Source: a virus. From it: a DNA stretch of 64,000 nucleotides. Of this stretch, positions 1-64,000 are shown piece after piece. The position numbers were made by a program, and so were the translations under genes. The stretch is taken from positions 104,333 through 168,332 of IMG/VR virus record IMGVR_UViG_3300039183_000005; one strand, given 5' to 3'. Position 1 is the stretch's first letter; every line of letters starts with the position of its first letter. The notes beneath the pieces are model-generated. The model searched no databases and was not told the origin of the DNA. It was given only the letters and a program-made list of their open reading frames with translations.

Positions 1-150
1 GCAATTATCGCCACCATGAACTGGACATGCCATTTGTAAATAGTCGTGTCGTTCCGTGTACTCTATTCCCATCGAGTCTAAAACTTCGGCTATTCGCTCA
101 CAAGCACGATCCTGAATAAAAGATACATCCGAAGACCTAAACCTTTTCAT
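1..150 (-). CDS. DNA primase, N-terminal zinc-binding domain (partial; runs off the window edge)
   Basis: Hand translation from ATG at 150 gives MKRFRSSDVSFIQDRACERIAEVLDSMGIEYTERHDYLQMACPVHGGDNC. CPxH is a CHC2-type motif, and the ORF overlaps the end of dnaB. Confidence 0.6.
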   Translation of the reverse strand, partial: MKRFRSSDVSFIQDRACERIAEVLDSMGIEYTERHDYLQMACPVHGGDNC

Positions 151-1579
151 TAACCTTATTCTCCAAGATGGATTGTGCAATTACAGAAAATGATTTGCCT
201 TCAGATAATTTTCCAATTTCAAGTTTGTCTATAATGTTGATATATTCTCCACTTTCCATACCAGCGCCAAATCGTGTATCTGTCACTACAAGTTTTTTGG
301 TTCCATTCGATGGTGGGTCTTCATTTAATTCTGTTTGGCTTTTTTTCTTTAAAATTGTAAAATTAGAACATAGCCATCCAATTCTATCTGATCCAGAAAC
401 TACCTCAGCACCTTCTTTTGCTACGCCATCACGATTCAATTGAACCGTAGCAAGAACTGGAAGTTTAAATTTTGTAGCAAAATTATGTAAAGCTGTTATT
501 AAAAAACCCAGCAATTGATATTCTTGTAAATTATTTTTAAACCCACTAGCATCCATTAGTTTCAAATAATCATAGATAATCAAACATGGTTTTGCTGCGC
601 CACTATTAGTAAATCCAACGGTTTTAGACAACCATCTTCTGGCTATGGACATGATAGAATGTGGAGCCAAACCCGCTACTGAGAAATGATCTATGGATAA
701 ACTTTCTATATGTTTTTGGCATCCCCATATGGCTTCTGATTCATGTTCGTTGTGTTTAAATTGACCAGTTTCTACATGATGTAAATCCACACCAGAAACC
801 AAGGAAGACAATCTATGCAATTGTGTGTCACTGGTAAGCTCTGTATCCAAATATAATACGGGTATTCCATTTTCTGCCATATTACGGGCCACATTAATGC
901 AAAAAAACGACTTCCCAGCCTTTTGCCTCGCGCCAACCACATTAACTGTAGCTGGCCTAAAACCCCCACCTATTGCAATATCCCATGCAGGAAATCCAGT
1001 TGGTAAACCAATAATATCTTTTGGTGTTTCAGATAGAGCCGTCATCACATTACCGAATTTTTTGCCAAGAGATATAATAGCTGCATCTTGATTCATTATT
1101 TGACCAGTGAATTCAAATACCGGTTCTTCTATTTGAGCGATAATATCATCTATATTTTCTACACCAGTTATTTTTTTTAAATTAGATTGAATTGTTGCCG
1201 CAGCTAAATATCCACGTCTGGCTAGAGAAAGTTTGTATACTGCTACAACTAATGATCGGATATTATCTTTATATGATCCGACTTCTTCAACTATAGCATC
1301 TAAGTATTCCGAATATTTACCATCATTGGCAAAATTATCATATCCCAAAATTTTTGCCGCAGCCCGAATACTTGGAACATCAAAAGTTTTAGTATCTTCT
1401 TCATGAACCAAATAAGAAATAATGCTAAATAATTCCTGATTATATTTCCAATAAAAATCTTTAACACCTATTATGTCTTCGACTTCGAAGAAGCAGTCAG
1501 CACCATACGTAGTAATACCAGCGAGTATCGCTCGTTCCATGCCTGAATCTTGCAATATGGCGTTGGATTTATTTCCCAT
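137..1579 (-). CDS. dnaB: Replicative DNA helicase (DnaB family)
   Basis: N-terminal ERAILA; GLPTGFPAWD..IGGG; Walker A GARQKAGKS; IIYDYLKLM; VQLNR motifs. Confidence 0.93.
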   Translation of the reverse strand: MGNKSNAILQDSGMERAILAGITTYGADCFFEVEDIIGVKDFYWKYNQELFSIISYLVHEEDTKTFDVPSIRAAAKILGYDNFANDGKYSEYLDAIVEEVGSYKDNIRSLVVAVYKLSLARRGYLAAATIQSNLKKITGVENIDDIIAQIEEPVFEFTGQIMNQDAAIISLGKKFGNVMTALSETPKDIIGLPTGFPAWDIAIGGGFRPATVNVVGARQKAGKSFFCINVARNMAENGIPVLYLDTELTSDTQLHRLSSLVSGVDLHHVETGQFKHNEHESEAIWGCQKHIESLSIDHFSVAGLAPHSIMSIARRWLSKTVGFTNSGAAKPCLIIYDYLKLMDASGFKNNLQEYQLLGFLITALHNFATKFKLPVLATVQLNRDGVAKEGAEVVSGSDRIGWLCSNFTILKKKSQTELNEDPPSNGTKKLVVTDTRFGAGMESGEYINIIDKLEIGKLSEGKSFSVIAQSILENKVNEKV

Positions 1580-2181
1580 TAACCTAATTTACTTCTTTTA
1601 CCACGAAGACATTTTGAACACTTTTGACCCATTTCACCATCTGGTCTGTCGGATTCAAATATTTCTTCACACTCATTACATTTAACCTTATAGGTTTCCA
1701 TCGACCTTCGTTTGAGTTTCAATTTATTTTTCTTGGCTTTTTCTGCTTTAATTTTATTGTGTTCTACCTCTTCTGAACTTGGATTGTTTGTAATAAACCT
1801 AACACCATCGGTTTTCTTTTGTATTACTGTCTTTTTATTATCATCAAGTTGAAGAGTTGAATCGTTTGCGTCTAAAATAATTTCCTTCTTTATTTTTTTC
1901 TTCCCACTCGTTTTGGGCCGACCGCGTTTTTTTCTTTTTGGTTGTTTAGGTTCTACAATTATTGAGTGTACAATGGTTTCTTCTGTCGGTAAAGCTTCAG
2001 AAGCTATATTAACAATTTGCTGTAAAACATTATGTAACTGCTGTGTTTGATTAGATTGCTCAGAGTATAACTGTTCTGCCGGTAACGACAAAGCTATCCC
2101 GGTTAATCGTTCATAACCTTTACAAACAGTTTCCCAATTACCTTGACGTATACCTTCTGCAATATATTCAATTGGACTCAT
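1579..2181 (-). CDS. Hypothetical protein with a basic KKRGRPK patch and a C-terminal zinc ribbon
   Basis: 200 aa; CNEC...CSKC; abuts the dnaB start. Confidence 0.55.
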   Translation of the reverse strand: MSPIEYIAEGIRQGNWETVCKGYERLTGIALSLPAEQLYSEQSNQTQQLHNVLQQIVNIASEALPTEETIVHSIIVEPKQPKRKKRGRPKTSGKKKIKKEIILDANDSTLQLDDNKKTVIQKKTDGVRFITNNPSSEEVEHNKIKAEKAKKNKLKLKRRSMETYKVKCNECEEIFESDRPDGEMGQKCSKCLRGKRSKLG

Positions 2182-2597
2182 CGATTGTTTCCTTCATTAT
2201 ATCTGGCCCTTATTAGACTGCCAATACTTTGTCCTATCAGTTCTATCCTACGAGCTAAATATGCTATACGTTCTATCCTTAATTCCGCCAATCGCACCCA
2301 TTGATTTAATTTTGGACGATCATCTCCGAACAGGCGATTTATCACTTGATTCGACCATTTTATAAATGTCTGACATTCATTGGCTTTTTGTTGTATAAAC
2401 AACGCATATTGTGCTAAAATAACTGTATCTTCTGATAATTGTATAGACGATCGTTCTCTAAGTTTTTCTCTCGTAAATTCTAAAATAGTTTCTACTTCTG
2501 TGCTGGATGGCCGATATTGTGGCAATCCCAGAGATTTAATCCATTCATCAATTTGATCTCGATATTTTTTTTTCTCATCGATTAAACTACTCATCAT
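2178..2597 (-). CDS. Hypothetical helical protein
   Basis: 139-aa ORF overlapping both neighbours. Confidence 0.5.
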   Translation of the reverse strand: MMSSLIDEKKKYRDQIDEWIKSLGLPQYRPSSTEVETILEFTREKLRERSSIQLSEDTVILAQYALFIQQKANECQTFIKWSNQVINRLFGDDRPKLNQWVRLAELRIERIAYLARRIELIGQSIGSLIRARYNEGNNR

Positions 2598-2946
2598 AAA
2601 TCTCTATAAGTTTAAATCCATTAAGATTACACCAGTCACGTTTTTTTTGATCAATATCTTGTTGGCGATGAAAATCTTGTTTGGTTGCATGAAAATGTTT
2701 AATATGTTTAGTGTGTTGTCTACCATGACATTCTATTATCAAATTAATGGATGGTATAAAAAAATCAAGAATAAAATTATCTCCAGGAATTATTACCTCT
2801 TCGTAAATCATATCATGAGGATATTGAGACATTAATTGTTGGCCAATATTATGTTGAAATTTTGATTTTGATTTTTCTCTTGTGCGAATAAGCTTATTTT
2901 TCAAACGTAATCTGACTGTTCCCCCGTTTAATAATTTTACTTCCAT
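2587..2946 (-). CDS. Vsr/DUF559-like endonuclease
   Basis: LDFFIP..LIIECHGRQH..D..K..WC..NGFKLIEI pattern. Confidence 0.7.
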   Translation of the reverse strand: MEVKLLNGGTVRLRLKNKLIRTREKSKSKFQHNIGQQLMSQYPHDMIYEEVIIPGDNFILDFFIPSINLIIECHGRQHTKHIKHFHATKQDFHRQQDIDQKKRDWCNLNGFKLIEIYDE

Positions 2947-2948
2947 AG

Positions 2949-3503
2949 TTACACTGCGATATCTTTATCATTAAATTTAGTCATCAAACCTATCATACCA
3001 TTATACAAAACACATTCTATCCCGGCTTCATACATCATTTTCCATGCATATCTTATTGATTCTACCCAAGTATTATGCGATGATGCTATAGCCATAAGTT
3101 GAGCATGGCCCACCACTCGTCTAATTCCAGCTTCTATAATAGCTTTAGCGCATTCCGAACACGCATAAAATGGGCAATACAAAATGGCATTATTGGTCGA
3201 TTTGCCATGGCGAGCCGCGTTGAATATAGCGCCATTTTCTGCATGTATTATCGTTTGTAATTTTATTGATCTATTATCGAGACGAGATATTGTTTCTTTT
3301 ACGCCGATAGGAAATTTGTTTGTTGAATATGTAATAATTTTATTATTTGATCCTACTAATATTGCTCCATTTTTTGTTCTTGGATCAGGACTCATAGCAT
3401 TACCGTGTGTATATGCAAGACGCAAAAAGTGTCCATCATCGCTCCTAGTGCTAACAGCGAATGGTGTCTGTAACCAGTTGAGTTGTTCCATGAGATTGTC
3501 CAT
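2949..3503 (-). CDS. dCMP deaminase
   Basis: HAE and CSEC zinc motifs; SPDPRTKNGAILV; AGIRRVV. Confidence 0.88.
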   Translation of the reverse strand: MDNLMEQLNWLQTPFAVSTRSDDGHFLRLAYTHGNAMSPDPRTKNGAILVGSNNKIITYSTNKFPIGVKETISRLDNRSIKLQTIIHAENGAIFNAARHGKSTNNAILYCPFYACSECAKAIIEAGIRRVVGHAQLMAIASSHNTWVESIRYAWKMMYEAGIECVLYNGMIGLMTKFNDKDIAV

Positions 3504-3516
3504 TTTATTTTCCTTA

Positions 3517-4560
3517 TTATTGTGAAAATATTGTATTTCTTATTTCTGTCTCTATTATTTTTAGTTCATTGTGTTTACTTTCTTTTAGAAAATTAGAAAG
3601 TTTAGCTAATCCGTGAAACTTAGGACAACTTTTCCCATTGTCAGACGCAAGCATAGGAATAGAATACCATGCACCGGCTTTTTCAATTAATCCAAGATTT
3701 TCTGCTACCGTTATAACATCTCTTATAACATCGATACCGCTACCATATCTGAGGGGTAATATACATGGTAAGAATGGTCGTCCTAACGCGGATGATTGAA
3801 TTGTAATATGCATATCATGACCGTCTGGAGCATTAGTTTCTTCATTCCGCTCCCATTGTTGTGCCCATGTCACTTTTAGCCAAACAGAACATGCATATTG
3901 AATAGCAACTCCACCCTTTTCTATATATTTTGGACCACGAGGTTCTCTATTTGTCATCATCTGTGATATAAAAATAAGTATTATATTATTTGCATCTACG
4001 ATCTGTTGTGCTCGACGAAAAAATGCTGATAGTAATTTCGCTGGTCCAGCCATATCTTTATTTGATCCGATTTGTTCTTCTTGTTCTGTCATCGTTGAAA
4101 GTGCAGCAAGACTATCAACAACTATAACAGCTTTTTTTTGAGTTTTCACAATGCGCTCTATAATATTAAGATAATCTTCTGCTGTAAGTGGTTTATCTAT
4201 CTGATGTGGAACTACCTGCAATTTATGCTGATTAAGTCCCTGAATAGTTGACAACAGTGATGGTGTACATCTCTTTTCAGCATTAATATAAAATGTTGGA
4301 CGATTGAGAATTTGTGCATTTCTAAGCAACTCTAAACAAAGAGTAGTTTTGCCGATTTTTTGTTTACCGGTGATAAGACATATAGTTCCATCGGGAATAC
4401 CGCCGTTTAATGCAATATCCAAAGAAAGCGGAGTATTTAAAACCTCTTTAGTTCTTGGTGGCATGGCCTTATCTGCCGTTGCAATAATACCTTCTCCATA
4501 CATTCTCTTTAGAAAATCATCAAGAGATTCCTCGATAACTTTAGATTTACCTTTAGCCAT
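3517..4560 (-). CDS. recA: RecA/UvsX-like recombinase
   Basis: SLDIALNGGIP; Walker A GKQKIGKTT; VVDSLAAL; IFISQ; GLIEKAGAWY. Confidence 0.92.
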   Translation of the reverse strand: MAKGKSKVIEESLDDFLKRMYGEGIIATADKAMPPRTKEVLNTPLSLDIALNGGIPDGTICLITGKQKIGKTTLCLELLRNAQILNRPTFYINAEKRCTPSLLSTIQGLNQHKLQVVPHQIDKPLTAEDYLNIIERIVKTQKKAVIVVDSLAALSTMTEQEEQIGSNKDMAGPAKLLSAFFRRAQQIVDANNIILIFISQMMTNREPRGPKYIEKGGVAIQYACSVWLKVTWAQQWERNEETNAPDGHDMHITIQSSALGRPFLPCILPLRYGSGIDVIRDVITVAENLGLIEKAGAWYSIPMLASDNGKSCPKFHGLAKLSNFLKESKHNELKIIETEIRNTIFSQ

Positions 4561-6394
4561 TTTCCGCTTCTCTCAATTTTGTTAACACATTTTTTTCACC
4601 AGTATCTACGAAAGTGGCATTTTTCTTTTGATCAATTTCTTTATGTGGTGATTTTTGAGCCAATGTCGTTCGTTGTTCGTTTAATTGTCCTATCCTAATA
4701 TTTGTAAGTCTAATAACTTTGTTTATTGTTTTTTTGGAAACAAGTGCTTTTATGTTATATTCTTTTATAATTTGAATTAATGCTGTTCTAGTAATAATAT
4801 CAGTAAAATCTAATGATTTATTAAGATTCGATATTCCACGTATTTCTCGCTTATATTTAGGTGCCCAATATTTTTTGTCTGACCAAAATCTAGCGCTAAT
4901 TCTTGGGTTTGTATTGAGACATACCAATTCTATGATATAATTGCGAAATGTAACGTATAACCCAGGTGTAGTTGGGGAAGCATATTGATGTTTATCGTCT
5001 TTAGATTGATTTCGTACTGCCACTAAAGATTCCGTATTAAAAAGAAGCCTGAATTAGAAACTGTACGATCTTCGGTAAACGAATGATCAAAGCTAGGCTG
5101 TCGATACCAAGCGACATTAACCTTTTGCCCATCATAATAACCTATGCCTAAATATTCGTGCTGTGCGCCATTCCAGATAGCATATCTTTTTCGACCAAAA
5201 AAATACCCCTTTTGATTAGGTGGCATTGTAATGTTTACACCGTTAGGTGCCTGAAGTCTCAGTTCTGTAATAGCAATACTCGGATTATCTTTTATCCATT
5301 CGGCGAGTCTCGCCCAAGCGTGCCTTTGGTTTGGACGATTATCCTGAATTACTGTCCGACCATTTGACAAAGAGGCTAAAAATCGTATCTTAGGTGTATA
5401 AGGTACGACAGCAAATGATAACTTATTGTCATTTATAGTATTATCCATCTTTGTTTTGTCCATATGGTGAACGACCCAATTGTTCATCTGCCCTTGCTGA
5501 TTCTGGAGATGTCATGGCGTGAACACCTTTGCCAATATTTAACCCCTTACGACCGTCTGGTGGCTTAATACACATGACACTATCACTCATAGGATTAGAT
5601 TTCGACGGACCTTTTGAATCCTTTTCTGTGGTTGCACTGGAGACAAAAGTCTCAAATTTGGCCACTGCTTTGTCAATAAAAGCCTGTCTTGTCTTTGCCG
5701 TCTTGCGGCCAAGATTTACGGTCGAATTTTCCAAAAATTTTAAAAAATCTTCTTTAAATTCATCGAATGTCATTTCTAAATCTCCTTTGTGCTAAGATAT
5801 ATGGGGTTCTATTCCGACTTCTCAAAAATGCCGTATACTGTTGATAACACTCATGGCTACATGTCCTAAGCTTCCAAAACATTCCACCACGTTCCCTATC
5901 TCGTTTATGTAAATTACTATTTGTTTCTAGCGGATCAAATAGGTCTCCATCATTAGAAGCTAAAACTAAAAATCTAGTCCCAGATCGCTTAGCCAAAATA
6001 TCAAAATTTTGTTTCGCATTTTTTGCAATCTCATGTGGTGTACCATTGATGTCAACAACAATTATTTTCACTTATTCCACGCCTTAAATAAAACATCTGC
6101 TTCTGGAGCATCAATATCATTATCTAGGATATCAAATCCCATTTGATCACTAGGCGCACCTGGATGAAATTGTCCAGGAATTTGTTTTACATATGAAAAG
6201 CCATTACATTCACAGCACTTTACTGCCACACGTGTTAAGACTTCCGTTTTATTACTCCCGTCAACGGTGGTTAACTGAAGTACTAAAAGTCTTTTCCCAC
6301 AGTCGGCACAATCAAAATCAATTAAACCTCTACTTTGTAATCCTTTAAGTTGCTTATCATCTCCGTTAACTTGATTTGTTCGAATCTCTGCCAT
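4553..6394 (-). other. Five tightly packed hypothetical genes (4553-5023, 5023-5487, 5441-5773, 5760-6071, 6068-6394; the last has two CxxC pairs)
   Basis: Overlapping start and stop codons on the coding strand; no family recognised. Confidence 0.6.
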
Positions 6395-6708
6395 TAATCT
6401 ATTTCTCCATATTCTATATATTTTTTCGGATTTTTCAGCACACTCTTATTTATTGGTCCATCTCGCCAAAATGGTTTTTCATTCTTGTTTTTCCCCTCGC
6501 TTAGTCTATCGAGTTTCTTTTTATTACTTCTACCTCCGTGACACGGTGTCTCGGTCCCTTTAATAATTACAGCACCACCAATACCTATTAATTTTATTAA
6601 TTCATGTCTATGACAATCTGGACATTCAATCAATGGTTCGGCGGACATAGCGTGAAATGTCTCAAACGTGTAACCGCAAGCTTTACATTCGTACTCATAG
6701 GTTGGCAT
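6394..6708 (-). CDS. FmdB-family zinc ribbon protein
   Basis: MPTYEYECKACG..FE...M...P...CPDC signature. Confidence 0.85.
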   Translation of the reverse strand: MPTYEYECKACGYTFETFHAMSAEPLIECPDCHRHELIKLIGIGGAVIIKGTETPCHGGRSNKKKLDRLSEGKNKNEKPFWRDGPINKSVLKNPKKYIEYGEID

Positions 6709-6713
6709 GTATT

Positions 6714-6740
6714 ATTATACCTCCAAATAACTATTTTGTT
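6714..6740 (-). promoter_or_regulatory. Putative phage-specific promoter AACAAA-N15-TATAAT
   Basis: Minus strand AACAAA ATAGTTATTTGGAGG TATAAT, 5 nt upstream of the ATG at 6708. The same spacing recurs at 16383, 33068 and 33641. Confidence 0.7.
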
Positions 6741-6792
6741 TCATAAAAATCTTTTTTTTATAAAAATAGCATGACACACAAGGTATGGATTG

Positions 6793-7215
6793 TCATCGTC
6801 GTTTTTTTGAACATTTTCCACTTTTTCTATTAAATACTTCGTTTACTAAAGCATCTGCGCATTTGTTTTCTCGTCGTGGAACCCATTTGATTGTGTGGTC
6901 TTCGAATTGTTCTAACAGTTCTAGCACACAATCTCTGTGTTTTATAAGTTCTGGTTTATTGGTTTTAAAAGCCATGGTAACTTGTTTTATTACCAATTGA
7001 CTATCGCCAATAATATGAACGATATCTACTCCAGCTTTTAAACATCCTCGTAGGCCAGCAATAAGGGCTCTGTATTCGCTAACATTTGATGATCCAGTCC
7101 CACATGTTTTATTCCCCGATGCTATAACTTCTCGATCATCTATTGACGTTAAAATCCAGCCATATACCATTTGCCCTCGCCTAACACCTCCGTCAAAATG
7201 TAAAATACATTCCAA
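6793..7215 (-). CDS. rnhA: Ribonuclease HI
   Basis: FDGG; SNVSEYRAL; GDSQLVIKQV; WVPRRENKCADAL. Confidence 0.9.
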   Translation of the reverse strand: MECILHFDGGVRRGQMVYGWILTSIDDREVIASGNKTCGTGSSNVSEYRALIAGLRGCLKAGVDIVHIIGDSQLVIKQVTMAFKTNKPELIKHRDCVLELLEQFEDHTIKWVPRRENKCADALVNEVFNRKSGKCSKKRR

Positions 7216-7228
7216 TACAATTTACCTT

Positions 7229-7369
7229 TCATTTGAGTAATTTACTTGATGCTATTGTTTCATTTCCGCAATCACATTTACAAAGCCATAGAATTCTTTT
7301 ATCTTTGTTCTTTCCATGTGCCTTGATAGCAGTCAACCTGCCAAACTTTTTTTCTGTTAAATCTATCAA
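7229..7369 (-). pseudogene. Truncated remnant of an HNH homing-endonuclease N-terminus
   Basis: LIDLTEKKFGRLTAIK...WLCKCDCGNE..* (46 aa) matches the N-terminus of 20727-21374 but has no nuclease domain. Confidence 0.7.
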
Positions 7370-8319
7370 AACGGAGTCTCCCCATCTTCAACTTCAGTTT
7401 TCGCGCCACTACACATATCTTTGAAGAAACATCTTTCACATGCATGTTCGTTATCTGTTTTGGAAAAATAATCCGGATTATCTTTGTTTTCAAATGCTTC
7501 TTTAAGGAGTGGATATTCACTACGTATGATACCAGCTTGTCTTTTTATGTGTTGCATGGTTACATTAAGGTGTGGTGCCGCCCGTTCCCCAAGCTCTGCA
7601 TATGCGGCTAGATATACTGGAATGATTATAATATCTTCTGGCTTTTTCGCCCATCCTTGTTTGAGTGCATACATACTATATGTCGTTAATTGATCTATTG
7701 CACTATCGCTGACACGACCGGTTTTCCAATCTAAAAGATATACTTTTCCACGATACCGAAATCCACAGTCAATTTTTACACTTACTTCTTCACCTGTGTT
7801 TAATTGGAATTTTTGGAAGTCCTCAAGAGTCAGCCAATCATCCTTATCTAGACTCTGTAAAATTTCGAACAACGGTATATTATAGAACGCTTTTATGGAC
7901 GCCAGAACTTTATGTTTGTAGCTATCTAGGCGGTCTTTGGAAATTTCTTCTTGATAGAAATGTTCTGCTAGGTTAACATTTTGCTTTGGACTACTATGCC
8001 ATCTCTTATCTTTTGACTGCTTCCAACCTTTACGAAGTGCTTGGATACCATCGTGTTGTGCTTGCTCAAGCGTTCTCCATTTTCCCGTTTGACGACCAGT
8101 TGTAATGATGCCTTCAATAATATTGTGAACTACGGAGCCGACGAACATTGGAAGATTGGTCATGTTTTTTAGCATATATGCTCGACGTTTTTCTTGCGGT
8201 GCGTTAGTTAACCACCCATTCCACGCAACGTGATACGTTAGATGATATCTCCATAAACATTCGCGGAGACATCTCACTCTTGATTCACTCCATGCATATG
8301 TTTGTTCTATTTTACTCAT
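7366..8319 (-). CDS. PD-(D/E)XK (Cas4/RecB-like) nuclease
   Basis: WSESR..C; GSVVH; KIDCGF..LLDWKTG; QLTTY; C-terminal CERCFFKDMC. Confidence 0.85.
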   Translation of the reverse strand: MSKIEQTYAWSESRVRCLRECLWRYHLTYHVAWNGWLTNAPQEKRRAYMLKNMTNLPMFVGSVVHNIIEGIITTGRQTGKWRTLEQAQHDGIQALRKGWKQSKDKRWHSSPKQNVNLAEHFYQEEISKDRLDSYKHKVLASIKAFYNIPLFEILQSLDKDDWLTLEDFQKFQLNTGEEVSVKIDCGFRYRGKVYLLDWKTGRVSDSAIDQLTTYSMYALKQGWAKKPEDIIIIPVYLAAYAELGERAAPHLNVTMQHIKRQAGIIRSEYPLLKEAFENKDNPDYFSKTDNEHACERCFFKDMCSGAKTEVEDGETPF

Positions 8320-8441
8320 TATCTTAACTTTCTATCGACAATATTTGCATTTAACAGTTCTATTCTCTCCACAAGTGGCCTGAGCACAACTAGCTTCATC
8401 GTCTACTATTCGCATAGATCACATTTACAAATTTTCATTTT

Positions 8442-8945
8442 TTATCCTTTGCAATATCGCCACGATCTTCCACATTTAATATCGGAGATAGTCATTCGAG
8501 CAACACCAAAAATATCAGCAATTTGTCTCTGTAATAAATTGCCTTTTAGCAATAATTCTTTTATTTGCATAACTTGTTTTGTTGTTAATTTTGATTTTCC
8601 ATTTCTTTGACCCCTATTTGTTCTCTTGTGTCGTATTTTATCTCGCTCATTATCACGGCGTGTTCCCCAAGTTAAATTATCGACATAATTATTTTGCTTA
8701 TCTCCGTCCAAATGTCGTACTTCATAATTGGCTGTTGGTGGGAAGCCGATAAAAGCAAAAGCTACTAAACGGTGTATTCTACAATATTTTCTGTTGTTAT
8801 TAGCTCTTAGGTCTACTAAACAATATCCGTTTGATATACGCGGTTTTAATATTTTTCCAGTTTGTATCCTTTTCACATGACCGATATTAGATACTTCATA
8901 ATAATTTTCGTATCCAATGATTGGTTTCCAAATTTCTCTATTCAT
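8442..8945 (-). CDS. NUMOD4-HNH homing endonuclease
   Basis: EIWKPIIGYENYYEVSNIG; HRLVAFAF; HLDGDKQNN..NL; C-terminal HTH. Confidence 0.88.
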   Translation of the reverse strand: MNREIWKPIIGYENYYEVSNIGHVKRIQTGKILKPRISNGYCLVDLRANNNRKYCRIHRLVAFAFIGFPPTANYEVRHLDGDKQNNYVDNLTWGTRRDNERDKIRHKRTNRGQRNGKSKLTTKQVMQIKELLLKGNLLQRQIADIFGVARMTISDIKCGRSWRYCKG

Positions 8946-8975
8946 TCAATATCTACCAATATGTAATTTTATTAA

Positions 8976-10163
8976 CTAGTCAACCCAAATTGGTGCTTCT
9001 ACAGTTTTCCCGTGTTTAGGATGTACCAAGAAAAATGTTTGTTGCGGTTTTTCAAACGGCGCTTTTATATTGATACTATATGGTCCATATCCGATAATAG
9101 ACCCATTCCCAACGAAATTCTTGGCAGACAATCTTTGATGCCAATGGCCAAAAACGTCGATATCTGCTTTCCTACCCTTGTTCCATTCCGCAATGGCCTT
9201 ATTGAGTGGAATGGTAATTCCTCCAACACCACCAGCATAACGAATATAATTACCATGATGAAACCTTAAATTATATCCATACACATTGAGGTAATTAAAA
9301 TATCCTCTAGATAACTTAAATTCTACAGTATCAGATTGTTCATAATGAGACATGAGGAAGTTATATATCAACCATTCAAAACTGTTTTCTACGCTGGTTG
9401 AAATTCTGATTTTTTTCGTTGTCCTACCATGATTTCCAATACTTGTAACTATAATTATCTTTTTAAAGCCACCATGTTCCACTAGAAAATTTATAGCAGA
9501 AATACACATTTTATAAACACCGATACTGGCTTCAACGGGAGATAGTGCGTTGCCCTCTATCAAATCTTCGTGGATATAACCACTAATTAAATCTCCACCA
9601 AGCCATAAAACTAAAGTATTAATATCTGACTTGCTTCTGCACATTTCAATTAGTTTTAGTCCATTCGTAAAAATATTATTGAATCTTTTTCCAGCTATTT
9701 CAATATTATATTCATTCAAGCCGTCTACCGTTTTCGGATCGACAGTTTCTTCGTAGTGTAAGTCTGAACAACATAATACTGCGGTTGATTCTGATGATTT
9801 GCCATTTCTTACCACTTTGATTTCTTTGTGATTAATAAATTCCATATTTCTGCTGAACAAATCCATAGCACTAAGTCGTTGTTTCTGAGTGTCGAATATT
9901 CTTAAAAGTTCATCATATTTTCTTTGAAGTTCTCTTTTTTCTTTTGCTATAGATTTTAATTTAGAATCTAATCCAATTTGTTGGTCTGAAGACAACAATG
10001 GTGCTCCTGACACATATCCTTTGTCGATAGCTTTGTGATATCTGCCGCTTAGCGTTTTCCTTGCAATCCCAGTTTGCTTAGCCGCTTCTGTAATTGACCC
10101 GTATTTAGCAACCGCATCTACGGCTTCTTGCAAAATAATACGTTCACTATTCATCTGCATCAA
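8976..10163 (-). CDS. Calcineurin-like metallophosphoesterase with N-terminal HTH and coiled coil
   Basis: SDLH, GGDLISG, GNHGR, HHG, GHWH motifs. Confidence 0.8.
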   Translation of the reverse strand: MMQMNSERIILQEAVDAVAKYGSITEAAKQTGIARKTLSGRYHKAIDKGYVSGAPLLSSDQQIGLDSKLKSIAKEKRELQRKYDELLRIFDTQKQRLSAMDLFSRNMEFINHKEIKVVRNGKSSESTAVLCCSDLHYEETVDPKTVDGLNEYNIEIAGKRFNNIFTNGLKLIEMCRSKSDINTLVLWLGGDLISGYIHEDLIEGNALSPVEASIGVYKMCISAINFLVEHGGFKKIIIVTSIGNHGRTTKKIRISTSVENSFEWLIYNFLMSHYEQSDTVEFKLSRGYFNYLNVYGYNLRFHHGNYIRYAGGVGGITIPLNKAIAEWNKGRKADIDVFGHWHQRLSAKNFVGNGSIIGYGPYSINIKAPFEKPQQTFFLVHPKHGKTVEAPIWVD

Positions 10164-10173
10164 CGCCTTTCTT

Positions 10174-11949
10174 TTATCCTTCTATGTCGCATATTCCACT
10201 CGGGCAATCGTTTATTGCCGCTTCTTCTTTCATCTGCTTTAGGTATTGTTTTGCTTTTTCTAGTGGTATTGGTACTAGCGGAGATTTCCCTCGACTGCCA
10301 TCTCTGTACACAGTAATTCCTTTGAGTTTACCAATATATTGTCTTATTTCTTTCGATAATTTTTCGACCGAATAATTAGCCGATAAATTAATTGTCTTTG
10401 ATATAGAATTATCCACATGTCTTTGACAAATAGCCTGCATTGCTAGGTGATCTTCTGGTACAATATCATGGGCACATTGAAAATGTTTTGTATCTCTATT
10501 AGTTTCCAAAAACTTTTTTAATAATGGATGCACTACCACTTCGACAGCCCCATCTCTTTTGCCGTTATTATGCATATCTTTATGTTTATTAAAACGCCGT
10601 TCATAAACTGGTTGAAACAATGGTTCTATGCCAGACGAACAACCAGCCATAATAGATGTTGTACCGGTAGGAGCAATGCAAAGTAAAGCGCAATTACGAA
10701 GACCATGTTCTTTGATAAGACGATGATGTCTTCGCGGAAGACATTTTTTAACAAACCCTGTTTTTATATGTTTGTTCGCATCAAATGCGTGAAATGATCC
10801 CTTTTCGATTGCCAAAGTAATACTTGCGTGATAAGCCTGTTTTTTTATAAAGTCCATCATTTTATCTACGATATCTCTTGCTGCTTGACTAGAATATTTC
10901 ATACCTAACTCTAATAGCATATCATGAAGACCCATCACCCCAAGACCAATACGACGATGGTTTTCTGACGTTTCCTGAATAACTGGAAGTGGATAATTAT
11001 TTTGATCTAATACGTTATCTAAAAATCGCACACCCATGGCCACTGTTTCTTCTAATAAATCCCAATCAATTTTACCATTAATAATATGTGTATGAAGATT
11101 AATTGCCCCAAGGCAACAACATCCATATTCTTCCAAAGTTACTTCGCCACATGGATTAGTTGAAGAAAATTCTCCACCTGATACATAAGCAATTGTGTTT
11201 TGTTCATTGATCAAACTAACATTCAAAAATCCAGGATCACCATTTCTCCATGCATTTTGAATAATTTTATTCCAAATATCTTTAACTTCAATTTTCCCTC
11301 TTTCTTCTCCATGCCACCTGAAAACTATTTCACCATCCTCATCCAACAGTTTAAGAAATTCATTGTCAATAAGTACAGAAATGTTGGCATTATTCAATTC
11401 TTTATTGTCAAGTTTTGCTTCTAAAAATTCCAACAAATCAGGGTGTCTCCAATCCAAACAATAAAGTAGAGCTGATCTCCTACCTCCTCCCTCCCTCAAC
11501 TCATTGCAAATACCATTAATTGCCCTCATTAAACTAACTGAACCAGTAGCCTCACCGCCCGTACCTCTGATTTTAGTACCTCTTGGTCTTATTTTCGAAA
11601 AATTAAGTCCAACGCCGCCACCGGTGCCAGAAATAATAGTGACATTTCGTAGAGCATCCCCCCATCCTTCTCGACTATCATTAACAGGAATCACAAAGCA
11701 ACCAAGCATTTGTCCTCTTGGTCGTCCAGCGCCTCTCCAAATTCTACCGCCAGGAGAGAAACGATTTGTTTGTAATATGTCTAAAAATCTCGTAAAATAT
11801 TCATCTCGCTTAGTTCCCATCTCTGCATCTGCAATCGTACGAGCGACACGTTCACATGCTTGGGAAAATGTTTCTTCTTCGTGAATAGCGTATCTATCTT
11901 GAAAAATCTTTAAGGCAAATCCTTGCGGTGAATATTTTGCGATACTCAA
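10174..11949 (-). CDS. nrdJ: Class II (B12-dependent) ribonucleotide reductase
   Basis: GCFV; TNPCGE; CCLGAINL; IAPTGT; KGITVYRDGSR; C-terminal CPSGIC; no beta subunit nearby. Confidence 0.88.
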   Translation of the reverse strand: MSIAKYSPQGFALKIFQDRYAIHEEETFSQACERVARTIADAEMGTKRDEYFTRFLDILQTNRFSPGGRIWRGAGRPRGQMLGCFVIPVNDSREGWGDALRNVTIISGTGGGVGLNFSKIRPRGTKIRGTGGEATGSVSLMRAINGICNELREGGGRRSALLYCLDWRHPDLLEFLEAKLDNKELNNANISVLIDNEFLKLLDEDGEIVFRWHGEERGKIEVKDIWNKIIQNAWRNGDPGFLNVSLINEQNTIAYVSGGEFSSTNPCGEVTLEEYGCCCLGAINLHTHIINGKIDWDLLEETVAMGVRFLDNVLDQNNYPLPVIQETSENHRRIGLGVMGLHDMLLELGMKYSSQAARDIVDKMMDFIKKQAYHASITLAIEKGSFHAFDANKHIKTGFVKKCLPRRHHRLIKEHGLRNCALLCIAPTGTTSIMAGCSSGIEPLFQPVYERRFNKHKDMHNNGKRDGAVEVVVHPLLKKFLETNRDTKHFQCAHDIVPEDHLAMQAICQRHVDNSISKTINLSANYSVEKLSKEIRQYIGKLKGITVYRDGSRGKSPLVPIPLEKAKQYLKQMKEEAAINDCPSGICDIEG

Positions 11950-12584
11950 CTATTAATCCCTCCTTCTATGTGTATGCTTCCTGTGCTATCTTGACAATCG
12001 TATTCTGGTTGGTCTGAATTAGGTTGCTGCTTTAAATATGATGTGACTGCTTTCCGAAATGGTTTTATAAAATGATTATAATGTCGCTGATATCTGGTGT
12101 ATGATTGAGAGTCTGCAATTCGTAAAGCAAACCAATCTTTGATATTTACTGGTCCTACCTCTGCGACAAATTTTCGTATTGTTTTTTCTTTCATATCTAT
12201 ACTCACGTCGTACATATGTGTTCGAACCAAACGCATTATTTTATCTGTTAAATTTGCTGATGTTTTCCATTCTGCAAGTTTAACCTTCGCTATGTTGGTT
12301 GATTCTTCGGCATGACCAGGAAATCTCGACTTAGAATTATCATCAATCATAAATACTTTACACTTACCTAGATCATGAAATAAGCCAGACAACAAAGTGA
12401 CTGGGGTTTTAGGTTCGATTAAATCTATAACCAACATTGTATGTTCCCAAACCGATTGGCCATTTTGTTGAATAATCGAACGACTATTTTCCAGCTCTGG
12501 GAATTCTATATTAGATGTAATCCAGTAATCACTAGGTAAATCCGAAGTTGTCATTCCATTAATAATTTCGTCTATTTTGTTCAT
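11946..12584 (-). CDS. HD-domain phosphohydrolase, resembling the HD domain of CCA-adding enzymes
   Basis: VWEHT..V; LFHDLGK; FPGHAEES; HM..; AD. Confidence 0.8.
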   Translation of the reverse strand: MNKIDEIINGMTTSDLPSDYWITSNIEFPELENSRSIIQQNGQSVWEHTMLVIDLIEPKTPVTLLSGLFHDLGKCKVFMIDDNSKSRFPGHAEESTNIAKVKLAEWKTSANLTDKIMRLVRTHMYDVSIDMKEKTIRKFVAEVGPVNIKDWFALRIADSQSYTRYQRHYNHFIKPFRKAVTSYLKQQPNSDQPEYDCQDSTGSIHIEGGINS

Positions 12585-13432
12585 TGACGAGATACCATAT
12601 TTTGATTTATAAAATCTTTTGCCACTCCGACAGAAATAGCACGTGCTAAGTGCGGAATAATTTGGCCATTACCAGCAACAACAACTCTAAATGGAATACC
12701 AATCATATAATAATGTTCATCATATTTTTTAAATAATCCACCACCACTTGATCCTGGAGTAATTTGGGCTGTGTTACCATAAATAGTCCATTCTTTTTCA
12801 TTATTTTTCCCCGTAATTATTTGTGAGATAATTCCAGTTGTTGGTATAGGGCCACGTCCAAGCTGGCACCCTATTGCAAATACCTCATCGAAAACACGTA
12901 CTTTATTAAGCATATCTTCGTCTGCGATTTTGGCTACTGCAAATTTATATTGAGCACGAAATGATAATAGTGCAAAATCATATTGCTTGTCCTCAGCAAT
13001 CACTACTGCGTCATAGTGAAACAAATTTAAATTTGTGTGATCGAAAGCTGTTATATTGCAACCAGTATCTATTTTTTTTGTTTCTATGACACCTGTTAGT
13101 GAATTAACTTTTAGTAGAATTATCATAAATCTACTATTGGTAATATGGGCGTTGGTTAGCACAATGTATTCAAATGTTTCATCGATATCTGTTGTAAAAC
13201 AATTAATAATAATTCCAGAACCACTACCAATACGAGTGCGCACTGAGACTGTTGTATCTCGCATTTCCAGTTGTTTAAGTGCTATTTTGTCAATTTTTAT
13301 GGAAGTTTTTGTTGTATTATTTTTGTTAACACCAGCTTTGGTTATAGTGATAGAACCAATATACAAAAATATGCCTAGAATTAATATGAAACTTATATAC
13401 CACTTTGATCTATTCATAATGTTTATCCCCAC
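12581..13432 (-). CDS. Exported or membrane-anchored trypsin-like serine protease
   Basis: N-terminal hydrophobic segment; GSG, LTNAH, DFALL and PGSSGG catalytic motifs. Confidence 0.85.
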   Translation of the reverse strand: MGINIMNRSKWYISFILILGIFLYIGSITITKAGVNKNNTTKTSIKIDKIALKQLEMRDTTVSVRTRIGSGSGIIINCFTTDIDETFEYIVLTNAHITNSRFMIILLKVNSLTGVIETKKIDTGCNITAFDHTNLNLFHYDAVVIAEDKQYDFALLSFRAQYKFAVAKIADEDMLNKVRVFDEVFAIGCQLGRGPIPTTGIISQIITGKNNEKEWTIYGNTAQITPGSSGGGLFKKYDEHYYMIGIPFRVVVAGNGQIIPHLARAISVGVAKDFINQNMVSRQ

Positions 13433-13487
13433 AGCAATAAAAATTAAAATATCAAATATTAATAATAATTATACAAAGTGTGTCAAA

Positions 13488-13934
13488 TTATTCAGAAAAT
13501 TCATCTACCGCAGTAAGTGCCCCGTCGATAGCAGAGTAAATTAGAGATATAACTAATTCTTGATTTTCAGTAACATCTATGTTGGCAGATCGTAAATATC
13601 TTTCAATAACATCGATAATTGTTAATCCATAAATTTGACATTCATGTGGAAGCATTTCGTAAACCAATTTTCTTGCACCAGCAAAATTTGGATTACCGGG
13701 CACCGCAAGCAAATCCCGCAAAGCAATTAAATATTTTTTAATTAGTTCTATATCATCTGGTGTTATTTCTGACTCAGTTAATGCTATACGAGTTGCTATT
13801 TTTGAAAACATGTTGATATCAATCTTAAGCTGTGCGACATTGTTTTGCCATCCATTATTATTGGATATAGCGCAACCAATTATTGGAACAGATATAAATA
13901 TTGATAAAACAAAAATAATCAGCCACTTCTTCAT
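13488..13934 (-). CDS. Putative lipoprotein
   Basis: MKK, a hydrophobic stretch and an IIGC lipobox-like site. Confidence 0.6.
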   Translation of the reverse strand: MKKWLIIFVLSIFISVPIIGCAISNNNGWQNNVAQLKIDINMFSKIATRIALTESEITPDDIELIKKYLIALRDLLAVPGNPNFAGARKLVYEMLPHECQIYGLTIIDVIERYLRSANIDVTENQELVISLIYSAIDGALTAVDEFSE

Positions 13935-13996
13935 TTTTTACACCTTCCTATTAATTAAGCAATAGATTAACTCACTAAAAATTTATACACAATATA

Positions 13997-14326
13997 TCAA
14001 TCATTTGGTTGATTTCTTTGCCACCTTTCACGACGTCTGTTCTTGGCTCGTTGATTTTCATTTTCTTCTTTTTGACGACCATATCTCCACGTACGTTTTT
14101 GTCGCTTTGTTCCACCAGGATTTATGGTTAGAGGATCAATCTGATAACAAGCTATACATTCAACCTCGCCACTTTTTGGATTTCTGTGGGCTTCCCTACA
14201 TATTCCTTTGCACTTTGACTTATAGCCATCCCCGCAAGCACATAAGTCTACACCCACCAACCGCCTAAGTCGTTCAAATTTCTTCTTTTCTCTCTTTATT
14301 TTATTGCGCCCTCTTTCATTAGCCAT
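13997..14326 (-). CDS. Hypothetical basic Cys-containing protein
   Basis: 109-aa ORF on the coding strand. Confidence 0.5.
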   Translation of the reverse strand: MANERGRNKIKREKKKFERLRRLVGVDLCACGDGYKSKCKGICREAHRNPKSGEVECIACYQIDPLTINPGGTKRQKRTWRYGRQKEENENQRAKNRRRERWQRNQPND

Positions 14327-14335
14327 AATTCATTT

Positions 14336-14842
14336 TCACCTCACAACACATACACGTCTCATTTTTCCAATCGCCCTTTCTCGAATGCGACATACTGTGG
14401 ACGGAACGATATTTTGTTCAAGTGATACTTCCCTAATAGTTTTATCACCAAAAAATAGCCCATAAATTATAGCTCGCTCATTGTCGCTAAGAAATGATAT
14501 TAATTCCTCCACCATTATGCGCATATTTACATCAACGACAGGACTGGCTATGTCAAAAGCAGAATCAATTGATACAATTTGGATACGTTTGGCCCTTTTT
14601 TCTGCGTCTAACATATGCATAAATAAACCATGTATTCTGCCATAAACAAAAGTTAAAAAAGAACCGCCTTGGCAATAACAAATCATACATTTTAATAATT
14701 CATCATTAGCTTTTGCTCTAAATTCTTCTGCCTGCAATCGATTAGATGCAATTCGAAATGCCAATTTGTTAATAAGTGGAGCATATTGCGAACAAGCAAA
14801 AGCGAAATATTGCTTTGTTATACGACGTTGTTGTTTTATCAT
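14336..14842 (-). CDS. Sigma-70-like factor (regions 2 and 4)
   Basis: Y.PLI.KLA; FLTFVY..I; region-4 HTH LSDNERAII...KTIREVS...PSTVCRIRERAIGKMR. Confidence 0.75.
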   Translation of the reverse strand: MIKQQRRITKQYFAFACSQYAPLINKLAFRIASNRLQAEEFRAKANDELLKCMICYCQGGSFLTFVYGRIHGLFMHMLDAEKRAKRIQIVSIDSAFDIASPVVDVNMRIMVEELISFLSDNERAIIYGLFFGDKTIREVSLEQNIVPSTVCRIRERAIGKMRRVCVVR

Positions 14843-15528
14843 ATTTTAAATCTCTTATTAATGTTTTGTTCCATTCGTGGAGTCCATATTCCGTCAATAA
14901 GCCCTATTTTAATTGCCTGTCTAGGAGACATCCATTCGGTTTCATTCATTAGTTTAGTCAATTGTTTAACTGTTAATTCAGTTCTTCTAGCTAATGATGC
15001 AACTTTTCGACTATAATCTTCTTCTACATGACCTGTCATCTTCGAATGTCTTTCGATTGATTCTGTCTGATTTTGTATAATCACTGAATGCAACATCATC
15101 GATGAATTTGTTGTAGCATAACGACAACCTTTTGTTCCGAATGCTGCTATCATGGCTGCCATTGAATGAGCTTGACCACGAACAATTGTATATATAGGAC
15201 AACTACACGCTAACATTTGATCAATAATAGCATAGCCAGATGCCATACAGCCACCAGGGCTGTGAATATATATATATATTGGTTCTTTTAGTAGCGAAAA
15301 GAGTTGTAAATAATTACAAATATGCGTAGATGTTATTTCATTAATTTCGCCAACAATAGAAAGCCTGCGTGTCCTTACAAGAAATTCTTCAATTATTTCA
15401 TCGACACTAATTGGGATTGATGAATTTGTGTCACTTTCATACTTGTCACAATACTCATGATCATCTTGATTTTTACCTTTATTAAACTTCACTTTTGTCT
15501 CCAAATGGGTGATATTTTTTATGGACAC
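14839..15528 (-). CDS. clpP: ClpP-family protease subunit
   Basis: YIHSPGG; GQAHSMA (Ser); MMLH (His); WMSPRQAIKIGLID. Confidence 0.9.
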   Translation of the reverse strand: MSIKNITHLETKVKFNKGKNQDDHEYCDKYESDTNSSIPISVDEIIEEFLVRTRRLSIVGEINEITSTHICNYLQLFSLLKEPIYIYIHSPGGCMASGYAIIDQMLACSCPIYTIVRGQAHSMAAMIAAFGTKGCRYATTNSSMMLHSVIIQNQTESIERHSKMTGHVEEDYSRKVASLARRTELTVKQLTKLMNETEWMSPRQAIKIGLIDGIWTPRMEQNINKRFKI

Positions 15529-16366
15529 CTATAAGTTTATTACTATCTATTGCAAGATAAGTTTGTGTTGTCGATAAGTATTGATGGCCCAACAGGGCTT
15601 GTATTAGTTCTAAATCTATATTGCGATTCATTAATTCTGTTGCACAACTTCTGCGCAACATATGTGCTGTAGTATGTCTTATGCCAGCCCGACGAGAAAT
15701 AGATACTAACATATCGCTGATAGCGCGACGTGTCATTCGTTGTCCGTTTGATTTTACGAATACCGCAGTGGTTTTTGATTGACGGCCAGAATTTAAATAC
15801 AATTTAATTGCTTCGGCACATCGCCAAGTTGTCGGAACCACCCTATCTCGACCACCCTTACCACGAACACGTATTTCACGTTTATTCAGATTAACGTCTT
15901 TGATATCTAAATTACACAATTCAGATACACGAAGACCACTGTGGTACATAGTTAATATAATAGCGATATCACGGCGAATGTTAGTTGTTCTGCATGTGGA
16001 TAAACGCTTTTCCACAGTGGCCACAAGAATATCCACATCTTTAGAATCCAATGCATTTGGTATTCTCCTGTTTATACGTATTGAGTCTATAGCATCGATG
16101 GTTCGAGAACTTAATAAGCCAAGACTTATGAGATGATGATATAAACATCTTATCGACATGCATTTTCTGCGAATTGTTGTTGGCTTATATCCAAGACTGC
16201 GAAGATGGCCCATAAAAGTTTCCACTAGTTGGGCAGTCAATTTTTGTGTTCCGCTAAAGTCGAGAAATTCTTTGGCATCTTTTGTGTACGCAGATAGCGT
16301 TTCCTGTGTCAAACAAAGTTCAGTACGAATGTATGTTTCAAATCCATCCATAATTGCTGTGGACAT
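15482..16366 (-). CDS. XerC/D-like tyrosine recombinase
   Basis: SGLRVSEL; GKGGRDR; HMLRRSCAT; LLGH..LSTTQTY (full catalytic set). Confidence 0.92.
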   Translation of the reverse strand: MSTAIMDGFETYIRTELCLTQETLSAYTKDAKEFLDFSGTQKLTAQLVETFMGHLRSLGYKPTTIRRKCMSIRCLYHHLISLGLLSSRTIDAIDSIRINRRIPNALDSKDVDILVATVEKRLSTCRTTNIRRDIAIILTMYHSGLRVSELCNLDIKDVNLNKREIRVRGKGGRDRVVPTTWRCAEAIKLYLNSGRQSKTTAVFVKSNGQRMTRRAISDMLVSISRRAGIRHTTAHMLRRSCATELMNRNIDLELIQALLGHQYLSTTQTYLAIDSNKLIGVHKKYHPFGDKSEV

Positions 16367-16382
16367 TACAATTTCTCATTCT

Positions 16383-16409
16383 ATTATACGAACAACCGGG
16401 GTGTTTGTT
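16383..16409 (-). promoter_or_regulatory. Putative phage-specific promoter AACAAA-N15-TATAAT inside an imperfect inverted repeat
   Basis: Minus strand AACAAA CACCCCGGTTGTTCG TATAAT; plus strand tatacgaacaa...ttgttccgtata. Confidence 0.7.
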
Positions 16410-16430
16410 CCGTATATTTTCTTTTTTTCT

Positions 16431-17258
16431 CTATGCTCTACGGTAAATCGATTCAATTCCTTTTGTTCCATCGTCTAACACAACTTCTTTCATTCCATGA
16501 ACAAAAAGCGGAGCTTTATCTTGTAAAATACGAAACACTTTAACCGCTAATTTTCTAATTTCAACATCTGCTGCTGGATTTGCTCGAAGTTCTATAAGAT
16601 GACGAACCGCCCTAGCATTCATTGTAACACCGATTTTAGTTTCTGTCGCATTCGGAAGTACCGATCTTGCAGCTTGACGAGCTTTCTTTCTACGCTCAAG
16701 CTTACTCGAAATATCGGCATACATATCAGATAATTTACTGGTTAATTCTTCGTAAAGTTGCTTTGATCGTTCGCAATGCTCTGTCCACTCGCGATATGCA
16801 TCTGGGTCTGCTTCCGCCAACTCTTGAATCGCTGGCGGAATTATGAAGGATACGTTGGATGAATCTACATAACGCTGACTTAATTGTGAGTATCCAACTC
16901 CTATTCGATGCCTTACTAGTTCGTGTGTTAAACTTCTACTTACATTCCATATCGCGAAATTAAATGTCGCATGTTCAAGGCAGGCACCATGAAAAGACTC
17001 TATAAGATTTTTAACATGATCATCATGACATCTCCCCTTTGCTGTCTCGCCCTTTTTCGGCCAAGACTGGTAACACATTCTACCGTTAAATTCTACTAAC
17101 CATTCTCCATCATTGTCCCCAAGACTCATCATAGATTTTATATTGTCTTCAAATTCTTTCCATTCATATCCATGTTCATCAAGGAATTTCATAATTCCAT
17201 CAATTTCGATAATAGGCTTCCCTATCATTTCTACTCTTGGTTCTGTTACAAAAGACAT
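16431..17258 (-). CDS. thyX: Flavin-dependent thymidylate synthase
   Basis: GRMCY; SRSLTHELVRHR..YSQLSQRY; ARSVLPNATET. Confidence 0.95.
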   Translation of the reverse strand: MSFVTEPRVEMIGKPIIEIDGIMKFLDEHGYEWKEFEDNIKSMMSLGDNDGEWLVEFNGRMCYQSWPKKGETAKGRCHDDHVKNLIESFHGACLEHATFNFAIWNVSRSLTHELVRHRIGVGYSQLSQRYVDSSNVSFIIPPAIQELAEADPDAYREWTEHCERSKQLYEELTSKLSDMYADISSKLERRKKARQAARSVLPNATETKIGVTMNARAVRHLIELRANPAADVEIRKLAVKVFRILQDKAPLFVHGMKEVVLDDGTKGIESIYRRA

Positions 17259-17274
17259 ATTGTTCTCCTTTCGG

Positions 17275-19282
17275 TTATATTTGTTTTTTTTTCTTGGTTT
17301 TATATGCTTTTTGATTTTTAATAGCTTTTTCCAACAAACGAATCATTGGTACTACTTTTCTGTGATCAAGTGCTAAGCCATATTCTTTCGAGCAACTACC
17401 CAATGGACATTTTTTGCATTCTTTGTGTAGATAATGCTGACACAATGCACAGGATTCGTCGTCTATCGTTAAACCATCATCATCATCATATATTTCAAGT
17501 CCGCTAAACTTAACATTATGTTTCTTTCTATTTCGATATAATAGCCCCCTCCATTTTCTAAGAGAATGTTTCAATGCAAATCTTTTTGATACTTCGTACG
17601 CTGGTGTTTTATAAAATTCTTTTTTCCATGAATCTAAACTCATTTACTTATCCTTTCTCAATTCTTTTAACATTTGACGCTTTTCTTCTTCGACTTTGTC
17701 CAAATCTATATTGAAAAACTCTGCCAAAAGTTTTTCTGTATTCAAATACGTTGGACTATATTCCATTTCATCCTCACCATCTATCAACTGACATATGGTC
17801 ATTTCTTTAATATTTTGTAACCATTCCAAAAACTCACCAATTGCTTGAGACTTATCTTTGATAGCCACCATTTTTTCACATTCTGGATATTTGTTTTTCA
17901 TTTTTTTCTCATTAATCCGCTATATATCCACCACAAGTTGCCAAGAACAACTGCCAATTCCTTACCCATTTTATAAATTCTTCTGGTGTGCCACCCCATA
18001 GATGGTTAGCCTTATCCAAAACCTTCATTATTATTTCATCTGTGGTTCCAGCTATTTTGTCGGCTGTTGTCGCCGACATATGTTTATCCATTTGATATGG
18101 TACCCGGTGCCAGCCCTCCAACTTTCCTGTTTCTGGACAGGTAGGTAACCCTAGATGTTCATGAAGTATTCCCAAGAGATCGCATCCGCATACATTTGCA
18201 TCCCAACTACCATCGTCAAATTGAGACGAACAATGTGGTTTATTTTTTAAAATAGAACGATACGTTAAACTCATTTGATTTCCTTTCTAATATTTCGTAT
18301 TGTTGTTCCAATTAAATCTCGTCGTGCTGGTTGATTATCCAAATAATCATCATAACGATCAATTTTTCTTATGAATTCTTTAAGCTTTATTTGTTGAGAA
18401 CATAACACTATAAATCCAAACATATAGTTGTGCGGAACATCATTAGGCAATTTTTTAATTTTCATTATTTCATTTTGCCAACCTTTTATATAATATCCAT
18501 CTGGATACTTGATGTCAACAAAAAAATATCTATCTATATATGGTATTTGGCGATATCTAATTCTAAAATAATATCCATTGATACTTTTTAATATCATAGT
18601 TGGTGGTTTCATTTTTGTTTCCTAAATTCATTCAACAACTGTACTTTTCTTTCAAATTTATTATTTAAAATCCATCGAAATTACGATCGTATTTTTCTAT
18701 TTTATCGAAAAAATCGTATAACTCTTTATACCATTCTACATGAATAAATGATAACAGTTGACATAAGATTGATAAATTGCATTTACTCATATCAATTATA
18801 GATAATTCGTTAATATATCTATTTCCATCATTAATATCTATAATTAAAAGTCTATCCAATTTATTGCGAATTCTATACCTCAATCTAAATCTTCCTCTAA
18901 CCATCGTTGGTGCTCTCATCAAAGTTTAACTCCTTAATTATTTTTCTATTTTCATTTGTTTTAAGTCGATTTGTTCAATATTTGACAACATTGTTTTCAT
19001 CTTATTTATTTCTTTTTTAAGTAAACCGATACAATATCGCCTTGCTAATTCTGGATTTTTATATACAAATTTTTTAGTTTCTGGCGCAGCAAAATCTTGA
19101 TCGTCAGTACCAATCATAATTGTAGTAGTATTTGAATAATATCTTTTTGTAATGCCAACTACCCCACTTAACCTTTCAAACGATCGACAGCGTATTTTAT
19201 ATATTTTGCAACTACCTAACCAATAGCTTACCCAATAATAAACGTTTCCTTTTTTTATTTGATATCCATCTTTGGTTTTCAT
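17275..19282 (-). other. Six small hypothetical genes (17275-17643, 17644-17901, 17912-18274, 18271-18612, 18665-18922, 18938-19282)
   Basis: Contiguous coding-strand ORFs; no family recognised. Confidence 0.6.
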
Positions 19283-20730
19283 TTAATTTGATACTCCAGT
19301 TTAATACCACGAAACTCTCCGGGAGAAATTATCGCCAATTGATCTAATACTCTTTGTCTTAGACTAACGGCAATATCCAAAACAGTTTTCAACTCATTTG
19401 GTTTAATTGTATCAACTCTCCTGTGCGGAAATATTAACTTTAACAATCCCGATCCTATTCGAATAAGTGATCTCTGATCTCTTTGACCCATTTGGCCAAA
19501 ATTAACGTTTTGTAATATTACGTTGGCATAATTACGTTTTCTCATTCTATGCATTACTTCCGATATATAATCAGCCATAAATCCAAAATCTTTTGCAAAA
19601 TTAACTTCCCTAATTGGCCCAATGCGCCATCCAGGAACAAATCCGTGTATCCGATCAAGAAACGCCCTATCTTGACTGACTATTTGAGGAAACGGAGAAA
19701 ATAGATTTCGATATCTTGCGGTAACTTCTCTTTTTTCTCTATTGCAATCAATATTACCAACAAAAGTAATGCTGCAATCAGATGCAAATTCGGCAGTTCC
19801 TCTACCAAACCTACCGCTATTCATAAAATCTTTCAATAAATCTATTAAATCTCCTTGTCCAGACCATTTATTGCCACCACGACTATTGGCAAATTCGTCG
19901 AAAGCAACAACATCTCGGTATCCTATTAATCCCAACCTATTACGAAGTTTATCGTAAAACAAAGAAGCAATGGTAGTTTGAGACCCAGAAATAACAAATC
20001 CGTAAGAGCTTAATGATTGATAGGCAAATGTCTTTCCAGTCATCGTAGGGCCTAGTTCAACCATATTCACATTAGATTCAATAAAAGGAATCATCCTTAC
20101 CATATACAACCATTTTTCTTCTTCAGAAAGATTGGTTGGATCAAACCCGATACTCGTTATCATTAAGTTGAGCCATTCTTCGTCTGAAAATTGTTCTCGA
20201 CGCTTAATCCATATATCCACATTGATATCGGTTATTTGTATTGGTTTAAATTCGGTCAACAAAAACGGATACAGTTTTTTCCTCATAACATAAGATTCGT
20301 CGTATACTATTTTAAAGATACCCCATGCTCCACTTGTTAATAACGTATCTCCGTATTCTACGATGAGGTGTGGATTGATGCGAACATACTGATTCCCTAG
20401 CGCCGTGACATCTACCCAATATTCATCCTTGCCTTCATCAAATCGACAACGGATACGACCAATCAGGGTGTACTCCCCCTGCTCCCTGATTCTGCTCTTA
20501 ACCAATTCCTTTTTGTCAGACTCCATGAAATGCGCATCGAGAAGTTGGCTGATTTTTTCCATGCCAGGAGTGGGGTTTTCAGGGTTGACAGCTTCCGAAA
20601 TCAAATAGTCGACCACGAAACTTGGGAGCTTACGAAATTGTTCGTTAAGACAGCCCAAACTTTTGTCTATTATGATCCCGTGTTCAGGGAAAACCTCAGA
20701 AGCCTTTTGTTTCGCTGTAGTGACTGTCAT
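19279..20730 (-). CDS. BrxL-like MCM-type AAA+ ATPase without a Lon protease domain
   Basis: LPSFVVDYL (BrxL N-domain); NMVELGPTMTGKT; VAFDE; AFLDRIHGFVPGW; ends at 483 aa. Confidence 0.82.
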   Translation of the reverse strand: MTVTTAKQKASEVFPEHGIIIDKSLGCLNEQFRKLPSFVVDYLISEAVNPENPTPGMEKISQLLDAHFMESDKKELVKSRIREQGEYTLIGRIRCRFDEGKDEYWVDVTALGNQYVRINPHLIVEYGDTLLTSGAWGIFKIVYDESYVMRKKLYPFLLTEFKPIQITDINVDIWIKRREQFSDEEWLNLMITSIGFDPTNLSEEEKWLYMVRMIPFIESNVNMVELGPTMTGKTFAYQSLSSYGFVISGSQTTIASLFYDKLRNRLGLIGYRDVVAFDEFANSRGGNKWSGQGDLIDLLKDFMNSGRFGRGTAEFASDCSITFVGNIDCNREKREVTARYRNLFSPFPQIVSQDRAFLDRIHGFVPGWRIGPIREVNFAKDFGFMADYISEVMHRMRKRNYANVILQNVNFGQMGQRDQRSLIRIGSGLLKLIFPHRRVDTIKPNELKTVLDIAVSLRQRVLDQLAIISPGEFRGIKLEYQIK

Positions 20731-21374
20731 CTATTCACCTCATTATTTTTTCTTATGGGCACTGTCAGAGCCCTTTCAGTTGTCCAACCACGTTTCAGTC
20801 TCATAGAAAGTGTACCGCATTTAATGTTGATTTCTTCTGCCCACATTGCTATACACTGAGTTTTACCATTATGTGTAACCAAATGATTGTCCCGTCTATT
20901 TCTACTGTTTATCTTGGGAGTAGTCCATCTGCAATTTTCTTTACAATAATTATTATCGTTATCTATTCGATCAATCTGGCACTTATCAGTTGGTGGAAGA
21001 CCCATGTCTTTCAAAAAATTCTCAAACTTTAACCATCTTTCACAAACAGTAATACCGCGAGCACCATAGTGTTTATATTCCTTATTGTTTGGATTAGTAC
21101 ATCTTTGTATTATGCCTGCCCACCTATAATAGATATTACTGTTGCTCAATCCGTGTGTAGTTCTGTCTATGTTGCGGCTTATCGTTTTTTCTAGACATAA
21201 ACATCCGCAACTTTGAATCCTGTGACTTCTGAGGTGATCGCTACGAACAACTTTTTCTTTTCCGCAATCACATCTACATAACCAACAACAATTTCCATGT
21301 CTTTTTTCTTGAGACTGCTCAACAACGACAAGCCTTCCGAATCTTTTTCCAGTAAGATCAATCAATTTCGACAT
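20727..21374 (-). CDS. HNH-type homing endonuclease
   Basis: DLTGKRFGRL..WLCRCDCG..SCGC; YGARGITVCERW; IDRIDN..Y..ENCRW. Confidence 0.85.
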   Translation of the reverse strand: MSKLIDLTGKRFGRLVVVEQSQEKRHGNCCWLCRCDCGKEKVVRSDHLRSHRIQSCGCLCLEKTISRNIDRTTHGLSNSNIYYRWAGIIQRCTNPNNKEYKHYGARGITVCERWLKFENFLKDMGLPPTDKCQIDRIDNDNNYCKENCRWTTPKINSRNRRDNHLVTHNGKTQCIAMWAEEINIKCGTLSMRLKRGWTTERALTVPIRKNNEVNR

Positions 21375-22329
21375 CTACAGATCAATCCCAACTTCATCTA
21401 ACACTTTTTCTAGCATACCGGACATTTTTAATCCAGTTATAATTTCCGATCCGAAGCCTAAAAGGCATTTTCTTGCTAAATTTTCTGCATCATTTTTTGC
21501 TTTTTCTAATGATTTTCTTATTTTAATTCCATTAATTGATTTGCCTTTACACCAAATTCTATGCGACCATCCAATAAGTCGCCGTCGATCATAATAACCG
21601 TATGGATATACTATTTTTGGTGTGCAAAATGCTTCTACAAAACCTATTTTGGATTGATAGCATGGAAAACCAGCATTATTACCGTAATTTTTCCACACTA
21701 TATTTTTCATATTTCAACCTCCCACAAAAGTGACAAAGCATCCGACCTAGCCACAACTGACTCTTCCACCACAGGTTCACAAACAGCCGTATTTGGCTGT
21801 TTCGCTGCCTCTATTAAACTTTCTAGGCAGAATAGATGGATAGCCCCCATCAAACCATCTGAGGCCCCAGACGAGCTACAATCGATTTCTCCGTTCCCAC
21901 AACACTCCATTTGACTACCCCAAAATATCTGTTCTCCAGACTTTATTTTTTGATGACAGACTATACAATACATGATGTTCCAGCTCCGCGCGCACTGCCG
22001 TTTTTTTTGTATTTCTATTATTAAACTCTTATCTATTGGAATTTTCAATTCGAAACATCATATCAAGTTACTTCGAATCTAATTATCAAGTTCTTGTTAA
22101 CTAGAAAGTAAATCATAATATATGTCATGCAAGACAAGGAAATGTATAGGGTGTTACAATATTCCAGTACATCTTCACAGAGATTAACCAATCTTTCAAT
22201 TAAGCATTTTATTGCGTGGACAATTATGTCCTTGAAAAGTTATTAAACTTCATAAGTATAGAGAGTTCATTTTTGGCAAAAGCGCTTGAAGAATTTTGAA
22301 AAATTTTTAAAAAAGTTAATTGTTACAAT

Positions 22330-22836
22330 CTAGTCTTTATTTTGTCGAGTTACAACGTTTTTCAAAAGAGTGCGCAATACATTTTTATTAGCATTCCCGT
22401 CATCTAAATTCATGTTATCTATGATAAGCTTGCCGTTTAAATGATCGATTTCATGCTGCCAAATTCTAGTTGTAATTGCGTCTCCTATAAATTTTAGTGG
22501 CCTACCATTAATGCCGGTTCCGTCAAGTATTGACGATGTTGCTCTTTGTATTGTCACATTAACTCCTGGTATTGATAGACACCCTTCTCTGGACTCAATT
22601 TTGCCACTAATACAACTAAGTACTGGATTCCATATTGCTTGATCTTGTTCGTTTTGCTTCCAAACGAACATGCGGATATTCAATCCGACTTGTGTCGCAG
22701 CAAGTCCTGCCCCATGGTTTTTTCTCATGATTTTCCACATTTTTGATACAAGTCTAGCTCTATCTTTTGGGGATTCCGTTGGTGCTTCAATACATTTGAC
22801 CAACAATTTTGGGTTTGGATAATATATTAATCGCAT
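22330..22836 (-). CDS. def: Peptide deformylase
   Basis: GAGLAATQVG; EGCLS; QHEIDHLNG. Confidence 0.95.
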   Translation of the reverse strand: MRLIYYPNPKLLVKCIEAPTESPKDRARLVSKMWKIMRKNHGAGLAATQVGLNIRMFVWKQNEQDQAIWNPVLSCISGKIESREGCLSIPGVNVTIQRATSSILDGTGINGRPLKFIGDAITTRIWQHEIDHLNGKLIIDNMNLDDGNANKNVLRTLLKNVVTRQNKD

Positions 22837-23250
22837 TGCGATTCCTCCAACAAGTGATGATCGAATACTGTGGTTGGGTCTGCCGACGAAGAAAAGTCAT
22901 ACCAATTAATTGCGTCTCGATATCGTGATAACCAATTGTTGAATTCTTCATCACTCACTTTTGTGTCTGGCAATTCTAATTTTTTGATTGGACCGAAATT
23001 TTGCAGTCTAAATGAATCTGGAATTTCTCCACGGCAAACTTCGACAGTGATTCCGTTTACATTATATCTTAGTATTGTCATTTCTTTTCTTCTTTGCAAG
23101 TAAAGTTCCTGCAATTCTTTTGGCAGCACTACCAATTAACGCTGGATAAATTGGTCCATGAACGCGAATTGTTTCTTTTAATGCTCCGACTATAATTTTA
23201 TGTATTTTTTGTTTTTCTTTTTGTTGTTTCACGCGAATATACTCCAGCGA

Positions 23251-23523
23251 TTAACCCCAGGTTTTATGTTTTTCTGCAACCCATTCTATTCCGTCGTATT
23301 CTTCTATAGTGTATTCTATATCATCTGGGATTTCTATAATTTGTAGGTTGGCATGTGGACCGTTTGCTTCTGCGCCGAGTTGTTTAACACATTCTATTAA
23401 TTTTGGATCATTACGAGATAACTCGTCACCGTGACCATATCCATCCCATTCGAGACCCATGAATTTCATACCTTTTTCACTAACACCAAATCCACCATAA
23501 CATTTATTAATTACAATTTCCAC
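23251..23523 (-). CDS. Conserved phage hypothetical protein
   Basis: IVINKCYGGFG..RNDPKL..VKQLG..IEEYDGIEWVAE; GTG start after a GGAGG RBS. Confidence 0.65.
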   Translation of the reverse strand: MEIVINKCYGGFGVSEKGMKFMGLEWDGYGHGDELSRNDPKLIECVKQLGAEANGPHANLQIIEIPDDIEYTIEEYDGIEWVAEKHKTWG

Positions 23524-23831
23524 TTTATATACCTCCAAGAAAAAAAACACACACAATAAACTGGTATAAGTCTGTAAACGTAAAATCCACAGCGCAAAGT
23601 CTAATGAAACAACCCGAGAGCATTACGAACATTGGTCTTGACTTCTTGTTTACCAATTTCTCTACCATATCTATAAGCAACCAGAACTAATCTTCGTTCT
23701 CTGGAATCTAGCTTGAATGTTTTTTCACATTTGTTACACCATAATGTTCGTAAATCATTTATGGTCGGATCAAAGAAAACACGATGTCCACATGGACCTG
23801 TTACATAGGTTCTATTAGACATAAATTTTTC

Positions 23832-24182
23832 CTAGAATGCGTGTATTTGTTTATCCCATCCCGAGTATAAAACATTTACATTGTATTGTTTGAGTAATTT
23901 TTGACATTCAGCGCATGGCTTTGCCATTGATAGTCCATGTTTAGTTATCCTTATGATAAGTATGGTTATATTCTTGAATCTATTGAATGCCTTTAGCTTG
24001 TGTAATTTATACAAAAGAACTTCTTCTGCATGTTGTGTAAATTTTCCTTCATGTTTATTGAATCGCCTATTATGTGCTGTGGCTATAATTTCGCCAGAAC
24101 CAGAAAAAGCTATTGCCGCTACTTTAGCTCGTTTTACATTACTATATTTAGCCGTCTTGATTGCTATTTCTGATATAGACAT
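23832..24182 (-). CDS. Small zinc-dependent cytidine-deaminase-fold protein
   Basis: HAEE and KPCAEC motifs. Confidence 0.75.
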   Translation of the reverse strand: MSISEIAIKTAKYSNVKRAKVAAIAFSGSGEIIATAHNRRFNKHEGKFTQHAEEVLLYKLHKLKAFNRFKNITILIIRITKHGLSMAKPCAECQKLLKQYNVNVLYSGWDKQIHAF

Positions 24183-24494
24183 TATTTATATATCCTGGTT
24201 GTGGTTATATATTCTGTTTTGAAGCCATTGCGAATCCAATAATAAATCCATTAACTTCTTCTAGATTTTCGAATATTTTTATAGGACATTTTTTTTGTGT
24301 ACAATCTTGATGGTGTTCGCGTAGTTTGTCTGTTATTGCTTTTATTGTACCATATTTTCTTGGCCCAACAGCAAAGTATTTATAGTTATCAATTGGTGAT
24401 TCGATAGTGGTTAATGTTAATTTTAATTTTGTTGCTGTTCGTCGTAGTGATTCGTATTTGTAAACAATATTTGCGTTGGTCATATCAAATTCCC

Positions 24495-24683
24495 TTATAA
24501 TTTGAATGTTTTCCCTATAGATGGATGCCTTTTGACTTCAAATATTATTGTTGCACGTAAGTCTGCCTCTAATTTATCTAATGCTTCTTTTGACACTCTT
24601 GTGATTGGCATTCCTGGCCTCAAACTACGAAATTTTGCAAGAATGAATTTTTTTGTTGCTGATTGGTTTAGTATACTAGTCAT
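24495..24683 (-). CDS. Putative histone-fold protein (62 aa)
   Basis: MTSILNQSATKKFIL..TRVSKEALDKLEADL..I..V.R....GKT resembles prokaryotic histone alpha1-L1-alpha2-L2. The ATG overlaps the upstream stop (TAATG). Confidence 0.5.
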   Translation of the reverse strand: MTSILNQSATKKFILAKFRSLRPGMPITRVSKEALDKLEADLRATIIFEVKRHPSIGKTFKL

Positions 24684-25021
24684 TATTGTTTCCTTAATTG
24701 TTCTTCTATAAATTGTTCTATTTTTGATTGTTGATCTGGCCACTCTGGATAATCTAATAAAAATCTATTACATTTTACGCACCTACATTCAAACGGTGAT
24801 AGCCAGTTATCAAATTGCTGCCAAACTTCATGCCAATTTATAATTACACCACGCTCATACAATAATGCTTCTATTTTCTTTTGTTGTAATTCCCATGGAG
24901 GATCATATAGGAGTTTTTCCTGTCCACATGATTTGCAAGTAGGTGGACTTTTAGTTATATTATAAGACCAATCTTCAAATTCTTCCCAGAGTCTTTTCCA
25001 GTTTATTTTTTGTTTATCCAT
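24683..25021 (-). CDS. Hypothetical protein made of two tandem ~55-aa CxxC domains
   Basis: INWKRLWEEFEDW..CKSC..PPWELQQKKIE versus INWHEVWQQFDNW..CVKC..PEWPDQQSKIE. Confidence 0.65.
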   Translation of the reverse strand: MDKQKINWKRLWEEFEDWSYNITKSPPTCKSCGQEKLLYDPPWELQQKKIEALLYERGVIINWHEVWQQFDNWLSPFECRCVKCNRFLLDYPEWPDQQSKIEQFIEEQLRKQ

Positions 25022-25227
25022 TATCTTCCTCCAAGTTGACGATTTCTTGTTTCAATGGTCCTTCTTTGTCGATATTCCGGTTTATCTCTTTGTAACGTTT
25101 GTTCACCAAGAGCATGTTCTACTTCGGATATAAAATGGGCACATTCTGTCCCCTGAAATCCTTCTCCATCTATAGAACAATTTCCATTAGCGTCTATGTC
25201 TATTACGATTTGTTTTTGCCCTCGCAT
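25021..25227 (-). CDS. DUF2997 family protein
   Basis: I.I.I..NG....EGFQG.EC....E.ALG.....KPEY. Confidence 0.75.
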   Translation of the reverse strand: MRGQKQIVIDIDANGNCSIDGEGFQGTECAHFISEVEHALGEQTLQRDKPEYRQRRTIETRNRQLGGR

Positions 25228-25539
25228 TATTTCTTCTCCGCTTCATACATCAGTTCTTCGAAGTATGCATTACTTTCTGATTCAGTTAGGCGACTTCTTA
25301 GTTTTTTCTTTCGTTTTTCGGCTAGCGCTAAAGCATCGCTTGCATCACACAAACAATCAATTGCCGATTTAAAACGACCTAAGTCTGTTTGTATTTGTTC
25401 TATAGTCATTATACGCCTAGGGCTCTTTCTAGTTATAATTTCTGTTTCTGTGTAAATTGAAATACTGACATCTGATTCTCCCATAATTTCTTCTAGCTCG
25501 CACAATCCATTAGTACGTATATAAGAATCATCTTTTAGT

Positions 25540-25791
25540 CTAATTTTCATAATATTGGTTTCCTGGAGAAAATTTTTCTATTTCCCATTCTATCGCATTC
25601 TCTCTGTTTTTGTTCGTATACAATACTTTCCCGTCAAGTGATGTAACTTGCCATTTTTGCAATTTCTCGCAGAACTCCACGTTGGATGCCTTGCGCACAT
25701 TTTGAACGCGCCCGATGGCAAACAGGTCGATTTTGTCAGTGTATAATCCATGAACATTTCCTTTATCACAAATTTCTAGAACTATTTTCAT
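25540..25791 (-). CDS. Small conserved protein of the kind that accompanies DUF1257/DUF2997/AAA clusters
   Basis: G.V..LY...IDL...G.....ASNVEF....W....R..AI.WE pattern (recalled family context). Confidence 0.55.
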   Translation of the reverse strand: MKIVLEICDKGNVHGLYTDKIDLFAIGRVQNVRKASNVEFCEKLQKWQVTSLDGKVLYTNKNRENAIEWEIEKFSPGNQYYEN

Positions 25792-26382
25792 AAATCATCC
25801 TTTTTTATATCATATTGTTTCATCAATTTTTCAGTACCACGGATGATATCAAATAAAAGTTCAATTGCCAATTTTTCTGCATTAATCATAGCGCACTTTC
25901 GAGTTGGTTTGTAGTCGCCCCTTCTTTCGAATAATGTTGTGCCATTTTGTTGCTGAAATCTAACAGTACCAAAGTAGCGTATTCCACTATAGTCTGGTGG
26001 CCATCCAAAGTTACAAATTAAGCGGATGTTATGCCATTTCGCTTCATGTAGGAATGAACTTTCAGTCTTATGCCATTTTTCAGTTAACTGTATTTTCATT
26101 TTTTGTTTCAACAAAATTAGGATATTGATGTAAGATTACTTTTTTGTTCATATTACACCCAATATTTACGCAACGTTCATGTTCCTAGAATTTAATAATG
26201 CTTGCAAATATAATTCTGTAGGATTTTTCCCAAATTGTGATTCTAGTTCGTCTGCTATTTCCGTCAATGAAAAACAAATTGTTTTATCGTTGCAACACTT
26301 ACACTTATTACCAAGTGTTTGTGCTTCTCTGCAAATGTGTGGACGACCTTCATTTCGCTTACATTTCGTACATTTATACATA

Positions 26383-27414
26383 TTATTTTCTCCTTGGTAA
26401 TGTTTCGTCCATAGATAATGGACTAACAATTATACATGATACTTTTTCTCTTAACTGAGCAATATTTTCAGAACCCCCCATTGCTAACCCAGACTTTATT
26501 CCATTAGCACATTCAGATATCATATATTCTGTTGATCCTTTATCGTCAACTTCCATGGAGATTCCTTCTGGTGCTATATCTGGTCGTTCTGATGCCATTC
26601 TAGAACTCATTCCTCGATAGATTCTGTTACCATTTATTTTTGGTGTATCACTTGTACCTGCCAACATGTAACCAATCATGCAGGCATCAGCACCACCCCA
26701 CAAACTTTTGACCATATCTCCAGAACTTCTAATTCCGCCATCTGCTATAATTGCTACATCTGGATATTCTTCTTTAACGCAAGAGGCACAGTCAAGTATG
26801 GCTGACATTTGGGGGCAGCCGAAGCCAGTTATTATCCTTGTGGTGCAGGCAGCTCCAGGGCCGATGCCGACCTTGATAGCATCAACGCCGCAAGACGCAA
26901 AAGTGAAGGCAGCTTTTGGTGTACACACATTCCCAGCCATTAAAACAAACTTATATTGATCCTTAAGGCTTACAACTCTACTTATTGCATCATACATCTT
27001 CGCATGATCACCATGCGCAACATCAATGCAAATTACATTACACCCATTATCTAATAAAGTTTTTGCCTTTTTAAGTGTATTTCCGCGAATACCGATGGCA
27101 CATCCTATATTTTTTGCTCCCATAGCAATGGCCAGCTTGATTTCATCGACCTGTTTTACCAACTCTTTGTCGTCCGGCATATTGATATAACGAGTTAAAA
27201 TACCTAGACCGCTACATCTGTCCATGGTTGCTAACATTTCGTGTCCAGTTATTGTATCCATTGGAGCAGAAATTATAGGTACTTTAAGTTTTAAAAACCC
27301 AATTTGAGTAGATATGTCTGGGATTGTTCTTGATGATAGTGTTGAATATTGTGGTACAAGTAGAATATCGTTAAAGCATATTTTTTGATTTTGTTTGTAT
27401 TCGTATGTCCACAT
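26383..27414 (-). CDS. IMP dehydrogenase/GMP reductase family protein, no CBS domain
   Basis: FNDILLVPQ; PIISAPMDT; IDVAHG; KVGIGPGAACTTR; IIADGGI; YRGMSS. Confidence 0.88.
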   Translation of the reverse strand: MWTYEYKQNQKICFNDILLVPQYSTLSSRTIPDISTQIGFLKLKVPIISAPMDTITGHEMLATMDRCSGLGILTRYINMPDDKELVKQVDEIKLAIAMGAKNIGCAIGIRGNTLKKAKTLLDNGCNVICIDVAHGDHAKMYDAISRVVSLKDQYKFVLMAGNVCTPKAAFTFASCGVDAIKVGIGPGAACTTRIITGFGCPQMSAILDCASCVKEEYPDVAIIADGGIRSSGDMVKSLWGGADACMIGYMLAGTSDTPKINGNRIYRGMSSRMASERPDIAPEGISMEVDDKGSTEYMISECANGIKSGLAMGGSENIAQLREKVSCIIVSPLSMDETLPRRK

Positions 27415-27847
27415 AATATTTTCCTATTTACTAAGCATTTCTATACATTCTGTACAAGTTGGTTGACGGAACTCAAGGCCCAACGGTAACGTTATCCAAT
27501 GGTTACATTTAGTTTTTACATGATCTCTATATCTAATTGATTTGCCAGCACACGCACACCAACCATCGTTGTGTTGTACACAGGCGATACATTCTGATAT
27601 TTTTTGTTTATTAAGAAAGATGTTATGTAAAGATTTGGCAGATTCTAACGCTGCTGACAAATCGTTAAATATTTTTTTATCCAATGAATTAATGACATCT
27701 TCTCTTCCACAGATTTCCCAACCAAAGTCAGTCTTACGGATAAAAGTACCAAGTCCGTCATGTATATGAATAGACCTATTTTGTTCTAGTAATTCAATAA
27801 GCCAATTTGGATCATGTTGTATTACTGATTTTTTATTTAATTTTGAT

Positions 27848-28372
27848 TTATTCATTGTGCTGAATTTCCTTTGTCAATAGTACTCTGACTTTATTTAATT
27901 CATCTTCAGTGTGAATAGTGCCGCCGGAATTGATATCCAAATACCATTGAAGTACTTCTCTACGAGTTTTTAGATTGTTTACATGAAAACACAAATGGAC
28001 ATCAAACGGTTTGTCTACAAAATCAGAAATATATAGTCCACGAAAAACTGGAACTTTACCAGCCATAAAATCCAAACAAGCAGTGAGACGTTGTTTTCCA
28101 ACTACAAGTTCAAATGGTCCGTCGTATGAACCTTGCCATCCTGGGCAATTAAAGTAAAAATCTTTAGATGAATTTCCACCACTTAGAATAAATTCAATAT
28201 AACGAGATTGTTGCTTTGGAGTCCATACATGGATTCTTTGAAAATCTGGCTCTAAATTCAGTGGACATAAGTGTTCTTCTTGATACTTTTTTATGGTTGA
28301 TGGTAACGTATGAAGAAAGTGATGAACCGAATATACCGGTTGACTTATTTGTGGAATATCAGCAAATTTCAT
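27848..28372 (-). CDS. DUF262 (ParB/Srx-like) domain protein
   Basis: PDFQR.HVW...Q...I..IL; VGKQRLT (DGxQR variant); IN.GG. Confidence 0.75.
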   Translation of the reverse strand: MKFADIPQISQPVYSVHHFLHTLPSTIKKYQEEHLCPLNLEPDFQRIHVWTPKQQSRYIEFILSGGNSSKDFYFNCPGWQGSYDGPFELVVGKQRLTACLDFMAGKVPVFRGLYISDFVDKPFDVHLCFHVNNLKTRREVLQWYLDINSGGTIHTEDELNKVRVLLTKEIQHNE

Positions 28373-28381
28373 TGATATCTC

Positions 28382-28759
28382 CTATAATTCTATTCGTCTT
28401 ACCAACGAATGCCTTCTTTTTTCTGTTGGTTTTGTTACTGGCTTTGGCTTCTTGATCCTGACCTGACTGATTTGTCCGTCACCATTGGATGCAGTCACAG
28501 CACCACACATAATAAAAAACTGAGATGGACTAATTAAATCGATACCCATAGAGCGTGCTTTTTCGGCTTTGATAGATTTACTGTTTGCATCAGCAATTAC
28601 TAGAATGGTAGTTCTGCTTGTGACAGAATTGGTTACATCTGCGCCAGCGTTTAGTGCGATTGCTTGCATTTCCGAACGCGGTTTTGGAGATTTACCGGTG
28701 AAACAGAAAACCGCTTCTTTCAAGCAACCTGTGTCTTCGTTGATAAATTTTAAAGCCAT
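28382..28759 (-). CDS. Stand-alone BRCT domain protein
   Basis: FCFTG...R......AGA.V..SV...T.ILV....S.K..KA...GI.LI. Confidence 0.85.
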   Translation of the reverse strand: MALKFINEDTGCLKEAVFCFTGKSPKPRSEMQAIALNAGADVTNSVTSRTTILVIADANSKSIKAEKARSMGIDLISPSQFFIMCGAVTASNGDGQISQVRIKKPKPVTKPTEKRRHSLVRRIEL

Positions 28760-29172
28760 TACCTATATCCGGTTACAATCACTCTTTGGTGACCATTTGG
28801 GCAACGTTCCCTGGTAACACTCCGACCACGAGATTCTTGCTCTCTTCGAATTCTATGGTAGGCATAGTTTCCAGTTAGACTACCTATCCATTTTTTCCCA
28901 TATCGCCCTGAATCGTATTCAGAAATTATTGCTTCGTATTTACCATCTTCTCGTTTTACAAAACCAATATCATTAGATGCGGAACCAACGTGTTTGCGCC
29001 TAATTATAATATGGGCCTTTTGTTCTCGTTGATCACCATGGTATCCGAATAGATGTTGAGGAACTTCGTGGATTTCTATTTGACCAGTAGTCCATTTCCC
29101 CGTTTCAACGAGTGCGTCAATAAGTGAGTCTTGATCTTTGAATTCGGTTTGTACTTCACAATATCTGCTCAT
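28759..29172 (-). CDS. DUF1257 family protein
   Basis: T.FKD...L..AL...G; GY.G; ASNDIGF....DG.Y..I; W...L...YA. Confidence 0.8.
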   Translation of the reverse strand: MSRYCEVQTEFKDQDSLIDALVETGKWTTGQIEIHEVPQHLFGYHGDQREQKAHIIIRRKHVGSASNDIGFVKREDGKYEAIISEYDSGRYGKKWIGSLTGNYAYHRIRREQESRGRSVTRERCPNGHQRVIVTGYR

Positions 29173-29364
29173 ACTTTTAATCCTTATCAAAATCTATTAG
29201 AAAGTCAAAAAATTCACCATTTTCAGAGATCATTTCTGCTCTACCACAGGGATGTAAACGATTGAATAACTGGTCTGACAATGTTGCTATGACAAAGATT
29301 GCTTCTTTTTCTGTGAAAAAAAATCTAGTGGTTTCCGATATTCCTTTTCTATTCTCTACTTTCA

Positions 29365-30192
29365 TTACAGTTTCCCCAGAGATTTTAGTAATCGTGCCCT
29401 CGCGAATGCATTCAGAGGTGGAGTTACCATCTCACTTTGGTGGACACAATTTATTTCACCACATTTGTTGCAGCAATACGGTTGGTCACCATCAAGGCTA
29501 CGACACCATGCTTCTGGATCATCACCGCAAGGAATAAACTCCTCATCATTACAGCAACAGAGTTCAGATAATTCTTCACATTTTGGACACATTTCTTCTA
29601 GACATTCATCGCAGAATTTTGATTCGGAAGCCCTGTCGTTTGTGCCACACATATCGCACCCAGCATTATTATTGTTTTCGTTTTCATAATCGTTTTCTAT
29701 AATTTTAACTGGCTTAAGTGCTACGGCGAATCTTGGAATATCTTTAGTTGGATCGAATGATTTATGTAAGCGAGCTAGTTCGCGAGCAACACCACCTAAA
29801 AGGCCAGTATCGAAATTAGTGAATAGTTTACCGCCAAGTTCAATTTCATTTCCGTATCCAGTATATTAGCCTGTCGTATAAGCCACGCCATCATGATAAC
29901 AACCACCCAAAATTACTTGTTTATCAACATTATGTGGTTCTGAAATGGGTATCACCGAGTCGATAGTCAAATCTTTTATAGCTCCACTCCAATTACAGTC
30001 TTTGGGTCTTACGCGAGTCAAACGACTCGCTGGAAGTTCACTGTGATTTATGTCGATGGTATTACCGGTTTTTTCCCAATACATCAATTTGTAATGTCTT
30101 CTGGTTTGTTCGTAATCTATTCCTGTTATTAGACAGACAACTTCATTATCATCGAATTTAGCTATAGCCAAGTCACCAATTCTAACTTTCAT
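29365..30192 (-). pseudogene. One ~275-codon ORF (SH3-like N-terminus, Cys-rich C-terminus) interrupted by a TAA at 29866-29868
   Basis: The frame stays open for 71 codons after the TAA and joins 29365-29652, completing GCDMCG. Confidence 0.6.
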
Positions 30193-30207
30193 ACTCTGTC
30201 TCCAGTT

Positions 30208-31218
30208 TTACAAAATAACTCGCCTTTTAAGTTCACCAATGAATCCACGACAATCCTGTCCTTCAGCAGCAGCTTTATTGCGAATTGCTTCAAGAGATTT
30301 ACTGATACTATCTTTTACGGTAGCGGATTCAAAGTCTTTTGGTGTGACACCAGAATCCAAAAATGTATTTCGGAAGTCTACCAGCATTTTTTCAATTTCG
30401 CCGTCGCCGAAGATGTTCATAGACCTAAAGCGGTCTACATATTTCCGGAAGCACGAGATTGATTTCGGAGTTAGTTTCTTTGCATCGCTTTCATCTCCAT
30501 ATGGTTTACCGCTTATGCGTGCCGTCATAAGTTTACAAAATCGAATAGTTTCGTTACGCATAGAAGTCACGTACTCGCTTACGAAGTTGCCCACTTCGGT
30601 TTGCATTTGACGACGCAGCTCATTCTCTTTCTCGTCTTGCACTTTTTGTCGAGCAATTACTTCTTCAACACTGGTTTCTTCTATCGATCCTATACCAGCA
30701 ATTTTAAACGTAAACCAATCGAATTGAAATTTTGCCCGCAGGGCTTGTGGATTTGCCGGATAATGACCCCTTAGACACTTGTTCCAAAAATCTGGATGTG
30801 TTTCTCTTACTGTACGAACAAGATCATCGAAACGAGAAATGAAACTATCTACTCGTTCAAAAAATTCTTCTTTTAAATCTTTAATTTGTTGTTCCACTGT
30901 TGGGAGCATTTTTGCTGGAACAAAATGGGAGCTACTGATACCGAATGGCACAGACCACCTTTCCAGTGCTTTTCGAGCACGCTGTTCGATTTGGGTTAAA
31001 TGTTGTAATTCAGATTTTGGCACCATTAATTTGCGACCAAGATTGCATATTTCTTCTGGAAGTTTGTCTGGGTCGTATCCTATCTTTACTAAATCTGCGC
31101 GAGTAATCATTTTTCGCGCGCTCCACATACGAACTCTAAGGTTCACCAGTAATCCAACATCAAATAAGTTTATGGCATCTTGCTTTGTGTCTTTGTTTTC
31201 GGTTACAATTGTACTCAT
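30208..31218 (-). CDS. DUF3150-like helical protein
   Basis: LV.L.V..WSARK; LGRKL; PF....FVP; YP....LR.KF.F.W. Confidence 0.65.
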   Translation of the reverse strand: MSTIVTENKDTKQDAINLFDVGLLVNLRVRMWSARKMITRADLVKIGYDPDKLPEEICNLGRKLMVPKSELQHLTQIEQRARKALERWSVPFGISSSHFVPAKMLPTVEQQIKDLKEEFFERVDSFISRFDDLVRTVRETHPDFWNKCLRGHYPANPQALRAKFQFDWFTFKIAGIGSIEETSVEEVIARQKVQDEKENELRRQMQTEVGNFVSEYVTSMRNETIRFCKLMTARISGKPYGDESDAKKLTPKSISCFRKYVDRFRSMNIFGDGEIEKMLVDFRNTFLDSGVTPKDFESATVKDSISKSLEAIRNKAAAEGQDCRGFIGELKRRVIL

Positions 31219-31235
31219 GTTCTCATCTTCCTTTC

Positions 31236-32795
31236 TTAATTTAAACTGATTTTTCTTTCACCAATTTTTGGCGGTGCAGTTTTTGGTGGTGGATTGGCAG
31301 GCTTAGCGTGATTAGCGCACCATTGTCTAATGTTTGCTACGCGACTAGCTTCTGTTTTTGATAAAGGTATAATTTCCGGAACAGCTTGTTTTAAGTGATA
31401 GGTTTTAAGTTGTTCCTTTTTCGAAAACGCCATTTTTAGACCAAGCTTAACAACTTGCTCAATATCGGCGCCAGTAAAGCCATCGGTTGATTTTGCCAAC
31501 ATATTAATGTCGAAATCATTTGGATCACGATTTCTTTTAATTAAATGTATAGTGAATATTTCTATACGCTCTTTTTCTGCTGGAAGATCAAGGCCATATA
31601 TTTCGTCGAATCGGCCTTTTCTGGAAAGTTCTGGAGGAAGTGATTGAATTTGGTTTGCAGTAGCGATTATGTATACCGAGGACTGTCTATCGTTTAACCA
31701 TTTTATAAATGATCCGAATAATCTGCGAGATGCCCCGCCATCAAAGTCGCCAGAGCCACCGAAACCTTTTTCTATTTCGTCTAAAACCAATTCGCATGGA
31801 GATACGCTTTCTATCATTTTAATAGCCTCTCGCATATTTCGTTCCGATTCTCCAACGAACTTGTTCATAAGATTGCCGACATCCATTGCAATAATTGGCA
31901 ACCCTAGTTCAGATGCAATAGCGGAAGATAATAGAGTTTTTCCGCATCCCTGCAATCCGACAAGCATAAGACCCCGTGGGAATTCAATGCCGAAATCCCT
32001 AGCTTCTTTTGAAAAACATGGACGATCTAACAAAACATGCTGTTTAATTGCGTCATAACCACCAACCAAAGATAGTCCGCCACTGGGCGGTTCAATATAG
32101 GTTAATAACCCAGATGCCCGAATTACTCCAGCCTTTTCACGAATAATAGTTTTGATTGCATCACCATTTAAGTCTTTATGTTTTCTTAATGCCAATGCTA
32201 CTCTATCGACAATTTGTTGAGAGGTCATACCCCTACATGCGTCTACAATTTTTGGGATAATGGTTTTGCTTGGTTCAAATTTAGTTCCATCAGATTTTGT
32301 TACTTCGCTACATACAAAATCGATTCGTTCATTAATTTGTTCATTATTTGGTAATGCGAAATCCATTTGAGTTATGTCGTGAGATAGTGATTTCGGGATA
32401 TCAAAATTAGGTCCGACCATAACTATTGTTTGTTGCACAGAAGCTACAATTTTTCGAAGTTCGTCTAGCCAGCCAATTACTACGTCGTATCGTGGATATG
32501 TTACGTGTTGAAAATATTCACCACAATCACGTAGGATGCAGATTGTTTTTTCTGGAAAATCTACTATGGCTTGTATATGATCTTCTACCGGGGCGGCTGG
32601 TACTACTTCGCAAACTTTGTTGCCATTTTCGTCGATCCATCCCTGCGCAATAGACCAAATATATACTTTACGATCTATCTTTTTCGCTACTTTCGCAATT
32701 TCGCTGATGGCACGATCTTTTTCGAAAGTGTCGACATGTAACAAGGCATGACCAGAACAACAGTAATCGGCAAAATCCTCACCAAAATTATTCAT
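31236..32795 (-). CDS. Ycf46-like AAA+ ATPase (degenerate N-terminal module, active C-terminal module)
   Basis: PRGLMLVGLQGCGKT; VGESE; LDEIEKG; RKGRFDE; GFTGADIEQ. Confidence 0.88.
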   Translation of the reverse strand: MNNFGEDFADYCCSGHALLHVDTFEKDRAISEIAKVAKKIDRKVYIWSIAQGWIDENGNKVCEVVPAAPVEDHIQAIVDFPEKTICILRDCGEYFQHVTYPRYDVVIGWLDELRKIVASVQQTIVMVGPNFDIPKSLSHDITQMDFALPNNEQINERIDFVCSEVTKSDGTKFEPSKTIIPKIVDACRGMTSQQIVDRVALALRKHKDLNGDAIKTIIREKAGVIRASGLLTYIEPPSGGLSLVGGYDAIKQHVLLDRPCFSKEARDFGIEFPRGLMLVGLQGCGKTLLSSAIASELGLPIIAMDVGNLMNKFVGESERNMREAIKMIESVSPCELVLDEIEKGFGGSGDFDGGASRRLFGSFIKWLNDRQSSVYIIATANQIQSLPPELSRKGRFDEIYGLDLPAEKERIEIFTIHLIKRNRDPNDFDINMLAKSTDGFTGADIEQVVKLGLKMAFSKKEQLKTYHLKQAVPEIIPLSKTEASRVANIRQWCANHAKPANPPPKTAPPKIGERKISLN

Positions 32796-32849
32796 ATTCT
32801 TGTCCCTTTAAATCAAGCTATTTATAAAAAAAAGACACTTGGTTATGTG

Positions 32850-33062
32850 TTATTCTTCTAGCAAATTGCGCGCAGTAAACAATTCGCTTCTAGTCGCATC
32901 AGCATCAAAACGCAGATATGTTACTAGTATTGCTACATGATCCAGCAATACTTCGATTTCGTCTTTGTGCAGATGGGATTGTTTTCTAGTCATTAGGTCT
33001 GAATCAATATCGGCCCTATCTAGAATAACTCTTAGCCTGGCTGCGATCTTCTTTTTGTCCAT
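32850..33062 (-). CDS. Small coiled-coil protein, paralog of 33746-33922
   Basis: YLRFDADATRSE....LLE. Confidence 0.6.
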   Translation of the reverse strand: MDKKKIAARLRVILDRADIDSDLMTRKQSHLHKDEIEVLLDHVAILVTYLRFDADATRSELFTARNLLEE

Positions 33063-33067
33063 ACCTT

Positions 33068-33094
33068 ATTATACGTGAAACCAAGTATTTTGTT
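33068..33094 (-). promoter_or_regulatory. Putative phage-specific promoter AACAAA-N15-TATAAT
   Basis: Minus strand AACAAA ATACTTGGTTTCACG TATAAT, 5 nt before the ATG at 33062. Confidence 0.7.
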
Positions 33095-33640
33095 TCACCG
33101 AAATCTAATTTTTTTCAGTATCGGTTATCGGAACTACAGCACCACTTTCGTTCCTTACTAAGTTAATTTTCTTCAACAGTCTCTTTTCTGTCTTGCAATC
33201 CGCTTCACAAAGTTGTTCCCAATGAGCGTTGCAAATGTTACGACCGATATACCTAAGCTCTGCGTAACATCTACATTTCGGAAACTCACATTGTTCCATA
33301 TGAATTATTCTTCAACTTTATCCGTTACGACATCTGGGTCCAAGTCTGTTTTGCTAATCTCGCCGCCGTACTGAACATCTCCACAATCCGATAAGACATG
33401 CCCCATTTTTCTAAGAATACTTGCACCCCTTCTTCTATCGTTTGTATTTTTCAATTGGTTTGCAAGTGATCCCATAATCCCTTTCTGAATAACGATAGTC
33501 GTTTCTCCTGTTTTTGTGTTGACTTCAATAATTTCGAATGCCGGATTGTTTCTATTTTTTTCATTACTAGACATTTTTCTTACTCCTGTTTTCCGACTGA
33601 CTTTTATGGCCGATTGTACGTAATCGGCTCTACACACCAA

Positions 33641-33667
33641 ATTATACGCGAAATCACTTAGTTTGTT
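33641..33667 (-). promoter_or_regulatory. Putative phage-specific promoter AACAAA-N15-TATAAT
   Basis: Minus strand AACAAA CTAAGTGATTTCGCG TATAAT. Confidence 0.65.
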
Positions 33668-33745
33668 GCCAAATTTATTATTATGTATTTTTTAAATGTT
33701 ACTTTAAAACTATTGTTATTAAAATTAAAATACTTTTATTCTGCA

Positions 33746-33922
33746 TTATTCTTGATCTTCCAATATCATGCGAAGATGATCTCGTTCACGACGGGTAGCT
33801 TCTAAATCAAACATTACATACTTTAGTGTAAAACGTATGGATTGTAGTGTTTCAGTGTCCAGGCGACCATCTTCTAATTTTGTTATTAATTGTTCAATTA
33901 GTGTTTCGAGTTTATTTTTCAT
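33746..33922 (-). CDS. 58-aa coiled-coil protein with a KYVMFDLEATRRE motif (not in the ORF track)
   Basis: Hand translation MKNKLETLIEQLITKLEDGRLDTETLQSIRFTLKYVMFDLEATRRERDHLRMILEDQE; AAGGA RBS. Confidence 0.7.
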   Translation of the reverse strand: MKNKLETLIEQLITKLEDGRLDTETLQSIRFTLKYVMFDLEATRRERDHLRMILEDQE

Positions 33923-34147
33923 TGTATTATTCCTTTTTAATCATATATTGATGGATATGACAAAAACATATATGATGATAATTGTAAATGTTCTATGGCT
34001 TCTTTTATTTTATCGTAGTCGATAAATTTTTCTGTTATTGGTGATTTATTTACACAATCACATTCGCAAGACCAAGTAAATAGGGTTATTCGTCCACTTC
34101 CACCGCAATTTTTACATTTTGGGTCTGGTTTCCCGTTTGGCATTATT

Positions 34148-34909
34148 TTATTTTCCTTGTTTTTTATCTCGTTCCATACATGAAAAACAGTCCATTCCTA
34201 AATCCAGTTGTTCTGCCCTCCATTTCCAGACGTGTTTTCTTGCGTCGTAGTAGTCAATTTCGCCGAAGTGTTTCCACGGGAAATATCCCATAGGGCACAA
34301 TGTTATCATACCTGTTTCTATTACCATCAATTGCCCTGTTTCTTTGCAACACCCACAGCAAACTTCGAATTCACGACTTGATAGGTGATTATCCCATGCT
34401 CTTCCAAGCGGCAATAGCTTATTATCTGGAATATTTACTCCATAAATCAATTTAGCTTTTGGACTGTGTTCGCGATATAGTCGTTGTGCTCGTTTGCTGA
34501 ATTTCTGGTGCCATTTATCATCGGATATTGCCACAAGAACTTCGTCGCAGATTTCACAAACAGAATCTATTGATAATAGGAACTTATTCGTAGCCATTTT
34601 GTCGTAGGCCCATTGACCGTTTGTAACTATAGATGCTTTATGTCTACCAGATGTCAGAGCTATGAGAATTTCTGGATAGTCTGGAAGTATCGTGAACTCT
34701 CCACCCATTATGTTTATTCTTATGTTTTTCGGCAACCATGTGTTTAATAATTCGCAGTCTCGGATAGATAACTGACCTATACATTCAGGGCCAGACCTGA
34801 AACAACAATGAGAACACCGTTCGTTACACTGGTTTGTCACCCTAGCCACAAATTCATTGGTCCATGAATTATTGCTCCACTTACTAAACCAGTGATTATA
34901 CTTTGGCAT
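34148..34909 (-). CDS. Radical SAM protein with a twitch/SPASM-like C-terminus
   Basis: CNERCSHC (CX3CX2C); MGGE; TNG; GRA; C-terminal G...LCP. Confidence 0.85.
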   Translation of the reverse strand: MPKYNHWFSKWSNNSWTNEFVARVTNQCNERCSHCCFRSGPECIGQLSIRDCELLNTWLPKNIRINIMGGEFTILPDYPEILIALTSGRHKASIVTNGQWAYDKMATNKFLLSIDSVCEICDEVLVAISDDKWHQKFSKRAQRLYREHSPKAKLIYGVNIPDNKLLPLGRAWDNHLSSREFEVCCGCCKETGQLMVIETGMITLCPMGYFPWKHFGEIDYYDARKHVWKWRAEQLDLGMDCFSCMERDKKQGK

Positions 34910-35678
34910 GAATTTTTTCTCTCGACAACCTGATAGATTGATCATGCTCCATGCATGAGCAGCAAGTCATCCCTCTTGTAAGTTGTTCTGATCGCCAATT
35001 TAATACATATTCCTTAGCTTCATACCATGAAGTCTCTGTGAAATGTTTCCACGGAAAATAACCAAACGGACACTTACACACCATTCCGTCTTCTGATATG
35101 AACATATTACCCATTGTGTTACATCTTGCCCATTTTTGTGGATCGGGGACAATATTATTATCCCACGCTCTTCCAACCGGAACAATCTCCGATACAGGAA
35201 GATTACCAGGATCAACTAATGTGACTTTTGGACAATTATTCTGCATAATTTCAAATGCTTTTGGCCACGTATGTTTGTGCCATTTGTCCGTTGATATAGC
35301 GACATCAACTTCTTTACATATTTCTGTAAGAGAGTTAATGGTTTTTATGAAATTTTTTCTGATTGTGAATATGCGAAACCATTGTCCATTTGTAACAATG
35401 CGGATATGATTTCTGTTTTTTGCCAGTACGTAAAGAATTTCTGGATAATTATGCAATATAGTTATTTCACCACCCATTATATTCGGACTAACATCATGCG
35501 GTATCTATCTATTAATATCGATACAATCATTAGTAGATATGTGGCCAACACATTTTGGGCCAGACCGGAAAGCACAGTGAATACACTTTTGATTGCATCT
35601 GTTTGTAACTCTTACTACACAGGCATTTATTGTTGTATTTGTTGTCCATATTTTTGGATATTTTTTATTGCTACTCAT
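34896..35678 (-). pseudogene. Paralogous radical SAM gene with an in-frame TAG at 35505-35507
   Basis: From ATG 35678: ..VTNRCNQKCIHCAFRSGP..DCIDINR*IPHDVSPNIMGGE... The stop aligns with Trp in the paralog (LNTWLP). Confidence 0.8.
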
Positions 35679-35865
35679 TATTTTGTATTTTCTCCCACTG
35701 CTCTAATTCAGTAGCACTGATTGATATTTAACCACAATCATTACATTCAGCTATTTTAGCATTCCTAATTAGAATTCGCTTGCCATTTAGGGTTATGCGA
35801 TGATTGTCTACCATTTTGACAATCATATTTCCAATACCGCATGATGGACACTTAAACCTTACCAT
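35671..35865 (-). pseudogene. YgiT/MqsA-type zinc-finger gene with an in-frame TAA at 35728-35730
   Basis: MVRFKCPSCG...AECNDCG*ISISATELEQWE..; the stop falls where CGE is expected. Confidence 0.6.
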
Positions 35866-36238
35866 TGGTTATCTCTTTAACAATAGTATTGAGAACATCT
35901 GCTCTGTTTTGTGCGTCTGTCTTCCTTTTGTACCAACCGCCAGTACAATTTGGTCCGGTGAACCAAGTTGTTAAATTATTCATATCTCTAACTGTGTATC
36001 CATATTTTTTAGTTTGACTTTTCCATGCCATATAATGTGGTTTTGTTGGTTTCCAATTGTCACTATGCATGTTTGTCATCCTTTGGTATCTTATACATCA
36101 TAGCTTTACAGACTAGCTTAAATTCCCAGTCAGATCGATAATGTCCCAGACTAATGAGAATAAATATGCCATCTATGATTTTTGCGAATGCAAAAATACA
36201 TGCATCCCAGTTAGTAGTTTGGTCTTTTTTACTAAAAA

Positions 36239-36892
36239 TCATTTGGTCCCCATTTCATTGGTCAGCAAATTTACATCGATTTCTTTATCTATTTCGCATC
36301 CACGAAGCCACTTGGCGAATTGTGCTACTCTTATGCCAGCCGATACGTTTGCGCAATAAATTGTTGTTTTTGCAGTACATGACCCAGAATAAGTTTCTCT
36401 CTGTGGGAATAGCGTTGTGTTATAGTGCTCTTTAGATTCTTCGTCGTGTGCGACGAAGATTCTCATATATTCTGCACTCATTCTTCCATCGATAAATAAG
36501 TCAGCTCGATTTTTGACTGCGTTAAAAATAGATTTTCGTGTTTCAATACTGTCTACACAACAAAATAACACACCTCCGGTAAACTGGATTGACATGAATT
36601 TTTTATTTGCAGTGTTTATTTCTATCGCCGGATTAATCATGCGACAAACATCTGCCGTTGCGTCAACTTTAGCACGACCCAAATCTGCTTCGAAATATCC
36701 TTGTGCTGCCAGATTTTCTACTTTTACTATATCAAAATCAATTAATTGAATTTTGGGCACACCAATTGCCGCTAGTTGCAGTGCAACCTGACGGCCACCA
36801 GCGCCAACTCCCACCACAGTCACTTTTGTGTCTTGCAATTTTTCTGGTGGAATTAGTTCTCTCTGACGGATGTCTCTATTTTCAATATTCAC
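36239..36892 (-). CDS. ThiF/E1-like Ubl-activating enzyme
   Basis: VVGVGAGG; IDFDIV...NL..Q; K; CVDSIETR; FIDGRM; candidate catalytic Cys in GSCT. Confidence 0.9.
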   Translation of the reverse strand: MNIENRDIRQRELIPPEKLQDTKVTVVGVGAGGRQVALQLAAIGVPKIQLIDFDIVKVENLAAQGYFEADLGRAKVDATADVCRMINPAIEINTANKKFMSIQFTGGVLFCCVDSIETRKSIFNAVKNRADLFIDGRMSAEYMRIFVAHDEESKEHYNTTLFPQRETYSGSCTAKTTIYCANVSAGIRVAQFAKWLRGCEIDKEIDVNLLTNEMGTK

Positions 36893-36924
36893 GCTTATTC
36901 CTCCATCATTGCCAAATCGCGTTC

Positions 36925-37836
36925 TTATAGATTTTCTTCAGCCCAAGCAACCACCATATTCGACCATTTTTGGATTGGTTTGTTTATCGCAACAATATCA
37001 TTTCGATTTTCACCAAAAGCATCTTCAGAAAACCATCTTTTTTCTATTGGATCATAAAAATACCACAAGGCATCATTATATTCAAAAAATGCAGCATAGC
37101 CGTTATCATCCCAATGGCAATCAAAGTCTAATTCTTCCACCCGATTAAGTTCATCCTGTTGCCGAGCCAACTGTTCGTACTTTTTATTCCACCATAGCGG
37201 GTCATCATCAGGTTTGTCGTCTTGTACCAGACAGGAACGAGTAATTCCACCTTCTTTTCCTGTCATGCAGAATTTCTCAATCTGTACTTTATCTTTATAT
37301 TCATTATTCCAGGCTTCAATGTTTGAACCATTAAATGGAACATTCCAATCTACTGCAATTTTTAGTTCTTTTACCACTCCCGGTCCAACGTTAATCTTCA
37401 ATCTACAGTAGATTTCTCCACCTCTTGCAATGATGAACATTATGGCCCAATATGGATGGGAAAACGCTTTTCGGAAATTTTCTTCATCGGTTCCGCTAGG
37501 TTGAGGACAATTTCCTGGATGGGAATGTAGTAAAATATTTTGACATGTCCAGGGCGGCATTCCAATATCCATCATTCGTTCTGCGTAATCCGCCATATCT
37601 TCTGAGTCAAAATCGAATGAAGCTCCAGTACATTTTTGTTTTATCAAAATGAAATCTGTAACTAAAAGTGGGTCTTCAGTTCCGGTTACTCCATAACCAG
37701 CTACTTCAGTTGGCCCTTTATCTCTCATATAAATTAATTTTGCAAAACTGTATGGAGTAAATCGCAATGTATCTCCAAAAGTCATTTTTGGCGTCGTGAA
37801 TTTTTTACTCATACTCCTATTCCTTCTAATAGACAA
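36925..37836 (-). CDS. JAB/JAMM (MPN+) metallopeptidase
   Basis: TEVAG (Glu) plus HSHPGNCPQPSGTD = HxH-x7-S-x2-D. Confidence 0.88.
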   Translation of the reverse strand: MSIRRNRSMSKKFTTPKMTFGDTLRFTPYSFAKLIYMRDKGPTEVAGYGVTGTEDPLLVTDFILIKQKCTGASFDFDSEDMADYAERMMDIGMPPWTCQNILLHSHPGNCPQPSGTDEENFRKAFSHPYWAIMFIIARGGEIYCRLKINVGPGVVKELKIAVDWNVPFNGSNIEAWNNEYKDKVQIEKFCMTGKEGGITRSCLVQDDKPDDDPLWWNKKYEQLARQQDELNRVEELDFDCHWDDNGYAAFFEYNDALWYFYDPIEKRWFSEDAFGENRNDIVAINKPIQKWSNMVVAWAEENL

Positions 37837-39059
37837 CCATGTTCTTCAAGACAGGATGAACACATTGGAACTCCACAGTGTTCACATGTTGTTTGACAAT
37901 CTTCGCAAATACTCTTTTGACAACTATGACATTCATCAAGACACTCTTTGCAGCAATTCTCTTCACAAAGACCGCATGTAATCATACATTTTTCACATAT
38001 AGGTTTATTGCAACAAGAACACGCCGATATACATGGATTGCAGAAATATTCCTGACAAATAGTGCATTGGCTTAGACACGACGAACAGTAATTTTTTTCG
38101 CATTCGGTACACATACTTGCACAGTTGTTGCAAAGTGCCTCTCCGCATTCATTACATTGTGTACCACATTCACTACACATCCATTGGTCACACACACAAC
38201 ACGCATCACCATTTTCTGCACAATTTTCACAGTAGTTACAGTCACACATTGCACAATAGTACCCACATTCATCTGGACACCATTCCCTACAATTTTCACA
38301 ACAGAACTCCCCTTCGTGGTCTGGTTCATACCATTTTTCTAATTTGTCATACGGTGAATCATCATTATATGTTCGTAGAATAGATTCTACAACTCTAAAA
38401 CAATCTTCGAGTCTACCCTGGCATATGGCATTTGTTATAGCTTCTTCTCCTTTCCCTTGACATAAAGATTCATCTCCAATGTGTGGATGATAATATCCTC
38501 CTAATGATTGTATTTCATTTACTGACTCTATAGTTATGTTATACGGATTCGTTAGATCAATGTGTACCCAAAAGTGCCCAAGGTCTACTTCTTCATTTTC
38601 ATCTTCGAGCACAACATCCTCGATAAGTACCGATAGTTTGTTGTCGCGAAATTTAACATTTTTCCAGGCGTTGCTAATTATTCTAATTTCTTCTGTTATT
38701 TCTTTTAGCGACAATGGTGTTACTAGACCTTTTTCTGTCATGATTTTAATTATTGCCATTGCTTGGCGTGTCATTTCTATAACACTATCTCCAATGTTTG
38801 GAATCATGGTTGTCGCAATATTTTCGTATACACTTGGATTTACAATTCCCAGATGTCGGACTGATGGTTCCCATTCATTAACTTGGACACGCGGACTTGT
38901 TCCAGCAATAAATCTATCGTACCATCGTTTTATTTCTTCCAATTTGATAGCAGCATTTGTTATTGCATTACTTGCGCTCATATTGAGATTAACAGATTGT
39001 TGTTCCACCATCCATTTGTGATATTTGATAGCAGCTCTGCGTATTAGTTTTTCATTCAC
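37809..39059 (-). CDS. Prokaryotic E2-like protein fused to about 10 Cys-rich repeats
   Basis: LGHFWV.I; HPHIGDESLC (E2 active-site-like); ILRTYN..SPY; C-terminal (CxxC-x4-CxxC-x3) repeats. Confidence 0.72.
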   Translation of the reverse strand: MNEKLIRRAAIKYHKWMVEQQSVNLNMSASNAITNAAIKLEEIKRWYDRFIAGTSPRVQVNEWEPSVRHLGIVNPSVYENIATTMIPNIGDSVIEMTRQAMAIIKIMTEKGLVTPLSLKEITEEIRIISNAWKNVKFRDNKLSVLIEDVVLEDENEEVDLGHFWVHIDLTNPYNITIESVNEIQSLGGYYHPHIGDESLCQGKGEEAITNAICQGRLEDCFRVVESILRTYNDDSPYDKLEKWYEPDHEGEFCCENCREWCPDECGYYCAMCDCNYCENCAENGDACCVCDQWMCSECGTQCNECGEALCNNCASMCTECEKNYCSSCLSQCTICQEYFCNPCISACSCCNKPICEKCMITCGLCEENCCKECLDECHSCQKSICEDCQTTCEHCGVPMCSSCLEEHGCLLEGIGV

Positions 39060-39471
39060 AGTAAATTTTTCCTATATTTAAAACCGATTATTTTGCCAAA
39101 TTAACAAATTTAGTATTCCGACTAAAATTCGACGAAAAATTTACCATTTGATTCTCGCCATATAATACACTTATTGTTTACGTCATATTCCTACGGTAAG
39201 GCTAACTAGCCTTACTTTTGGTCAAGTCAGGTGGATTGTTTTATTCATCTGATCTTGCTAGACATTCAGCCAGTCCTCCGACATAATCTTCTAGGTGAAG
39301 TAACACTTCACTATATCCAAATGCGTGACCTTTTTCCCAAGCCATATACGATAGCCAGCCACGAAATTTTTTGGGAATTCGATTTAGAAGTTCGGTTTGC
39401 TTGGCCTCGAACTCTTCTTCAGTTATTCTGCTCATTGTGTTTGCCTATAATTTGATACGTGATTATTAACC

Positions 39472-39505
39472 AAAAGGGGGTGGGGGAACGTATCTCCCCC
39501 ACCCC
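39472..39505 (-). terminator. Intrinsic terminator after the Ubl gene
   Basis: Minus strand 11-bp stem GGGGTGGGGGA/TCCCCCACCCC followed by CTTTT. Confidence 0.75.
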
Positions 39506-39540
39506 GTGTGGTATTAATACCGATGACCTTACACCATCTA

Positions 39541-40017
39541 TTACGAACGCTTCGTCAGCTTACTCCGAACCAACTCGGCATCTTCTTTACTAAGACCGCT
39601 AAGCAACTTGGAAACAGTCTTCGGAAGCTTATCCCTAGACATTTGTACTCTCTTTAATTTATATGCGAGAGTAAGTACATTTGGATCGGTATCGGCGGCA
39701 AGTCGCTCAGCGATAGTTACATTATCAGTGCTCATTTTGGTCCTCAGAGAAGCTATCTGCTCCTCATTTGTTCCTGGACCTTTACCCGCGTCGCCCTCGA
39801 TCTTTTTCGGCGCCAGACTTACCCTGTCACCGTCTTGAAGGACATAATCCAGATGAGCTTCGACAGTCATGCCATTTGCACGAACTCGGATTGTGAAATC
39901 ATCCAAATCGCGACCGAAAGAAACCTCAAGAAATTTTTCCAACGTCGTTCCATTGACAACGGGAATCTTGCGCGGAATACCAGAACCGTCATTTGTTACC
40001 AACATTACCTCGATCAT
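39541..40017 (-). CDS. Ubiquitin-like (beta-grasp) protein precursor with an 83-aa C-terminal extension
   Basis: V.LV...G..GTTL..FL...IRV.N....YVLQDGDRVSLAPKKIEG(75), then a helical basic tail; lies upstream of E2-JAB-E1. Confidence 0.8.
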   Translation of the reverse strand: MIEVMLVTNDGSGIPRKIPVVNGTTLEKFLEVSFGRDLDDFTIRVRANGMTVEAHLDYVLQDGDRVSLAPKKIEGDAGKGPGTNEEQIASLRTKMSTDNVTIAERLAADTDPNVLTLAYKLKRVQMSRDKLPKTVSKLLSGLSKEDAELVRSKLTKRS

Positions 40018-40982
40018 AATTTTTCTCCAGAAAGAGGGGCAATACCCCTAGACTCTACACAACCAAAATAAAGAACAAAACATTACTCTTAAGCATATAA
40101 TTGCGAACTGTTTCACATATTAGTCGTCCTCCGTTATATCATAGTAATTCATTAATTGTTTAGTACCGTCTCGAATATCTTTCAACAATTAAGAAAGCTC
40201 CAACGTATAAATTTCATCAATTTCATCAATAGCAATAAACTCATCCTTTTCGGGTTCAAAATCTATGCCGAGCGTTTCTATCACCTGCTCTTCAGTTGGA
40301 AAAATTTCTGACCAGAGCAACCATTGTGTTGATCCGTATTCGTGCTGATGATATATTGCAAAAAGCCTGTGTTTCGGACTAGGCTGCGATAATATCATTT
40401 TTGTTCTCCTAATTTATTTTTGTATGCCATAGCTACAGCTTTCCATCCAGCTAACTGGACAACAGAGTGAGCGGCTCCAACTTCGTAGTGGTTACCAACT
40501 TCTTTAGCCCAATCTGGTACATCCCAGACTCCTGTTTCCAGTTGGATTAAGTCATTGGAAACAGTATTTGCTTCTTGTGTTGTTAACAATTTTTGTTTGA
40601 TTATTTTCTGTCCAATCATTGGTTGTTACTCCTCTTCGATTACTGAATGCTTCGAGGCACTTATGATGGCCTTTATTTCTCTATCTGTTATTTCGATTCT
40701 TTCGGATGGATCGAATTCTCCATTTTTGTGAGACATGATGCGAATTAAACCGCCAGGAACTCGCCAGAATCCTATTCTACCAAAATGGGATGGGCTATCT
40801 CTAAGTAAAACTTCAGCGTGCGGTGGTCCTGCTACTGTAGCCCATTCTAGAATTCGTTTACGACGATCTTCTCGCTGTCGATTGCCCATTGTTTTTATAA
40901 TATTAAGATATTCGTCGTTGAATTTTGATTTACTTTTCACTGTTTTGTCTCCATTTACATACACATACCAAACTGGCTTATG

Positions 40983-41522
40983 TTACACGTTTGATTTGCA
41001 GTGGCATATATCCGCAACCAGAACCTCTCTCTCACGCTGTTGACCATGTTCATCCACTTCTGATGAAGAACAATAATCCGGATAAACAGCATCGGTAACC
41101 ACATCAACTTCAACTAGATCACTTGTTTCAAATAATCCAGCTACGGTATCGGAAACACATTCATTTCCGTAGAGGACACATACCAAAAGATCAAGCGACC
41201 AGGTTTGGTGTTTTTCAATACATTTAATTATTTCTGGGCCACCATCTCCAATAGATTTGGATACAGTTTCCTTATGCGTATACCCACTCAGAGCTTCAAC
41301 AATTGAAGCATTTGTCTCGCCGCAAGCAGTGAATTCAACAACTATAACAGGCCATTCATTTTGTTTGGCATGTTGTATCAATTTACAAATTGCAGGAACT
41401 ATACATTTTTCATTTCCCTGCATAAAGATGGGTTGCATGTCAATAATAACAAGTGTTCTGTCTGGCGAGTATTCGTTAAGTCGTTGGTAGGCAGAATGTC
41501 TGGCTCTTTCAATAATGTTCAC
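40983..41522 (-). CDS. Isochorismatase/cysteine-hydrolase-like protein
   Basis: LVIIDMQ..F; K; CV..T..GL; V.VV.DA. Confidence 0.7.
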   Translation of the reverse strand: MNIIERARHSAYQRLNEYSPDRTLVIIDMQPIFMQGNEKCIVPAICKLIQHAKQNEWPVIVVEFTACGETNASIVEALSGYTHKETVSKSIGDGGPEIIKCIEKHQTWSLDLLVCVLYGNECVSDTVAGLFETSDLVEVDVVTDAVYPDYCSSSEVDEHGQQREREVLVADICHCKSNV

Positions 41523-41561
41523 TGTGAATCTCCCTGCTTACAACAAATTTTTCTAAATATT

Positions 41562-41969
41562 TTATACCGGCCAACAATATGGTAAGTAATCCGGTTCTGT
41601 CCAGCCAAATTGTCCGTACCAATTTGGATTTTTACGAAGAAGATTCGACCTATGAGAGGCGTGGAACGCCTCATCGCCAAGCCACTTGGGATAAGTCATT
41701 TCATACACATCTAATGGATGAATAAACATGGTATTCTTATATCCACGTTTTATCCATTCTTTAATACACGTATTCATGTAATAGGCTATTGGTCCTGGAT
41801 ATCCCATCCACATTTTGACTGCTGGATGATGCCTCCATTTGCTGTCTGGCTTTATTCCAGCTACTATTCGGAAAATTTGTAAGGCTTCTACTCTCTGCTT
41901 TCCAAGGCGGCGCCAGTCTAAGCATTGTATGCTTTTTTCAATGTTGGAATATGGTAGAAATGTTTGCAT
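41562..41969 (-). CDS. Pyrimidine-dimer DNA glycosylase-like protein (MSMEG_6728 family)
   Basis: MQTFLPY...LD.RRLGKQRVEA.QI..HHPAVKMW.GY..W..RGY..WLG...HASHRSNLLRK. Confidence 0.85.
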   Translation of the reverse strand: MQTFLPYSNIEKSIQCLDWRRLGKQRVEALQIFRIVAGIKPDSKWRHHPAVKMWMGYPGPIAYYMNTCIKEWIKRGYKNTMFIHPLDVYEMTYPKWLGDEAFHASHRSNLLRKNPNWYGQFGWTEPDYLPYCWPV

Positions 41970-42947
41970 GTTTTATTCCATTAAGTTTTCATACAAAATA
42001 TTTTCTACAGACAGTATTTTACAAAGTGTTATACTTATAAAATCTTGTTCTCTTAAATACGATTTCATTTTATCTATTGCTTTTTCTGCTTCTTCTCGTG
42101 TGTTAAAAATTCCAATGTTAGCGATGGTGCTTACGAACTCGTTTTCTTCAGCTATTTTGCTGCGACTTTGTATTCCCTCGCAAAGCACAAGAAATTTCTT
42201 TTGATGAATCATGACTTTTTTCTACCAATAGAAATAAAGTTATATTCTTAATGGGGCCGCATAAATTATTTTAACATTATTTTTGTTCCCAATTTATTTC
42301 TTCTAACAAAGAATTTAAAAATTCTAATGCATTTAGTGTGATTTCATCATCGACTAACCATGTATCAAGACTATTATTATTACAGTCTGTAGCCGTTTGT
42401 GAATTCAAAAATTTTTGGATATCGTTTAATAACTGACATAATGATGGTGTTAATTCTATGTGTTGTTTATTGCCCATTTGTGTTACCTTGAATTATTTAT
42501 TTGAATCGCTTTATTAATTCTTCATCAGTATCAGCCACTCTCATTCCACATTTACTACATACATATCCATCAAATTTACCGTATTTGTGTTCTAAGCCGC
42601 CTAGAACTATGTTGTTGCCTACGTGTGCCACTGAATGTAGAACTGTAACATTAATCATTTTTGAGCATAGGGTACCAGTTCGTCCGCATTTTGCACATTG
42701 CCATGTTTTTGGATCAAACATTTTATTCCTCCAATTCTTCGTGGTATTCAGCAAGGCCGAAACGAGCCATTAGTTTCGGTGAACCGAAAACAAATTTCTT
42801 AATAGTTTTTGGCCACTTATCCATATTTGCCACAAATTCAACGTCGCCACCATAGCGATTGACCAACGCATTAAGTTTTTCCAAAAGTTTTGATTGGTTG
42901 GTTTTAATTGGTTTGTGGTGTTTATAGAATGATGCCATTTTCATTCT

Positions 42948-42974
42948 CTTATATATGCTATAAATACATTTGTT
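42948..42974 (-). promoter_or_regulatory. Variant of the phage promoter (AACAAA-N15-TATAAG)
   Basis: Same 15-nt spacing; lies just upstream of ORF 42723-42944. Confidence 0.45.
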
Positions 42975-42981
42975 CTACACA

Positions 42982-43644
42982 TTATGCATTGCATAAAAAT
43001 TTTTGTATATTAACCATACGCCATTTTCTCGGATCATAGACTGGAGCTGTTTCGGTTTTAACTGGTATTTCTGATAGTTTAAAGTGATTTGCTATAATTT
43101 CTATTAAATCTTCAACATAGTCGAACATATTATTACTAAGATAATCTGGTGAAATACAAAAGATAGCAGCTACAATTTGTGATTTCAATTCAATAATATG
43201 GTGGTCGGTGGTTGCTGATGATTTAATCTCACGATTACTTAACCAACTTTGTACACTTGTCCAAGACACAAATGCACCACAAGAAGAACTTGTATTGTAA
43301 ATCCACGTATAACTATCATACCAATTAATAGGAATATTATATCCCCAATTCGCACAGGTAATTTTAGTTGTGCCATAGTCACCAGATGGTTGACTATGGT
43401 AGTAATCATGATGTTCATCATAGTTCACGATTTTAAATGGAGTTGGAATTTTATTGTCTTTTACCAACCCATGGAGGAACGGCAAAAATTCGTGATGTTC
43501 TATCGTTAAGATTGCTGGAACAGTTTTTGGAATATGTTGCAGTATATTTTTTAGTTCATCTATCGGATTTTGTGAACCATTAAACCAATCGAGATCAACG
43601 CTAATTAGCGTTTTTTCCATGTTTATATCCATTGTGTATTTCAT
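42982..43644 (-). CDS. UPF0489-like (arginase/deacetylase-fold) protein
   Basis: SVDLDWF; EHHE; NYDEHHD; ITCANW; CISPDY. Confidence 0.6.
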   Translation of the reverse strand: MKYTMDINMEKTLISVDLDWFNGSQNPIDELKNILQHIPKTVPAILTIEHHEFLPFLHGLVKDNKIPTPFKIVNYDEHHDYYHSQPSGDYGTTKITCANWGYNIPINWYDSYTWIYNTSSSCGAFVSWTSVQSWLSNREIKSSATTDHHIIELKSQIVAAIFCISPDYLSNNMFDYVEDLIEIIANHFKLSEIPVKTETAPVYDPRKWRMVNIQKFLCNA

Positions 43645-44107
43645 TAAGTTCTATTATGTCTTTACCAAGGAATGTTACCGGTGTATTATAGAAGTCATCA
43701 AATGACATATATTCATGTGTAGGATAACTTTGGTATAATATTATTCCAACACACCGGCAGTGGACGTTCCAGGAGGTCATTGCTTCCATAATCCTCCCAA
43801 TAGTGTTCCCAGTATCGATTAAGTCATCAATTATTACATACCGATGGATATTAGTATTATTTATTGATTCGACACAACGAGTAGAATGGCTTCCCCCGTC
43901 ATGGTGTGATTCTTCTGCATCTATTGGTTTACGGATTGCAGCGTATGGTATACCAGATTGCATAGATACGGGGAGAAGTACTAATATTCCACTTATTCCA
44001 GTACCAACAATTAAGTCTACGCTACCGAATTTTGGATCATGTATCGCATGGCAAATTGTATCGACTGTTTCTGTTGGGTAGTTTTGCACATTGCTGAAAT
44101 AACACAT
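43601..44107 (-). CDS. Type I phosphoribosyltransferase-like protein
   Basis: GISG; IRK; PRPP loop YVIIDDLIDTGNT. Confidence 0.8.
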   Translation of the reverse strand: MCYFSNVQNYPTETVDTICHAIHDPKFGSVDLIVGTGISGILVLLPVSMQSGIPYAAIRKPIDAEESHHDGGSHSTRCVESINNTNIHRYVIIDDLIDTGNTIGRIMEAMTSWNVHCRCVGIILYQSYPTHEYMSFDDFYNTPVTFLGKDIIELNEIHNGYKHGKNAN

Positions 44108-44143
44108 ATATACACTCCAGCTTAAACAGTGAATATATTATTA

Positions 44144-44740
44144 TTAGAAATCTAAGCACTCTAATTCGTTGAGGCACGTGAATTGTGTTCCATCAACTAT
44201 TTTGCTCCATGATTTGTGGTAGTGTCCAAATATCCACAGACTGGGTTTGTGAATGGCTAATAGTCTTTCTAGAAGTTGATTTGTTCGAGATGTAATAATT
44301 TTTGGTGATGCAGTGACATGTGGCACTATGCTGAGTGGGCATTCGTGCGAGACAACAAAGTTAGGTTTGATCTTTTCGTATTCTACCATAGTTTTGTAGC
44401 AATCGGCCATGCCCAATTCTTCACCGGCCCACCAGCTTACACCTTCGGTTCTGAGGAAACGATCAATACTTAATCCACCACGGACAAAGAATATATTCCC
44501 AAATCCGGCAACATTATGAACACCATAATTCCCCAGAAAATGTGGCCATTTTTCTACTTCATCGTAGTTGTCGTGGTTTCCAGCTAATATCCTGTGTTGT
44601 CTTGCGTCAACTATTGATAAAGTAGTGTAGTCGAATCCAAAGTCGCCGAGCTGGATAGTCGATCGTGCTTTTCGTATTAATCGGTGGTATATATCGTAAT
44701 GTCCGTGGACATCTCCGATTATTCGAAAGTTTGCTTGCAT
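44144..44740 (-). CDS. Metallophosphoesterase
   Basis: IGDVHG; QLGDFG; GNHD; SHECP; FGHYH. Confidence 0.88.
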   Translation of the reverse strand: MQANFRIIGDVHGHYDIYHRLIRKARSTIQLGDFGFDYTTLSIVDARQHRILAGNHDNYDEVEKWPHFLGNYGVHNVAGFGNIFFVRGGLSIDRFLRTEGVSWWAGEELGMADCYKTMVEYEKIKPNFVVSHECPLSIVPHVTASPKIITSRTNQLLERLLAIHKPSLWIFGHYHKSWSKIVDGTQFTCLNELECLDF

Positions 44741-44760
44741 TACAATTACTTTACGGGTAC

Positions 44761-45138
44761 CTAGTTCTGAATTTGCGATACTACCTCACGAAATACTTGC
44801 TTTGTCGGTGCAATCCAATCGCTTAGGTTGACCATAGTGACAGTAAATCCAACGGCGGCGCATAAAATTGTACCAACTACTAGAATGGCGATTAAAGTGT
44901 TCCTAGCTTCGTTGTTTGTCACTAGACGCATAATCAAGATTATTGTCGCAAGACAAATTGCCGCCAGACAACAAAGGCCAAGACCCACTATTGTGTAGGC
45001 AAATCCACTATTAGCCGTTTCTTGTACAACCGTTTGCGAAATATCACTAGCGATTTCAAATACTGGACCGATAGCTTCTGCCATATCACCACATCTGTCA
45101 GCGAGATTGTTTACTACTGCGTTTACAGTATCACTCAT
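44761..45138 (-). CDS. Two-TM membrane protein
   Basis: Two hydrophobic segments followed by WIAP. Confidence 0.6.
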   Translation of the reverse strand: MSDTVNAVVNNLADRCGDMAEAIGPVFEIASDISQTVVQETANSGFAYTIVGLGLCCLAAICLATIILIMRLVTNNEARNTLIAILVVGTILCAAVGFTVTMVNLSDWIAPTKQVFREVVSQIQN

Positions 45139-46953
45139 AATTTTTTCCTTACTTTAAAAAGACTCAGGAAAATTAATAGAATCATCATCCTCTTCATCGT
45201 AATCATCTTCGTTGTCGTCGCATTCACTACAATTACATGCGCTGCCATAATTCTGGCCTATTTCCTGATCATCAATGGATGATCTTTCCCACGTAAGACT
45301 GCCAGTAGCGGTTTCTATCATCACCTTGTGAATTATTTTGTTTCTCATTAATTCCATCATCAAATGTAATGTTTGTCCCTTTGATTCTGTCTCAATACGT
45401 TCCGTGCCATTTTTTTGTACGAATTCATTTGCGCCAAAATTCGTACTATTTTTGTTCCAGATGGTTAGTGTGTACATTATTTTTCCCACCTCCGTCTATG
45501 TAGTTCTACTCGCAATGTTCCATCATATTCGTGTGTAATAGCTACGATACTGAGTGTTCTTCCAGATTTGGAAGATATTTGGTCACCAACTATTGGCCGA
45601 CAACATACCATAGTGGGCCACGCTTCTCTTTGATAATCATCTAGGTTTGTAAAACAAATTACTTTCATATTAACAATCTCCGAACATTTTTCCAATGAAA
45701 TGGGCACCCGCTATCGGTGAACCCCTCATCCGTTCATATGCGTGCCACAAATCTGCTAAATTGAATGATTTTTGTTGCCATTTTTCCAAGGCAAAATTCC
45801 AGAATACTTGTCTATTTGTCATCTCAACCCCCACCAGGCTAATCGGGAAACGGGAACGGAAGATTAATAAATTGTATGCCGTATTCCAGAATAGGACAAT
45901 TTTGTGCTTGACGATCCGCTTCCACCAAAGCTTCTGTTCTCTTATACATGACATCGCAGTCACCAAAATATTTAATCAATTCTTCGCTGTTGAAGCCTTC
46001 GCAATCTGGTCTATAAGTTATATTGTCTATTGCCATTGCGTGAGTAACGCGAAATTCAAATTCTCCGGGAATATCTTTGTGAACGGGAGATTTCAGAATG
46101 TAAATACCGTTGTCAGCACTCATGTTTCTTCTCCAAATACATACAGGCCAAACTGCAATTACGTCAAACATTGTTTTGCAGTGTTTTGGGAAAACTTGAT
46201 TGTTCAAAAATCAATTAACTCAAAAATTTTTAATATAATAGCGGTAGACAAAAATGCAGATAACCAAAATGTTTGTGTAAAATTCCATGGGTTATCTTTG
46301 TCCATATTTTTATTATGCTGTCTACTTCTGGTTTTTCCATTGCGTACTGTTCCCTATTTGCCTCTGTGTTATTGGCGTATTTATTAGGTGGCTGTTGTGT
46401 TCGCATTTTGTTCCTGCGATTATTGCTGCGATTAAAAATAATATACCTATAACAAAATATTTCATATTAGCGAAGCCTTGCCTTTTTTCATCAAGGATTG
46501 CTAAACATATTGAACACCCGATGGCAAACATCCATGCTAGACAAATCCAAATCCAGTTGTTGGAATTCATTTTTTGCATTCCTCGTCGAAAACCCACCCT
46601 AATCGACAAATTGTGACTTAACGCCACTCCCGTTGTATACGTTTACAACACTCATCATCGACTACCAAGAACCAAACAATTACTAGAGTCGTTAGTTCAA
46701 AGGTTTTAGGTTAGCATCAATTGATGGTTTCTATTCCGTTATGATGGTAATAACACCTTTTTCTTTATTACAAGGATCGATATCACACTCTATATCTTCA
46801 AAAAAACATATACCACAACTCGGACAATCCACTTCAATTTCTAAATTGTCGGAATGGTCCTTGGTAATTCTTCTGAATTCGCCCAATGTCATTTTGTTTC
46901 TCCTAAAAGATAGTTTGACAAGTGATGATATTTATCATTCTATCCATTCACAG

Positions 46954-47027
46954 TGGGCCTGGCAGGACTCGAACCTGCGACCTTGTGTTTATAAGACACA
47001 TGCTCGTACCAACTGAGCTACAGGCCC
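46954..47027 (-). tRNA. tRNA-Ile, anticodon UAU (CCA not encoded)
   Basis: GGGCCTG TA GCTC AGTTGGTAC GAGC A TGTGT CTTATAA ACACA AGGTC GCAGG TTCGAGT CCTGC CAGGCCC A forms a full cloverleaf; anticodon TAT at 46991-46993. Confidence 0.92.
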
Positions 47028-47074
47028 AACAAAAATTCCCGATGAAAACGCACCAGGAATTTTTATTATATTAC

Positions 47075-50000
47075 TTATTTTGTGGTTTTATGTGGAACAT
47101 GTACAGAATTTTCTCTACCACAAACAGTGCATGTCCACTTATCGGTATTATTTGGCCCCTTTCCCTTATTATGAACCCTATTGTTTTTTCCGTATCGCTC
47201 ATCTTGATATTCGTGAGAACACGTACATTTAAGAATCATTTTACCCCTTTCCAATTCTATCAAACTCGAAAAATTGTAGTGGTATGGAAATAGAATCCAC
47301 GCTCAGACTATTAAATCCTTTTTGAAATGCTGACGATTTCTTTTCTTGAAATTGTGTCAATTTTATGGTTCGGTCTAATTTCGCCGGTTGATTTGTCTTT
47401 TTTGTAACCAGCCAAATATGTGACAACTACATTGTTTTCATTTGTCATAACGATTTGACATGGACAATAAATTGATTCCTTTGTTCGTAAAACCGCCATA
47501 TCTCCACTTTTAATCATTATTTTATTTCCTTATTTCATTTCCGGTAGTTAGTTCAACCACCCACTACACAAGCAAAAACCGATGACTGCTAACGAGAATG
47601 TTTTGGAACATTACCCTTATGATATGCTCCATTGATGTGATTTAGACCGCGTACGCGATTACCGCAAAGTCGGCATCGACTTCCTATTTCGGTCATAATT
47701 TTTTCAGTTTCGCCGTTTTCATTTTTGATTTCGCCAACAACTACCATTTTACCAGCATGAATGTTGCTATTTTGCTGGCGTTCGTGTGCTGCCTCAAGAT
47801 GCATTCCGCGCTCAGAAATGGATTTTTTTTCTGTTTTTGTTGCCATTGTTTTATATCTCCCAGTTTAATACTATACAACCTGAGCAATCATTACTTTAAG
47901 ACATTCATTCATTGTTGATCGACACCCTGTCATTTCTTTGTTGGTTCCTAATATTCCTTGAAATATTTTGAATTGCCATTTATTATTATTTCGTGAGACC
48001 AAACCCAGACACGTCCATCCAGGTAAAGCATTATCGTGGTAGTAAACGTGTTGGTAACATTTTCCACTATACCAACGCGATCTTTCTACACGACACTTTA
48101 TTCCGCTAATTACTCTCATGTTACTATCCTATAATCAAGCCATCGTCGTCAACTTCGATCTCAAATGGAACGACATTATCACACAGTGCTTGTCCGTATT
48201 CGTTCATCTCCTGGTCTGCCGAAGTCTGTGCCTCCTGATGGGTGCGAAAGAACTTCACATTTGCACTTCCATCACCGCCATCTTCTATATGAAGCCAACC
48301 TTTAATTTTCACGTTTCATCCTCCCCTGACAGAAACCACATGCATTACATTTTTGACCTTCGACACCCCAACCAATTTTTCCACACGTATCACAGTTACA
48401 CTGGTCGTAATCGTGATCGTTTTGTCCGGTGTAATAACAACCACCACAAACCGTTAGCCACACTCCGTTTCGCAAGCGTTCGACAGTCACTCCACCACCA
48501 ACACGACACAACCAAACTCGCATATCACCAGTGTCTATTTTACAATCACGACACTGACCCTGATGTAGAGTTGGTTTGTTTCTTAATTCGTCTGGCGTAT
48601 ATATCATCATAATCACTCCAGAGATAGTTATTCGGTTGCTCTACCACATACTTCGGAAAATTTCGTCTCGCTTCTTTCTAAGGTTGTCCTCTATTTGAGA
48701 CGACGTGAGTTCTGTTGGAACAGTTGTGATGTTAGTATTAAGTAAATCTATTAGTGCTTGTGTTGGTGTGCCATGTTCATCGCAATATCTAATTGCTTCG
48801 TCTGGTGATATCGATAACCACATTTTGCTTGTGATTTTGTGTGTTATTTCTTCTACTGACCAATCCCTAGATTTGTCTACAATTGATCCGTTTTTCATCA
48901 AGAAAATTGTTCTAGATTTACTCAGTGTGATTACCAATCTAGTCAAACCAGAAAATTCTTCTGGATGCCTACAAATAATAGGATATGTTAAATCTTCGTT
49001 TGACAAAGACATTTTGTGTTGCTCCGTTTTTAATGTACGAATTTATCTATTATTGATTATGAATATCAGGTTGACACCACAAGGAATGATAGGCATGACG
49101 GAAAAATTCCATAGCAATGTGGATGTCTTGTTCTTGGTCGCATCCATGGAATTCTAATGTGATCCAGTGTTTATTATTCATTGATGGATATAAATGCGCC
49201 TCGAATTCTATTCCATCTTTTAAGTGTTGTTCGAATTTTTCGTAGAAGAAAGCAGTTATGAAGTAAAGCGTTTGTCCAGCGTTATTTTTTATTCTTATTT
49301 GCCAAAGAGAAGTTGCATTTTCATGTGGTGGAATTGGTCTACTGTCTGAATATTCACGAAATCCATGTTGTTCTAGCGATTTTTCCAGGTTCATTTTGTC
49401 CTCGCTTCTACTGTCGGATAAACATCACCCACTGTTTCGTCCAATTCATCTTGACAAGCAATGACAATATCACAAAATTCTATTAGTTCTGGGAATCTGC
49501 GACGGATTTTGGTAATGGCTGGGTTTTCTCCAGACGATTTTGGCTGCGATACTGCTTCTGTCAACCAAAAGCTTAAATCGTATTCGTGCTTATCGTCACC
49601 ATCAAAGTAAAAAGCCCATATACCATTACCACTCAGAAACCTTATTTTTCTGCGCAATCGTGACTGAGCTTTGTTCAACAAATCTACCAGATGCGGATAA
49701 ACCATCTGGTCCATCCACATACTTTTGACTTTACTAAGTTGTTCGGCAAAATTTTCTATGTTCTGAACGTAGTTGGATTTCATGTCATTGCTCTCATAAC
49801 CCGTTTATGGCCTCGCCGCGCATTATTATTACGATTTCGAGCACGCTTTAATTTCCGATACTCCCCTTTTCTCTGAGCGATTGCATCTGGATCGCGAGCT
49901 GCCATTCTTATTGCCGATGAAGAAATTAGACTGAATTTGCTTCCATCGATTCTTTTGGGCCTACGACTTGATGTTGCTCTCGATGATTTTCTGCGAACTA

Positions 50001-51017
50001 ATGTACCGCGTTTTTTGATCAGTTGTCCGTCTAATCCAAATACCATTTGGACTTCAGTTCTGTTTCTACGCCGCACACTGAAGCCAAGTCGACCATCTCC
50101 ACACTTCTGCTTTAGCCATGTTGGGCCACCGAATTTTTTACCGCCCTTAACAGGAACACAAAACTCGGATTGAGCTATTCCATGTTCGGCAGCCCATTCC
50201 TTGTCTTTGTTTTGTAGACGATTATATCCATACCCATTTACGCCTATCTTGTTGTTTGGTTTTTTATCTCCACGACAACATCGACATGGTTGTTGTTTAT
50301 CCACTTGATTACTCCAATCTGATACCTATAATTTTCGGAAATTCACTATCCATCTCTTCTTTGATTCTTGTTCGTAGTGCTCGAATTGCATCTTCGAGGT
50401 AGGTGTAGGATTCATAGTCGAAAGAATCAACTCCGATTTTTTCACCTGCGGAGTTAAAAACATCCCATACGCCCATTACCACATATTCATACATGACGTA
50501 CGCCTTTCATTGCGATGGTTTGGTTTTGTAATTAACATCTTCCGGTATTTTATAGAACAGATCAACCCACTTGTGGTAAGTATTCAAATATACACCGAAA
50601 GTGTCACCGATAGCCATAACTCTTTGTCCTCTTAGCCAAACCAGGAAGGTTTTGAAATCATCCTTGTGATATTTTTCAATTAATGCTATCGGTATTATTT
50701 TCACGCCGTTAATGGTGACACAGGCGCCATCTGGAACGAAAGATATTGGACTCACGACAAAACTCCTGTAAGTTAACAAGACACAAAAGGGATAGGGGGG
50801 CACGCCCATTTCGTTATACCATTTATTCACAAACTTCATAATCGTCAAGATATGCAACATTTGTAATGGTTTGATTTGTACGGTTGGCATAATCCGCCAA
50901 CCATCCATCGTCTGTTTCTGAATGAATTATGAATGATGGCCAGGATTGTTCATCTTTTCCAATCCTTCTAACTCTTACCGGCAGTCCAAACTGTTTCACA
51001 ATTTCCGCGATGGTCAT
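47075..51017 (-). other. Dense run of small hypothetical accessory genes
   Basis: About 13 contiguous 60-175 aa minus-strand ORFs; no family recognised. Confidence 0.55.
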
Positions 51018-51257
51018 TTTATTTTTCTTTTGTTGTAGAAGTCATCCGAAAGTCTTTGACCAAGCGATATTTCTGAGGAAGTGACCCCATCCTAAATGAG
51101 CTTTATAGCCCCCACCATTGGCCACTGATGGGGGTTGATAAAACACATTTTTAGTATAGTTTTTAATTTTTATATTATATCTAGTTCAAGTCACGCCGTT
51201 AATTCTGTTTACCGATCAACTTTTACTGCCGTTTAACCCTCTACGACAAAGGTGGGA

Positions 51258-51845
51258 TCAAACAGAACTTACAGCGGATGGTATCCATTCCATCGTCTCC
51301 ACTTGAACAGCATCCACTGCCATTTGTTCAAGTGACTCTCCAAGCTTTTTGGCTTCCCACAGACATCTCGCAATCCATCTTTTACACAAATGGATGTTGA
51401 AAAGTCTTATTTCTATGTGTAAACGATCACCATCCTTGTTGACCGGTCGAATAAATCGGTAACGACCATTAGAAAAGGATAAGTCTCTAGTACAATGAAG
51501 TCTTTCACGTCGTTTTGCCGACTTAAATCCCCCCTGTAGATGAGTGTACCATTCTTCCAAATATTCCACCAAAGAACTGCTCCACTCAGGAAAGTTTCCA
51601 GACATATGGACATGAAATCCACAAGACTGATTGCATCGTGCTCCAAATCTTTGGAGTATTGTTACGGAATCAAATACTTGTCCTCTATTATCCCAATCGA
51701 AAATTGGGCTGACAAATTCTCGCCCGCGTGGTTTAATGCTGTAATCTGGTATGTTTCTCCATCGTGGAATACATACTTCTTTCAAATTTTCGTATGTACA
51801 TTTTCCACGAGTTACTTCTATCTCAACTCCAAAAAGCAGAGACAT
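51258..51845 (-). CDS. Putative amidoligase (COOH-NH2 ligase) family protein
   Basis: FGVEIE; D.SI; EFVSP; NQSCGFHVH; IEIR; ATG at 51845. Confidence 0.75.
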   Translation of the reverse strand: MSLLFGVEIEVTRGKCTYENLKEVCIPRWRNIPDYSIKPRGREFVSPIFDWDNRGQVFDSVTILQRFGARCNQSCGFHVHMSGNFPEWSSSLVEYLEEWYTHLQGGFKSAKRRERLHCTRDLSFSNGRYRFIRPVNKDGDRLHIEIRLFNIHLCKRWIARCLWEAKKLGESLEQMAVDAVQVETMEWIPSAVSSV

Positions 51846-52963
51846 TTTAATATCCTCTAAGATCACCAAAAACAGCCTTCTTGCCCACCCAAACAATCCG
51901 CCCACTATATTCTTCGTCCTGTCTTGTAAAGACGATTCCGCATTTTCGCAAGGCTCCGTAGGTTAGGTTACCATTGCGTCTTTTGGCCACTCAAATGTGG
52001 TATCTTTCCACCTAAGGGCGAGCCATATCATTGGTCCAGAATCCCATATTTCTTCCTGAATGAATTCGTCGATTGTGGTACCATCTCGTAGGGTATACCG
52101 ATACAACTCTAATTCATCGAACATACCATATGTGCCGATGATTTTTCGTTCGTAATCACCATACCTCCCGCATTGTGGGCATTCATTAACTTTAACGGCA
52201 TTGGTCGTCAAAAATTCTTCGGCACACTTTGGTAGACCTTGCGGTTGTGAACATCTCATCCCCCTTTTCTCCTGTACTCACGACGATTATCGGCACGTGC
52301 TCTAGCAGCAACCTGTTTACGCTTTGCTACGTCCCATGGGGAAGGTGGGCCTCCATCGGAATATCTATCCGATACCAGTAAGAAGTCGTGTATAGGAAAT
52401 TCTGACACTTTTGGGATGAATTCGAGAAATGGATCAATCCATTCTAATCCACCTGATATATGTTTCATCGCCACCAATTCGGCTATCGTACCAAAGTAGT
52501 CAACTTTACGAGGTGAGGTTACTATGCCGACCTTTGCAGAATGACCGAAACATCGCTTTAGGAATACCAGTTGTCTAGCTATGTGGCTAGTCTCGACTGC
52601 TTTTACTATTTCTGAAAATAGCATATGATTTGTTCTCATTTAGATACTGCCTTAAGGACTACTCTTCCGGTTCGGCGCCATCAAAATACTCTTCGACCAG
52701 CTTCGCGTCTACCTTGTTCATCGTCTACCTCGCTTTCTTGCCTCGGGGGCGGGTTAGGAAATAGATCGCCAGACCAGAAAGATTTCAAATACTGAAAGTT
52801 CGGCTTTGTCTCTCAGGAGTTGGCGGATTCCCTCAAGAGTGATGTTTGTCAGATCGGCCCTGCTCAGAGCTTGCCTAACAACGGTCAGTTTTTCCGAAGT
52901 ATTCATCGGTTATTTTCCCAATTAAAGAAATCGCTGACACTTCTACACACCATGTGGCACGCA

Positions 52964-53296
52964 TCAAAATCCGAGTGCCTTTTTCAGCATTTCATCCCTT
53001 TTCTTTTTAAAATTAGCTTCAAATTGATCTGGGGTCAGTTGTTGCACCACCCCTTTGTTGTCTGGCTTAGTTCGTTGGTCCGAGACGAGTTGAAGACTTT
53101 TATGATAGAAGCTAATCTCTTCATCTTCCAGACAAATTCCCGGCGTGAAATTCATTAGAACTTTAATCCACGGGTCTTCAGGATCGCCGAATATACCAAC
53201 AACTATTCCAGTTGATCCACTTAAGATCGGACCTTTGCCCGTTTTGACATCCATAATGGTTATGACACCGTCGCCTTTCTTGAAGACAGTAGACAT
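52964..53296 (-). CDS. SH3/KOW-like small protein with a conserved C-terminal tail
   Basis: FKKGD.V...G..GIV; GGAGG RBS before ATG 53296; tail KKKRDEMLKKALGF. Confidence 0.6.
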   Translation of the reverse strand: MSTVFKKGDGVITIMDVKTGKGPILSGSTGIVVGIFGDPEDPWIKVLMNFTPGICLEDEEISFYHKSLQLVSDQRTKPDNKGVVQQLTPDQFEANFKKKRDEMLKKALGF

Positions 53297-53741
53297 TCTG
53301 TATTCCTCCAACGACAAGACGTTAGCTATCGCCACTACACGACGATAGTCTACGGGATTAAAGAAACCAGATACAAATTTTGTACCTAGCGCCATTTTCA
53401 CCCACTTTGAACCACCCATCGCCACTAGGGTTTATGATTGCGTAGATTCGTATATACAAAGTGACATTTGCCAAACTGTATTAGAGCTGACCATGGCTTT
53501 GCAGTGCTTCGCAACGCGGTTTTTGACCCCGTAAGACCTGTTTTTGAGATATTCACTCCTTATACAAAACATACCCCCATAGTACCCTTGCTGCGCGCCA
53601 TCGTATGCGGTCAGGATTTTGTAGGGAATTTTGTACCTGGGACACAGACACACCGAGACTACTACAAAAATCCCCCGAATACTTTTAAAAATCCCCGGAT
53701 AGTTTTCAGAGAGCATGGTGTAGTTTTGTTGGGGTGATAAC

Positions 53742-54014
53742 TTATGAAAAAATCCGCTTCAATAGGTCGTCCCTGGCTTCTGATACACGCTTTTCGATAT
53801 TAACTATCGTGGTTACTGGCTGCGTGTTTGCCTGAATAGGCTCAAGCCTGTCATAGGCGAGCCAGAGACATCTTTTGTGGGTCTCTGTTTCTAGTGATAC
53901 TTCGCACAAATCGTGGTCTATTTGGACTATTGGACCTTCCATGCCAAGAATGTCTGGGGTTATTCCGTATACATCCCTAACAACAACTCTGTCACCAACT
54001 TGGAATTTTGACAT
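53742..54014 (-). CDS. SH3/KOW-like small protein with a conserved C-terminal tail
   Basis: MSKFQVGDRVVV...G.EG.I; AGGAG RBS; tail EARDDLLKRIFS. Confidence 0.6.
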   Translation of the reverse strand: MSKFQVGDRVVVRDVYGITPDILGMEGPIVQIDHDLCEVSLETETHKRCLWLAYDRLEPIQANTQPVTTIVNIEKRVSEARDDLLKRIFS

Positions 54015-54182
54015 TGGATTACTCCTACAAGAAATCAAATGGACGATACGGCATCTAATCCGTAAGCAATCGATATTGTCTTATGACAATCCCCAGGGAA
54101 CCAATTGCTCTAGCCTCAATTAATAGACTAATCATCCTAATGCGACGCGCCACAACATGAAGCAGCGCGCCACGAAAAAGAA

Positions 54183-54581
54183 TTACTTAATGATTGCTTT
54201 ACGATGTATAGACCTATGGCATGATTGACATAACCACCGAACGTCAAACCAGTGTTTTTCTTCGTAACCCAAATAATGGTGTGATTCTGTTTTGGCTGAT
54301 AGTCCACATTTACTACATACGCTCGGGCGAACAAGATGGCCGCTTTTAATTGCCTGATTCACCCTGTTTCTAGCTATGTTTTTGTAGTAATTTTTCTGCT
54401 TGCTGGATATTTTGTATCGTTTCTGAGATGTTTTTCCAGCTTCGGACTGACGCCATTTCTTGCGACGTTCCCTGTTTTTTCGGTCATATTTGAGGTATGC
54501 TTCTCTGCGACATTCTGGGCATCTCATTATCCCTGATTGTTTGGTATACTTCAAATTATGTTTGTCGCAAATCTTAGGCAT
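54183..54581 (-). CDS. HNH-like zinc endonuclease
   Basis: AIKSG.L.RP..CSKC...ESHH..Y....V.WLC..CH...H. Confidence 0.7.
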   Translation of the reverse strand: MPKICDKHNLKYTKQSGIMRCPECRREAYLKYDRKNRERRKKWRQSEAGKTSQKRYKISSKQKNYYKNIARNRVNQAIKSGHLVRPSVCSKCGLSAKTESHHYLGYEEKHWFDVRWLCQSCHRSIHRKAIIK

Positions 54582-55730
54582 CGCAAATCTCCCACAAAAA
54601 AGAGTGGAAAGGATTCCCCGCCAAATCCCATCCTACTGATATACCCATATGGCTATACACCAGTACCCACACATTTATGGCAAGCAAACCCACCAGACTT
54701 GCCACATTGAAATCAGGGATGCCGTACTAAATGGTCTCACACCCCGATAACAACATTCCCGACCCGTAGGTCCAACCAATCTACTTTTATGGACAACGCC
54801 CTACCTTTGCTGTCTTGCCAGCTATGCTACAAAAAATCGTTTACACGAAAATTTGATCTCGGCATGGAATAGGACGGTTTCATTGTGTCCTTCATTAACG
54901 ACAGTGTATTTCGCAGCGCGCAACCAGACCGGGCAATCGGTTTACTCTGGTTTTGCTAACTGGCTGTCGTGTCGTGCCGTTCAGCGTACCATCAGACACG
55001 TGGGCGCAACTCCAAACGTCCGACGAATCCAAACAAGTATGAAACTCTTACGCTATCCGATCGACCGACCCCGCGCGCCATCGGCATAGTTCACAAGACC
55101 ATTTTCGATAGAAATTACAGCGCAGAAAGTTTATCAGACTTGCTACGAGGATTGCCTATCACACGACAAAATCAAAGCCCATACTCCACGCTAGACGATA
55201 TTCCCATAACATACGTGAATAGTTAATGCACAATTCACAAAATACGTTTTCGCTGTTTATTGCCGAAATAAACCCTTGCTTGACGTATGGAGAAATCGCG
55301 CATACGATATGTTACTTATTCCGTCCGCGCCTAGACGGTATAGACTGAGCCCGCATTTCGGACTCTGCGTTTTGCCGCCGCTAGAACTGGCTTTCGACCC
55401 GATAATCGTTGTTCCGGTTTAGACCCGACTACGCACGTCTTGCGCTATCGACAGACCCTACTACGGCAATTATCGGACTACTAACCAACTCCGTCCGGGA
55501 ATACCCGACACTTATCGGACTCCCCGCCGTATTGGTTATGGGAACCGCTGACACATTTAGTGTGCCTATATCAGACAGACTTTACTCTGTCAGCGCGGAT
55601 GTTATCCGCCAAGCGATTCAATCCAGACTTTATATCTGAATGCCCATCGGTCCACACTCTGGACGCGCCGAGAGTTCTTCGGACTATGCTACTGAAACAG
55701 AATATCGCCCAAAGTGTGGTACGGCGGACA

Positions 55731-56060
55731 CTACTTGCTGACCGTCACAAAATCGCGCAGGGACTTACGAATACCACCGATGGACGCCCGACGACCCATA
55801 ATTCCGGCGGAGATATGGGACGCATTGAGGCCGATCCAACCATCGCGCTCCGGTGGCGTATATCCGGACCCTTCGGCGTAGGCCGTTTCGAGACGCGCCC
55901 ACGTCTCCTGAAGCGCAGCGATAGCATCCTCAAGAGTCTTGAACTTGGACGCGGCATCGACGATGCCCTTGTGGTCCTTATAGGACGCGGCCAAAGCCCG
56001 AAAATCATCCAGACTATACTCCGTCCCTACTTCATTCTCGGCAACCATAGCGTTGGACAT
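55731..56060 (-). CDS. Hypothetical protein, likely early and highly expressed
   Basis: GC-rich 109-aa ORF with an AGGAG RBS, downstream of a consensus sigma70 promoter. Confidence 0.65.
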   Translation of the reverse strand: MSNAMVAENEVGTEYSLDDFRALAASYKDHKGIVDAASKFKTLEDAIAALQETWARLETAYAEGSGYTPPERDGWIGLNASHISAGIMGRRASIGGIRKSLRDFVTVSK

Positions 56061-56249
56061 AACACAACTCCTATAGGAAAGTGTACATCCGTCCTATGCC
56101 GAAACTACCCCGTCCCGACTATAGGACGGACAAGTAGTGGACTAGGCTTTATTCGGACGCGCCTTGCACGCGCCTCTTGTTTTCGGTCCTAGACAGGACT
56201 TCGGCTTGCGTCCGTTTTCGTGTTATCAGTTTCTCATATCCTACATCAT

Positions 56250-56278
56250 ACTATAGATTTAGTTATACATACTGTCAA
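56250..56278 (-). promoter_or_regulatory. Sigma70-type promoter
   Basis: TTGACA-N17-TATAGT on the minus strand. Confidence 0.75.
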
Positions 56279-57238
56279 GGCGCGATCAAAAAAACTTTTC
56301 CGCCTTTTTAGGCTAAAATCCGCGTTATTATTATGCAATTGCCGATAATATCGAATTGTAACAACGTCCGCTTTTTTACATCCGATAATATCACCGTTTT
56401 TGATCGGTCTTATAAGAACACGTTATTATACGCCGTAATGCGCTATATTATCGAATCGTCCTATAGGATGTATTATGCTAGTTCAATAACTCAAAAAGGT
56501 CCAAATAATTTTGGCTTTCTTATGTGAATGGTTCAATAATACTTACACTTGTGCGCAAATGTAAGCATTTTTATCCAATAAGTCCGATAAAAATTTCAAT
56601 TTCCGATAATTTTAATTTGATATTATCAGATATTTACAATAATATCGTAGTCCGATAAGTAGATTCTCATAAAAATTGCCGTTTGTTGGCTGTAAACCGA
56701 GATATTATCGGAAAATACATGCACGCCAAACTAGAATCCGAACATGTCCGATAAAACCCACGGCCCAACGTCCTATAAATTACGGAGGTCCGCGCCTACC
56801 GATGGTCCGATAAAGTTTGAATCTGCGCAAAAATATAGGACCAAGAATTGCGCATGTCCTTGGTCCTATAATTCGGATCGGTTATCGGTCTAAACTGTTT
56901 AGGCGCTGTGCGAATCCGATAATTCTTTGCCTGTCGCTGTCCGATAATCTCGGATTGTTATTGGGCTTCCATTTCTTATCGGAACCGCGCCATACCAGTC
57001 CGATAAGCTTATGTTCGCATTCGATGCACCGATAAACTTGATAGATATTATCGGATATTCTGCTGAATACCAATAGGTTATCGGTCCTAGTGTTTTCACC
57101 CTGCGATTGCGCATGTCCGATAAATTTCTTCTCGTTTATGTTCACGTTATCGCTCCCTACCATAACGCAATAGTTATCGCTATCGCGTACAGTACTACTG
57201 CAATCCAGAATCTCGTTTCGCGCCCCATAATTCCACCG

Positions 57239-57550
57239 TTAGTCCAATAACCTAACATCCACGATGCCTACAGTATCGGACTCGTCAACGTCCGAAAACA
57301 TGAGATTCCCTATGTATCCGTAGTTATTGGCCAAGTTGGTTTCAAGTCCAACTTTAGCGCCGCGCTTGGTTGTGCCGAATCCGCACGCGCCGTAGGTCCG
57401 AGAATGGAATGGTCCGATAACCCATGCCATCCAATATCGGCCGTTTCTACTGTAGCAATAACGGACAGTCCGTTTTGCCGAAAGTTTACGATTTACGGCA
57501 TCGACCGATAATGCCGTACGTCCCGTCTGCCCGATAACTGAATTCCTCAT
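57239..57550 (-). CDS. Hypothetical protein
   Basis: AAGGA RBS; lies downstream of promoter 57591-57619. Confidence 0.6.
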   Translation of the reverse strand: MRNSVIGQTGRTALSVDAVNRKLSAKRTVRYCYSRNGRYWMAWVIGPFHSRTYGACGFGTTKRGAKVGLETNLANNYGYIGNLMFSDVDESDTVGIVDVRLLD

Positions 57551-57590
57551 TTTCCTTCTCCCGATAATAACTTGTTTCCGCGTTCACTAT

Positions 57591-57619
57591 ATTCTAGGCT
57601 AGCGCCGCAAGACAGTCAA
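57591..57619 (-). promoter_or_regulatory. Sigma70-type promoter
   Basis: TTGACT-N17-TAGAAT on the minus strand. Confidence 0.7.
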
Positions 57620-57623
57620 GGTC

Positions 57624-57947
57624 TTATAATGCTTTTTTCTCACCGGATAGCCTGCGAAGGATTATCGCTCGTTGCGCCTTTGTCGTCCGATAACGCCATC
57701 GGTCCAGGATGCTATGATTAGTCCCATAATGATTGCAGGCCCAAAATCCTAGTCCGATAACCACTATCGGTACAATCCATCCGATAAATCTTGCCGCTAT
57801 TCCGATAACGAATGTTGCTCCGATAATTCCTCCGATGGTACTAAGAAACAACATTGTAAAGCATGAGTAAATAGCCCAACCGTCTATGGTCCGATAAGAC
57901 GAATCTTCTTTCTTGGTAGCGATAACCATATCTCCGTAATCAAGCAT
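57624..57947 (-). CDS. Hypothetical membrane protein
   Basis: Two hydrophobic Ile/Gly-rich segments. Confidence 0.55.
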   Translation of the reverse strand: MLDYGDMVIATKKEDSSYRTIDGWAIYSCFTMLFLSTIGGIIGATFVIGIAARFIGWIVPIVVIGLGFWACNHYGTNHSILDRWRYRTTKAQRAIILRRLSGEKKAL

Positions 57948-58176
57948 TGCTTGAACTCCTAACGTGTCCGATAACTAGCTGATTCTCTAGCGTATCGTTT
58001 CCGATAACCCTCATTGCTCCCGATTCAAGTGTTACTATAACGAATCCTTCTTCTTCCGATAACATTCTTGCTGCGATGCGTCCGAAAGACATAGCAAGAG
58101 CGTCCGATAAACCCTCTGTCGCTGAGGGTCCGATATCTCCCATCTTCGGGATTTCCAGTTTCGCTTTACCGTACAT
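57940..58176 (-). CDS. Hypothetical protein
   Basis: AAGGAG RBS upstream of ATG 58176. Confidence 0.55.
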   Translation of the reverse strand: MYGKAKLEIPKMGDIGPSATEGLSDALAMSFGRIAARMLSEEEGFVIVTLESGAMRVIGNDTLENQLVIGHVRSSSNA

Positions 58177-58244
58177 TATAGGACTCCTTACACACGGGCC
58201 AAATTAGATTCAAATAACGTCCGACTATGCAGTCCCTTTGTTCG

Positions 58245-58493
58245 TTATCGGCCCAAGACGACCCTATCTACAATGTCCGATATACGAACGTAATCTTCAC
58301 ACTCCCGATAACTTGGCCAATTATCGGGCACTAGCAGAGAATCGGCGTTTCGGTTATCGGTCACAGAAACTACTTCGGCATGTTCCGATAACTTTAGCCA
58401 GTCGAGCAGGTCCGATAGGTATAGGTCCGGTACTGCGGCATACTTATTGAACCTACAATCCGGCGTCCGATATGTAATCACGTTATAGGTCAT
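58245..58493 (-). CDS. Hypothetical 82-aa protein (probable true start of the 183-aa track ORF)
   Basis: GGGAG RBS and TAATG coupling to the upstream microgene. Confidence 0.55.
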   Translation of the reverse strand: MTYNVITYRTPDCRFNKYAAVPDLYLSDLLDWLKLSEHAEVVSVTDNRNADSLLVPDNWPSYRECEDYVRISDIVDRVVLGR

Positions 58494-58582
58494 TACAGTC
58501 TCCCTGAAAGATCGTCCCATATTCCCCAAACCGCCAAACCACCGATAATTACCACTAACAAACATCCGATAAGCATGGTCAT
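58493..58582 (-). CDS. 29-aa single-TM microprotein (not in the ORF track)
   Basis: MTMLIGCLLVVIIGGLAVWGIWDDLSGRL; TAAGGAG RBS. Confidence 0.6.
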   Translation of the reverse strand: MTMLIGCLLVVIIGGLAVWGIWDDLSGRL

Positions 58583-58594
58583 AGTTATCGCTCC

Positions 58595-58762
58595 TTACAG
58601 AATGCGTCGCCCACAATGTGAAGTGTTCTTGCAATACCTCAGAGAACGGTACGTCCCGATAATTGCCCCAAGGATTGCTAGTCCGAGAACCACATAGATA
58701 CTGTGGTTCAGGTCCGAAAACAGCCAAGAGGTTACTTCGTTGATTAGAGTCTGATAATTCAT
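58595..58762 (-). CDS. 55-aa single-TM microprotein (not in the ORF track)
   Basis: MNYQTLINEVTSWLFSDLNHSIYVVLGLAILGAIIGTYRSLRYCKNTSHCGRRIL; AAGGA RBS; first gene after promoter 58801-58829. Confidence 0.6.
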   Translation of the reverse strand: MNYQTLINEVTSWLFSDLNHSIYVVLGLAILGAIIGTYRSLRYCKNTSHCGRRIL

Positions 58763-58800
58763 CGTTTCTTTCCTTTATGTTAGTGTCATCGTCCAATTAT

Positions 58801-58829
58801 ATTCTAGAATAGAATCTGCAAGAATGCAA
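58801..58829 (-). promoter_or_regulatory. Sigma70-type promoter
   Basis: TTGCAT-N17-TAGAAT on the minus strand. Confidence 0.6.
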
Positions 58830-58852
58830 GAAACAAAAAAGAAAAAAGTCAC

Positions 58853-59043
58853 GTCCTATAACTTAGTCCGTTTCGGTGATGTGTTGTGGTATGGTATCGG
58901 GCTAGTCCTATAACTCATACCTTGCATGTCATGCAAGATATTAGTCCGATAACTCGGCTTGATCGGTGGGTAGTCCGATAACTCGGTCTGGGGGTATGCT
59001 GGTAATATAGGTAAGTCCGATAACTCGGGCAGGGTCCGATAAC
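58853..59043 (+). repeat. Iteron-like direct repeats
   Basis: AGTCCGATAACTCGG exact at 58943, 58972 and 59014; GTCC[GT]ATAAC at 58853, 58905 and 59034. Confidence 0.85.
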
Positions 59044-59134
59044 GCACGGGGTTCATTCACAACAAGCCAAATTCCCCCACTCCCTACAACTTTTCGCGTA
59101 CACTCTTTCTTGTACCACCCACCTTATCCCCCAC

Positions 59135-59148
59135 AGGGGGTACCCCCT
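59135..59148. other. Perfect 14-bp palindrome AGGGGGTACCCCCT at the strand switch
   Basis: Read directly from the sequence. Confidence 0.8.
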
Positions 59149-59296
59149 TTTTCACACGCCAGGAGAAACCGCTTTATCGGCTCCAAAAATATCAAAAAAA
59201 AATCGGAGGAAGATGGAAAATAGGGGCGGATTTGACGTATAATAAGATAGCGGCAAAAGCCGCTCTCGTGAGCTACGCACCCTTATATTCCCTTTT

Positions 59297-59929
59297 GTGT
59301 CTTGCGAAATGGTCAATAACATGAGTTACACAATGAATAGAAAAATTCGGCATCCATATCAAATATTGAATATATCAGAATTAATTGTTGGAAATAATTA
59401 TTGTTTTATAAGCGACAATCCCAAAACAACATTTTTATCATCTTCAGTATATGTTGGTGTGATCGAAGATAGTCTCGCCGCAGCTTCTAAAAATGGATGC
59501 AATCTTAATACAACTCCGAATTCGGTGTTAACTTGTAGTGTGTTTACTGATCCTGCGATAATAGATACAACGTGGATAATAAAAAACAAATTAACATTAA
59601 ATATGTTTACAATTCACTTTGACTGCTGGATGCCAAATAATTTATTTACTGACGATTCGACATTAGTATATTGGGAAAAGAATGGAACAACAGCATGGGA
59701 TTATATGAGTACATTTTTGGGAAAAACAGAACTTAAAGGCAACACACACTGTATTATAGTACCACAAAAAAACTGGAATGATGATCAACGAATACACGTA
59801 CGGGACTGGGAAAATCCCGATTGCGTTATAGAACGAGCTAATATCAATACAATTGAAAATGCTGTGAACTGGGAAAAGAAAATGAGGGCCAAGAAGCATA
59901 CGGCTATGGCTAAAGCCTTAGGTTTCTGA
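59297..59929 (+). CDS. Hypothetical protein, first gene of the plus-strand block
   Basis: 210-aa ORF; GTATAAT at 59237-59243 upstream; tail AMAKALGF. Confidence 0.65.
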   Translation: MSCEMVNNMSYTMNRKIRHPYQILNISELIVGNNYCFISDNPKTTFLSSSVYVGVIEDSLAAASKNGCNLNTTPNSVLTCSVFTDPAIIDTTWIIKNKLTLNMFTIHFDCWMPNNLFTDDSTLVYWEKNGTTAWDYMSTFLGKTELKGNTHCIIVPQKNWNDDQRIHVRDWENPDCVIERANINTIENAVNWEKKMRAKKHTAMAKALGF

Positions 59930-60237
59930 GTGATGCTTGTTCTATGCCCAAGGGGGACTGGCAGGTAGAGTTTGTAGGGGACGAATAAATTAATAGAATA
60001 GACCTAGCTATGCACCATTGGATAATTCATAAGAATCGAGGCTGAATATGGACCCAGTAAAACAAGAGTTAATCGAATACTATGAGCGATTAGTAACTAA
60101 GGGTAGAGAAATTCACGAGCGCATTTGTCGGAATTGCCAACCAGGTGCCATACGTAATTCAAAAGAAGTGTGTGAACGGTACGAACGTTTTCTGGTGTGG
60201 GTTCGTCAAGCATCTTTAATAGATTTGAAGGTGAGTG

Positions 60238-60591
60238 ATGAGTGAAATTGATCTAGATAGACTATGGGCATGTGATTCATCACAGCGACGAAGCGGCAGT
60301 ACATTCCGAATGCTAGTTGAAGCAGCACAGCTCGTAGATTTCGATAGAGAAGATGTGTGGATTGTAGGGCGGAACAATGAACACGCCAAAAGCCTATGAA
60401 ATCAATTTCATGAAGTCGCTGAATTTTTGGATATTGAAATAGTCCGAGAAGGTATAGGTGTTATAGTTGTTGTTTATGATGAAATACATTATAAATATTA
60501 TTATTTTGTATCTGTTGATCGCCCACTTATTGAACAACGGCATTGTTTGTTCGATCATTCCATTAGTAAGAATAATCCAGTAAAATTTTGA
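60238..60591 (+). pseudogene. 117-codon ORF interrupted by a TGA at 60397-60399
   Basis: MSEIDLDRLW..QRRSGSTFRML..HAKSL*NQFHEVAEFL..LFDHS..; fills the gap between its neighbours. Confidence 0.55.
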
Positions 60592-61688
60592 AAGAAAATA
60601 TATGAATTTTTTGTTTTTTAAAGTAGCAATACTTATTGGAGTAGTAGCAGGTACAATAATTATTTGCATTGGTTCTTTTTTAGAGAGATAGAGAAAAAAT
60701 GAAATTGTATCTACTGACAAGGCTAGACAAAAGAAGTTGGGATGATTATATAGGTTTTGTTATTGTAGATGAGAAGGAGACAAGATAGGATGAGTATAAT
60801 TTCAATATACCAATGTGATTTATGTAAAAACAAAACGGATGAAGTTATTGGTTTTGATATATGGCCAATGTCGGCAGATAGTAGGTGTGTTAGGCATATA
60901 AACAGAGATGATCCATCAAAATCTCTAGTGCATATTTGTGATTTGTGCCGGAAAGCCATAAAATCCCTTGATTAAATTTGGAGAAAGAAAAATGAAGAAT
61001 AATACACGATTTTTAGTATTTTTGTTTTCGCTGTGGCTGGGGATTATAATGTTGGTTATTGTTTTAGCATTGGCAACAAATGATCTTAATGCGTGTCGTA
61101 ATCAGCTTGCAAATTGTGAAGAACTTTATTCTAAAGTGGTTGATGTAGAAAATCAAAAAACTGAGAATTTGCCAAGGATTGTTAGATGAAGAAAGAAAAA
61201 ACGATAAAAGCCTGGGTTCATCTTGAAGGTTTTAATCCTATATGCTGGGGATGGTGGTGTTATCCCTTTCTTAATGTTAAAATGAGTGGAGTAACAGAAA
61301 CGCCGATGGGGGCTAAGAGGGCGGCAGAGCGAACCATTAAGAGACTAGGATTTAAGCCTGAAGTTAAAATCTTGTGGCCCAAGAATACCATTAGTACAGT
61401 AAAGGCGATATAAATGAATTTGAAATTAATATATATTTTAGTGATTGTTGTAGTTATCTGCTTGATAACAGTATTGTGGCATTATAGGCCAGAGAAATGT
61501 ATTATGGAACAGAATCCGACAAAAGTTGTTGGTGGGTACATTAAGCATTTTAGGGGTTTGTTTTCGTCAGATCAACCAAGATATGTATTATTCTACGAAG
61601 GCAAATTTGAACGAACTGGTAAGACATGCGAAGTGTTCCAATATGTTACTGAAAGAGAATATGAACGTCAAATGTATGGATATTAAAA

Positions 61689-62597
61689 ATGAAAATTGCA
61701 TATATTAACAAACGATTTTCAAAAACATCTTTAGCTATTATTGAATATGCTAACGATATCATTGAAGAATATGCTAGTCAAGGTTATACGTTAACACTTA
61801 GACAGCTATATTATCAATTTGTTGCTCGTGATCTTATAGCTAATCGTCAGTCAGAATACAAGAGACTTGGTTCTGTCATAGCAGATGCCCGTCTGGCTGG
61901 AATGGTTGACTGGAATGCTATCGAAGATCGCGGTAGAAATATCCACCGCCCCGTTACATGGGAAAATCCACCTACAATAATTGATGCTTGTGCCGAACAG
62001 TATAAACTTGATCTTTGGAAGGATCAGAACTATCGTCCTGAAGTGTGGATAGAAAAAGAGGCATTGTTATCTATTGCTCAAGCTGCTTGTGAACCATATC
62101 GTGTTCCTTACTTTGCGTGTAAAGGATATGTTAGCCAAAGTGCAATGTGGGATGCAGGCGCAAGACGCATAAGGTCATATATTAATGCAGGGCAGATTCC
62201 GGTCGTTATACATCTAGGTGACCACGACCCAAGTGGCATTGACATGACACGAGATATTTTTGAAAGACTTGATTTGTTTATAGGTGATCCTATCGATATC
62301 AAACGTATTGCCCTGAACTTTAGTCAGATAGAACAATACAAACCACCGCCAAATCCTGCGAAAATAACCGATTCCAGGTTCAACGGTTATGCCGATAAGT
62401 ATGGAGAAGAATCATGGGAACTCGACGCTCTTTCTCCAAAAGTTTTAGTTTCATTAATTCAAGATGAAATATTTTCGTTATTAGATAAAGAAAAATGGGA
62501 TATTTTGATAGAACAAGAAAAACACGAGAAAGAAACTCTTTCGGCAATTGCCGATAACTATGATTTGGTAATCAAGGCGGTTAGCGAACGTGGGTAA
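61689..62597 (+). CDS. Topo VIA/Spo11-like TOPRIM domain protein
   Basis: TLRQLYY; EVWIEKEAL; KGY.S; GDHDPSGIDM; WELDAL. Confidence 0.8.
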   Translation: MKIAYINKRFSKTSLAIIEYANDIIEEYASQGYTLTLRQLYYQFVARDLIANRQSEYKRLGSVIADARLAGMVDWNAIEDRGRNIHRPVTWENPPTIIDACAEQYKLDLWKDQNYRPEVWIEKEALLSIAQAACEPYRVPYFACKGYVSQSAMWDAGARRIRSYINAGQIPVVIHLGDHDPSGIDMTRDIFERLDLFIGDPIDIKRIALNFSQIEQYKPPPNPAKITDSRFNGYADKYGEESWELDALSPKVLVSLIQDEIFSLLDKEKWDILIEQEKHEKETLSAIADNYDLVIKAVSERG

Positions 62598-62652
62598 TTA
62601 TTGGGTTTTATCTGTCTACTATATTGTGCGTCTGGCAACTGAATTTTAAAAA

Positions 62653-63945
62653 TTGGTGCGTTTCGAAATGAATAAACAATTAAAAAAGATAGTTTTAACC
62701 AAAGAAGAATTGAATTTATTATTGCATCAAAATCAAGTACGAATATCGCGGAAAATGGATAATCCTCCAGTTATGCTGCATGATGCATGGTATTGGTCCC
62801 ATCCGGATTACGATAATGGGGACGGAATTAATTACATTCATACTCAAAACATTACTTATCTTGTATCAGAATATATTTGTGAATTTTGCCCCTATGGCAA
62901 AATCAATGATAGATTAAAAGCACAAATGGGATGGTCAGAACATACTCATTTTATGCCTCACAAAGTGGTTGAAGCTAAAATTACTGATTTATATATTGAG
63001 TTAACAGAACATTCGGGTGATGTTTCTAAAGATTTGTGGAATTGGGTTATTTGTTTGGGAAAAGATAGGAGATAGGCATGTTTGAATTAGTGCTTTGTAC
63101 TAGTTTTATTAGCATTGTTGTTGCTTGGGCTGGCGGTTTTATTGGTGGAAGGCTTAAATTGATTTCTGATCAATTAATGGCGATTAATGATAAATTGGAT
63201 GGAGGATTTTAAAATAATGGGTGTTAGTACTGATGCATATTTATTTTGGGGTTTTAGTGGTGACGATTATACTTGCTGGGCGAATATAGGTCTTAGCTAT
63301 GATGATCCCGCATATGCTCCAGAGGGTGATGAGGCTGATGCGTTAGATGATTGGGAAGAAATATATGCTGAGCGGAAGGGGGTTTTATTGCCAACGATGC
63401 CGTTTAGCAAAGAACCGGAAGTAGAAAAAGTGTATCACGCATTTTGGGACGCAAAGCACAGACTCATTAAAGAGTGTGGGTGTAAGATAGACTATCACTG
63501 CCATAGTAATTATGGTATTCCATTTGTTGCGATAAGTGATAGCATCACGTGTGCATGTCGTGGGGAGCCTAAAGAGATTATTTTATTAGAGATTAAACCT
63601 GAATGGGAAATGAAACTGCGGGAATTCTGTGATGTTATGGGTATACAGTGGCAAGAACCTAAATGGTGGTTAGCTTCATATTGGGGGCAATAGATTATGG
63701 GATATAATTACAATGAATATAAGTCCGCATTGTTTAACGACGAAGGGCAACGAATATTTCTTAAAGTTCGTGACAAGGCTTTTGATTTGATTAATAAAGC
63801 CGGTGTTTTTAAAAAGGAAAAGATATTGGGGTTTGGTGATGATTGGTTATGTCTAGCTAGTGTGGATAGGATGGTTGAGCTTGGCGAATTACGTGAATTA
63901 TGCGATGATTGTGTACAACATGACCGTGTTTTTACTAGAAGGTGA
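62653..63945 (+). other. Plus-strand hypothetical genes (62653-63075, 63187-63693, 63697-63945)
   Basis: Co-oriented ORFs; no family recognised. Confidence 0.5.
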
Positions 63946-64000
63946 TTTAAATAAATGAATCAGAAAACAAAATACAAAATTGGTAATTGATTATCGGACT

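Follow-up and report, generated by a model that had tools for sequence, protein, structure and literature searches.

The window, which is the final 64 kb of a 168,332-bp IMG/VR virus record from an uncultured phage, carries two groups of genes on its minus strand (Table 1). The first is a Ubl-E2-JAB-ThiF operon (36239-40017), and the second is an AAA module lying 3.4 kb downstream, beyond a stretch of radical-SAM and small genes. A preliminary description of this DNA had placed AAA, DUF3150, DUF1257, DUF2997 and 83-aa (p83) genes downstream of the E1 on the same strand, split up by unrelated genes. All were confirmed there, and BRCT, ParB-like and GMP reductase genes as well as small ORFs were found between them, with DUF1257 2 kb and DUF2997 6 kb from the ATPase gene. 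The Pfam scores of the AAA, DUF3150, DUF1257 and DUF2997 proteins all exceed the curated cut-offs. The splitting genes vary from relative to relative in whether they occur at all, which marks BRCT, ParB-like and GMP reductase as dispensable insertions between the genes of the AAA module. Indeed, the AAA set is nearly contiguous in L008 and L020 and compact in phages HJ05 and L338C. Every close relative of the window phage retains both halves, at a distance of 3-10 kb. The three small genes upstream of the ATPase showed no match outside this phage family.

Table 1 Genes of the two halves, the genes inserted among them and a distant ClpP-like gene in the window
Feature	Position	Strand	Basis or remark
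Ubl, beta-grasp, 158 aa, C-terminal extension	39541..40017	-	sequence reading; weak MoaD match
E2-like protein with long CxxC zinc-finger array, 416 aa	37809..39059	-	motif and Cys pairs
JAB/MPN peptidase, 303 aa	36925..37836	-	Pfam Prok-JAB 23.9 bits, slightly below cut-off 25
ThiF-family E1-like adenylating enzyme, 217 aa	36239..36892	-	Pfam ThiF 93.6 bits
Three small genes (111, 64 and 70 aa), upstream of ATPase	32850..33640	-	conserved in all phage-family loci
Ycf46-like classical-clade AAA+ ATPase, 519 aa	31236..32795	-	Pfam AAA 96.6 bits, and AAA_lid_3
DUF3150 protein, 336 aa, directly after ATPase	30208..31218	-	Pfam 79.5 bits
DUF1257 (Ycf35-like) protein, 143 aa	28759..29190	-	Pfam 43.9 bits
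Inserted genes: BRCT, ParB/GmrSD_N-like, 143-aa ORF, GMP reductase, 87-aa ORF	26166..28759	-	Pfam
BRCT	28382-28759	-	Pfam
ParB/GmrSD_N-like gene	27848-28372	-	Pfam
GMP reductase	26383-27414	-	Pfam
p83, 83-aa conserved partner, R-[KR]-A-S-[NH]-V-E motif	25540..25791	-	phrog_38408
DUF2997 protein, 68 aa	25021..25227	-	Pfam 30.5 bits
ClpP-like gene	14839-15528		

All homologous loci share the order Ubl-E2-JAB-ThiF, and Ubl homologues stand at the head of every such operon found; the homologue in L299 matches Pfam ThiS. In the E2 alignment, a GGYxHPH..LC motif is invariant, as are about 22 Cys pairs; no family for this protein was found in Pfam, NCBIfam or PADLOC. For the operon as a whole, PADLOC and NCBIfam, libraries that may lack Bil/Bub models, gave domain-level matches only (the E1 domain of CBASS E1-E2 and a weak JAB) and nothing for the E2 or the Ubl. 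The closest known systems are BilABCD and Bub (PMC10557695, PMC11601596), with which the operon has in common the four-gene core of Ubl, E2, JAB and E1; the Bil order Ubl-E2-JAB-E1 is that of the window, and the Ubl is a precursor in both. In contrast to Bil and Bub, the window E2 carries a CxxC array of ~170 aa, and the pathway resides in a phage, where it is linked to an AAA+ module of five genes. The Bil/Bub papers (PMC10557695, PMC11601596) and Iyer 2006 mention no AAA partner.

The ATPase consists of a ~230-aa N-terminal domain followed by a single AAA domain (residues 276-403 of 519 aa by Pfam). It is matched over its full length by phrog_8638 and aligns over residues 1-500 with cellular and viral homologues at 30-38% identity. 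Its conserved motifs are Walker A and B, a K-F-V-G pore loop and R..GRFD, and its best NCBIfam matches, at the domain level, are CDC48, PAN and FtsH. By its sequence, the ATPase thus has the features of a classical-clade unfoldase. Its architecture and the presence of both DUF partners place the set in the Ycf46-like AAA+/DUF1257/DUF2997 module, the same three families as Ycf46, Ycf35 (DUF1257) and DUF2997 of cyanobacteria and plastids. In cyanobacteria a duf2997-ycf35-fed7 cluster has been described (PMC4284462), and Ycf46 is reported as a stress-induced, KaiC-interacting ATPase (bioRxiv 10.1101/2025.07.21.665879). Compared with the wider bacterial module, the phage and cassette versions (see below) add DUF3150, p83 and an adjoining Ubl pathway, and do not have the Hsp70/GrpE and NrdG-like radical-SAM genes that bacterial versions reportedly carry.

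As for the smaller proteins, DUF3150 adjoins AAA in 32 loci, and many loci, viral as well as cellular, have DUF1257 within 3 kb of AAA. Fold searches with the AF2 models of these two proteins returned no match giving a function: the DUF1257 model (pLDDT 94) matched nothing in the PDB clearly (Z 4.5 at best, to KA1/AMPK-type domains), and the DUF3150 model (pLDDT 80) had no informative match, its C-terminal helical bundle matching generic bundles only. DUF2997, which is fused to DUF1257 in L028, has one invariant Cys (C29) and conserved Gly residues, of which G15 is invariant in the alignment. The idea that DUF1257 or DUF2997 might carry a glycyl radical for an NrdG-like activase was set aside; the phage is without a Fer4_12/NrdG-like gene, and the Gly-aromatic motif is not conserved. 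p83 has no Pfam family. Nevertheless, it can be taken as a real conserved partner, because it matches phrog_38408, resembles the gene following DUF2997 in Aeromonas phage HJ05 and has homologues in 25 loci. A tblastn search of 50,697 isolate phages with DUF1257, DUF3150 and E2 gave no match, nor did a first profile scan of genome contigs with the E2 alignment.

The E2 profile matched 42 of 401 Planctomycetota genomes, often with several copies each. We examined 21 of these E2 loci, 12 of which have at least 5 kb of upstream sequence. Eight of the 12 carry a full, co-directional cassette within ~8 kb, with all nine genes on one strand in the order DUF1257-DUF2997-AAA-DUF3150-p83-Ubl-E2-JAB-ThiF. 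Among the others with such upstream sequence, two of the 12 have AAA and DUF3150 and one has DUF3150 only; L312, with 9.6 kb upstream, has the Ubl operon alone. At four contig-cut loci the proximal cassette genes are visible. The gene identities were independently confirmed by Pfam on L299 and by hhalign, which related the window DUF3150 to its cassette homologue with a probability of 96.6%. The preliminary description had stated that both gene sets occur together in Planctomycetota, and this was borne out by the nine-gene cassette in at least eight genomes and by partial or contig-cut copies in more. An account in which the two sets are linked by synteny in the phage family only was overturned by these cassettes. 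Among the eight cassette genomes, AAA identity is 53-79% and ThiF identity 52-76%; the copies of this mobile cassette have diverged, and the gene order has therefore been maintained rather than merely copied recently. Between phage and cassette, identity is 43-52% for ThiF, 37-44% for JAB and 27-36% for AAA, so that the likeness is much lower on the AAA side than on the Ubl side. The Gimesia contig has only these system genes in common with the phage. Since many Planctomycetota have all nine genes in a single tight operon, these probably work together.

The two halves are also joined in a 178-kb phage clade (L072/L264; GC 49%), in the order Ubl(AGG)-E2-JAB-ThiF-x-x-ParB-AAA-RecA-like-DUF2997-NrdG-like-DUF1257. 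AAA, ThiF and one further protein are all that this clade and the window phage share, and the AAA of the clade branches among cellular-type AAAs, representing a different AAA-module subtype. We regard this joining as an independent second linkage. In a separate case, a related phage seemed to be integrated in a Heimdallarchaeota chromosome; this was rejected, as 100-N scaffold gaps flank the phage blocks.

Each half also occurs on its own. A homologous Ubl-E2-JAB-ThiF operon is found in three complete viral genomes with DTR, of 55, 60 and 180 kb, that have neither a Ycf46-like AAA nor DUF1257. Conversely, ThiF is missing altogether from complete or near-complete viral genomes that carry AAA, DUF1257 and DUF2997, and in some cases DUF3150 and p83 as well, and no ThiF was found in the 140-kb contig of L020, a member of the phage family. 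ThiF, JAB and Ubl were absent within 10 kb of all 80 cellular AAA loci, which come from many phyla and include seven from Planctomycetota, and were likewise lacking in all but one of 70 distant viral AAA loci. The AAA subclade that contains the window family and the cassettes has 18 further members without a Ubl operon nearby. The coupling of the two halves is facultative, not obligatory. The preliminary description had named independent phyletic patterns as the finding that would speak against a single system, and the outcome is divided: each half stands alone in complete genomes, but the cassettes and L072/L264 keep the halves joined.

These separate occurrences, the 18 subclade members included, favour the view that two self-sufficient modules merely travel together, as accessory genes gather on mobile elements and in the early regions of phages, and the unrelated genes between and within the sets in the window point the same way. 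However, gene order and strand are fixed across at least eight cassette genomes at 53-79% identity, an unrelated phage clade has joined the halves again with a different AAA-module subtype, and proximity in three gene orders is the usual signature of functional coupling. We therefore consider mere co-travel rather unlikely, though a serious alternative. On balance, and with modest confidence, we favour the reading that the region is a phage copy, split by insertions, of a composite nine-gene system of tag and motor. The low AAA-side likeness between phage and cassette counts against this reading, as does the absence of a fold match that would give the small partners a role.

One half of this composite system would be a Ubl conjugation pathway made up of the Ubl, the zinc-finger-array E2, the JAB peptidase and the ThiF-type E1. 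The E1 and E2 would attach the Ubl to target proteins, and the JAB peptidase would trim or remove it. The other half would be a Ycf46-like hexameric AAA+ motor with DUF3150, DUF1257, DUF2997 and p83, small partners that may guide the motor onto tagged proteins for unfolding or extraction. DUF3150 and p83 are the best candidates for a bridge between motor and Ubl because they are placed between the two in the compact operon, p83 lying between DUF3150 and Ubl in the Planctomycetota cassettes. The mode of action would resemble that of Cdc48/p97 with ubiquitin or of Mpa with Pup; such a tag-then-unfold mechanism, with the ATPase acting on Ubl-marked proteins as the preliminary description had suggested, is purely an inference. 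In the phage, the system may act in host takeover, counter-defence or the exclusion of rival phages; in bacterial elements a role in defence would be more likely.

Alternatively, the motor might serve the Ubl pathway and not the proteins tagged by it, by folding, assembling or recycling the zinc-finger E2, by processing the Ubl precursor or by stripping the Ubl together with JAB. The unusually long Cys array of the E2 may need assembly, the Ubl has a C-terminal extension, and Rpn11, the JAB enzyme of the proteasome, is driven by an AAA motor (PMC11601596). Against this, Ubl operons with the same E2 architecture manage without the motor in complete genomes, and the motor module occurs widely where there is no Ubl pathway, which makes such a service role improbable.

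Another comparison is with PRTRC (ParB-related, ThiF-related cassette) of plasmids and ICEs, where a ThiF/E2/JAB-type set is likewise found on mobile DNA. A DNA-linked function of this kind, acting on DNA-bound proteins while the phage or element replicates or is partitioned, would fit the L072 clade, in which ParB lies between ThiF and AAA with a RecA/KaiC-like ATPase next and the second-best match of ThiF is PRTRC_ThiF (63.5 bits). It would also fit the ParB-like and BRCT genes inserted in the window set and the reported interaction of Ycf46 with KaiC (bioRxiv 10.1101/2025.07.21.665879). However, the window proteins fall outside the curated PRTRC models (PRTRC_ThiF, ParB equivalogs and proteins A-F): with PRTRC_ThiF, whose cut-off is 144.75, the window ThiF reaches only 32 bits, and the remaining PRTRC models give no match. 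Moreover, the Planctomycetota cassettes have neither ParB-like nor BRCT genes, and many relatives lack them as well. We consider this explanation very improbable.

Returning to the composite tag and motor system, its logic of a small tag plus a classical-clade unfoldase is shared with ubiquitin-Cdc48/p97, archaeal SAMP-Cdc48/PAN and actinobacterial Pup-Mpa. The likeness is a functional analogy only; the window ATPase has just one AAA domain, and its N-domain is unrelated. Cdc48/p97 has tandem D1 and D2 AAA domains and a double-psi-barrel N-domain, which the window ATPase lacks, and the latter scores 110.7 bits against the CDC48 model with a cut-off of 802.65. Unlike the ubiquitin, SAMP and Pup systems, the cassette is without a proteasome or protease. 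The preliminary description had suggested the phage ClpP as a possible partner, which found no support: the ClpP-like gene is 10 kb away and in no cassette found, and ClpP was rejected as the protease of the motor on both grounds.

In eukaryotic cells, ubiquitin and Cdc48 cooperate. The region may, as a tentative and rather doubtful proposal, encode a phage-borne prokaryotic tag-and-unfold machine that arose outside eukaryotes, in which a dedicated AAA+ motor would read the Ubl marks, written by the E1 and E2 of the operon, via DUF3150, p83, DUF1257 and DUF2997 as new adaptors. Bil, Bub and CBASS Cap2/3 have been discovered recently, and the fate of the tagged protein is mostly unknown; a conserved operon pairing a Ubl pathway with a Cdc48-like motor suggests a concrete, testable downstream step. 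Phages appear to have captured the system at least twice, which bears on the conflict between phage and host. The operon also places DUF1257/Ycf35, DUF2997, DUF3150 and Ycf46, orphans conserved from plastids to phages, in a context that can be tested, and, if the proposal is true, it would provide the first function for the long-orphaned Ycf46 and Ycf35 families.

The parent record, from an uncultured virus, whose final 64 kb form the window, is 168,332 bp long and was rated complete by CheckV; the window has a G+C content of ~36% and nearly all its genes on the minus strand. Pfam bore out each family named in the preliminary description, namely the Ycf46-like AAA+ ATPase (AAA), DUF3150, DUF1257 and DUF2997. 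The remaining AAA-side gene, the 83-aa ORF p83, has no Pfam family in the search of the window and resembles the gene directly after DUF2997 in Aeromonas phage HJ05. BRCT, ParB/GmrSD_N-like, GMP reductase and small ORFs are interspersed among these genes. The Ubl side lies 3.4 kb upstream and comprises ThiF (E1-like), a JAB peptidase, an E2-like protein with an invariant HPH..C motif and ~22 CxxC pairs, and a beta-grasp protein (Ubl) carrying a C-terminal extension.

AAA-side genes and other features of the window (coordinates are those of the window unless a record is named)
Feature	Position	Strand	Evidence
AAA+ ATPase	31236-32795	-	Pfam
DUF3150	30208-31218	-	Pfam
DUF1257	28759-29190	-	Pfam
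DUF2997	25021-25227	-	Pfam
p83, 83-aa ORF	25540-25791	-	phrog_38408 match
Tandem radical-SAM paralogues	34148-35678	-	
Upstream copy, 57-aa piece	35505-35678		CxxxCxxC
Upstream copy, 193-aa piece	34896-35477		
BrxL homologue	19279-20730	-	PADLOC BrxL, 426 bits; Pfam BrxL_N and BrxL_ATPase
Second ClpP-like gene	14839-15528	-	
Other ClpP-like gene	G000 8627-9100		
XerC/D-type tyrosine recombinase	15482-16366	-	
ThyX	16431-17258		
Peptide deformylase	22330-22836		
dCMP-deaminase-like gene	23832-24182		

Two tandem radical-SAM paralogues, YydG/SPASM-like and not NrdG-like, stand between ThiF and the ATPase, and the relatives have a single ORF of ~308 aa where the upstream copy is split. The second ClpP-like gene, which is outside the structural module, overlaps the end of the recombinase gene and has the ThyX, peptide deformylase and dCMP-deaminase-like genes nearby. 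The phage also encodes a strong homologue of BrxL, a BREX component; it spans only model positions 9-472 of 680, and its C-terminal Lon-protease part therefore seems to be missing. A 'Candidatus Heimdallarchaeota' chromosome assembly (L016; G011, CP070695.1, 47-173 kb) contains ~65 kb of a close phage relative. The blocks are flanked by 100-N gaps (47.4, 93.9, 126.8, 151.1 and 173.0 kb) and are thus binned, scaffolded contigs, which do not prove integration or an Asgard host.

The five AAA-side genes form a single module. All five are kept in 8/8 relatives whose AAA is 66-76% identical to that of the window phage; among these relatives, BRCT, ParB-like, GMP reductase and other genes are variably present, and the set is almost unbroken in the family relatives L008 and L020. 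Isolate phages HJ05 and L338C carry AAA, a 210-aa gene, DUF1257, DUF2997 and a p83-like gene consecutively. Scanning IMG/VR with the AAA alignment gave 345 relatives, of which 70 distant ones were retained; iterated profiles, limited in sensitivity, placed DUF1257/DUF2997 at most ~4 kb from AAA in ~27 of these loci, DUF3150 near AAA in ~10 and p83 in ~6. The ATPase is followed by DUF1257 and DUF2997 in at least 23 of 80 cellular loci, across many phyla, and DUF1257 and DUF2997 are fused in locus L028.

Each half also occurs on its own. ThiF was absent from phages HJ05, L338C and Catdawg and from complete viral genomes with the AAA module, and lay within 10 kb of AAA in 0/80 cellular loci. The Ycf46-like ATPase and DUF1257 were both missing from three complete viral genomes that carry a homologous Ubl-E2-JAB-ThiF operon, and isolate phages carrying ThiF homologues (crAss-like, Flavobacterium, Xanthomonas) did not overlap with those carrying the ATPase. 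In crAss-like phages (L014, Bacteroides phage crAss001 gp76-78; L107-L170), ThiF is in the replication module, where a metalloprotease-domain gene and an unknown of 444 aa come before it; AAA, DUF1257 and DUF2997 are absent from these phages, whose ThiF set could be a pared-down relative of this Ubl pathway.

The initial reading that the Ubl operon is unlinked to the AAA module was overturned by a nine-gene Planctomycetota cassette. When the E2 profile was run on the whole genomes behind five cellular AAA loci, it matched a Gimesia genome on a contig other than that of its AAA locus, with DUF1257, DUF2997, AAA, DUF3150, p83, Ubl, E2, JAB and ThiF on one strand within 7.4 kb and nothing else in common with the window phage. 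The profile matched 42 of 401 Planctomycetota genomes, with strong core matches, often multicopy, in ~17. After retrieval of 20 further loci, the full order was found in 8 of the 12 loci whose upstream sequence extends for 5 kb or more, consistent with the co-occurrence stated in the preliminary description; two had AAA and DUF3150 alone, one DUF3150 alone and one no AAA-side genes. Four loci ending at a contig edge retained the proximal cassette genes. The eight full cassettes are diverged (pairwise AAA 53-79%, ThiF 52-76% identity). In the L299 cassette, Pfam identified DUF2997, AAA, ThiS-like Ubl, Prok-JAB and ThiF; by hhalign, divergent cassette genes were DUF3150-like (96.6% probability) and DUF1257-like (97.4%), such DUF1257 copies escaping the Pfam model. 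One cassette holds a DUF4230 gene between p83 and Ubl (L299:7931-8668, +). Across these 401 genomes, ~21 loci have a strong canonical DUF1257, none of them beside E2, and therefore stand-alone and Ubl-linked AAA modules coexist in this phylum.

Identity to the cassette is higher for the phage's Ubl-side genes (ThiF 43-52%, JAB 37-44%) than for its AAA-side genes (AAA 27-36%, DUF3150 18-27%), a mild hint that the Ubl half may have a planctomycete-related origin or host and the other half faster change or a separate origin.

A second linkage, independent of the first, was found in an unrelated clade of 178-181 kb phages with 49% G+C (L072, L264; IMG/VR 3300012953_000001 and relatives) that has just three proteins in common with the window phage: AAA, ThiF and one more. 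The L072 order is Ubl (ending AGG), E2 (HPH..C plus a short Cys cluster), JAB, ThiF, two unknown genes, ParB, AAA, a RecA/KaiC-like ATPase, DUF2997, an NrdG-like radical-SAM enzyme and DUF1257. A tree of 171 ATPases puts the window-family and cassette ATPases in separate clades within a viral/mobile subclade (support 0.93), beside 18 members without a nearby Ubl operon, and the L072 ATPases outside it, amid cellular-type ATPases. The Ubl/AAA pairing therefore arose at least twice, and three distinct gene orders maintain it.

The ATPase sequence shows both Walker motifs (A and B), a K-F-V-G pore loop and arginine fingers (R..GRFD), and its closest domain-level matches are CDC48, PAN and FtsH; it is thus reasonable to infer that it threads substrates as a hexamer. 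Having a single AAA domain, it does not belong to the Cdc48 family. Models of the small partners were confident or fair, yet fold searches gave no informative match. In 45 aligned DUF2997 sequences from phages, bacteria and archaea, a single cysteine of the ~47-aa domain is invariant and three to four glycines are nearly so; this suggests a residue that acts in catalysis or holds a ligand, so that the domain would be more than an adaptor.

In the openly accessible literature, we found no paper linking these AAA-side families to a Ubl pathway, and only cyanobacterial and plastid notes on DUF1257, DUF2997, DUF3150 and Ycf46. Papers on the bacterial Ubl conjugation systems Bil and Bub (PMC10557695, PMC11601596) and Iyer et al. 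2006 mention no AAA partner. Adjacency that recurs in a conserved order among diverged copies provides good evidence that the two halves are functionally coupled, and the frequent solo occurrence of each shows that this coupling is optional. By gene linkage and the Ub-Cdc48, SAMP-PAN and Pup-Mpa precedents, the motor would act on Ubl-tagged proteins.

Follow-up and report, generated by a model that had tools for sequence, protein, structure and literature searches.

Ubiquitin-like (Ubl) conjugation in bacteria, represented by CBASS Cap2/Cap3, Bil, and Bub, is known to date as a means by which cells combat phages. The genome of a large uncultured phage (IMG/VR record IMGVR_UViG_3300039183_000005) contains four neighboring genes that resemble such a pathway and encode a Ubl, an E2-like protein, a JAB peptidase, and an E1. 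Does this phage carry its own conjugation system, and for what purpose could it be used? The window that was analyzed is a 64,000-nucleotide stretch of the phage record. We estimate, with a probability of about 0.7, that the locus encodes a cysteine-dependent Ubl conjugation cascade, as judged from sequences and predicted structures. The complete-looking cascade is owned here by a virus and by other mobile elements. It is distinguished by an E2 family that is unnamed in the libraries searched, an E1 reduced to its adenylation domain, and a predicted zinc-finger array of the E2 where an E3 would be expected.

Genomic context of the operon

The phage record is one contig of 168,332 bp, which has a circular overlap of 226 bp at its termini and encodes the large subunit of terminase and a DNA polymerase. 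These features settle the concern that the contig might prove to be cellular: the 168-kb genome of the uncultured phage is viral and complete. It includes an integrase gene, and therefore the phage may be temperate.

The four genes predicted to be co-oriented are all present on the minus strand (Table 1). They are part of a long run of replication and nucleotide-metabolism genes transcribed in one direction, and do not constitute a separately oriented moron. Radical SAM paralogues are encoded immediately downstream of the E1 gene, both here and in the relative L002. Related large phages of one clade keep the synteny of the operon, and their copies form one deep, long-branched lineage positioned outside the cellular clades. 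The depth of this non-nested lineage together with the conserved synteny suggests long vertical retention of the operon rather than its recent acquisition as cargo.

Table 1 Features of the phage locus, with coordinates in the window.
Feature	Position	Strand	Basis or remark
Ubl precursor, 158 aa	39541..40017	-	ThiS/MoaD-like sequence matches
Terminator-like hairpin	39477..39505	-	12-bp stem with 9 G-C pairs, then T-rich tract; directly 3' of Ubl stop codon
64-aa ORF between Ubl and E2 genes	39241..39435	-	Membership in the system uncertain
E2-like protein, 416 aa	37809..39059	-	UBC-like core in AlphaFold model
JAB/JAMM metallopeptidase, 303 aa	36925..37836	-	Pfam Prok-JAB, JAMM motif
Minimal ThiF/MoeB-type E1, 217 aa	36239..36892	-	Pfam ThiF, E 1.4e-26
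AAA+ ATPase, 519 aa, probable partner	31236..32795	-	Pfam AAA, E 2e-27, and AAA_lid_3
DUF3150 protein, 336 aa, probable partner	30208..31218	-	Pfam DUF3150, E 3e-22
68-aa ORF, possible further partner	25021..25227	-	Homologous to a small Planctomycetota cassette gene

Distribution of the gene set

The order Ubl-E2-JAB-E1 is present in all nine viral matches from IMG/VR, in the DNA of four related phage-like metagenome contigs, with the gene tables of three more being consistent with it, and in 80 of 80 sampled prokaryotic genome loci, 77 of which are from Planctomycetota. Because the same gene order recurs in metagenome contigs, IMG/VR, and genome loci, the arrangement is not due to chance. 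In each complete locus, all four ORFs are undisrupted. The copies from Planctomycetota are located on multi-copy cassettes that start with a serine recombinase. Integrase and transposase genes abound in the flanks of the cellular copies, where Cas and methylase genes also occur occasionally, and in one isolate genome the cassette adjoins an OLD/AbiEii-like ATPase, a type I restriction R subunit, and an IS66 transposase. The near-restriction to Planctomycetota provides a host clue for the clade of 160–180 kb uncultured phages, and the host of the phage described here is probably a planctomycete.

The survey thus places the operon in both phage and cellular contigs. The original prediction of a complete pathway belonging to the virus is supported in that the genes are viral; however, they are not exclusive to viruses, and the system probably extends beyond these four genes. 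The gene set, hereafter the kit, is a mobile-element family common to phages and serine-recombinase cassettes of Planctomycetota. No published description of it was found in the literature.

Ubl tag and its precursor

The gene products had been proposed to be a beta-grasp protein, an E2-like protein, a peptidase with an intact JAMM motif, and a ThiF-type E1, and all four identifications are borne out by the comparisons below. By sequence, residues 1–75 of the Ubl are a putative ThiS/MoaD-like beta-grasp. The matches are weak (Pfam ThiS, E 0.017; TIGR01687 MoaD, E 0.009; profile match to a MoaD structure, E 0.11), and the cellular homologues are named "MoaD/ThiS family protein" at NCBI. The motif LQDGDRVSLAPKKIEG terminates at Gly75, the end of the beta-grasp reading KKIEG75, and all 29 sequences compared have this glycine. 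The candidate tag therefore has a C-terminal glycine, which is a single Gly and not GG. The glycine is mostly followed by one to three residues, beginning with Ala, in the homologues and by 82–85 residues in three phage copies. Residues 76–158 form a tail that is presumably cleaved off.

The hairpin that follows the Ubl gene is found at the same site in four of four relatives, with a U run or U-rich stretch after it. All five phage-type loci therefore have a hairpin and a U tract 3' of the Ubl gene, each of a different sequence. Because this conserved terminator hairpin follows the Ubl gene, the tag is likely to be produced in greater amounts than the enzymes. The short ORF between the Ubl and E2 genes has only a weak match to phrog_10980 (4e-4), and genes encoding 63–73 amino acids occupy the same position in two relatives.

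E2-like protein

The E2-like protein comprises a helical hairpin (residues 1–111), a UBC-like core that includes H191-P-H193 and C200 (residues 112–250), and a C-terminal part (residues 251–416) with 19 CxxC motifs, the spacing of which alternates between 7 and 8 residues. The core was modeled by AlphaFold with a pLDDT of 93 and a pTM of 0.86. The matches of the core in a Foldseek search of the PDB are E2 enzymes almost without exception, with E values of 0.02 or weaker. In a VIA-align comparison with 48,161 PDB representatives, the top 16 matches are all E2s, with Z scores of 7.0–8.2 and 114–121 of the 139 core residues aligned, and UBC, UEV, or RWD folds account for nearly all of the best 50 of the 48,161. 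The best match has a Z score of 8.2 and an rmsd of 3.4 Å over 117 residues, and the matches include BubB (9eav_D, Z 5.5). The high-confidence core, the fold of which had been named as the point on which the E2 claim depended, therefore resembles almost only proteins of the UBC superfamily.

The segment HPHIGDESLC corresponds to residues 191–200. Its motif, HPH-x6-C, contains HPH and not HPN, so that the model combines a UBC fold with a cysteine downstream of a variant of the HPN-type motif. Across 85 diverse homologues with identities of 28–68%, no substitution occurs at H191, P192, or C200, and H193 is almost always retained. The sequence has no match to known E2s among Pfam, NCBIfam, PADLOC, and PDB profiles. 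The family is large, with about 1,800 clusters, and is unnamed in the libraries searched, Pfam, NCBIfam, and PADLOC each lacking a model for it; a search of 50,697 phage records yielded no homologue. The assignment comes from a predicted structure with middling Z scores (at most 8.2) and Foldseek E values of 0.02 or weaker, and we regard the core as a probable UBC-fold E2 with Cys200 as its putative catalytic residue.

The CxxC array is predicted to form a tandem zinc-finger rod. It was modeled with block-mean pLDDT values of about 79–93 up to residue 410 and weakly resembles LIM, FYVE, and PHD fingers.

JAMM peptidase and minimal E1

The JAB protein matches Pfam Prok-JAB with an E value of 4e-5 (23.9 bits, slightly below the 25-bit cut-off) and, within PADLOC, generic JAB models only (E 4e-4). 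The residues of the E...HxH-x7-S-x2-D zinc site, E44, H104-x-H106, S114, and D117, each occur in 54–55 of the 55 homologues. A Trp-rich C-terminal extension (about residues 190–303) is present only in the phage copies.

The E1 is an adenylation domain alone, its one ThiF domain extending from residue 17 to residue 202, and its homologues are about 217–250 residues long. It has no zinc CxxC pairs, inserted Cys domain, or ubiquitin-fold domain, and lacks every element by which known E1s recruit E2. Residues G28-x-G30-x-x-G33-R34, D52, D54, D135, R137, and C172 are retained without exception in the 55 sequences compared. C172 is the cysteine of the GSCT motif and probably lies in the crossover loop, as in MoeB and ThiF. 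The sequence therefore includes a nucleotide-binding motif and a cysteine that could accept the tag. The best PDB match is MoeB (5e-10), followed by Uba5, Uba7, and BubCD; PADLOC provides matches to generic E1-E2 models only.

Co-travelling AAA+ ATPase and DUF3150 protein

The AAA+ ATPase most closely resembles the Cdc48/p97 D2 ring (p97/VCP in the PDB, E 8e-57) and consists of one AAA domain and an N-terminal region. It is homologous to the AAA protein encoded two to three genes upstream of the Ubl in the Planctomycetota cassettes (HMM E 1e-65), and homologues occur in 91 cultured phage genomes. The adjoining gene encodes the DUF3150 protein, which scores 79.5 bits against a Pfam gathering cut-off of 24.9. 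An HMM of the cellular cassette protein c2 matches it with an E value of 1e-11, and Atlas agrees. The two genes thus accompany the operon in two genomic settings that are unrelated to each other, and the four tagging genes are probably part of a larger system that includes them. The connection between tag and motor is a genomic association. The 68-aa ORF matches its cassette counterpart with phmmer E values down to 1e-6 and an HMM E value of 2e-9.

Proposed mechanism

We infer the chemistry of the entire cascade from these features of sequence and fold. The tag would be translated as a precursor, probably in excess of the enzymes. Cleavage after Gly75 by the JAMM peptidase would separate the beta-grasp, now with a C-terminal glycine, from the 83-residue tail. 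The minimal ThiF-type E1 would adenylate Gly75 with ATP, the tag would move onto Cys172 of the E1, and it would then be handed to Cys200 of the UBC-fold E2. The C-terminal rod of the E2, with about ten putative zinc sites, could be a built-in substrate adaptor or E3 that directs the transfer to lysines of the targets. The JAMM peptidase may also be able to strip the tag. The probable role of the Cdc48-like ATPase and the DUF3150 protein is to process tagged proteins or to control the system. The kit would constitute equipment of mobile elements, both phages and serine-recombinase cassettes. If active, it would offer a tractable model, of very small size, for transfer from E1 to E2 to substrate, with an E1 of 217 residues and no separate E3, and a case in which to test the benefit that a phage derives from tagging proteins.

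The targets can only be speculated upon, and might be host defense proteins, proteins of rival phages, or the phage's own proteins. A more specific idea, which we regard as unlikely, is that the Ubl cascade, zinc-finger E2, Cdc48-like unfoldase, and DUF3150 cofactor form a self-contained machine of the phage or of the small integrative elements of Planctomycetota that tags and extracts host proteins, such as defense complexes, marking and dismantling them during infection or establishment. Such a machine would be the viral equivalent, in prokaryotes, of the ubiquitin-Cdc48 axis of eukaryotes, and would make a phage, for the first time, the user of a Ubl conjugation system and not its target. 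The recurrent linkage to a Cdc48-like ATPase bears on the origin of joint tagging and unfolding machines.

Alternative explanations

The same biochemistry could be used for exclusion similar to that by Bil, with the prophage or cassette tagging proteins of competing phages and blocking their assembly. This reading differs from the conjugation cascade described above in purpose only. Bil, Bub, and CBASS Cap2/Cap3 are all linked to defense (PMC10557695, PMC11601596), the integrase makes a temperate phage possible, and the surroundings of the cellular copies, with the restriction subunit and OLD/AbiEii-like ATPase in one isolate and the integrases, transposases, Cas, and methylase genes elsewhere, would fit defense cargo. 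However, the phage genes are embedded in the replication and nucleotide-metabolism block, their synteny is conserved within the clade, their deep, non-nested lineage suggests vertical retention, and the PADLOC models match neither the E2 nor the Ubl. We consider defense cargo possible, although rather unlikely.

Trios of ThiS/MoaD, E1, and JAB also serve as sulfur carriers. The E1 could adenylate the Ubl for conversion to a thiocarboxylate sulfur donor, perhaps to a radical SAM protein, with the JAB trimming the precursor or adduct as in CysO/Mec and QbsE/QbsD. The sequences of the Ubl and E1 are indeed closest to MoaD/ThiS and ThiF/MoeB, and the radical SAM genes lie right downstream of E1 here and in L002; however, radical SAM is not among the gene clusters that recur beside the cellular cassettes. 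A UBC-fold protein with the HPH..C motif, useless to a sulfur carrier, is always encoded between the Ubl and JAB, and the tag ends in one Gly instead of GG. In agreement with the original prediction that thiamine and Moco synthesis genes are absent, none were detected among the window genes scanned or in a Pfam census of 133 cellular flanking ORFs, and the same sets lack rhodanese, cysteine desulfurase, ThiG/ThiH, and MoaE. A sulfur carrier is therefore very unlikely. Even less probable is a decayed or non-catalytic remnant, in which the E2-like domain would be a binding module of the UEV/RWD type that does not conjugate. Many members of the UBC superfamily are inactive, the structural matches include RWD and UEV folds, and active E2s have no sequence link to the protein; however, its Cys and His-Pro motif are invariant in the 85 sequences despite identities of 28–68%, the catalytic residues of the E1 and JAB are invariant as well, and no complete locus has a disrupted ORF.

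Comparison with known systems

The conjugation kit would work like Bil, Bub, and CBASS Cap2/Cap3 but does not belong to any of them. BilABCD systems of types I and II have separate genes for the Ubl, a Cys-type E2, a JAMM peptidase, and an E1 (PMC10557695; bioRxiv 10.1101/2023.09.04.556158). The kit shares the four separate genes, a peptidase that should uncover the C-terminal Gly of the tag, and carriage on mobile DNA. By contrast, its E1 is a single 217-residue ThiF domain, its E2 has the array of 19 CxxC motifs and matches no named prokaryotic E2 family in sequence, no CEHH protein was seen with the phage kit, and it is carried by a phage, whereas Bil defends against phages. Membership in BilABCD was rejected because of the E1 architecture and the lack of PADLOC matches to the E2 and Ubl. 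Bub uses Tyr and Ser oxyesters, with Tyr in its E1 and Ser in its E2, has no catalytic cysteines, and makes its tag as a pre-protein that needs cleavage (PMC11601596). Like Bub (6E/DUF6527), the kit is a diverged set of E1, E2, and Ubl with a JAB domain and a tag made as a pre-protein, and BubB and BubCD match the E2 core structure and E1, respectively. Bub was nevertheless rejected, since Cys200 of the E2 and Cys172 of the E1 are invariant and no operon protein matches DUF6527/BubE. CBASS type II Cap2/Cap3 was rejected because the E1 and E2 are encoded by separate genes and not as an E1-E2 fusion; the Cap3 model match has an E value of 0.008 and 16 bits against a 200-bit cut-off, and the scanned neighbor genes include no CD-NTase.

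The closest sequence relatives of the Ubl and E1 are ThiS-ThiF and MoaD-MoeB (also CysO/MoeZ/Mec), which share the adenylation motif and crossover-loop cysteine. Unlike them, the kit always includes an E2, its E1 is devoid of zinc CxxC pairs, its tag has a single Gly and a tail, and no sulfur-transfer or cofactor genes were detected among the genes scanned near it. ThiF/MoeB equivalogs were rejected by NCBIfam matches far below the cut-offs (for example 77.6 bits against 159), and PRTRC by the score of its ThiF component (TIGR03736, 32 bits against 144.75). The eukaryotic ubiquitin-Cdc48/p97 axis resembles the kit in combining a Ubl cascade with an AAA ATPase, the best solved relatives of the phage enzyme being p97/Cdc48 D2; however, the phage ATPase has one AAA domain. 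In the lambda-type TAPI/TAPK tail assembly, a beta-grasp with a C-terminal Gly is followed by a further domain, and the JAB is predicted to cut between them (PMC1779556). The kit likewise includes a phage-encoded beta-grasp with a C-terminal extension and a JAB peptidase. By contrast, TAPI/TAPK belong to the tail module and lack E1 and E2, whereas the kit is located among replication genes and includes a full set for activation and transfer.

The operon and its products

The four co-oriented genes of the original prediction, encoding a ubiquitin-like protein (Ubl), an E2-like protein, a JAB peptidase and an E1, are present on the minus strand at 36239-40017 of the window, together with a small fifth open reading frame. 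The best-supported reading, with a probability of about 70%, is that their products would form an active cysteine-based Ubl conjugation cascade of mobile elements, in which the predicted E2 bears its own substrate-binding zinc array.

Features of the window discussed in the text
Feature	Position	Strand	Annotation
483-aa protein	19279-20730	minus	weak PHROG 'protease' match only (phrog_6542, E 5e-9)
68-aa ORF	25021-25227	minus	matches 65-aa cassette gene, E 2e-9
DUF3150 protein	30208-31218	minus	cassette DUF3150-like HMM E 1e-11; Pfam DUF3150 E 3e-22
AAA ATPase	31236-32795	minus	homologous to cassette AAA ATPase, HMM E 1e-65
Two radical-SAM-like paralogues, CxxxCxxC	34148-35678	minus	tandem, directly downstream of E1
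Intact radical SAM paralogue	34148-34945	minus	Pfam Radical_SAM E 1e-7
Second radical SAM paralogue	35505-35678 and 34896-35477	minus	split
ThiF-family E1, 217 aa	36239-36892	minus	ThiF E 1.4e-26
JAB/JAMM peptidase	36925-37836	minus	Pfam Prok-JAB E 4e-5, slightly below cut-off; PADLOC JAB E 4e-4
E2-like protein, 416 aa	37809-39059	minus	no family match (Pfam, PHROGs, NCBIfam, PADLOC)
Ubl precursor, 158 aa	39541-40017	minus	N-terminal half ThiS/MoaD-like, weak matches
Isochorismatase-family gene	40983-41522	minus	upstream of operon; position kept in six relatives
Pyrimidine-dimer DNA glycosylase	41562-41969	minus	upstream of operon
tRNA-Ile, anticodon TAT	46953-47027	minus	sole tRNA gene of the window

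The Ubl tag matches Pfam ThiS with an E-value of 0.017 and TIGR01687 with an E-value of 0.009, and its profile matches a MoaD structure (E 0.11) over the '...VN..V....L..GD.V.L.P' region. The beta-grasp part of the tag ends in P-x-K-[IV]-[ED]-G, the glycine of which is invariant. In the copies from bacterial genomes, mostly one to three residues follow the glycine, the first being alanine; the tail is AVSL or ALA in two phage relatives, and it is 82-85 residues long in the present phage and two relatives. By analogy, the pattern is that of a putative precursor cut by its own peptidase, since precursor trimming by the peptidase of the system has been demonstrated for Bil and Bub, two known bacterial Ubl conjugation systems (PMC10557695, PMC11601596). 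A 12-bp G+C-rich hairpin and a T-rich tract lie directly 3' of the Ubl stop codon. Hairpins of different sequence, with a U run or a U-rich stretch after them, occupy the equivalent spot in all four relatives with DNA. The conserved hairpin and U tract suggest attenuation, by which transcripts of the tag would exceed those of the enzymes.

The best solved relatives of the E1 are MoeB, then PaaA, Uba7, ThiF and Uba5, with BubCD of Bub ranking lower. The E1 lacks CxxC zinc pairs, an inserted cysteine domain and a ubiquitin-fold domain. The GxGxxG motif and the cysteine noticed in the original prediction are shared by all 55 homologues (G28, G30, G33 and C172), as are R34, D52, D54, N60, Q64, D114, D135 and R137. 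C172 presumably corresponds to the crossover-loop cysteine of MoeB and ThiF. The JAMM motif, likewise described as intact, is conserved throughout the peptidases, with E44, H104, S114 and D117 found in 55 of 55 homologues and H106 in 54, the exception having an X. The phage copies of JAB contain a Trp-rich extra C-terminal region, which is missing from the cellular copies.

Predicted structure of the E2-like protein

Searches of the PDB with the E2-like protein by sequence and profile returned nothing meaningful, and no sequence method ties its family to known E2s. A word-based search identified only 11 close relatives, all of which share the motifs GY-x-HPH-x5-LC-x-G-x-G and QGRLED ahead of a long cysteine array. 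A profile of the N-terminal 250 residues was compared with 1.84 billion representatives. It matched 1,794 clusters at E <= 1e-3, of which 814 reach E <= 1e-10; most are proteins of 330-370 residues that have the same core with a shorter cysteine array. None of ten cluster members matched Pfam, apart from one sub-threshold match to PLU-1, and no match was obtained for three members in NCBIfam and two in PADLOC. Among 85 sequences that are 28-68% identical to the core of the phage protein, the residues conserved throughout are H191, P192, C200, G202, A211 and Y231, and H193, G215, R216, D219, T230 and N232 are nearly invariant.

The AlphaFold model of the full-length protein is dominated by a helical hairpin and provides weak hints of an E2 only. 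Matches to the hairpin swamped the fold search, and the core was therefore refolded separately. The core (residues 112-250, 85-row alignment) was predicted with a pLDDT of 93.1 and a pTM of 0.86. It is composed of a helix, a four-stranded meander, a loop containing the HPH motif and the cysteine, and two helices. A Foldseek search of the PDB with the core returned almost only E2 enzymes, with E-values of 0.02-0.4, probabilities of up to 0.96 and TM-scores of about 0.45-0.55. Among 48,161 representatives compared by VIA-align, the top 16 are E2 enzymes, including UBE2S with a Z-score of 8.2, which is middling on the tool's own calibration, and an rmsd of 3.4 Å over 117 residues. The remaining matches are nearly all UBC, UEV, RWD or FANCL folds, with BubB of Bub at a Z-score of 5.5. 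The E2 assignment is based jointly on how pure the list of matches is, on alignment across the entire domain and on the invariant His-Pro-His...Cys motif. The UBC fold, on which the original prediction mainly depended, is thereby supported by a predicted model that matches E2 enzymes first.

The tail of the E2 contains 49 cysteines and 19 CxxC motifs, spaced alternately by 7 and 8 residues, enough for about ten predicted zinc sites. Phage copies have 15-22 CxxC motifs per E2 and cellular copies mostly 10. The array is modeled as repeated beta-hairpins, with block-mean pLDDT values of about 79-93 up to residue 410, and weakly resembles LIM, FYVE and PHD fingers in structure comparison.

In BFVD, the best structural matches of the core model (mf131eb3323ca) come from uncultured marine and crAss-like phages; they are unnamed proteins of 370-540 residues, with a probability of 1.0 and E-values of 7e-5 to 1e-2. 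Because these proteins rank above giant-virus E2 enzymes, UBC-like domains may also be present in further phage lineages.

Occurrence and phylogeny of the operon

Neither the DNA of the operon nor, in a tblastn search, the N-terminal half of the E2 has a match in 50,697 GenBank phage records, and related-locus searches with the single protein P0084 against genome contigs and with A2 against viral contigs gave none. A 75-letter degenerate DNA motif covering D219...W243 of the E2 occurs in at least 120 stretches of a species-level genome collection. Planctomycetota account for 77 of the 80 loci listed, and all 80 are true matches ordered Ubl-E2-JAB-E1; 50 are complete, the others being mostly cut by contig or locus ends. 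The same motif identifies nine IMG/VR contigs of 31-181 kb, every one of which carries the operon, or a portion of it within the fetched stretch. The order is kept in related metagenome contigs, from isochorismatase through Ubl-E2-JAB-E1 to radical SAM, with the AAA gene farther along.

In a tree of E1 and JAB, the cellular copies form two clades, and the phage copies form a monophyletic clade with a support of 100 and a long branch, nested in neither of them. The tree is unrooted, and therefore no donor or direction of transfer is assigned. The reading that the phage recently acquired the operon from one of the sampled planctomycetes was rejected, since the phage copies in this unrooted tree are a long-branched lineage of their own.

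Two related phage contigs contain a gene for a 252-aa Cys-rich HNH-like protein on the opposite strand between E2 and JAB (L002, 3779-4537; L004, 4610-5368), which looks like a homing-endonuclease-type insertion inside the operon. The planctomycete-like metagenome contig L006 encodes two tandem E2-like paralogues of 333 and 345 residues, then JAB and E1 (4960-7038), with no Ubl directly upstream.

Mobile cassettes of Planctomycetota and probable partner genes

The cellular copies of the operon sit on mobile elements. At least two types of cassette can be defined by recurrent same-strand genes upstream. In the most complete of seven 20-kb contexts, a large serine recombinase comes first, followed by a protein of 190 residues, a DUF1257-like protein, one of 65 residues and one of 225-259 residues; an AAA ATPase, a DUF3150-like protein and a protein of 100 residues then precede Ubl-E2-JAB-E1. 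One 10-Mb genome harbors seven copies of the cassette, which have 4.6-13.4 kb in common at 86-99.9% DNA identity, and several genera of Pirellulaceae have tag and DUF3150 proteins with identities above 90%. Tyrosine integrases, IS66 transposases and group II intron maturases lead the Pfam census of 133 open reading frames flanking the cellular copies.

Directly beyond the cassette E1 of Allorhodopirellula solitaria CA85 (L141, 12869-19934) there are an IS66 transposase gene, a gene for an OLD/AbiEii-like ATPase (AAA_15/AAA_21) and one for the R subunit of a type I restriction system, a neighborhood that is defense-island-like in this one genome.

The phage AAA ATPase, homologous to that of the cassette, is nearest to the p97/Cdc48 D2 ring (E 8e-57). 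Profiles of the cassette proteins c1, c3, c4 and c7, the 122-aa DUF1257-like protein and the 225-aa protein detect no homologue in the phage. The AAA family is present in 91 cultured phages, and no record of that collection has an E2 homologue; the link between tagging and the ATPase is therefore an association in two backgrounds and not a rule. A literature search on DUF3150 found no description.

Function of the system

The genes could alternatively serve a sulfur carrier. Radical SAM genes adjoin the phage E1, which sustains this alternative at a low level; no such gene was seen adjoining the cellular cassettes. However, an E2 is always present and partner genes of a sulfur carrier are missing from the window genes scanned, which makes the reading weak. 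The absence of such partners, pointed out in the original prediction, extends to the cellular flanks, where the 25 commonest families listed in the census include no sulfur or cofactor genes. L002 has a split radical SAM gene immediately after E1.

During infection, the proposed conjugation cascade could target proteins of the host or of phages, with the tagged proteins possibly handed to the AAA motor. Alternatively, it could serve the exclusion of competitors in the manner of Bil. The system resembles Bil in its working, but tests for membership in Bil gave a negative result. Assignments to Bub, CBASS Cap2/Cap3 and the ParB-related, ThiF-related cassette PRTRC were rejected on the same grounds. 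The literature searched, the scope of which did not include Burroughs et al. 2011 on prokaryotic RING/ubiquitin operons, contains no description of a phage-encoded E1/E2/JAB system or of its planctomycete equivalent.

The viral genome

The operon is embedded in a run of minus-strand genes longer than 40 kb, and the window is the final 64 kb of a single contig of 168,332 bp. The initial 226 bases of the contig are found again at its end, and the assembly is therefore circular or terminally redundant. Among the products of its genes are the large subunit of a terminase, a DNA polymerase, NAD ligase and DnaB, as well as a UvsX-like recombinase, ribonucleotide reductase, thymidylate synthase and a tyrosine integrase. 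With its terminal repeat, terminase and DNA polymerase, the contig is viral, and it is classed as a virus record, in agreement with the original prediction, for which a cellular contig was the alternative. The gene for the tyrosine integrase (15482-16366, minus strand; phrog_1, E 3.5e-37) is located amid replication genes, and the phage may therefore be temperate.

Follow-up and report, generated by a model that had tools for sequence, protein, structure and literature searches.

A gene on the minus strand of a phage genome encodes a 158-residue protein in which a beta-grasp Ubl domain ending at Gly75 runs directly into a five-helix passenger, and JAB-dependent cleavage after Gly75 probably converts this protein into two functional ones. 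This reading draws on the comparison of homologous sequences and on analogy with bacterial Ubl operons. Since the join directly follows the glycine that needs to be released, the JAB encoded in the same operon is the enzyme most likely to cut the fusion. The window referred to below is the whole stretch of DNA analyzed, 64,000 nucleotides long, and makes up the end of a virus record of 168,332 bp, rated complete by CheckV. Its genes around the operon encode a helicase, a ribonucleotide reductase, a UvsX-like recombinase, exonucleases, and a topoisomerase. The sole tRNA of the window is a tRNA-Ile with a TAT anticodon (46953–47027, minus strand).

The Predicted Precursor and Its Gene

The features of the gene and of its product are as follows.

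39541..40017, minus strand: Ubl-passenger precursor gene, 158 aa and a stop codon (open reading frame list, homologues, AlphaFold2)
40025..40028, minus strand: Shine-Dalgarno-like GGAG, 7 nt upstream of the ATG (seen in the sequence)
39793..40017, minus strand: beta-grasp Ubl domain, residues 1–75, ending P-K-K-I-E-G75 (Foldseek, a weak ThiS match, conserved Gly75)
39790..39795, minus strand: predicted scissile bond Gly75/Asp76, two codons (short ends of relatives; analogy with BilC/BilA and BubCD/BubAB)
39544..39792, minus strand: passenger, residues 76–158, comprising a linker DAG, a K-G-P-G-T motif, and a five-helix domain
39477..39505, minus strand: intrinsic terminator-like hairpin of 12 pairs, 9 of them G-C, with a T-rich run, just 3' of the precursor gene

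Full-length homologues at 53–79% identity and many partial ones were found, and the gene is therefore genuine and not a chance reading frame. The protein reads SLAPKKIEG75 and then DAGKGPGTNEE at the junction, which leaves a tail of 83 aa (residues 76–158). Its anatomy is the one originally predicted from the DNA: the open reading frame and the AlphaFold2 model both give a beta-grasp reaching KKIEG75, which continues as DAGKGPG into an 83-aa helical part. The tail had also been described as Lys/Arg-rich; the five modeled helices confirm its helical character, but its composition is only moderately basic (pI 9.75, with 16 Lys and Arg against 11 Asp and Glu).

The AlphaFold2 model, built on a 61-sequence alignment, has a mean pLDDT of 92.3. 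The strands and helix of the beta-grasp occupy residues ~2–70 at pLDDT values above 90, and the five helices lie at residues 84–157. The linker between them (~71–83) is of low confidence, with a pLDDT of 61 over the block 71–80, and a moderate pTM (0.56) is in keeping with two domains that lack a fixed mutual position in the model. Foldseek matched the N-terminal half to SUMO, ubiquitin, MoaD, and TtuB with a probability of 1.00 and TM-scores by target of ~0.5–0.6. Sequence matches of the Ubl were weak, the best being ThiS (E 0.017, Pfam) and MoaD (E 0.009).

Conservation of Gly75 and Diversity of What Follows

The relatives, 119 from a search of 1.8 billion representatives and 12 from a first search, were sorted by domain into the following clusters.

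Single Ubl with 0–9 residues past the Gly: 70 clusters
Tandem Ubl with two or three beta-grasps: 24 clusters
Single Ubl with 10–24 residues past the Gly: 3 clusters
Ubl with another extension of at least 25 residues: 6 clusters
Ubl with the five-helix tail: 9 clusters by domain sorting (10 fused forms in the fuller tail census)
Five-helix tail alone: 14 clusters by domain sorting (35 in the fuller tail census)

Gly occupies the position of Gly75 in 108 of the 112 family representatives and in all of the 13 closest homologues. At least one residue lies beyond it in all 112 representatives, usually 1–4, and none of them ends at the Gly itself. The nearest short-tailed relatives end in EGEK, EGAV, DGATL, or EGA, and the first residue after the Gly is Ala in 84 of the 112. 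An Asp at P1', a position that varies in the family, occurs only in the window's protein among these representatives; this is unusual, yet within the character of the family, because acidic residues after the Gly are also found in three short-tailed members that carry Glu there (P0010, P0020, and P0051). The family ends in one Gly, with E, D, Q, or T before it, and not in Gly-Gly. Most members have 1–4 residues after the Gly. In 10 clusters the Gly is followed by the ~80-aa helical domain, and elsewhere by unrelated long tails, among which those of P0080, P0106, and P0124 are of low complexity or disordered. The original prediction had proposed checking in homologues whether KIEG stays fixed while the tail varies, and had named homologues without a conserved Gly as a result that would speak against it. 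For the Gly, the homologue alignment gave the former pattern, with diverse parts following a Gly kept in 13 of 13 nearest homologues and 108 of 112 representatives.

Two relatives carry other passengers past the same Gly, namely P0017 (L011, 6001–6462; Ubl 55% identical, 78-aa helical passenger) and P0009 (Ubl 69% identical, 67-aa passenger). The tail of P0017 was at first suspected to be a diverged homologue of the passenger described here; it proved unrelated when compared with the tail profile by hhalign, and the same comparison showed no relation for the tail of P0009. In the 24 tandem representatives (P0018–P0104), the internal repeats end T-P-x-K-[IV]-x-G|A-[AS] and pass straight into the next repeat. 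These junctions resemble head-to-tail polyubiquitin, from which the JAB might release monomers; the Bub and Bil papers took tandem beta-grasp proteins as multi-domain.

The Passenger as a Protein Family

A profile search returned 41 clusters, which together with earlier matches gave a census of 35 free and 10 fused forms of the tail. Free tails are ~80–115 aa long and start with M-[KR]-GPGT. In the fused forms, 1–3 residues separate the Gly from [KR]-G-P-G, with no loss of the Gly or of the P-x-K-[IV]-x-G motif in any of the 10. The [KR]-G-P-G-T motif begins no more than a few residues from the N-terminus in all free forms; fused forms would acquire it at an N-terminus only through cleavage, which provides a further, weak argument for processing.

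Modeled alone with AlphaFold2, the tail forms a five-helix domain with a pLDDT of 88.8. The best conserved parts are the N-terminal [KR]-G-P-G-T, which falls in a low-confidence segment of the model, together with L-A-Y-K-x-x-R and L-P-K-x-V. L117 and A118 of the core are invariant, and Lys120 is present in 23 of 24 members, alongside the L-P-K motif; Lys94 and Lys133 are conserved as well. The tail had no significant match in Pfam and none in a profile search of the PDB (best E 0.33), and neither PHROGs nor NCBIfam, the latter searched with the whole precursor, gave a match covering it. By structure, Foldseek found nothing in the PDB below E 5, a wide VIA-align search reached a best Z of 4.5, which is the noise level for helical bundles, and the Atlas gave TM-scores of at most 0.43 by shape and no usable match by features. 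A search for the tail domain within larger proteins of 173–2000 aa found none, although this is weak evidence; a pattern scan of bacterial and archaeal species genomes and a paralogue search within this phage were likewise negative. As judged from its sequences, the tail is a protein family of its own.

The suggestion that the passenger may bind nucleic acid found no backing here, given that no family or fold match was obtained and that basic charge varies across the family. The pI of 24 members spans 5.1 to 10.2 with a median of 9.3, so that most but not all are basic, and a general nucleic-acid-binding role is therefore unsupported. A complex prediction of the tail with residues 1–250 of the E2-like protein, the JAB, and the E1 gave a score of 0.00; it was run without controls and counts neither way.

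The same census bears on the idea that the protein is cut after Gly75 but that the tail is a disposable pro-piece without a function of its own, a cap that blocks Ubl activity as long as no JAB has been synthesized. Such a role would suit the great diversity of family tails in kind and length, some of them of low complexity or disordered, and the locus L002, which has no tail. The five-helix tail, however, is kept as a separate gene in ~35 clusters, where it cannot act as a cap, and it has an invariant core and a confidently predicted fold. We consider the pro-piece very unlikely and favor cleavage into two working proteins.

Fused and Split Loci

In split phages, the tail gene lies 3' of the Ubl gene, immediately adjacent in five of the six, and before the genes for the E2-like protein, the JAB, and the ThiF-type E1. 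It follows the Ubl gene directly in L005/L006, L007, L009, L010, and one Logan contig. In L001, which comes from a viral contig of 181 kb, the last residues of the Ubl are G-A-V, and the second gene downstream encodes the 83-aa tail on its own; this product (P0015) starts M-K-K-G-P-G-T-N-E and aligns to residues 78–158 of the window's protein. L003 is fused as in the window, L011 has a different tail, and L002 has no tail gene within 6 kb of the Ubl. The E2-like, JAB, and ThiF genes are present in all compared loci, fused or split. Because the tail is missing near the Ubl of L002, the core system can do without the passenger; this absence, and its replacement by unrelated passengers in P0017 and P0009, further mark it as an accessory outside the core chemistry.

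The record is a metagenomic assembly, and a fusion could arise in one as an artefact, for example when a stop codon is lost or the sequence between two genes is collapsed. This is hardly credible here: the 10 fused sequences are distinct (33–78% identity), come from independent samples, and have in-frame junctions of 1–3 residues, and none of them retains the spacer of ~80–140 nt that separates the Ubl and tail genes in four split loci.

A maximum-likelihood tree was constructed from 45 tails (alignment of 84 columns), on which fused and free tails are interspersed. The best tree requires 7 changes between the two states and its well-supported branches force at least 3, while a smaller tail set forced at least 2; since the alignment is short, the exact number of fusion and fission events is uncertain. 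The supported branches nevertheless exclude a single origin of the fused state, and the interspersion, with at least 3 forced changes, indicates that the fused and free states are interchangeable. This pattern would be expected if the bond after the Gly were always cut and the peptidase were blind to what follows it.

It also weighs against a protein that stays whole, in which the beta-grasp would be a built-in interaction domain, as in eukaryotic Rad23, and the operon enzymes would act elsewhere. One continuous open reading frame and two confidently folded domains are what such a protein would show. Interspersed fused and split forms, on the other hand, imply that the domains work separately; in each of the 10 fused forms, the Gly and P-x-K-[IV]-x-G are retained and the linker has only 1–3 residues, and the genome holds no second Ubl gene able to serve the E1. 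An uncut protein is therefore unlikely, and cleavage after Gly75 is retained as the preferred reading.

The terminator-like hairpin described above has counterparts elsewhere. A G-rich hairpin stands 3' of the tail gene in L005, L009, and L010, and 3' of the Ubl gene in the tail-less L002. In L007, a terminator-like hairpin instead lies between the Ubl and tail genes, and in L001 another gene separates the two, so that Ubl and tail do not always form one unit. For the most part they do appear to be one unit apart from the enzyme genes, which fits a division into two stoichiometric and three catalytic components. A near-identical hairpin, GGGGTGGGGG...CCCCCACCCC followed by a T-rich run, occurs in the window (39477–39505, minus strand), L002 (6325–6352), L009 (6263–6290), and L010 (6262–6294), at the end of the Ubl or Ubl-tail unit; the proteins of these phages share only 55–75% identity. 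The terminator sequence itself thus seems to be conserved.

Operon Enzymes and Neighborhood

Downstream of the hairpin, the operon contains the following genes.

39241..39435, minus strand: 64-aa open reading frame between the precursor and E2-like genes, poorly conserved
37809..39059, minus strand: E2-like candidate, 416 aa, with a C-terminal CxxC array and invariant H191-P192...C200
36925..37836, minus strand: JAB/JAMM metallopeptidase, 303 aa, catalytic domain and C-terminal extension
36239..36892, minus strand: ThiF/MoeB-type E1-like adenylating enzyme, 217 aa (Pfam ThiF, E 1.4e-26)

The only match of the 64-aa frame is one of 23 residues in L005. The 416-aa protein carries an invariant HP(H/N)-x7-C motif in the homologue alignment but matches neither UQ_con nor Prok-E2 among the Pfam E2 families, and its structural neighbors bearing UQ_con in the Atlas are weak (TM 0.34 only). 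It is accordingly called E2-like, a candidate named from the motif and these neighbors, and because it matches no E2 family by sequence, the conjugation chemistry is putative. Its look-alikes in the Atlas are commonest in Planctomycetota (a cluster of 2,546 members), a hint that the host, or the source of the cassette, may belong to this phylum. The array of CxxC pairs (37809–38308, minus strand) has 28 invariant Cys columns in nine homologues, with a repeat number that varies between phages, and bears a weak resemblance to zinc fingers of the PHD, RING, B-box, and FYVE types (E 0.0015 and up), so that it might serve as an integral E3-like module or bind targets.

The JAB matches Pfam Prok-JAB at E 4.1e-5 and 23.9 bits, just under the gathering cut-off of 25, and its JAMM motif is complete, with E44, H104-x-H106, S114, and D117 invariant in 9 homologues. 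Its C-terminal extension of ~150 residues (residues ~150–303; 36925–37400, minus strand) has an invariant Cys240 and conserved Trp/Tyr positions; it has no family match and is absent from the 218-aa homologue of L011. The E1-like enzyme is conserved in all nine related loci, with an invariant GxGxxG and Cys172, and falls below every NCBIfam equivalog cut-off. Its ThiF domain covers residues 17–202 of 217, leaving little space for an inserted CYS domain such as the mobile one of the BilABCD E1. For the operon as a whole, PADLOC gave only generic JAB and E1-E2 (Cap2-type E1 domain) matches, and blastn found no match among deposited phages.

Radical-SAM and isochorismatase-like genes neighbor the operon. 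In the region 34896–35678 and 34148–34945 (both on the minus strand), a 57-aa frame with a CxxxCxxC radical-SAM motif and a 193-aa frame together look like a split paralogue of the adjoining 265-aa radical-SAM gene. Radical-SAM genes adjoin the E1 gene in L003 and the Logan contig as well, and lie upstream of the Ubl gene in L007.

Gly75 might alternatively be freed by the JAB for thiocarboxylation by the ThiF-like enzyme, in a sulfur-carrier module of the ThiS/MoaD type that tags no proteins, with the passenger as the working partner of the carrier. The best, though weak, sequence matches of the Ubl are indeed ThiS and MoaD, the E1 is a minimal 217-aa enzyme of the ThiF/MoeB type, radical-SAM genes adjoin the operon here and in relatives, and fusions of such carriers to their partners, ThiS-ThiG and MoaD-MoaE, are known (PMC1779556). 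Against this, every operon encodes a protein with the E2-like HP...C motif and a zinc-finger-like array, and the tail is unlike any sulfur-transfer protein. The family, moreover, ends in a single Gly after E, D, Q, or T, whereas to our knowledge the known sulfur carriers have a C-terminal Gly-Gly. We regard a sulfur carrier as improbable and continue with release of the Ubl for E1/E2-like chemistry.

Comparison with Known Systems

Eukaryotic ubiquitin is made as an N-terminal fusion to a small basic ribosomal protein, which a deubiquitinase frees in a 1:1 ratio. The phage passenger differs in being no ribosomal protein (no Pfam match), in following a single Gly, in having a predicted JAMM encoded next door, and in a fusion that is not fixed.

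The closest precedent is the Type I Bub operon, in which BubA is always encoded as a fusion to its E2, BubB, and the JAB domain of BubCD cuts BubAB directly after the conserved Gly229, as established by Edman sequencing and active-site mutants (PMC11601596). Both cases join a Ubl to a C-terminal protein with a JAB/JAMM of the same operon placed to cut after a conserved Gly; in BubAB the cut has been demonstrated and the passenger is a functional partner from the same operon. That passenger is an E2, JAB and E1 are parts of one protein, and the chemistry is Ser/Tyr oxyester (PMC11601596), whereas the phage module has a helical passenger of ~80 aa, separate JAB, E1, and E2-like proteins with invariant Cys residues, and a facultative fusion, and is carried by a phage of 168 kb. 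Since the passenger has no E2, Pfam, or PDB match, the phage module is not a member of the Bub operons but a mechanistic analogue only.

BilABCD has a gene set of Ubl, E2, JAB, and E1, to which the Ubl, E2-like, JAB, and E1 genes of the phage compare, and its JAB, BilC, exposes the reactive Gly. BilC trims BilA after Gly97 and does so in BilA-GFP as well, natural BilA tails being reported as at most 9 residues long (10.1101/2023.09.26.559546); the cutting of this artificial fusion shows that BilC tolerates what lies on the P' side. The phage module differs in its minimal 217-aa E1, its E2-like protein without an E2 family match, and its 83-aa tail.

Release of Ubl domains from fusions by a JAB was predicted by Iyer et al. 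in 2006, including for lambda TAPI (PMC1779556). The TAPI proteins of lambda and T1 resemble the precursor as phage Ubls with a conserved terminal Gly, a short linker, and a small globular C-terminal domain. Their predicted release is by the adjoining JAB of TAPK, in tail-assembly clusters that lack E1 and E2 (PMC1779556). The present operon has E1, E2-like, and JAB genes and stands among replication and nucleotide-metabolism genes, with no tail-assembly cluster and no phage-tail families among the profile matches.

The literature search yielded no description of the operon or of the tail family. The idea that the Ubl is made as a fusion precursor is thus supported by comparison, although it is not new given the BubAB precedent (PMC11601596): the cleavage mechanism is already known, and the novelty lies in the passenger family, in a fusion that is facultative and has recurred, and in the occurrence in a phage.

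Proposed Mechanism and Implications

We propose that the 158-aa product is a precursor whose beta-grasp is recognized by the JAB/JAMM of the operon, which would cut after Gly75 and so give equal amounts of the mature Ubl (residues 1–75) and the 83-aa five-helix protein. The freed C-terminal Gly of the Ubl would be adenylated by the ThiF-type E1 and handed on via the E2-like protein, while the released helical protein would bear the K-G-P-G-T motif at its N-terminus. This protein may be a regular but dispensable member of the phage Ubl module, being encoded in most relatives by a separate gene after the Ubl, which would usually be co-transcribed with it ahead of a strong terminator. A JAB that recognizes nothing beyond the Ubl side of the bond would make both fusion and separation of the two genes free of cost, which would explain why such changes occurred several times. 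We infer the cleavage, the JAB as its enzyme, the conjugation by the E1 and E2-like proteins, and the role of the passenger alike. For the last, our best guess is a stoichiometric partner of the Ubl pathway, an adaptor or acceptor; an unrelated effector seems less likely.

Among close relatives, the same Gly is followed by no fewer than three folded passengers that are unrelated to one another. A broader and quite tentative proposal is that the Ubl/JAB pair is a general device for cleavable fusions, the commonest passenger of which would be a new stoichiometric adaptor or a dedicated acceptor.

The bacterial Ubl systems Bil, Bub, and CBASS with Cap2/Cap3 are host defenses. A cassette of Ubl, E2-like, JAB, and E1 genes in a family of ~165–180-kb phages would place the same chemistry on the side of the virus. 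The fused precursor would offer a natural substrate for a simple and cheap JAB assay of the activity of the cassette, and the pattern of fusion and fission singles out the small helical protein, to which homology searches assign no name, as a pathway member. It further shows that the production of a Ubl as a fusion with a second useful protein emerged separately from the eukaryotic cases and repeatedly within a single phage lineage.

Follow-up and report, generated by a model that had tools for sequence, protein, structure and literature searches.

The 168,332-bp genome of an uncultured phage (G000; a circular assembly with 226 bp of overlap) carries one dense zone of a short word, GTCC(G/C/T)ATAA, which is identical in sequence to the XerC-side arm of the dif site in Myxococcota and in part of Planctomycetota. 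The zone occurs once per genome, with conserved position and orientation, in this phage and its syntenic relatives; an XerC/XerD-like tyrosine recombinase is a core gene of the family, and arrays of the same word are present in many unrelated phages. These observations go beyond an earlier sequence-only reading of the same DNA, which had pointed out the zone itself. We infer that an Xer protein binds there, and the explanation we favour, at a probability of roughly 40%, is that the zone could act as a non-recombining landing pad made of about 50 isolated candidate sites for an Xer-family tyrosine recombinase. The window referred to below is the whole stretch of DNA that was analysed, 64,000 nucleotides in length, and coordinates are those of the window unless preceded by G000.

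Motif zone at the divergent strand switch

The 52 copies of CCGATA (39 plus, 13 minus) that the sequence-only reading had counted by hand between 56341 and 59180 were recovered exactly. Calculated from the background outside the zone, 0.62 copies per kb in the 168,332-bp genome, only 1.77 copies are expected in this interval (Poisson p = 1.6e-56), so the motif is not equally frequent genome-wide. The excess of one orientation is significant as well (binomial p = 4e-4), in agreement with the polarity proposed for the zone. The core consensus is (G)(T)CC(G>t)ATA(A). The window contains 20 occurrences of the form GTCCGATAA, compared with 0.47 when the sequence is shuffled with its dinucleotides preserved; all 17 plus-strand copies of this form in the whole genome lie inside the zone, and only two exact copies were found outside it, in the remaining 165 kb. 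The variant GTCCTATAA, also recognised earlier, is represented by 6–7 copies. The density of CCGATA is 13, 18 and 18 copies per kb across 56–59 kb, drops to 3 at 59–60 kb and is 0 at 60–62 kb, and four leftward copies extend to 54744, which bears out the abrupt right-hand boundary and the leftward tapering described previously. The features of the zone and its surroundings are as follows.

54744..55520, left tail of the zone, four more copies (54744+, 55399+, 55471-, 55513-)
56341..59180, both strands, main motif zone, 52 copies of CCGATA
56341..56881, apparently non-coding A+T-rich stretch, 8 copies (7 plus, 1 minus)
57239..57550, minus strand, conserved gene of 103 aa, 6 motif copies
57624..57947, minus strand, conserved membrane protein of 107 aa, homologues in L080 and L074
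57940..58176, minus strand, gene of 78 aa, homologue in L056 with 53% identity
58245..58490 (start approximate), minus strand, gene of about 80 aa, homologue in L080
58305..58327, sole head-to-head pair resembling a full site (CCGATAA, 9 bases, TTATCGG)
58943..59042, plus strand, intergenic cluster at the point of divergence, AGTCCGATAACTCGG in three exact copies and GGTCCGATAACG
59100..59300, divergent strand switch and global minimum of the cumulative GC skew
59125-59142 and 59249-59264, hairpins near the strand switch
59214-59243, rightward, sigma-70-like promoter

The gaps between the 52 copies are irregular, ranging from 11 to 239 bp, with copies on the same strand always at least 15 bp apart; a test for helical phasing gave weak and inconsistent periods (8.1–8.3 bp in the family and 10.3–10.4 bp in other phages). 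In the intergenic cluster, the exact AGTCCGATAACTCGG repeats occupy 58943-58957, 58972-58986 and 59014-59028, followed by GGTCCGATAACG at 59033-59044, and the extended form GAGTCCGATAACTC was found seven times in the unrelated phage G001. The GC content of the A+T-rich stretch is 0.34–0.35 over about 56200–56800. A search of the window and of 53.5–60 kb against Rfam returned just one tRNA and one sub-threshold match, and megablast detected no counterpart of the zone in cultured phages.

Most of the copies lie within genes, and they run through the ORFs in all three frames (13, 7 and 5 antisense copies and 1, 6 and 3 sense copies by frame). These ORFs have homologues with 35–59% identity. For the 103-aa gene they were identified in L080, L074, L056, L090 and L157 (37–59% identity), and its product has a predicted alpha-beta-beta-beta-alpha fold, modelled with low confidence, that weakly resembles a dsRBD. 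In the 183-aa ORF of the 58245..58490 gene, conservation is limited to the C-terminal part. Since the motif-bearing ORFs are real conserved genes, and the non-coding DNA is filled too, with the same bias, the earlier conclusion that selection acts on the DNA and not on the protein holds. Coding constraint alone does not account for the orientation bias, because the copies in the non-coding stretch at 56341..56881 are themselves 7 plus to 1 minus. The array reshapes proteins, imposing Ile-Gly, Leu-Ser-Asp and Tyr-Arg on real genes, for instance the Ile-Gly pairs of the 107-aa membrane protein, and represents a clean natural example of DNA-level selection that prevails over coding sequence. A search for relatives of the 210-aa product of the first rightward gene found none. 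The following genes were noted elsewhere in the genome.

15482..16366, minus strand, 294-aa XerC/XerD-like tyrosine recombinase, catalytic residues R, K, HxxR, H and Y all intact
G000 16680-18851, large terminase, about 21 kb from the zone
G000 11355-11900, G000 87421-88008 and window 14336-14842, three sigma-like ORFs

Conservation in relatives and arrays in unrelated phages

Analogous zones were found in the syntenic relatives G002, G004 and G005 and in the loci L157 and L461, one in each, with 38–102 copies over 2.4–5.2 kb. These relatives come from assemblies other than that of G000, and because independent assemblies carry the same kind of zone, the possibility of an assembly chimera or artefact, raised in the sequence-only reading, can be set aside. 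The family zones always span the first kilobases of one arm, at a divergent strand switch and a flip of the GC skew, with about 78% of the copies directed to the switch. The zone has been kept despite a difference in genome GC content between 37% (G000) and 48% (G002) and the limited identity of the zone proteins. In the motif, the two C's and ATA are invariant and the outer positions are less strict. Position five in the window zone is G, T being the commonest alternative, and in the loci L456 and L461 of the family it is G, C or T and seldom A.

Smaller arrays of the same word are carried by unrelated phages with GC contents of 36–59%, so that the element is widespread across several unrelated phage groups. 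A scan for triple copies yielded at least 120 stretches, and at least 20 loci from several such groups passed a strict filter for irregular arrays. Control scans with TCGCATAA and TCCTATAA detected 0 and 3 irregular arrays, respectively, and of the latter two belong to the G000 family and the third is a GTCC(T/C)ATAA array. When bacterial genomes were scanned for triple copies, most of the matches were regular tandem repeats lacking the GT prefix and were treated as background. In other phages the arrays lie largely between genes, in blocks of both orientations, and in the smaller unrelated phages they form short blocks of 5–18 copies. Their context varies: some lie next to terminase genes, and others flank a pair of DUF7178 and radical-SAM genes. 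No phage protein family common to all array-bearing genomes was detected either by all-against-all BLAST of nine genomes or by scanning 145 ORFs that flank arrays against Pfam. Nothing describing such an element emerged from a search of the literature on the word and on Xer half-site arrays in phages.

Identity with the dif arm and candidate readers

The Myxococcota dif site consists of GTCCGATAA, 6 bases, and TTATG(T/G)(T/A)AA. The GTCCGATAA arm is present in 24 of the 36 dif-like sites recorded in 71 Myxococcota genomes, mostly one per genome, and in 11 of 30 Planctomycetota matches, distributed over 8 of the 121 genomes searched. On three single-contig chromosomes, the dif-like site is positioned at 49% (G116), 51% (G201) and 63% (G091) of the record length. 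The published dif sites of Myxococcus and Anaeromyxobacter have the GTCCGATAA arm, and the conserved positions of the XerC arm are its inner part and position 5 (PMC2731167). At the sequence level, the tolerance of the phage motif, with its variable fifth base and loose outer bases, matches the variation of the dif arm. The motif differs from the XerC arms of other groups, namely GTCGCATAA in Verrucomicrobiota and GTCCTATAA or GTCGTATAA in Bacteroidota. The link between the word and dif is an identity over nine bases to arms of Myxococcota and Planctomycetota, which may not be those of the phage host, and a chance match of a 9-mer to some known site is unlikely but possible (a few percent by our estimate). 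If the array word does correspond to the dif arm of the host, it could be used as a sequence-only host predictor for uncultured phages; the scan of viral contigs yielded no arrays of the arm of the Verrucomicrobiota type, so that carriage of arrays of the host's own arm does not hold as a rule.

Regular-expression scans of G000, G002 and G001 revealed no site of two arms separated by 6–8 bases that contains the motif, and the centre of the head-to-head pair at 58305 measures 9 bp versus 6–8 bp in known Xer sites. Recombination is not expected in the zone, because there is neither an XerD-type arm nor a centre of 6–8 bp.

The 294-aa XerC/D-like protein is a candidate for a phage-encoded reader of the motif. 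XerC/D-type recombinases are also encoded within about 1 kb of the array-carrying stretch in the unrelated phages G007 and G014. However, a phage-encoded Xer cannot be the universal reader, because a tyrosine recombinase is absent from five complete or near-complete array-bearing genomes (G006, G009, G011, G012 and G015). No motif copy was found consistently at the recombinase promoter. The lack of a shared phage family, at the level of BLAST clustering, makes a conserved host factor a candidate for phages without a recombinase. XerC of E. coli binds weakly to its own arm without XerD.

Several other candidates were rejected. The 302-aa 'topoisomerase' (phrog_6247, 61689-62597) belongs to no Pfam or NCBIfam family and has no counterpart in the syntenic G002. 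DUF7178, which is encoded between or near the arrays in G006, G009, L065 and G001 and whose model weakly resembles HhH-GPD DNA glycosylases, is absent from the G000 family, where its weak match is a dCMP deaminase. DnaA boxes share only TTATC with the motif, and there are no clusters around position 0 of G091 and G116, which are complete Planctomycetota chromosomes.

Possible functions and comparison with known systems

If the zone is a landing pad, each site, which matches in sequence an XerC-side dif arm of the type found in Myxococcota and some Planctomycetota, would bind a monomer without recombination, as expected given that no site has a partner arm at 6–8 bp. The protein bound could be the phage XerC/D-like recombinase or the host XerC, and phages without a recombinase of their own would rely on the latter. 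The sites, the majority of which are directed to the divergence point, would then constitute a high-capacity pad over the first 3 kb of early genes, next to the likely origin and the divergent promoters. As for the role of the bound protein, we would favour occupation or silencing of the early region, then blocking or eviction of DNA-tracking complexes, and lastly the soaking up of host XerC. A more specific proposal, which we consider unlikely, is that a one-per-genome 'sponge' of tens of host dif XerC arms loads Xer in a non-recombining mode and either sequesters XerC from dif or stops or evicts host machines that track along DNA, for instance SMC-type loop extruders, from the incoming genome, in hosts of the Myxococcota or Planctomycetota type. 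If true, it would define a new class of phage cis-element exploiting the chromosome-resolution machinery.

Among the explanations that dispense with Xer as the necessary reader, the one with the best prospects, although still improbable, is an iteron-like field at a replication origin, whose sites would load a non-Xer initiator or a helicase where the replication and transcription arms diverge. The zone adjoins the global GC-skew minimum and the strand switch in every family member and includes the A+T-rich stretch at 56.2–56.8 kb, and the intergenic blocks of 5–18 copies in smaller unrelated phages resemble classical iterons. However, each site measures 9 bp, the spacing is irregular, and 40–100 sites over 2.4–5.2 kb of coding DNA is far beyond any origin that we know of. 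No Pfam or PHROG replication family was detected among the zone and flanking ORFs that could mark an adjacent initiator gene, the array-bearing phages have no common protein family, the arrays of G006 and G009 are located away from any skew switch, and the GC skew itself may merely track gene orientation. Somewhat harder to accept than either the origin field or the sponge is a stoperator-like field, at which a phage repressor or a late-acting switch protein would block early transcription in a direction-dependent manner. Cluster A mycobacteriophage stoperators provide a precedent for many oriented asymmetric sites, and those of the phage zone are likewise asymmetric, with about 75–78% in one orientation relative to the genes that contain them, and cover the presumably early first genes of the leftward arm, beside the divergent promoters. 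Against this, they are confined to one zone instead of being genome-wide, neither the zone nor its flanks yielded a candidate repressor, and the same word is used in unrelated phages without a common regulator. Such blocking is compatible with the landing pad if the Xer-like protein is the blocker.

The sequence-only reading took the zone for a protein-loading region, with packaging among its possible functions; the sequence does look like a loading zone for a sequence-specific protein, but packaging fits only one unrelated phage group. A pac-like field for the small terminase, or Chi/KOPS-like words guiding or stopping a translocase or exonuclease from a nearby genome end, would explain the strong polarity and the direction of the sites to one point, and in the unrelated G011 group an array is followed immediately by a small ORF and a T7-type large terminase. 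This proximity is limited to that group, whereas the G000 large terminase is distant from the zone and the G000 assembly is circular; moreover, Chi and KOPS words are host-specific and spread over whole replichores, while CCGATA outside the zone stays at the background level on both strands with no replichore-wide skew, which leaves this explanation with little probability. We give still less to -10 elements of the sigma-28 (FliA/SigD) type (GCCGATAA), which would serve as promoters or titrate a sigma-28-like holoenzyme. CCGATAA is the sigma-28 -10 core, and the fliC promoter of C. difficile reads GTCCGATAA (PMC3865298); the phage also has three sigma-like proteins. Nevertheless, neither TAAA 13–16 bp upstream of GCCGATAA nor any other conserved element was found in the 45 bp upstream, in the zone and ten other arrays, TAAA occurring at scattered offsets only; the G of the critical CGA is freely swapped for T or C, and most copies would fire antisense to the genes. 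Sigma-28 promoters were rejected on the missing -35 element and the variable G, and the word is not a general promoter because only two exact copies exist elsewhere in the genome. The least probable explanation is a motif in RNA, UUAUCGGAC in early mRNAs, targeted by a sequence-specific RNA-binding protein or endoribonuclease timing early mRNA decay. About 70% of the genic copies give the same word in mRNA, and the 103-aa zone protein is weakly dsRBD-like according to its model, but a quarter of the copies are inverted, the arrays of other phages are largely intergenic and in both orientations, and there is neither a conserved hairpin context nor an Rfam match.

Among known systems, iterons and other site arrays (lambda ori, P1 incA/incC, the octamers of P4 ori/crr and the EBV family of repeats) are similar to the phage zone in comprising short protein-binding words at one locus near a likely origin. 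They consist of 4–20 regularly phased non-coding copies beside the gene of the reader, whereas the phage arrays contain 40–100 irregular copies overlapping coding DNA with no neighbouring reader gene. Cluster A stoperators share with the zone the presence of many asymmetric sites of about 9–14 bp, oriented to transcription and under DNA-level selection; unlike the zone, they are scattered genome-wide, lie in short gaps between genes and have the immunity repressor as their reader, while the phage array is one dense, mostly intragenic zone common to unrelated phages.

The dif/XerCD system offers the same 9-mer, the same boundary at ...ATAA and the same fixed and loose positions as the XerC-side arm, and the phage encodes an XerC/D-like recombinase. 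However, dif occurs as one 28-bp site in which two inverted arms enclose a 6-bp centre, and the phage zone comprises about 50 lone arms. TnpI of Tn4430 and Tn5401 is a tyrosine recombinase that binds extra half-site motifs outside the crossover core, with an architectural or regulatory effect; there, two to four motifs stand beside a functional core, whereas no core site was found in the phage zone. The XerD sites of Bacillus subtilis are a handful, spread over the terminus region of the chromosome. According to PMC12322038, which cites Karaboja et al. 2021, XerD unloads SMC complexes at these specific binding sites in the terminus. By analogy, the binding of Xer without recombination at non-dif sites would be common to both systems, as proposed for the phage array, although the protein in B. 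subtilis is XerD and the phage has tens of XerC-type arms within 3–5 kb. If Xer does bind the phage zone, it would be, to our knowledge, the first element in a phage that is made of single dif arms, and it would add a second natural instance in which Xer proteins act on DNA without recombining it.

Motif form, position and conservation in the phage family

The sequence-only reading had counted 39 plus-strand and 13 minus-strand copies of CCGATA by hand at 56341–59180, and this count was exact. Outside this zone the motif occurs at 0.62/kb; 52 copies against 1.77 expected (Poisson p = 1.6e-56) rule out that it is equally frequent genome-wide, and the strand bias of 39:13 has p = 4e-4. The nine-base form GTCCGATAA is present in 20 copies in the window versus 0.47 in shuffled sequences, and all 17 plus-strand copies in the genome are located inside the zone. 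The density reaches 13–18 copies/kb at 56–59 kb and is zero past 60 kb, while four copies extend leftward as far as 54744, in agreement with the sharp right edge and left taper described earlier. The record (G000) comprises 168,332 bp, the window being its final 64 kb, and the assembly is circular, since its ends overlap by 226 bp.

The whole element can be written as (G)(T)CC(G)ATA(A). One-mismatch copies vary freely at bases one, two, five (G to T in six copies) and nine, while the two C's and the ATA core are near-invariant; two more members of the family have G, C or T, and rarely A, at base five. No position in the flanks, over 45 bp upstream and 16 bp downstream, is informative. Same-strand copies in the zone are at least 15 bp apart, with weak and inconsistent phasing.

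The two genome arms diverge at about 59.2 kb of the window, where the cumulative GC skew also has its global minimum. The relative G002 (160 kb, GC content of 48% versus 37% in G000) is syntenic over nearly its full length, with 60–85% protein identity. One zone of 2.4–5.2 kb with 38–102 CC[GCT]ATAA copies was found in each of six family members (G000, G002, G004, G005 and the loci L157 and L461), and in every case it spans the initial kilobases of one arm, where the strands switch divergently and the skew flips. Of the family copies, about 78% are oriented with 5'-GTCCGATAA-3' pointing to the switch, and a reversed control word occurs 0–2 times per family genome. Members of the phage family thus share the place, polarity and sequence of the zone, and an assembly artefact is excluded.

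A stretch of about 22 kb (window about 33600–55700; 138–160 kb of G000) has no counterpart in G002. In that relative, the homologue of the 109-aa gene at 55731–56060 is followed, on the other side of a contig junction, by the counterpart of G000 137.6 kb; given the completeness rating of 96% for G002, either an insertion in G000 or a gap in G002 could account for this. A 302-aa protein (61689–62597), also lacking a counterpart in G002, matches phrog_6247 ("DNA topoisomerase", E 1e-110) and no Pfam or NCBIfam family; homologues with 45–55% identity are found in Pseudanabaena, Microbacterium, Pseudomonas, Xylella and Roseobacter phages.

Genes beneath the array

The zone ORFs are real genes: those of 103, 107 and 78 aa, as well as the C-terminal 80 aa of a 183-aa ORF, have homologues at 35–59% identity in other viral contigs, and invariant alignment columns lie away from the motif-encoded residues. 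Some motif copies occupy the same alignment columns in 6/6 homologues, and others are lineage-specific. As the initial reading stated, the motif runs through all three frames, with 13/7/5 antisense and 1/6/3 sense copies by frame; the antisense orientation is favoured inside genes because one sense-orientation frame has a TAA stop. Copies in apparently non-coding DNA (11 plus, 3 minus) are biased in the same way, so that the polarity belongs to the array itself. No zone protein matched a Pfam or PHROG family; the 103-aa protein gave a low-confidence alpha-beta-beta-beta-alpha model with weak dsRBD-like matches. The left border of the zone shows the following features:

55400–56280: GC-rich island (52–56% in a 37% genome)
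55731–56060, minus strand: conserved 109-aa ORF in the island, with homologues in five relatives
56278–56250: best sigma-70-like promoter of the region (11/12 matches), preceding the 109-aa ORF

Arrays in other phages

When viral contigs were scanned for three TCCGATAA copies within short gaps, at least 120 stretches were found, and at least 20 loci passed strict filtering for arrays that are irregular and not tandem; these carry an extra conserved GT ahead of the word that the search did not impose. The same scan of bacterial genomes yielded, for the most part, regular tandem repeats that lack the GT prefix. The control word TCGCATAA gave no irregular arrays in viral contigs, and TCCTATAA gave three, two of them in members of the G000 family and the third a GTCC(T/C)ATAA array in another phage.

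Several array-bearing groups, with genome GC contents of 36% to 59%, share almost no proteins with G000 or one another. In smaller unrelated phages the arrays comprise 5–37 copies, largely intergenic, in one-orientation blocks. Their neighbours vary: in G006 a radical-SAM gene paired with a DUF7178 gene (DUF7178 also being near arrays in G009 and L065), in the G011 group T7-type terminase genes, and in G007 and G014 genes for Xer-type recombinases.

Several unrelated phages encode DUF7178 proteins close to their GTCCGATAA arrays or between them:

L116:6045–6848: DUF7178 in G006, beside the radical-SAM gene
L115:11097–11717: DUF7178 in G009
L065:6943–7572: DUF7178
L283: DUF7178 in G001

An AlphaFold model (pLDDT 69) shows a weak resemblance to HhH-GPD DNA glycosylases (Ogg/AGOG), with a best Foldseek E of 0.08 and TM-scores of 0.44–0.54 against the M. 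jannaschii enzyme. G001, a 154-kb phage unrelated to G000, has seven GAGTCCGATAAC(T/C)C copies in 2.8 kb near a contig end (L029:15379–18165), about 4 kb from a 520-aa DUF7178 protein if the genome is circular. In G006, L305:11519–12268 encodes the N-terminal domain of a MazZ-like dATP/dGTP diphosphohydrolase (PF18909, E 4.5e-28), with homologues in the array-bearing G002, G007 and G009, and BLAST revealed no counterpart in G000; this domain hints that such phages may have 2-aminoadenine (Z) genomes. Lysinibacillus and Ureibacillus chromosomes (L167, L173, L186, L204 and others) contain 4–5 T(G/T)TCCGATAAA copies spaced at exactly 21 bp, so that the same core word forms an iteron-like array there.

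Identity of the word and its candidate binding protein

A full-text literature search for the word gave two leads, the sigma-28 -10 element and dif, the chromosome-resolution site with XerC-side and XerD-side arms around a short centre. The word resembles the -10 element of sigma-28 promoters (PMC3865298), but such promoters were rejected, since no -35 element lies upstream of the copies at any spacing, other bases can replace the G in the critical CGA, and the word is nearly absent from the rest of the genome (2 exact copies elsewhere).

The published dif sites of Myxococcus and Anaeromyxobacter start with (A/C)GGTCCGATAA or ACGTCCGATAA, which is their XerC arm, and the loose and fixed positions of the phage word agree with those reported for dif arms (PMC2731167). 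Samples of four phyla were surveyed with a loose dif pattern. It matched 34 of 71 Myxococcota genomes, mostly exactly once each, and 24 of the 36 matches contained GTCCGATAA (arm variants: GTCCTATAA, GTCCCATAA and GCCCGATAA), as did 11 of 30 in Planctomycetota; the arm was GTCGCATAA in Verrucomicrobiota and GTCCTATAA, TTCCTATAA or GTCGTATAA in Bacteroidota. On single-contig chromosomes the dif-like site lies at 49% (G116), 51% (G201) and 63% (G091) of the record length; the bare 9-mer is found only at dif in G201 and is no commoner than its reversed control in G091 and G116. This cross-phylum survey identifies the phage word, at the level of sequence, as a lineage-specific XerC-side arm, and word and arm end at exactly the same base. 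No complete dif-like site was found in G000, G002 or G001. A small contig of a Planctomycetota MAG (G137:C753:97–2620) carries three dif-like sites (GTCCGATAA, 6 bases, TTATGTTAA) in 2.6 kb, the pattern that would be expected of elements integrated at dif by Xer recombination.

A recombinase is encoded in G000 among the following genes:

14336–16366, minus strand: three adjacent genes for an ECF-like sigma factor (168 aa), a ClpP-like protease (229 aa) and an XerC/D-like recombinase (294 aa)
G000 11355–11900 and 87421–88008: two further sigma-like ORFs

The 294-aa protein matches both XerD and XerC models with E 1e-64, under their equivalog cut-offs, and its catalytic residues (Arg, Lys, His-x-x-Arg, His and Tyr) are all present. 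Its gene belongs to the core set of a large uncultured family, represented by more than 100 clusters with 47–79% identity, many of them on contigs of 160–180 kb; the identity of the protein to cellular Xer proteins is only 31–36%. G013 belongs to the same family as G000, since their recombinases are 65% identical. In G007 and G014, unrelated to G000, genes for XerC/D-type recombinases lie no further than about 1 kb from the array-carrying stretch, and no tyrosine recombinase was found in the complete or near-complete array-bearing G006, G009, G011, G012 and G015.

The best reading, to which we assign a probability of about 40%, is that the array may be a field of lone Xer arms, with the phage Xer-like protein, or else host XerC, as the candidate binder. 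An origin field of iterons read by a non-Xer initiator seems unlikely, a field of stoperator-like regulator sites more doubtful still, and a packaging or end-recognition region, as had been suggested initially, would be the least probable of these explanations.

As a field of lone Xer arms, the array would act as a landing pad on which many recombinase monomers are bound while recombination is impossible; the binder would be the phage-encoded protein where present and host XerC in other phages. Two features, the polarity directed consistently to the divergence point and the presence of a recombinase gene in the phage, favour a positive role for binding on phage DNA; the diversity of array surroundings in other phages favours a role independent of context. 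Coating or silencing of early genes, sequestration of host XerC, and a barrier or unloading role toward DNA-tracking machines are all compatible with the data. For the last, a precedent is the B. subtilis terminus, where XerD unloads SMC, as cited in PMC12322038.
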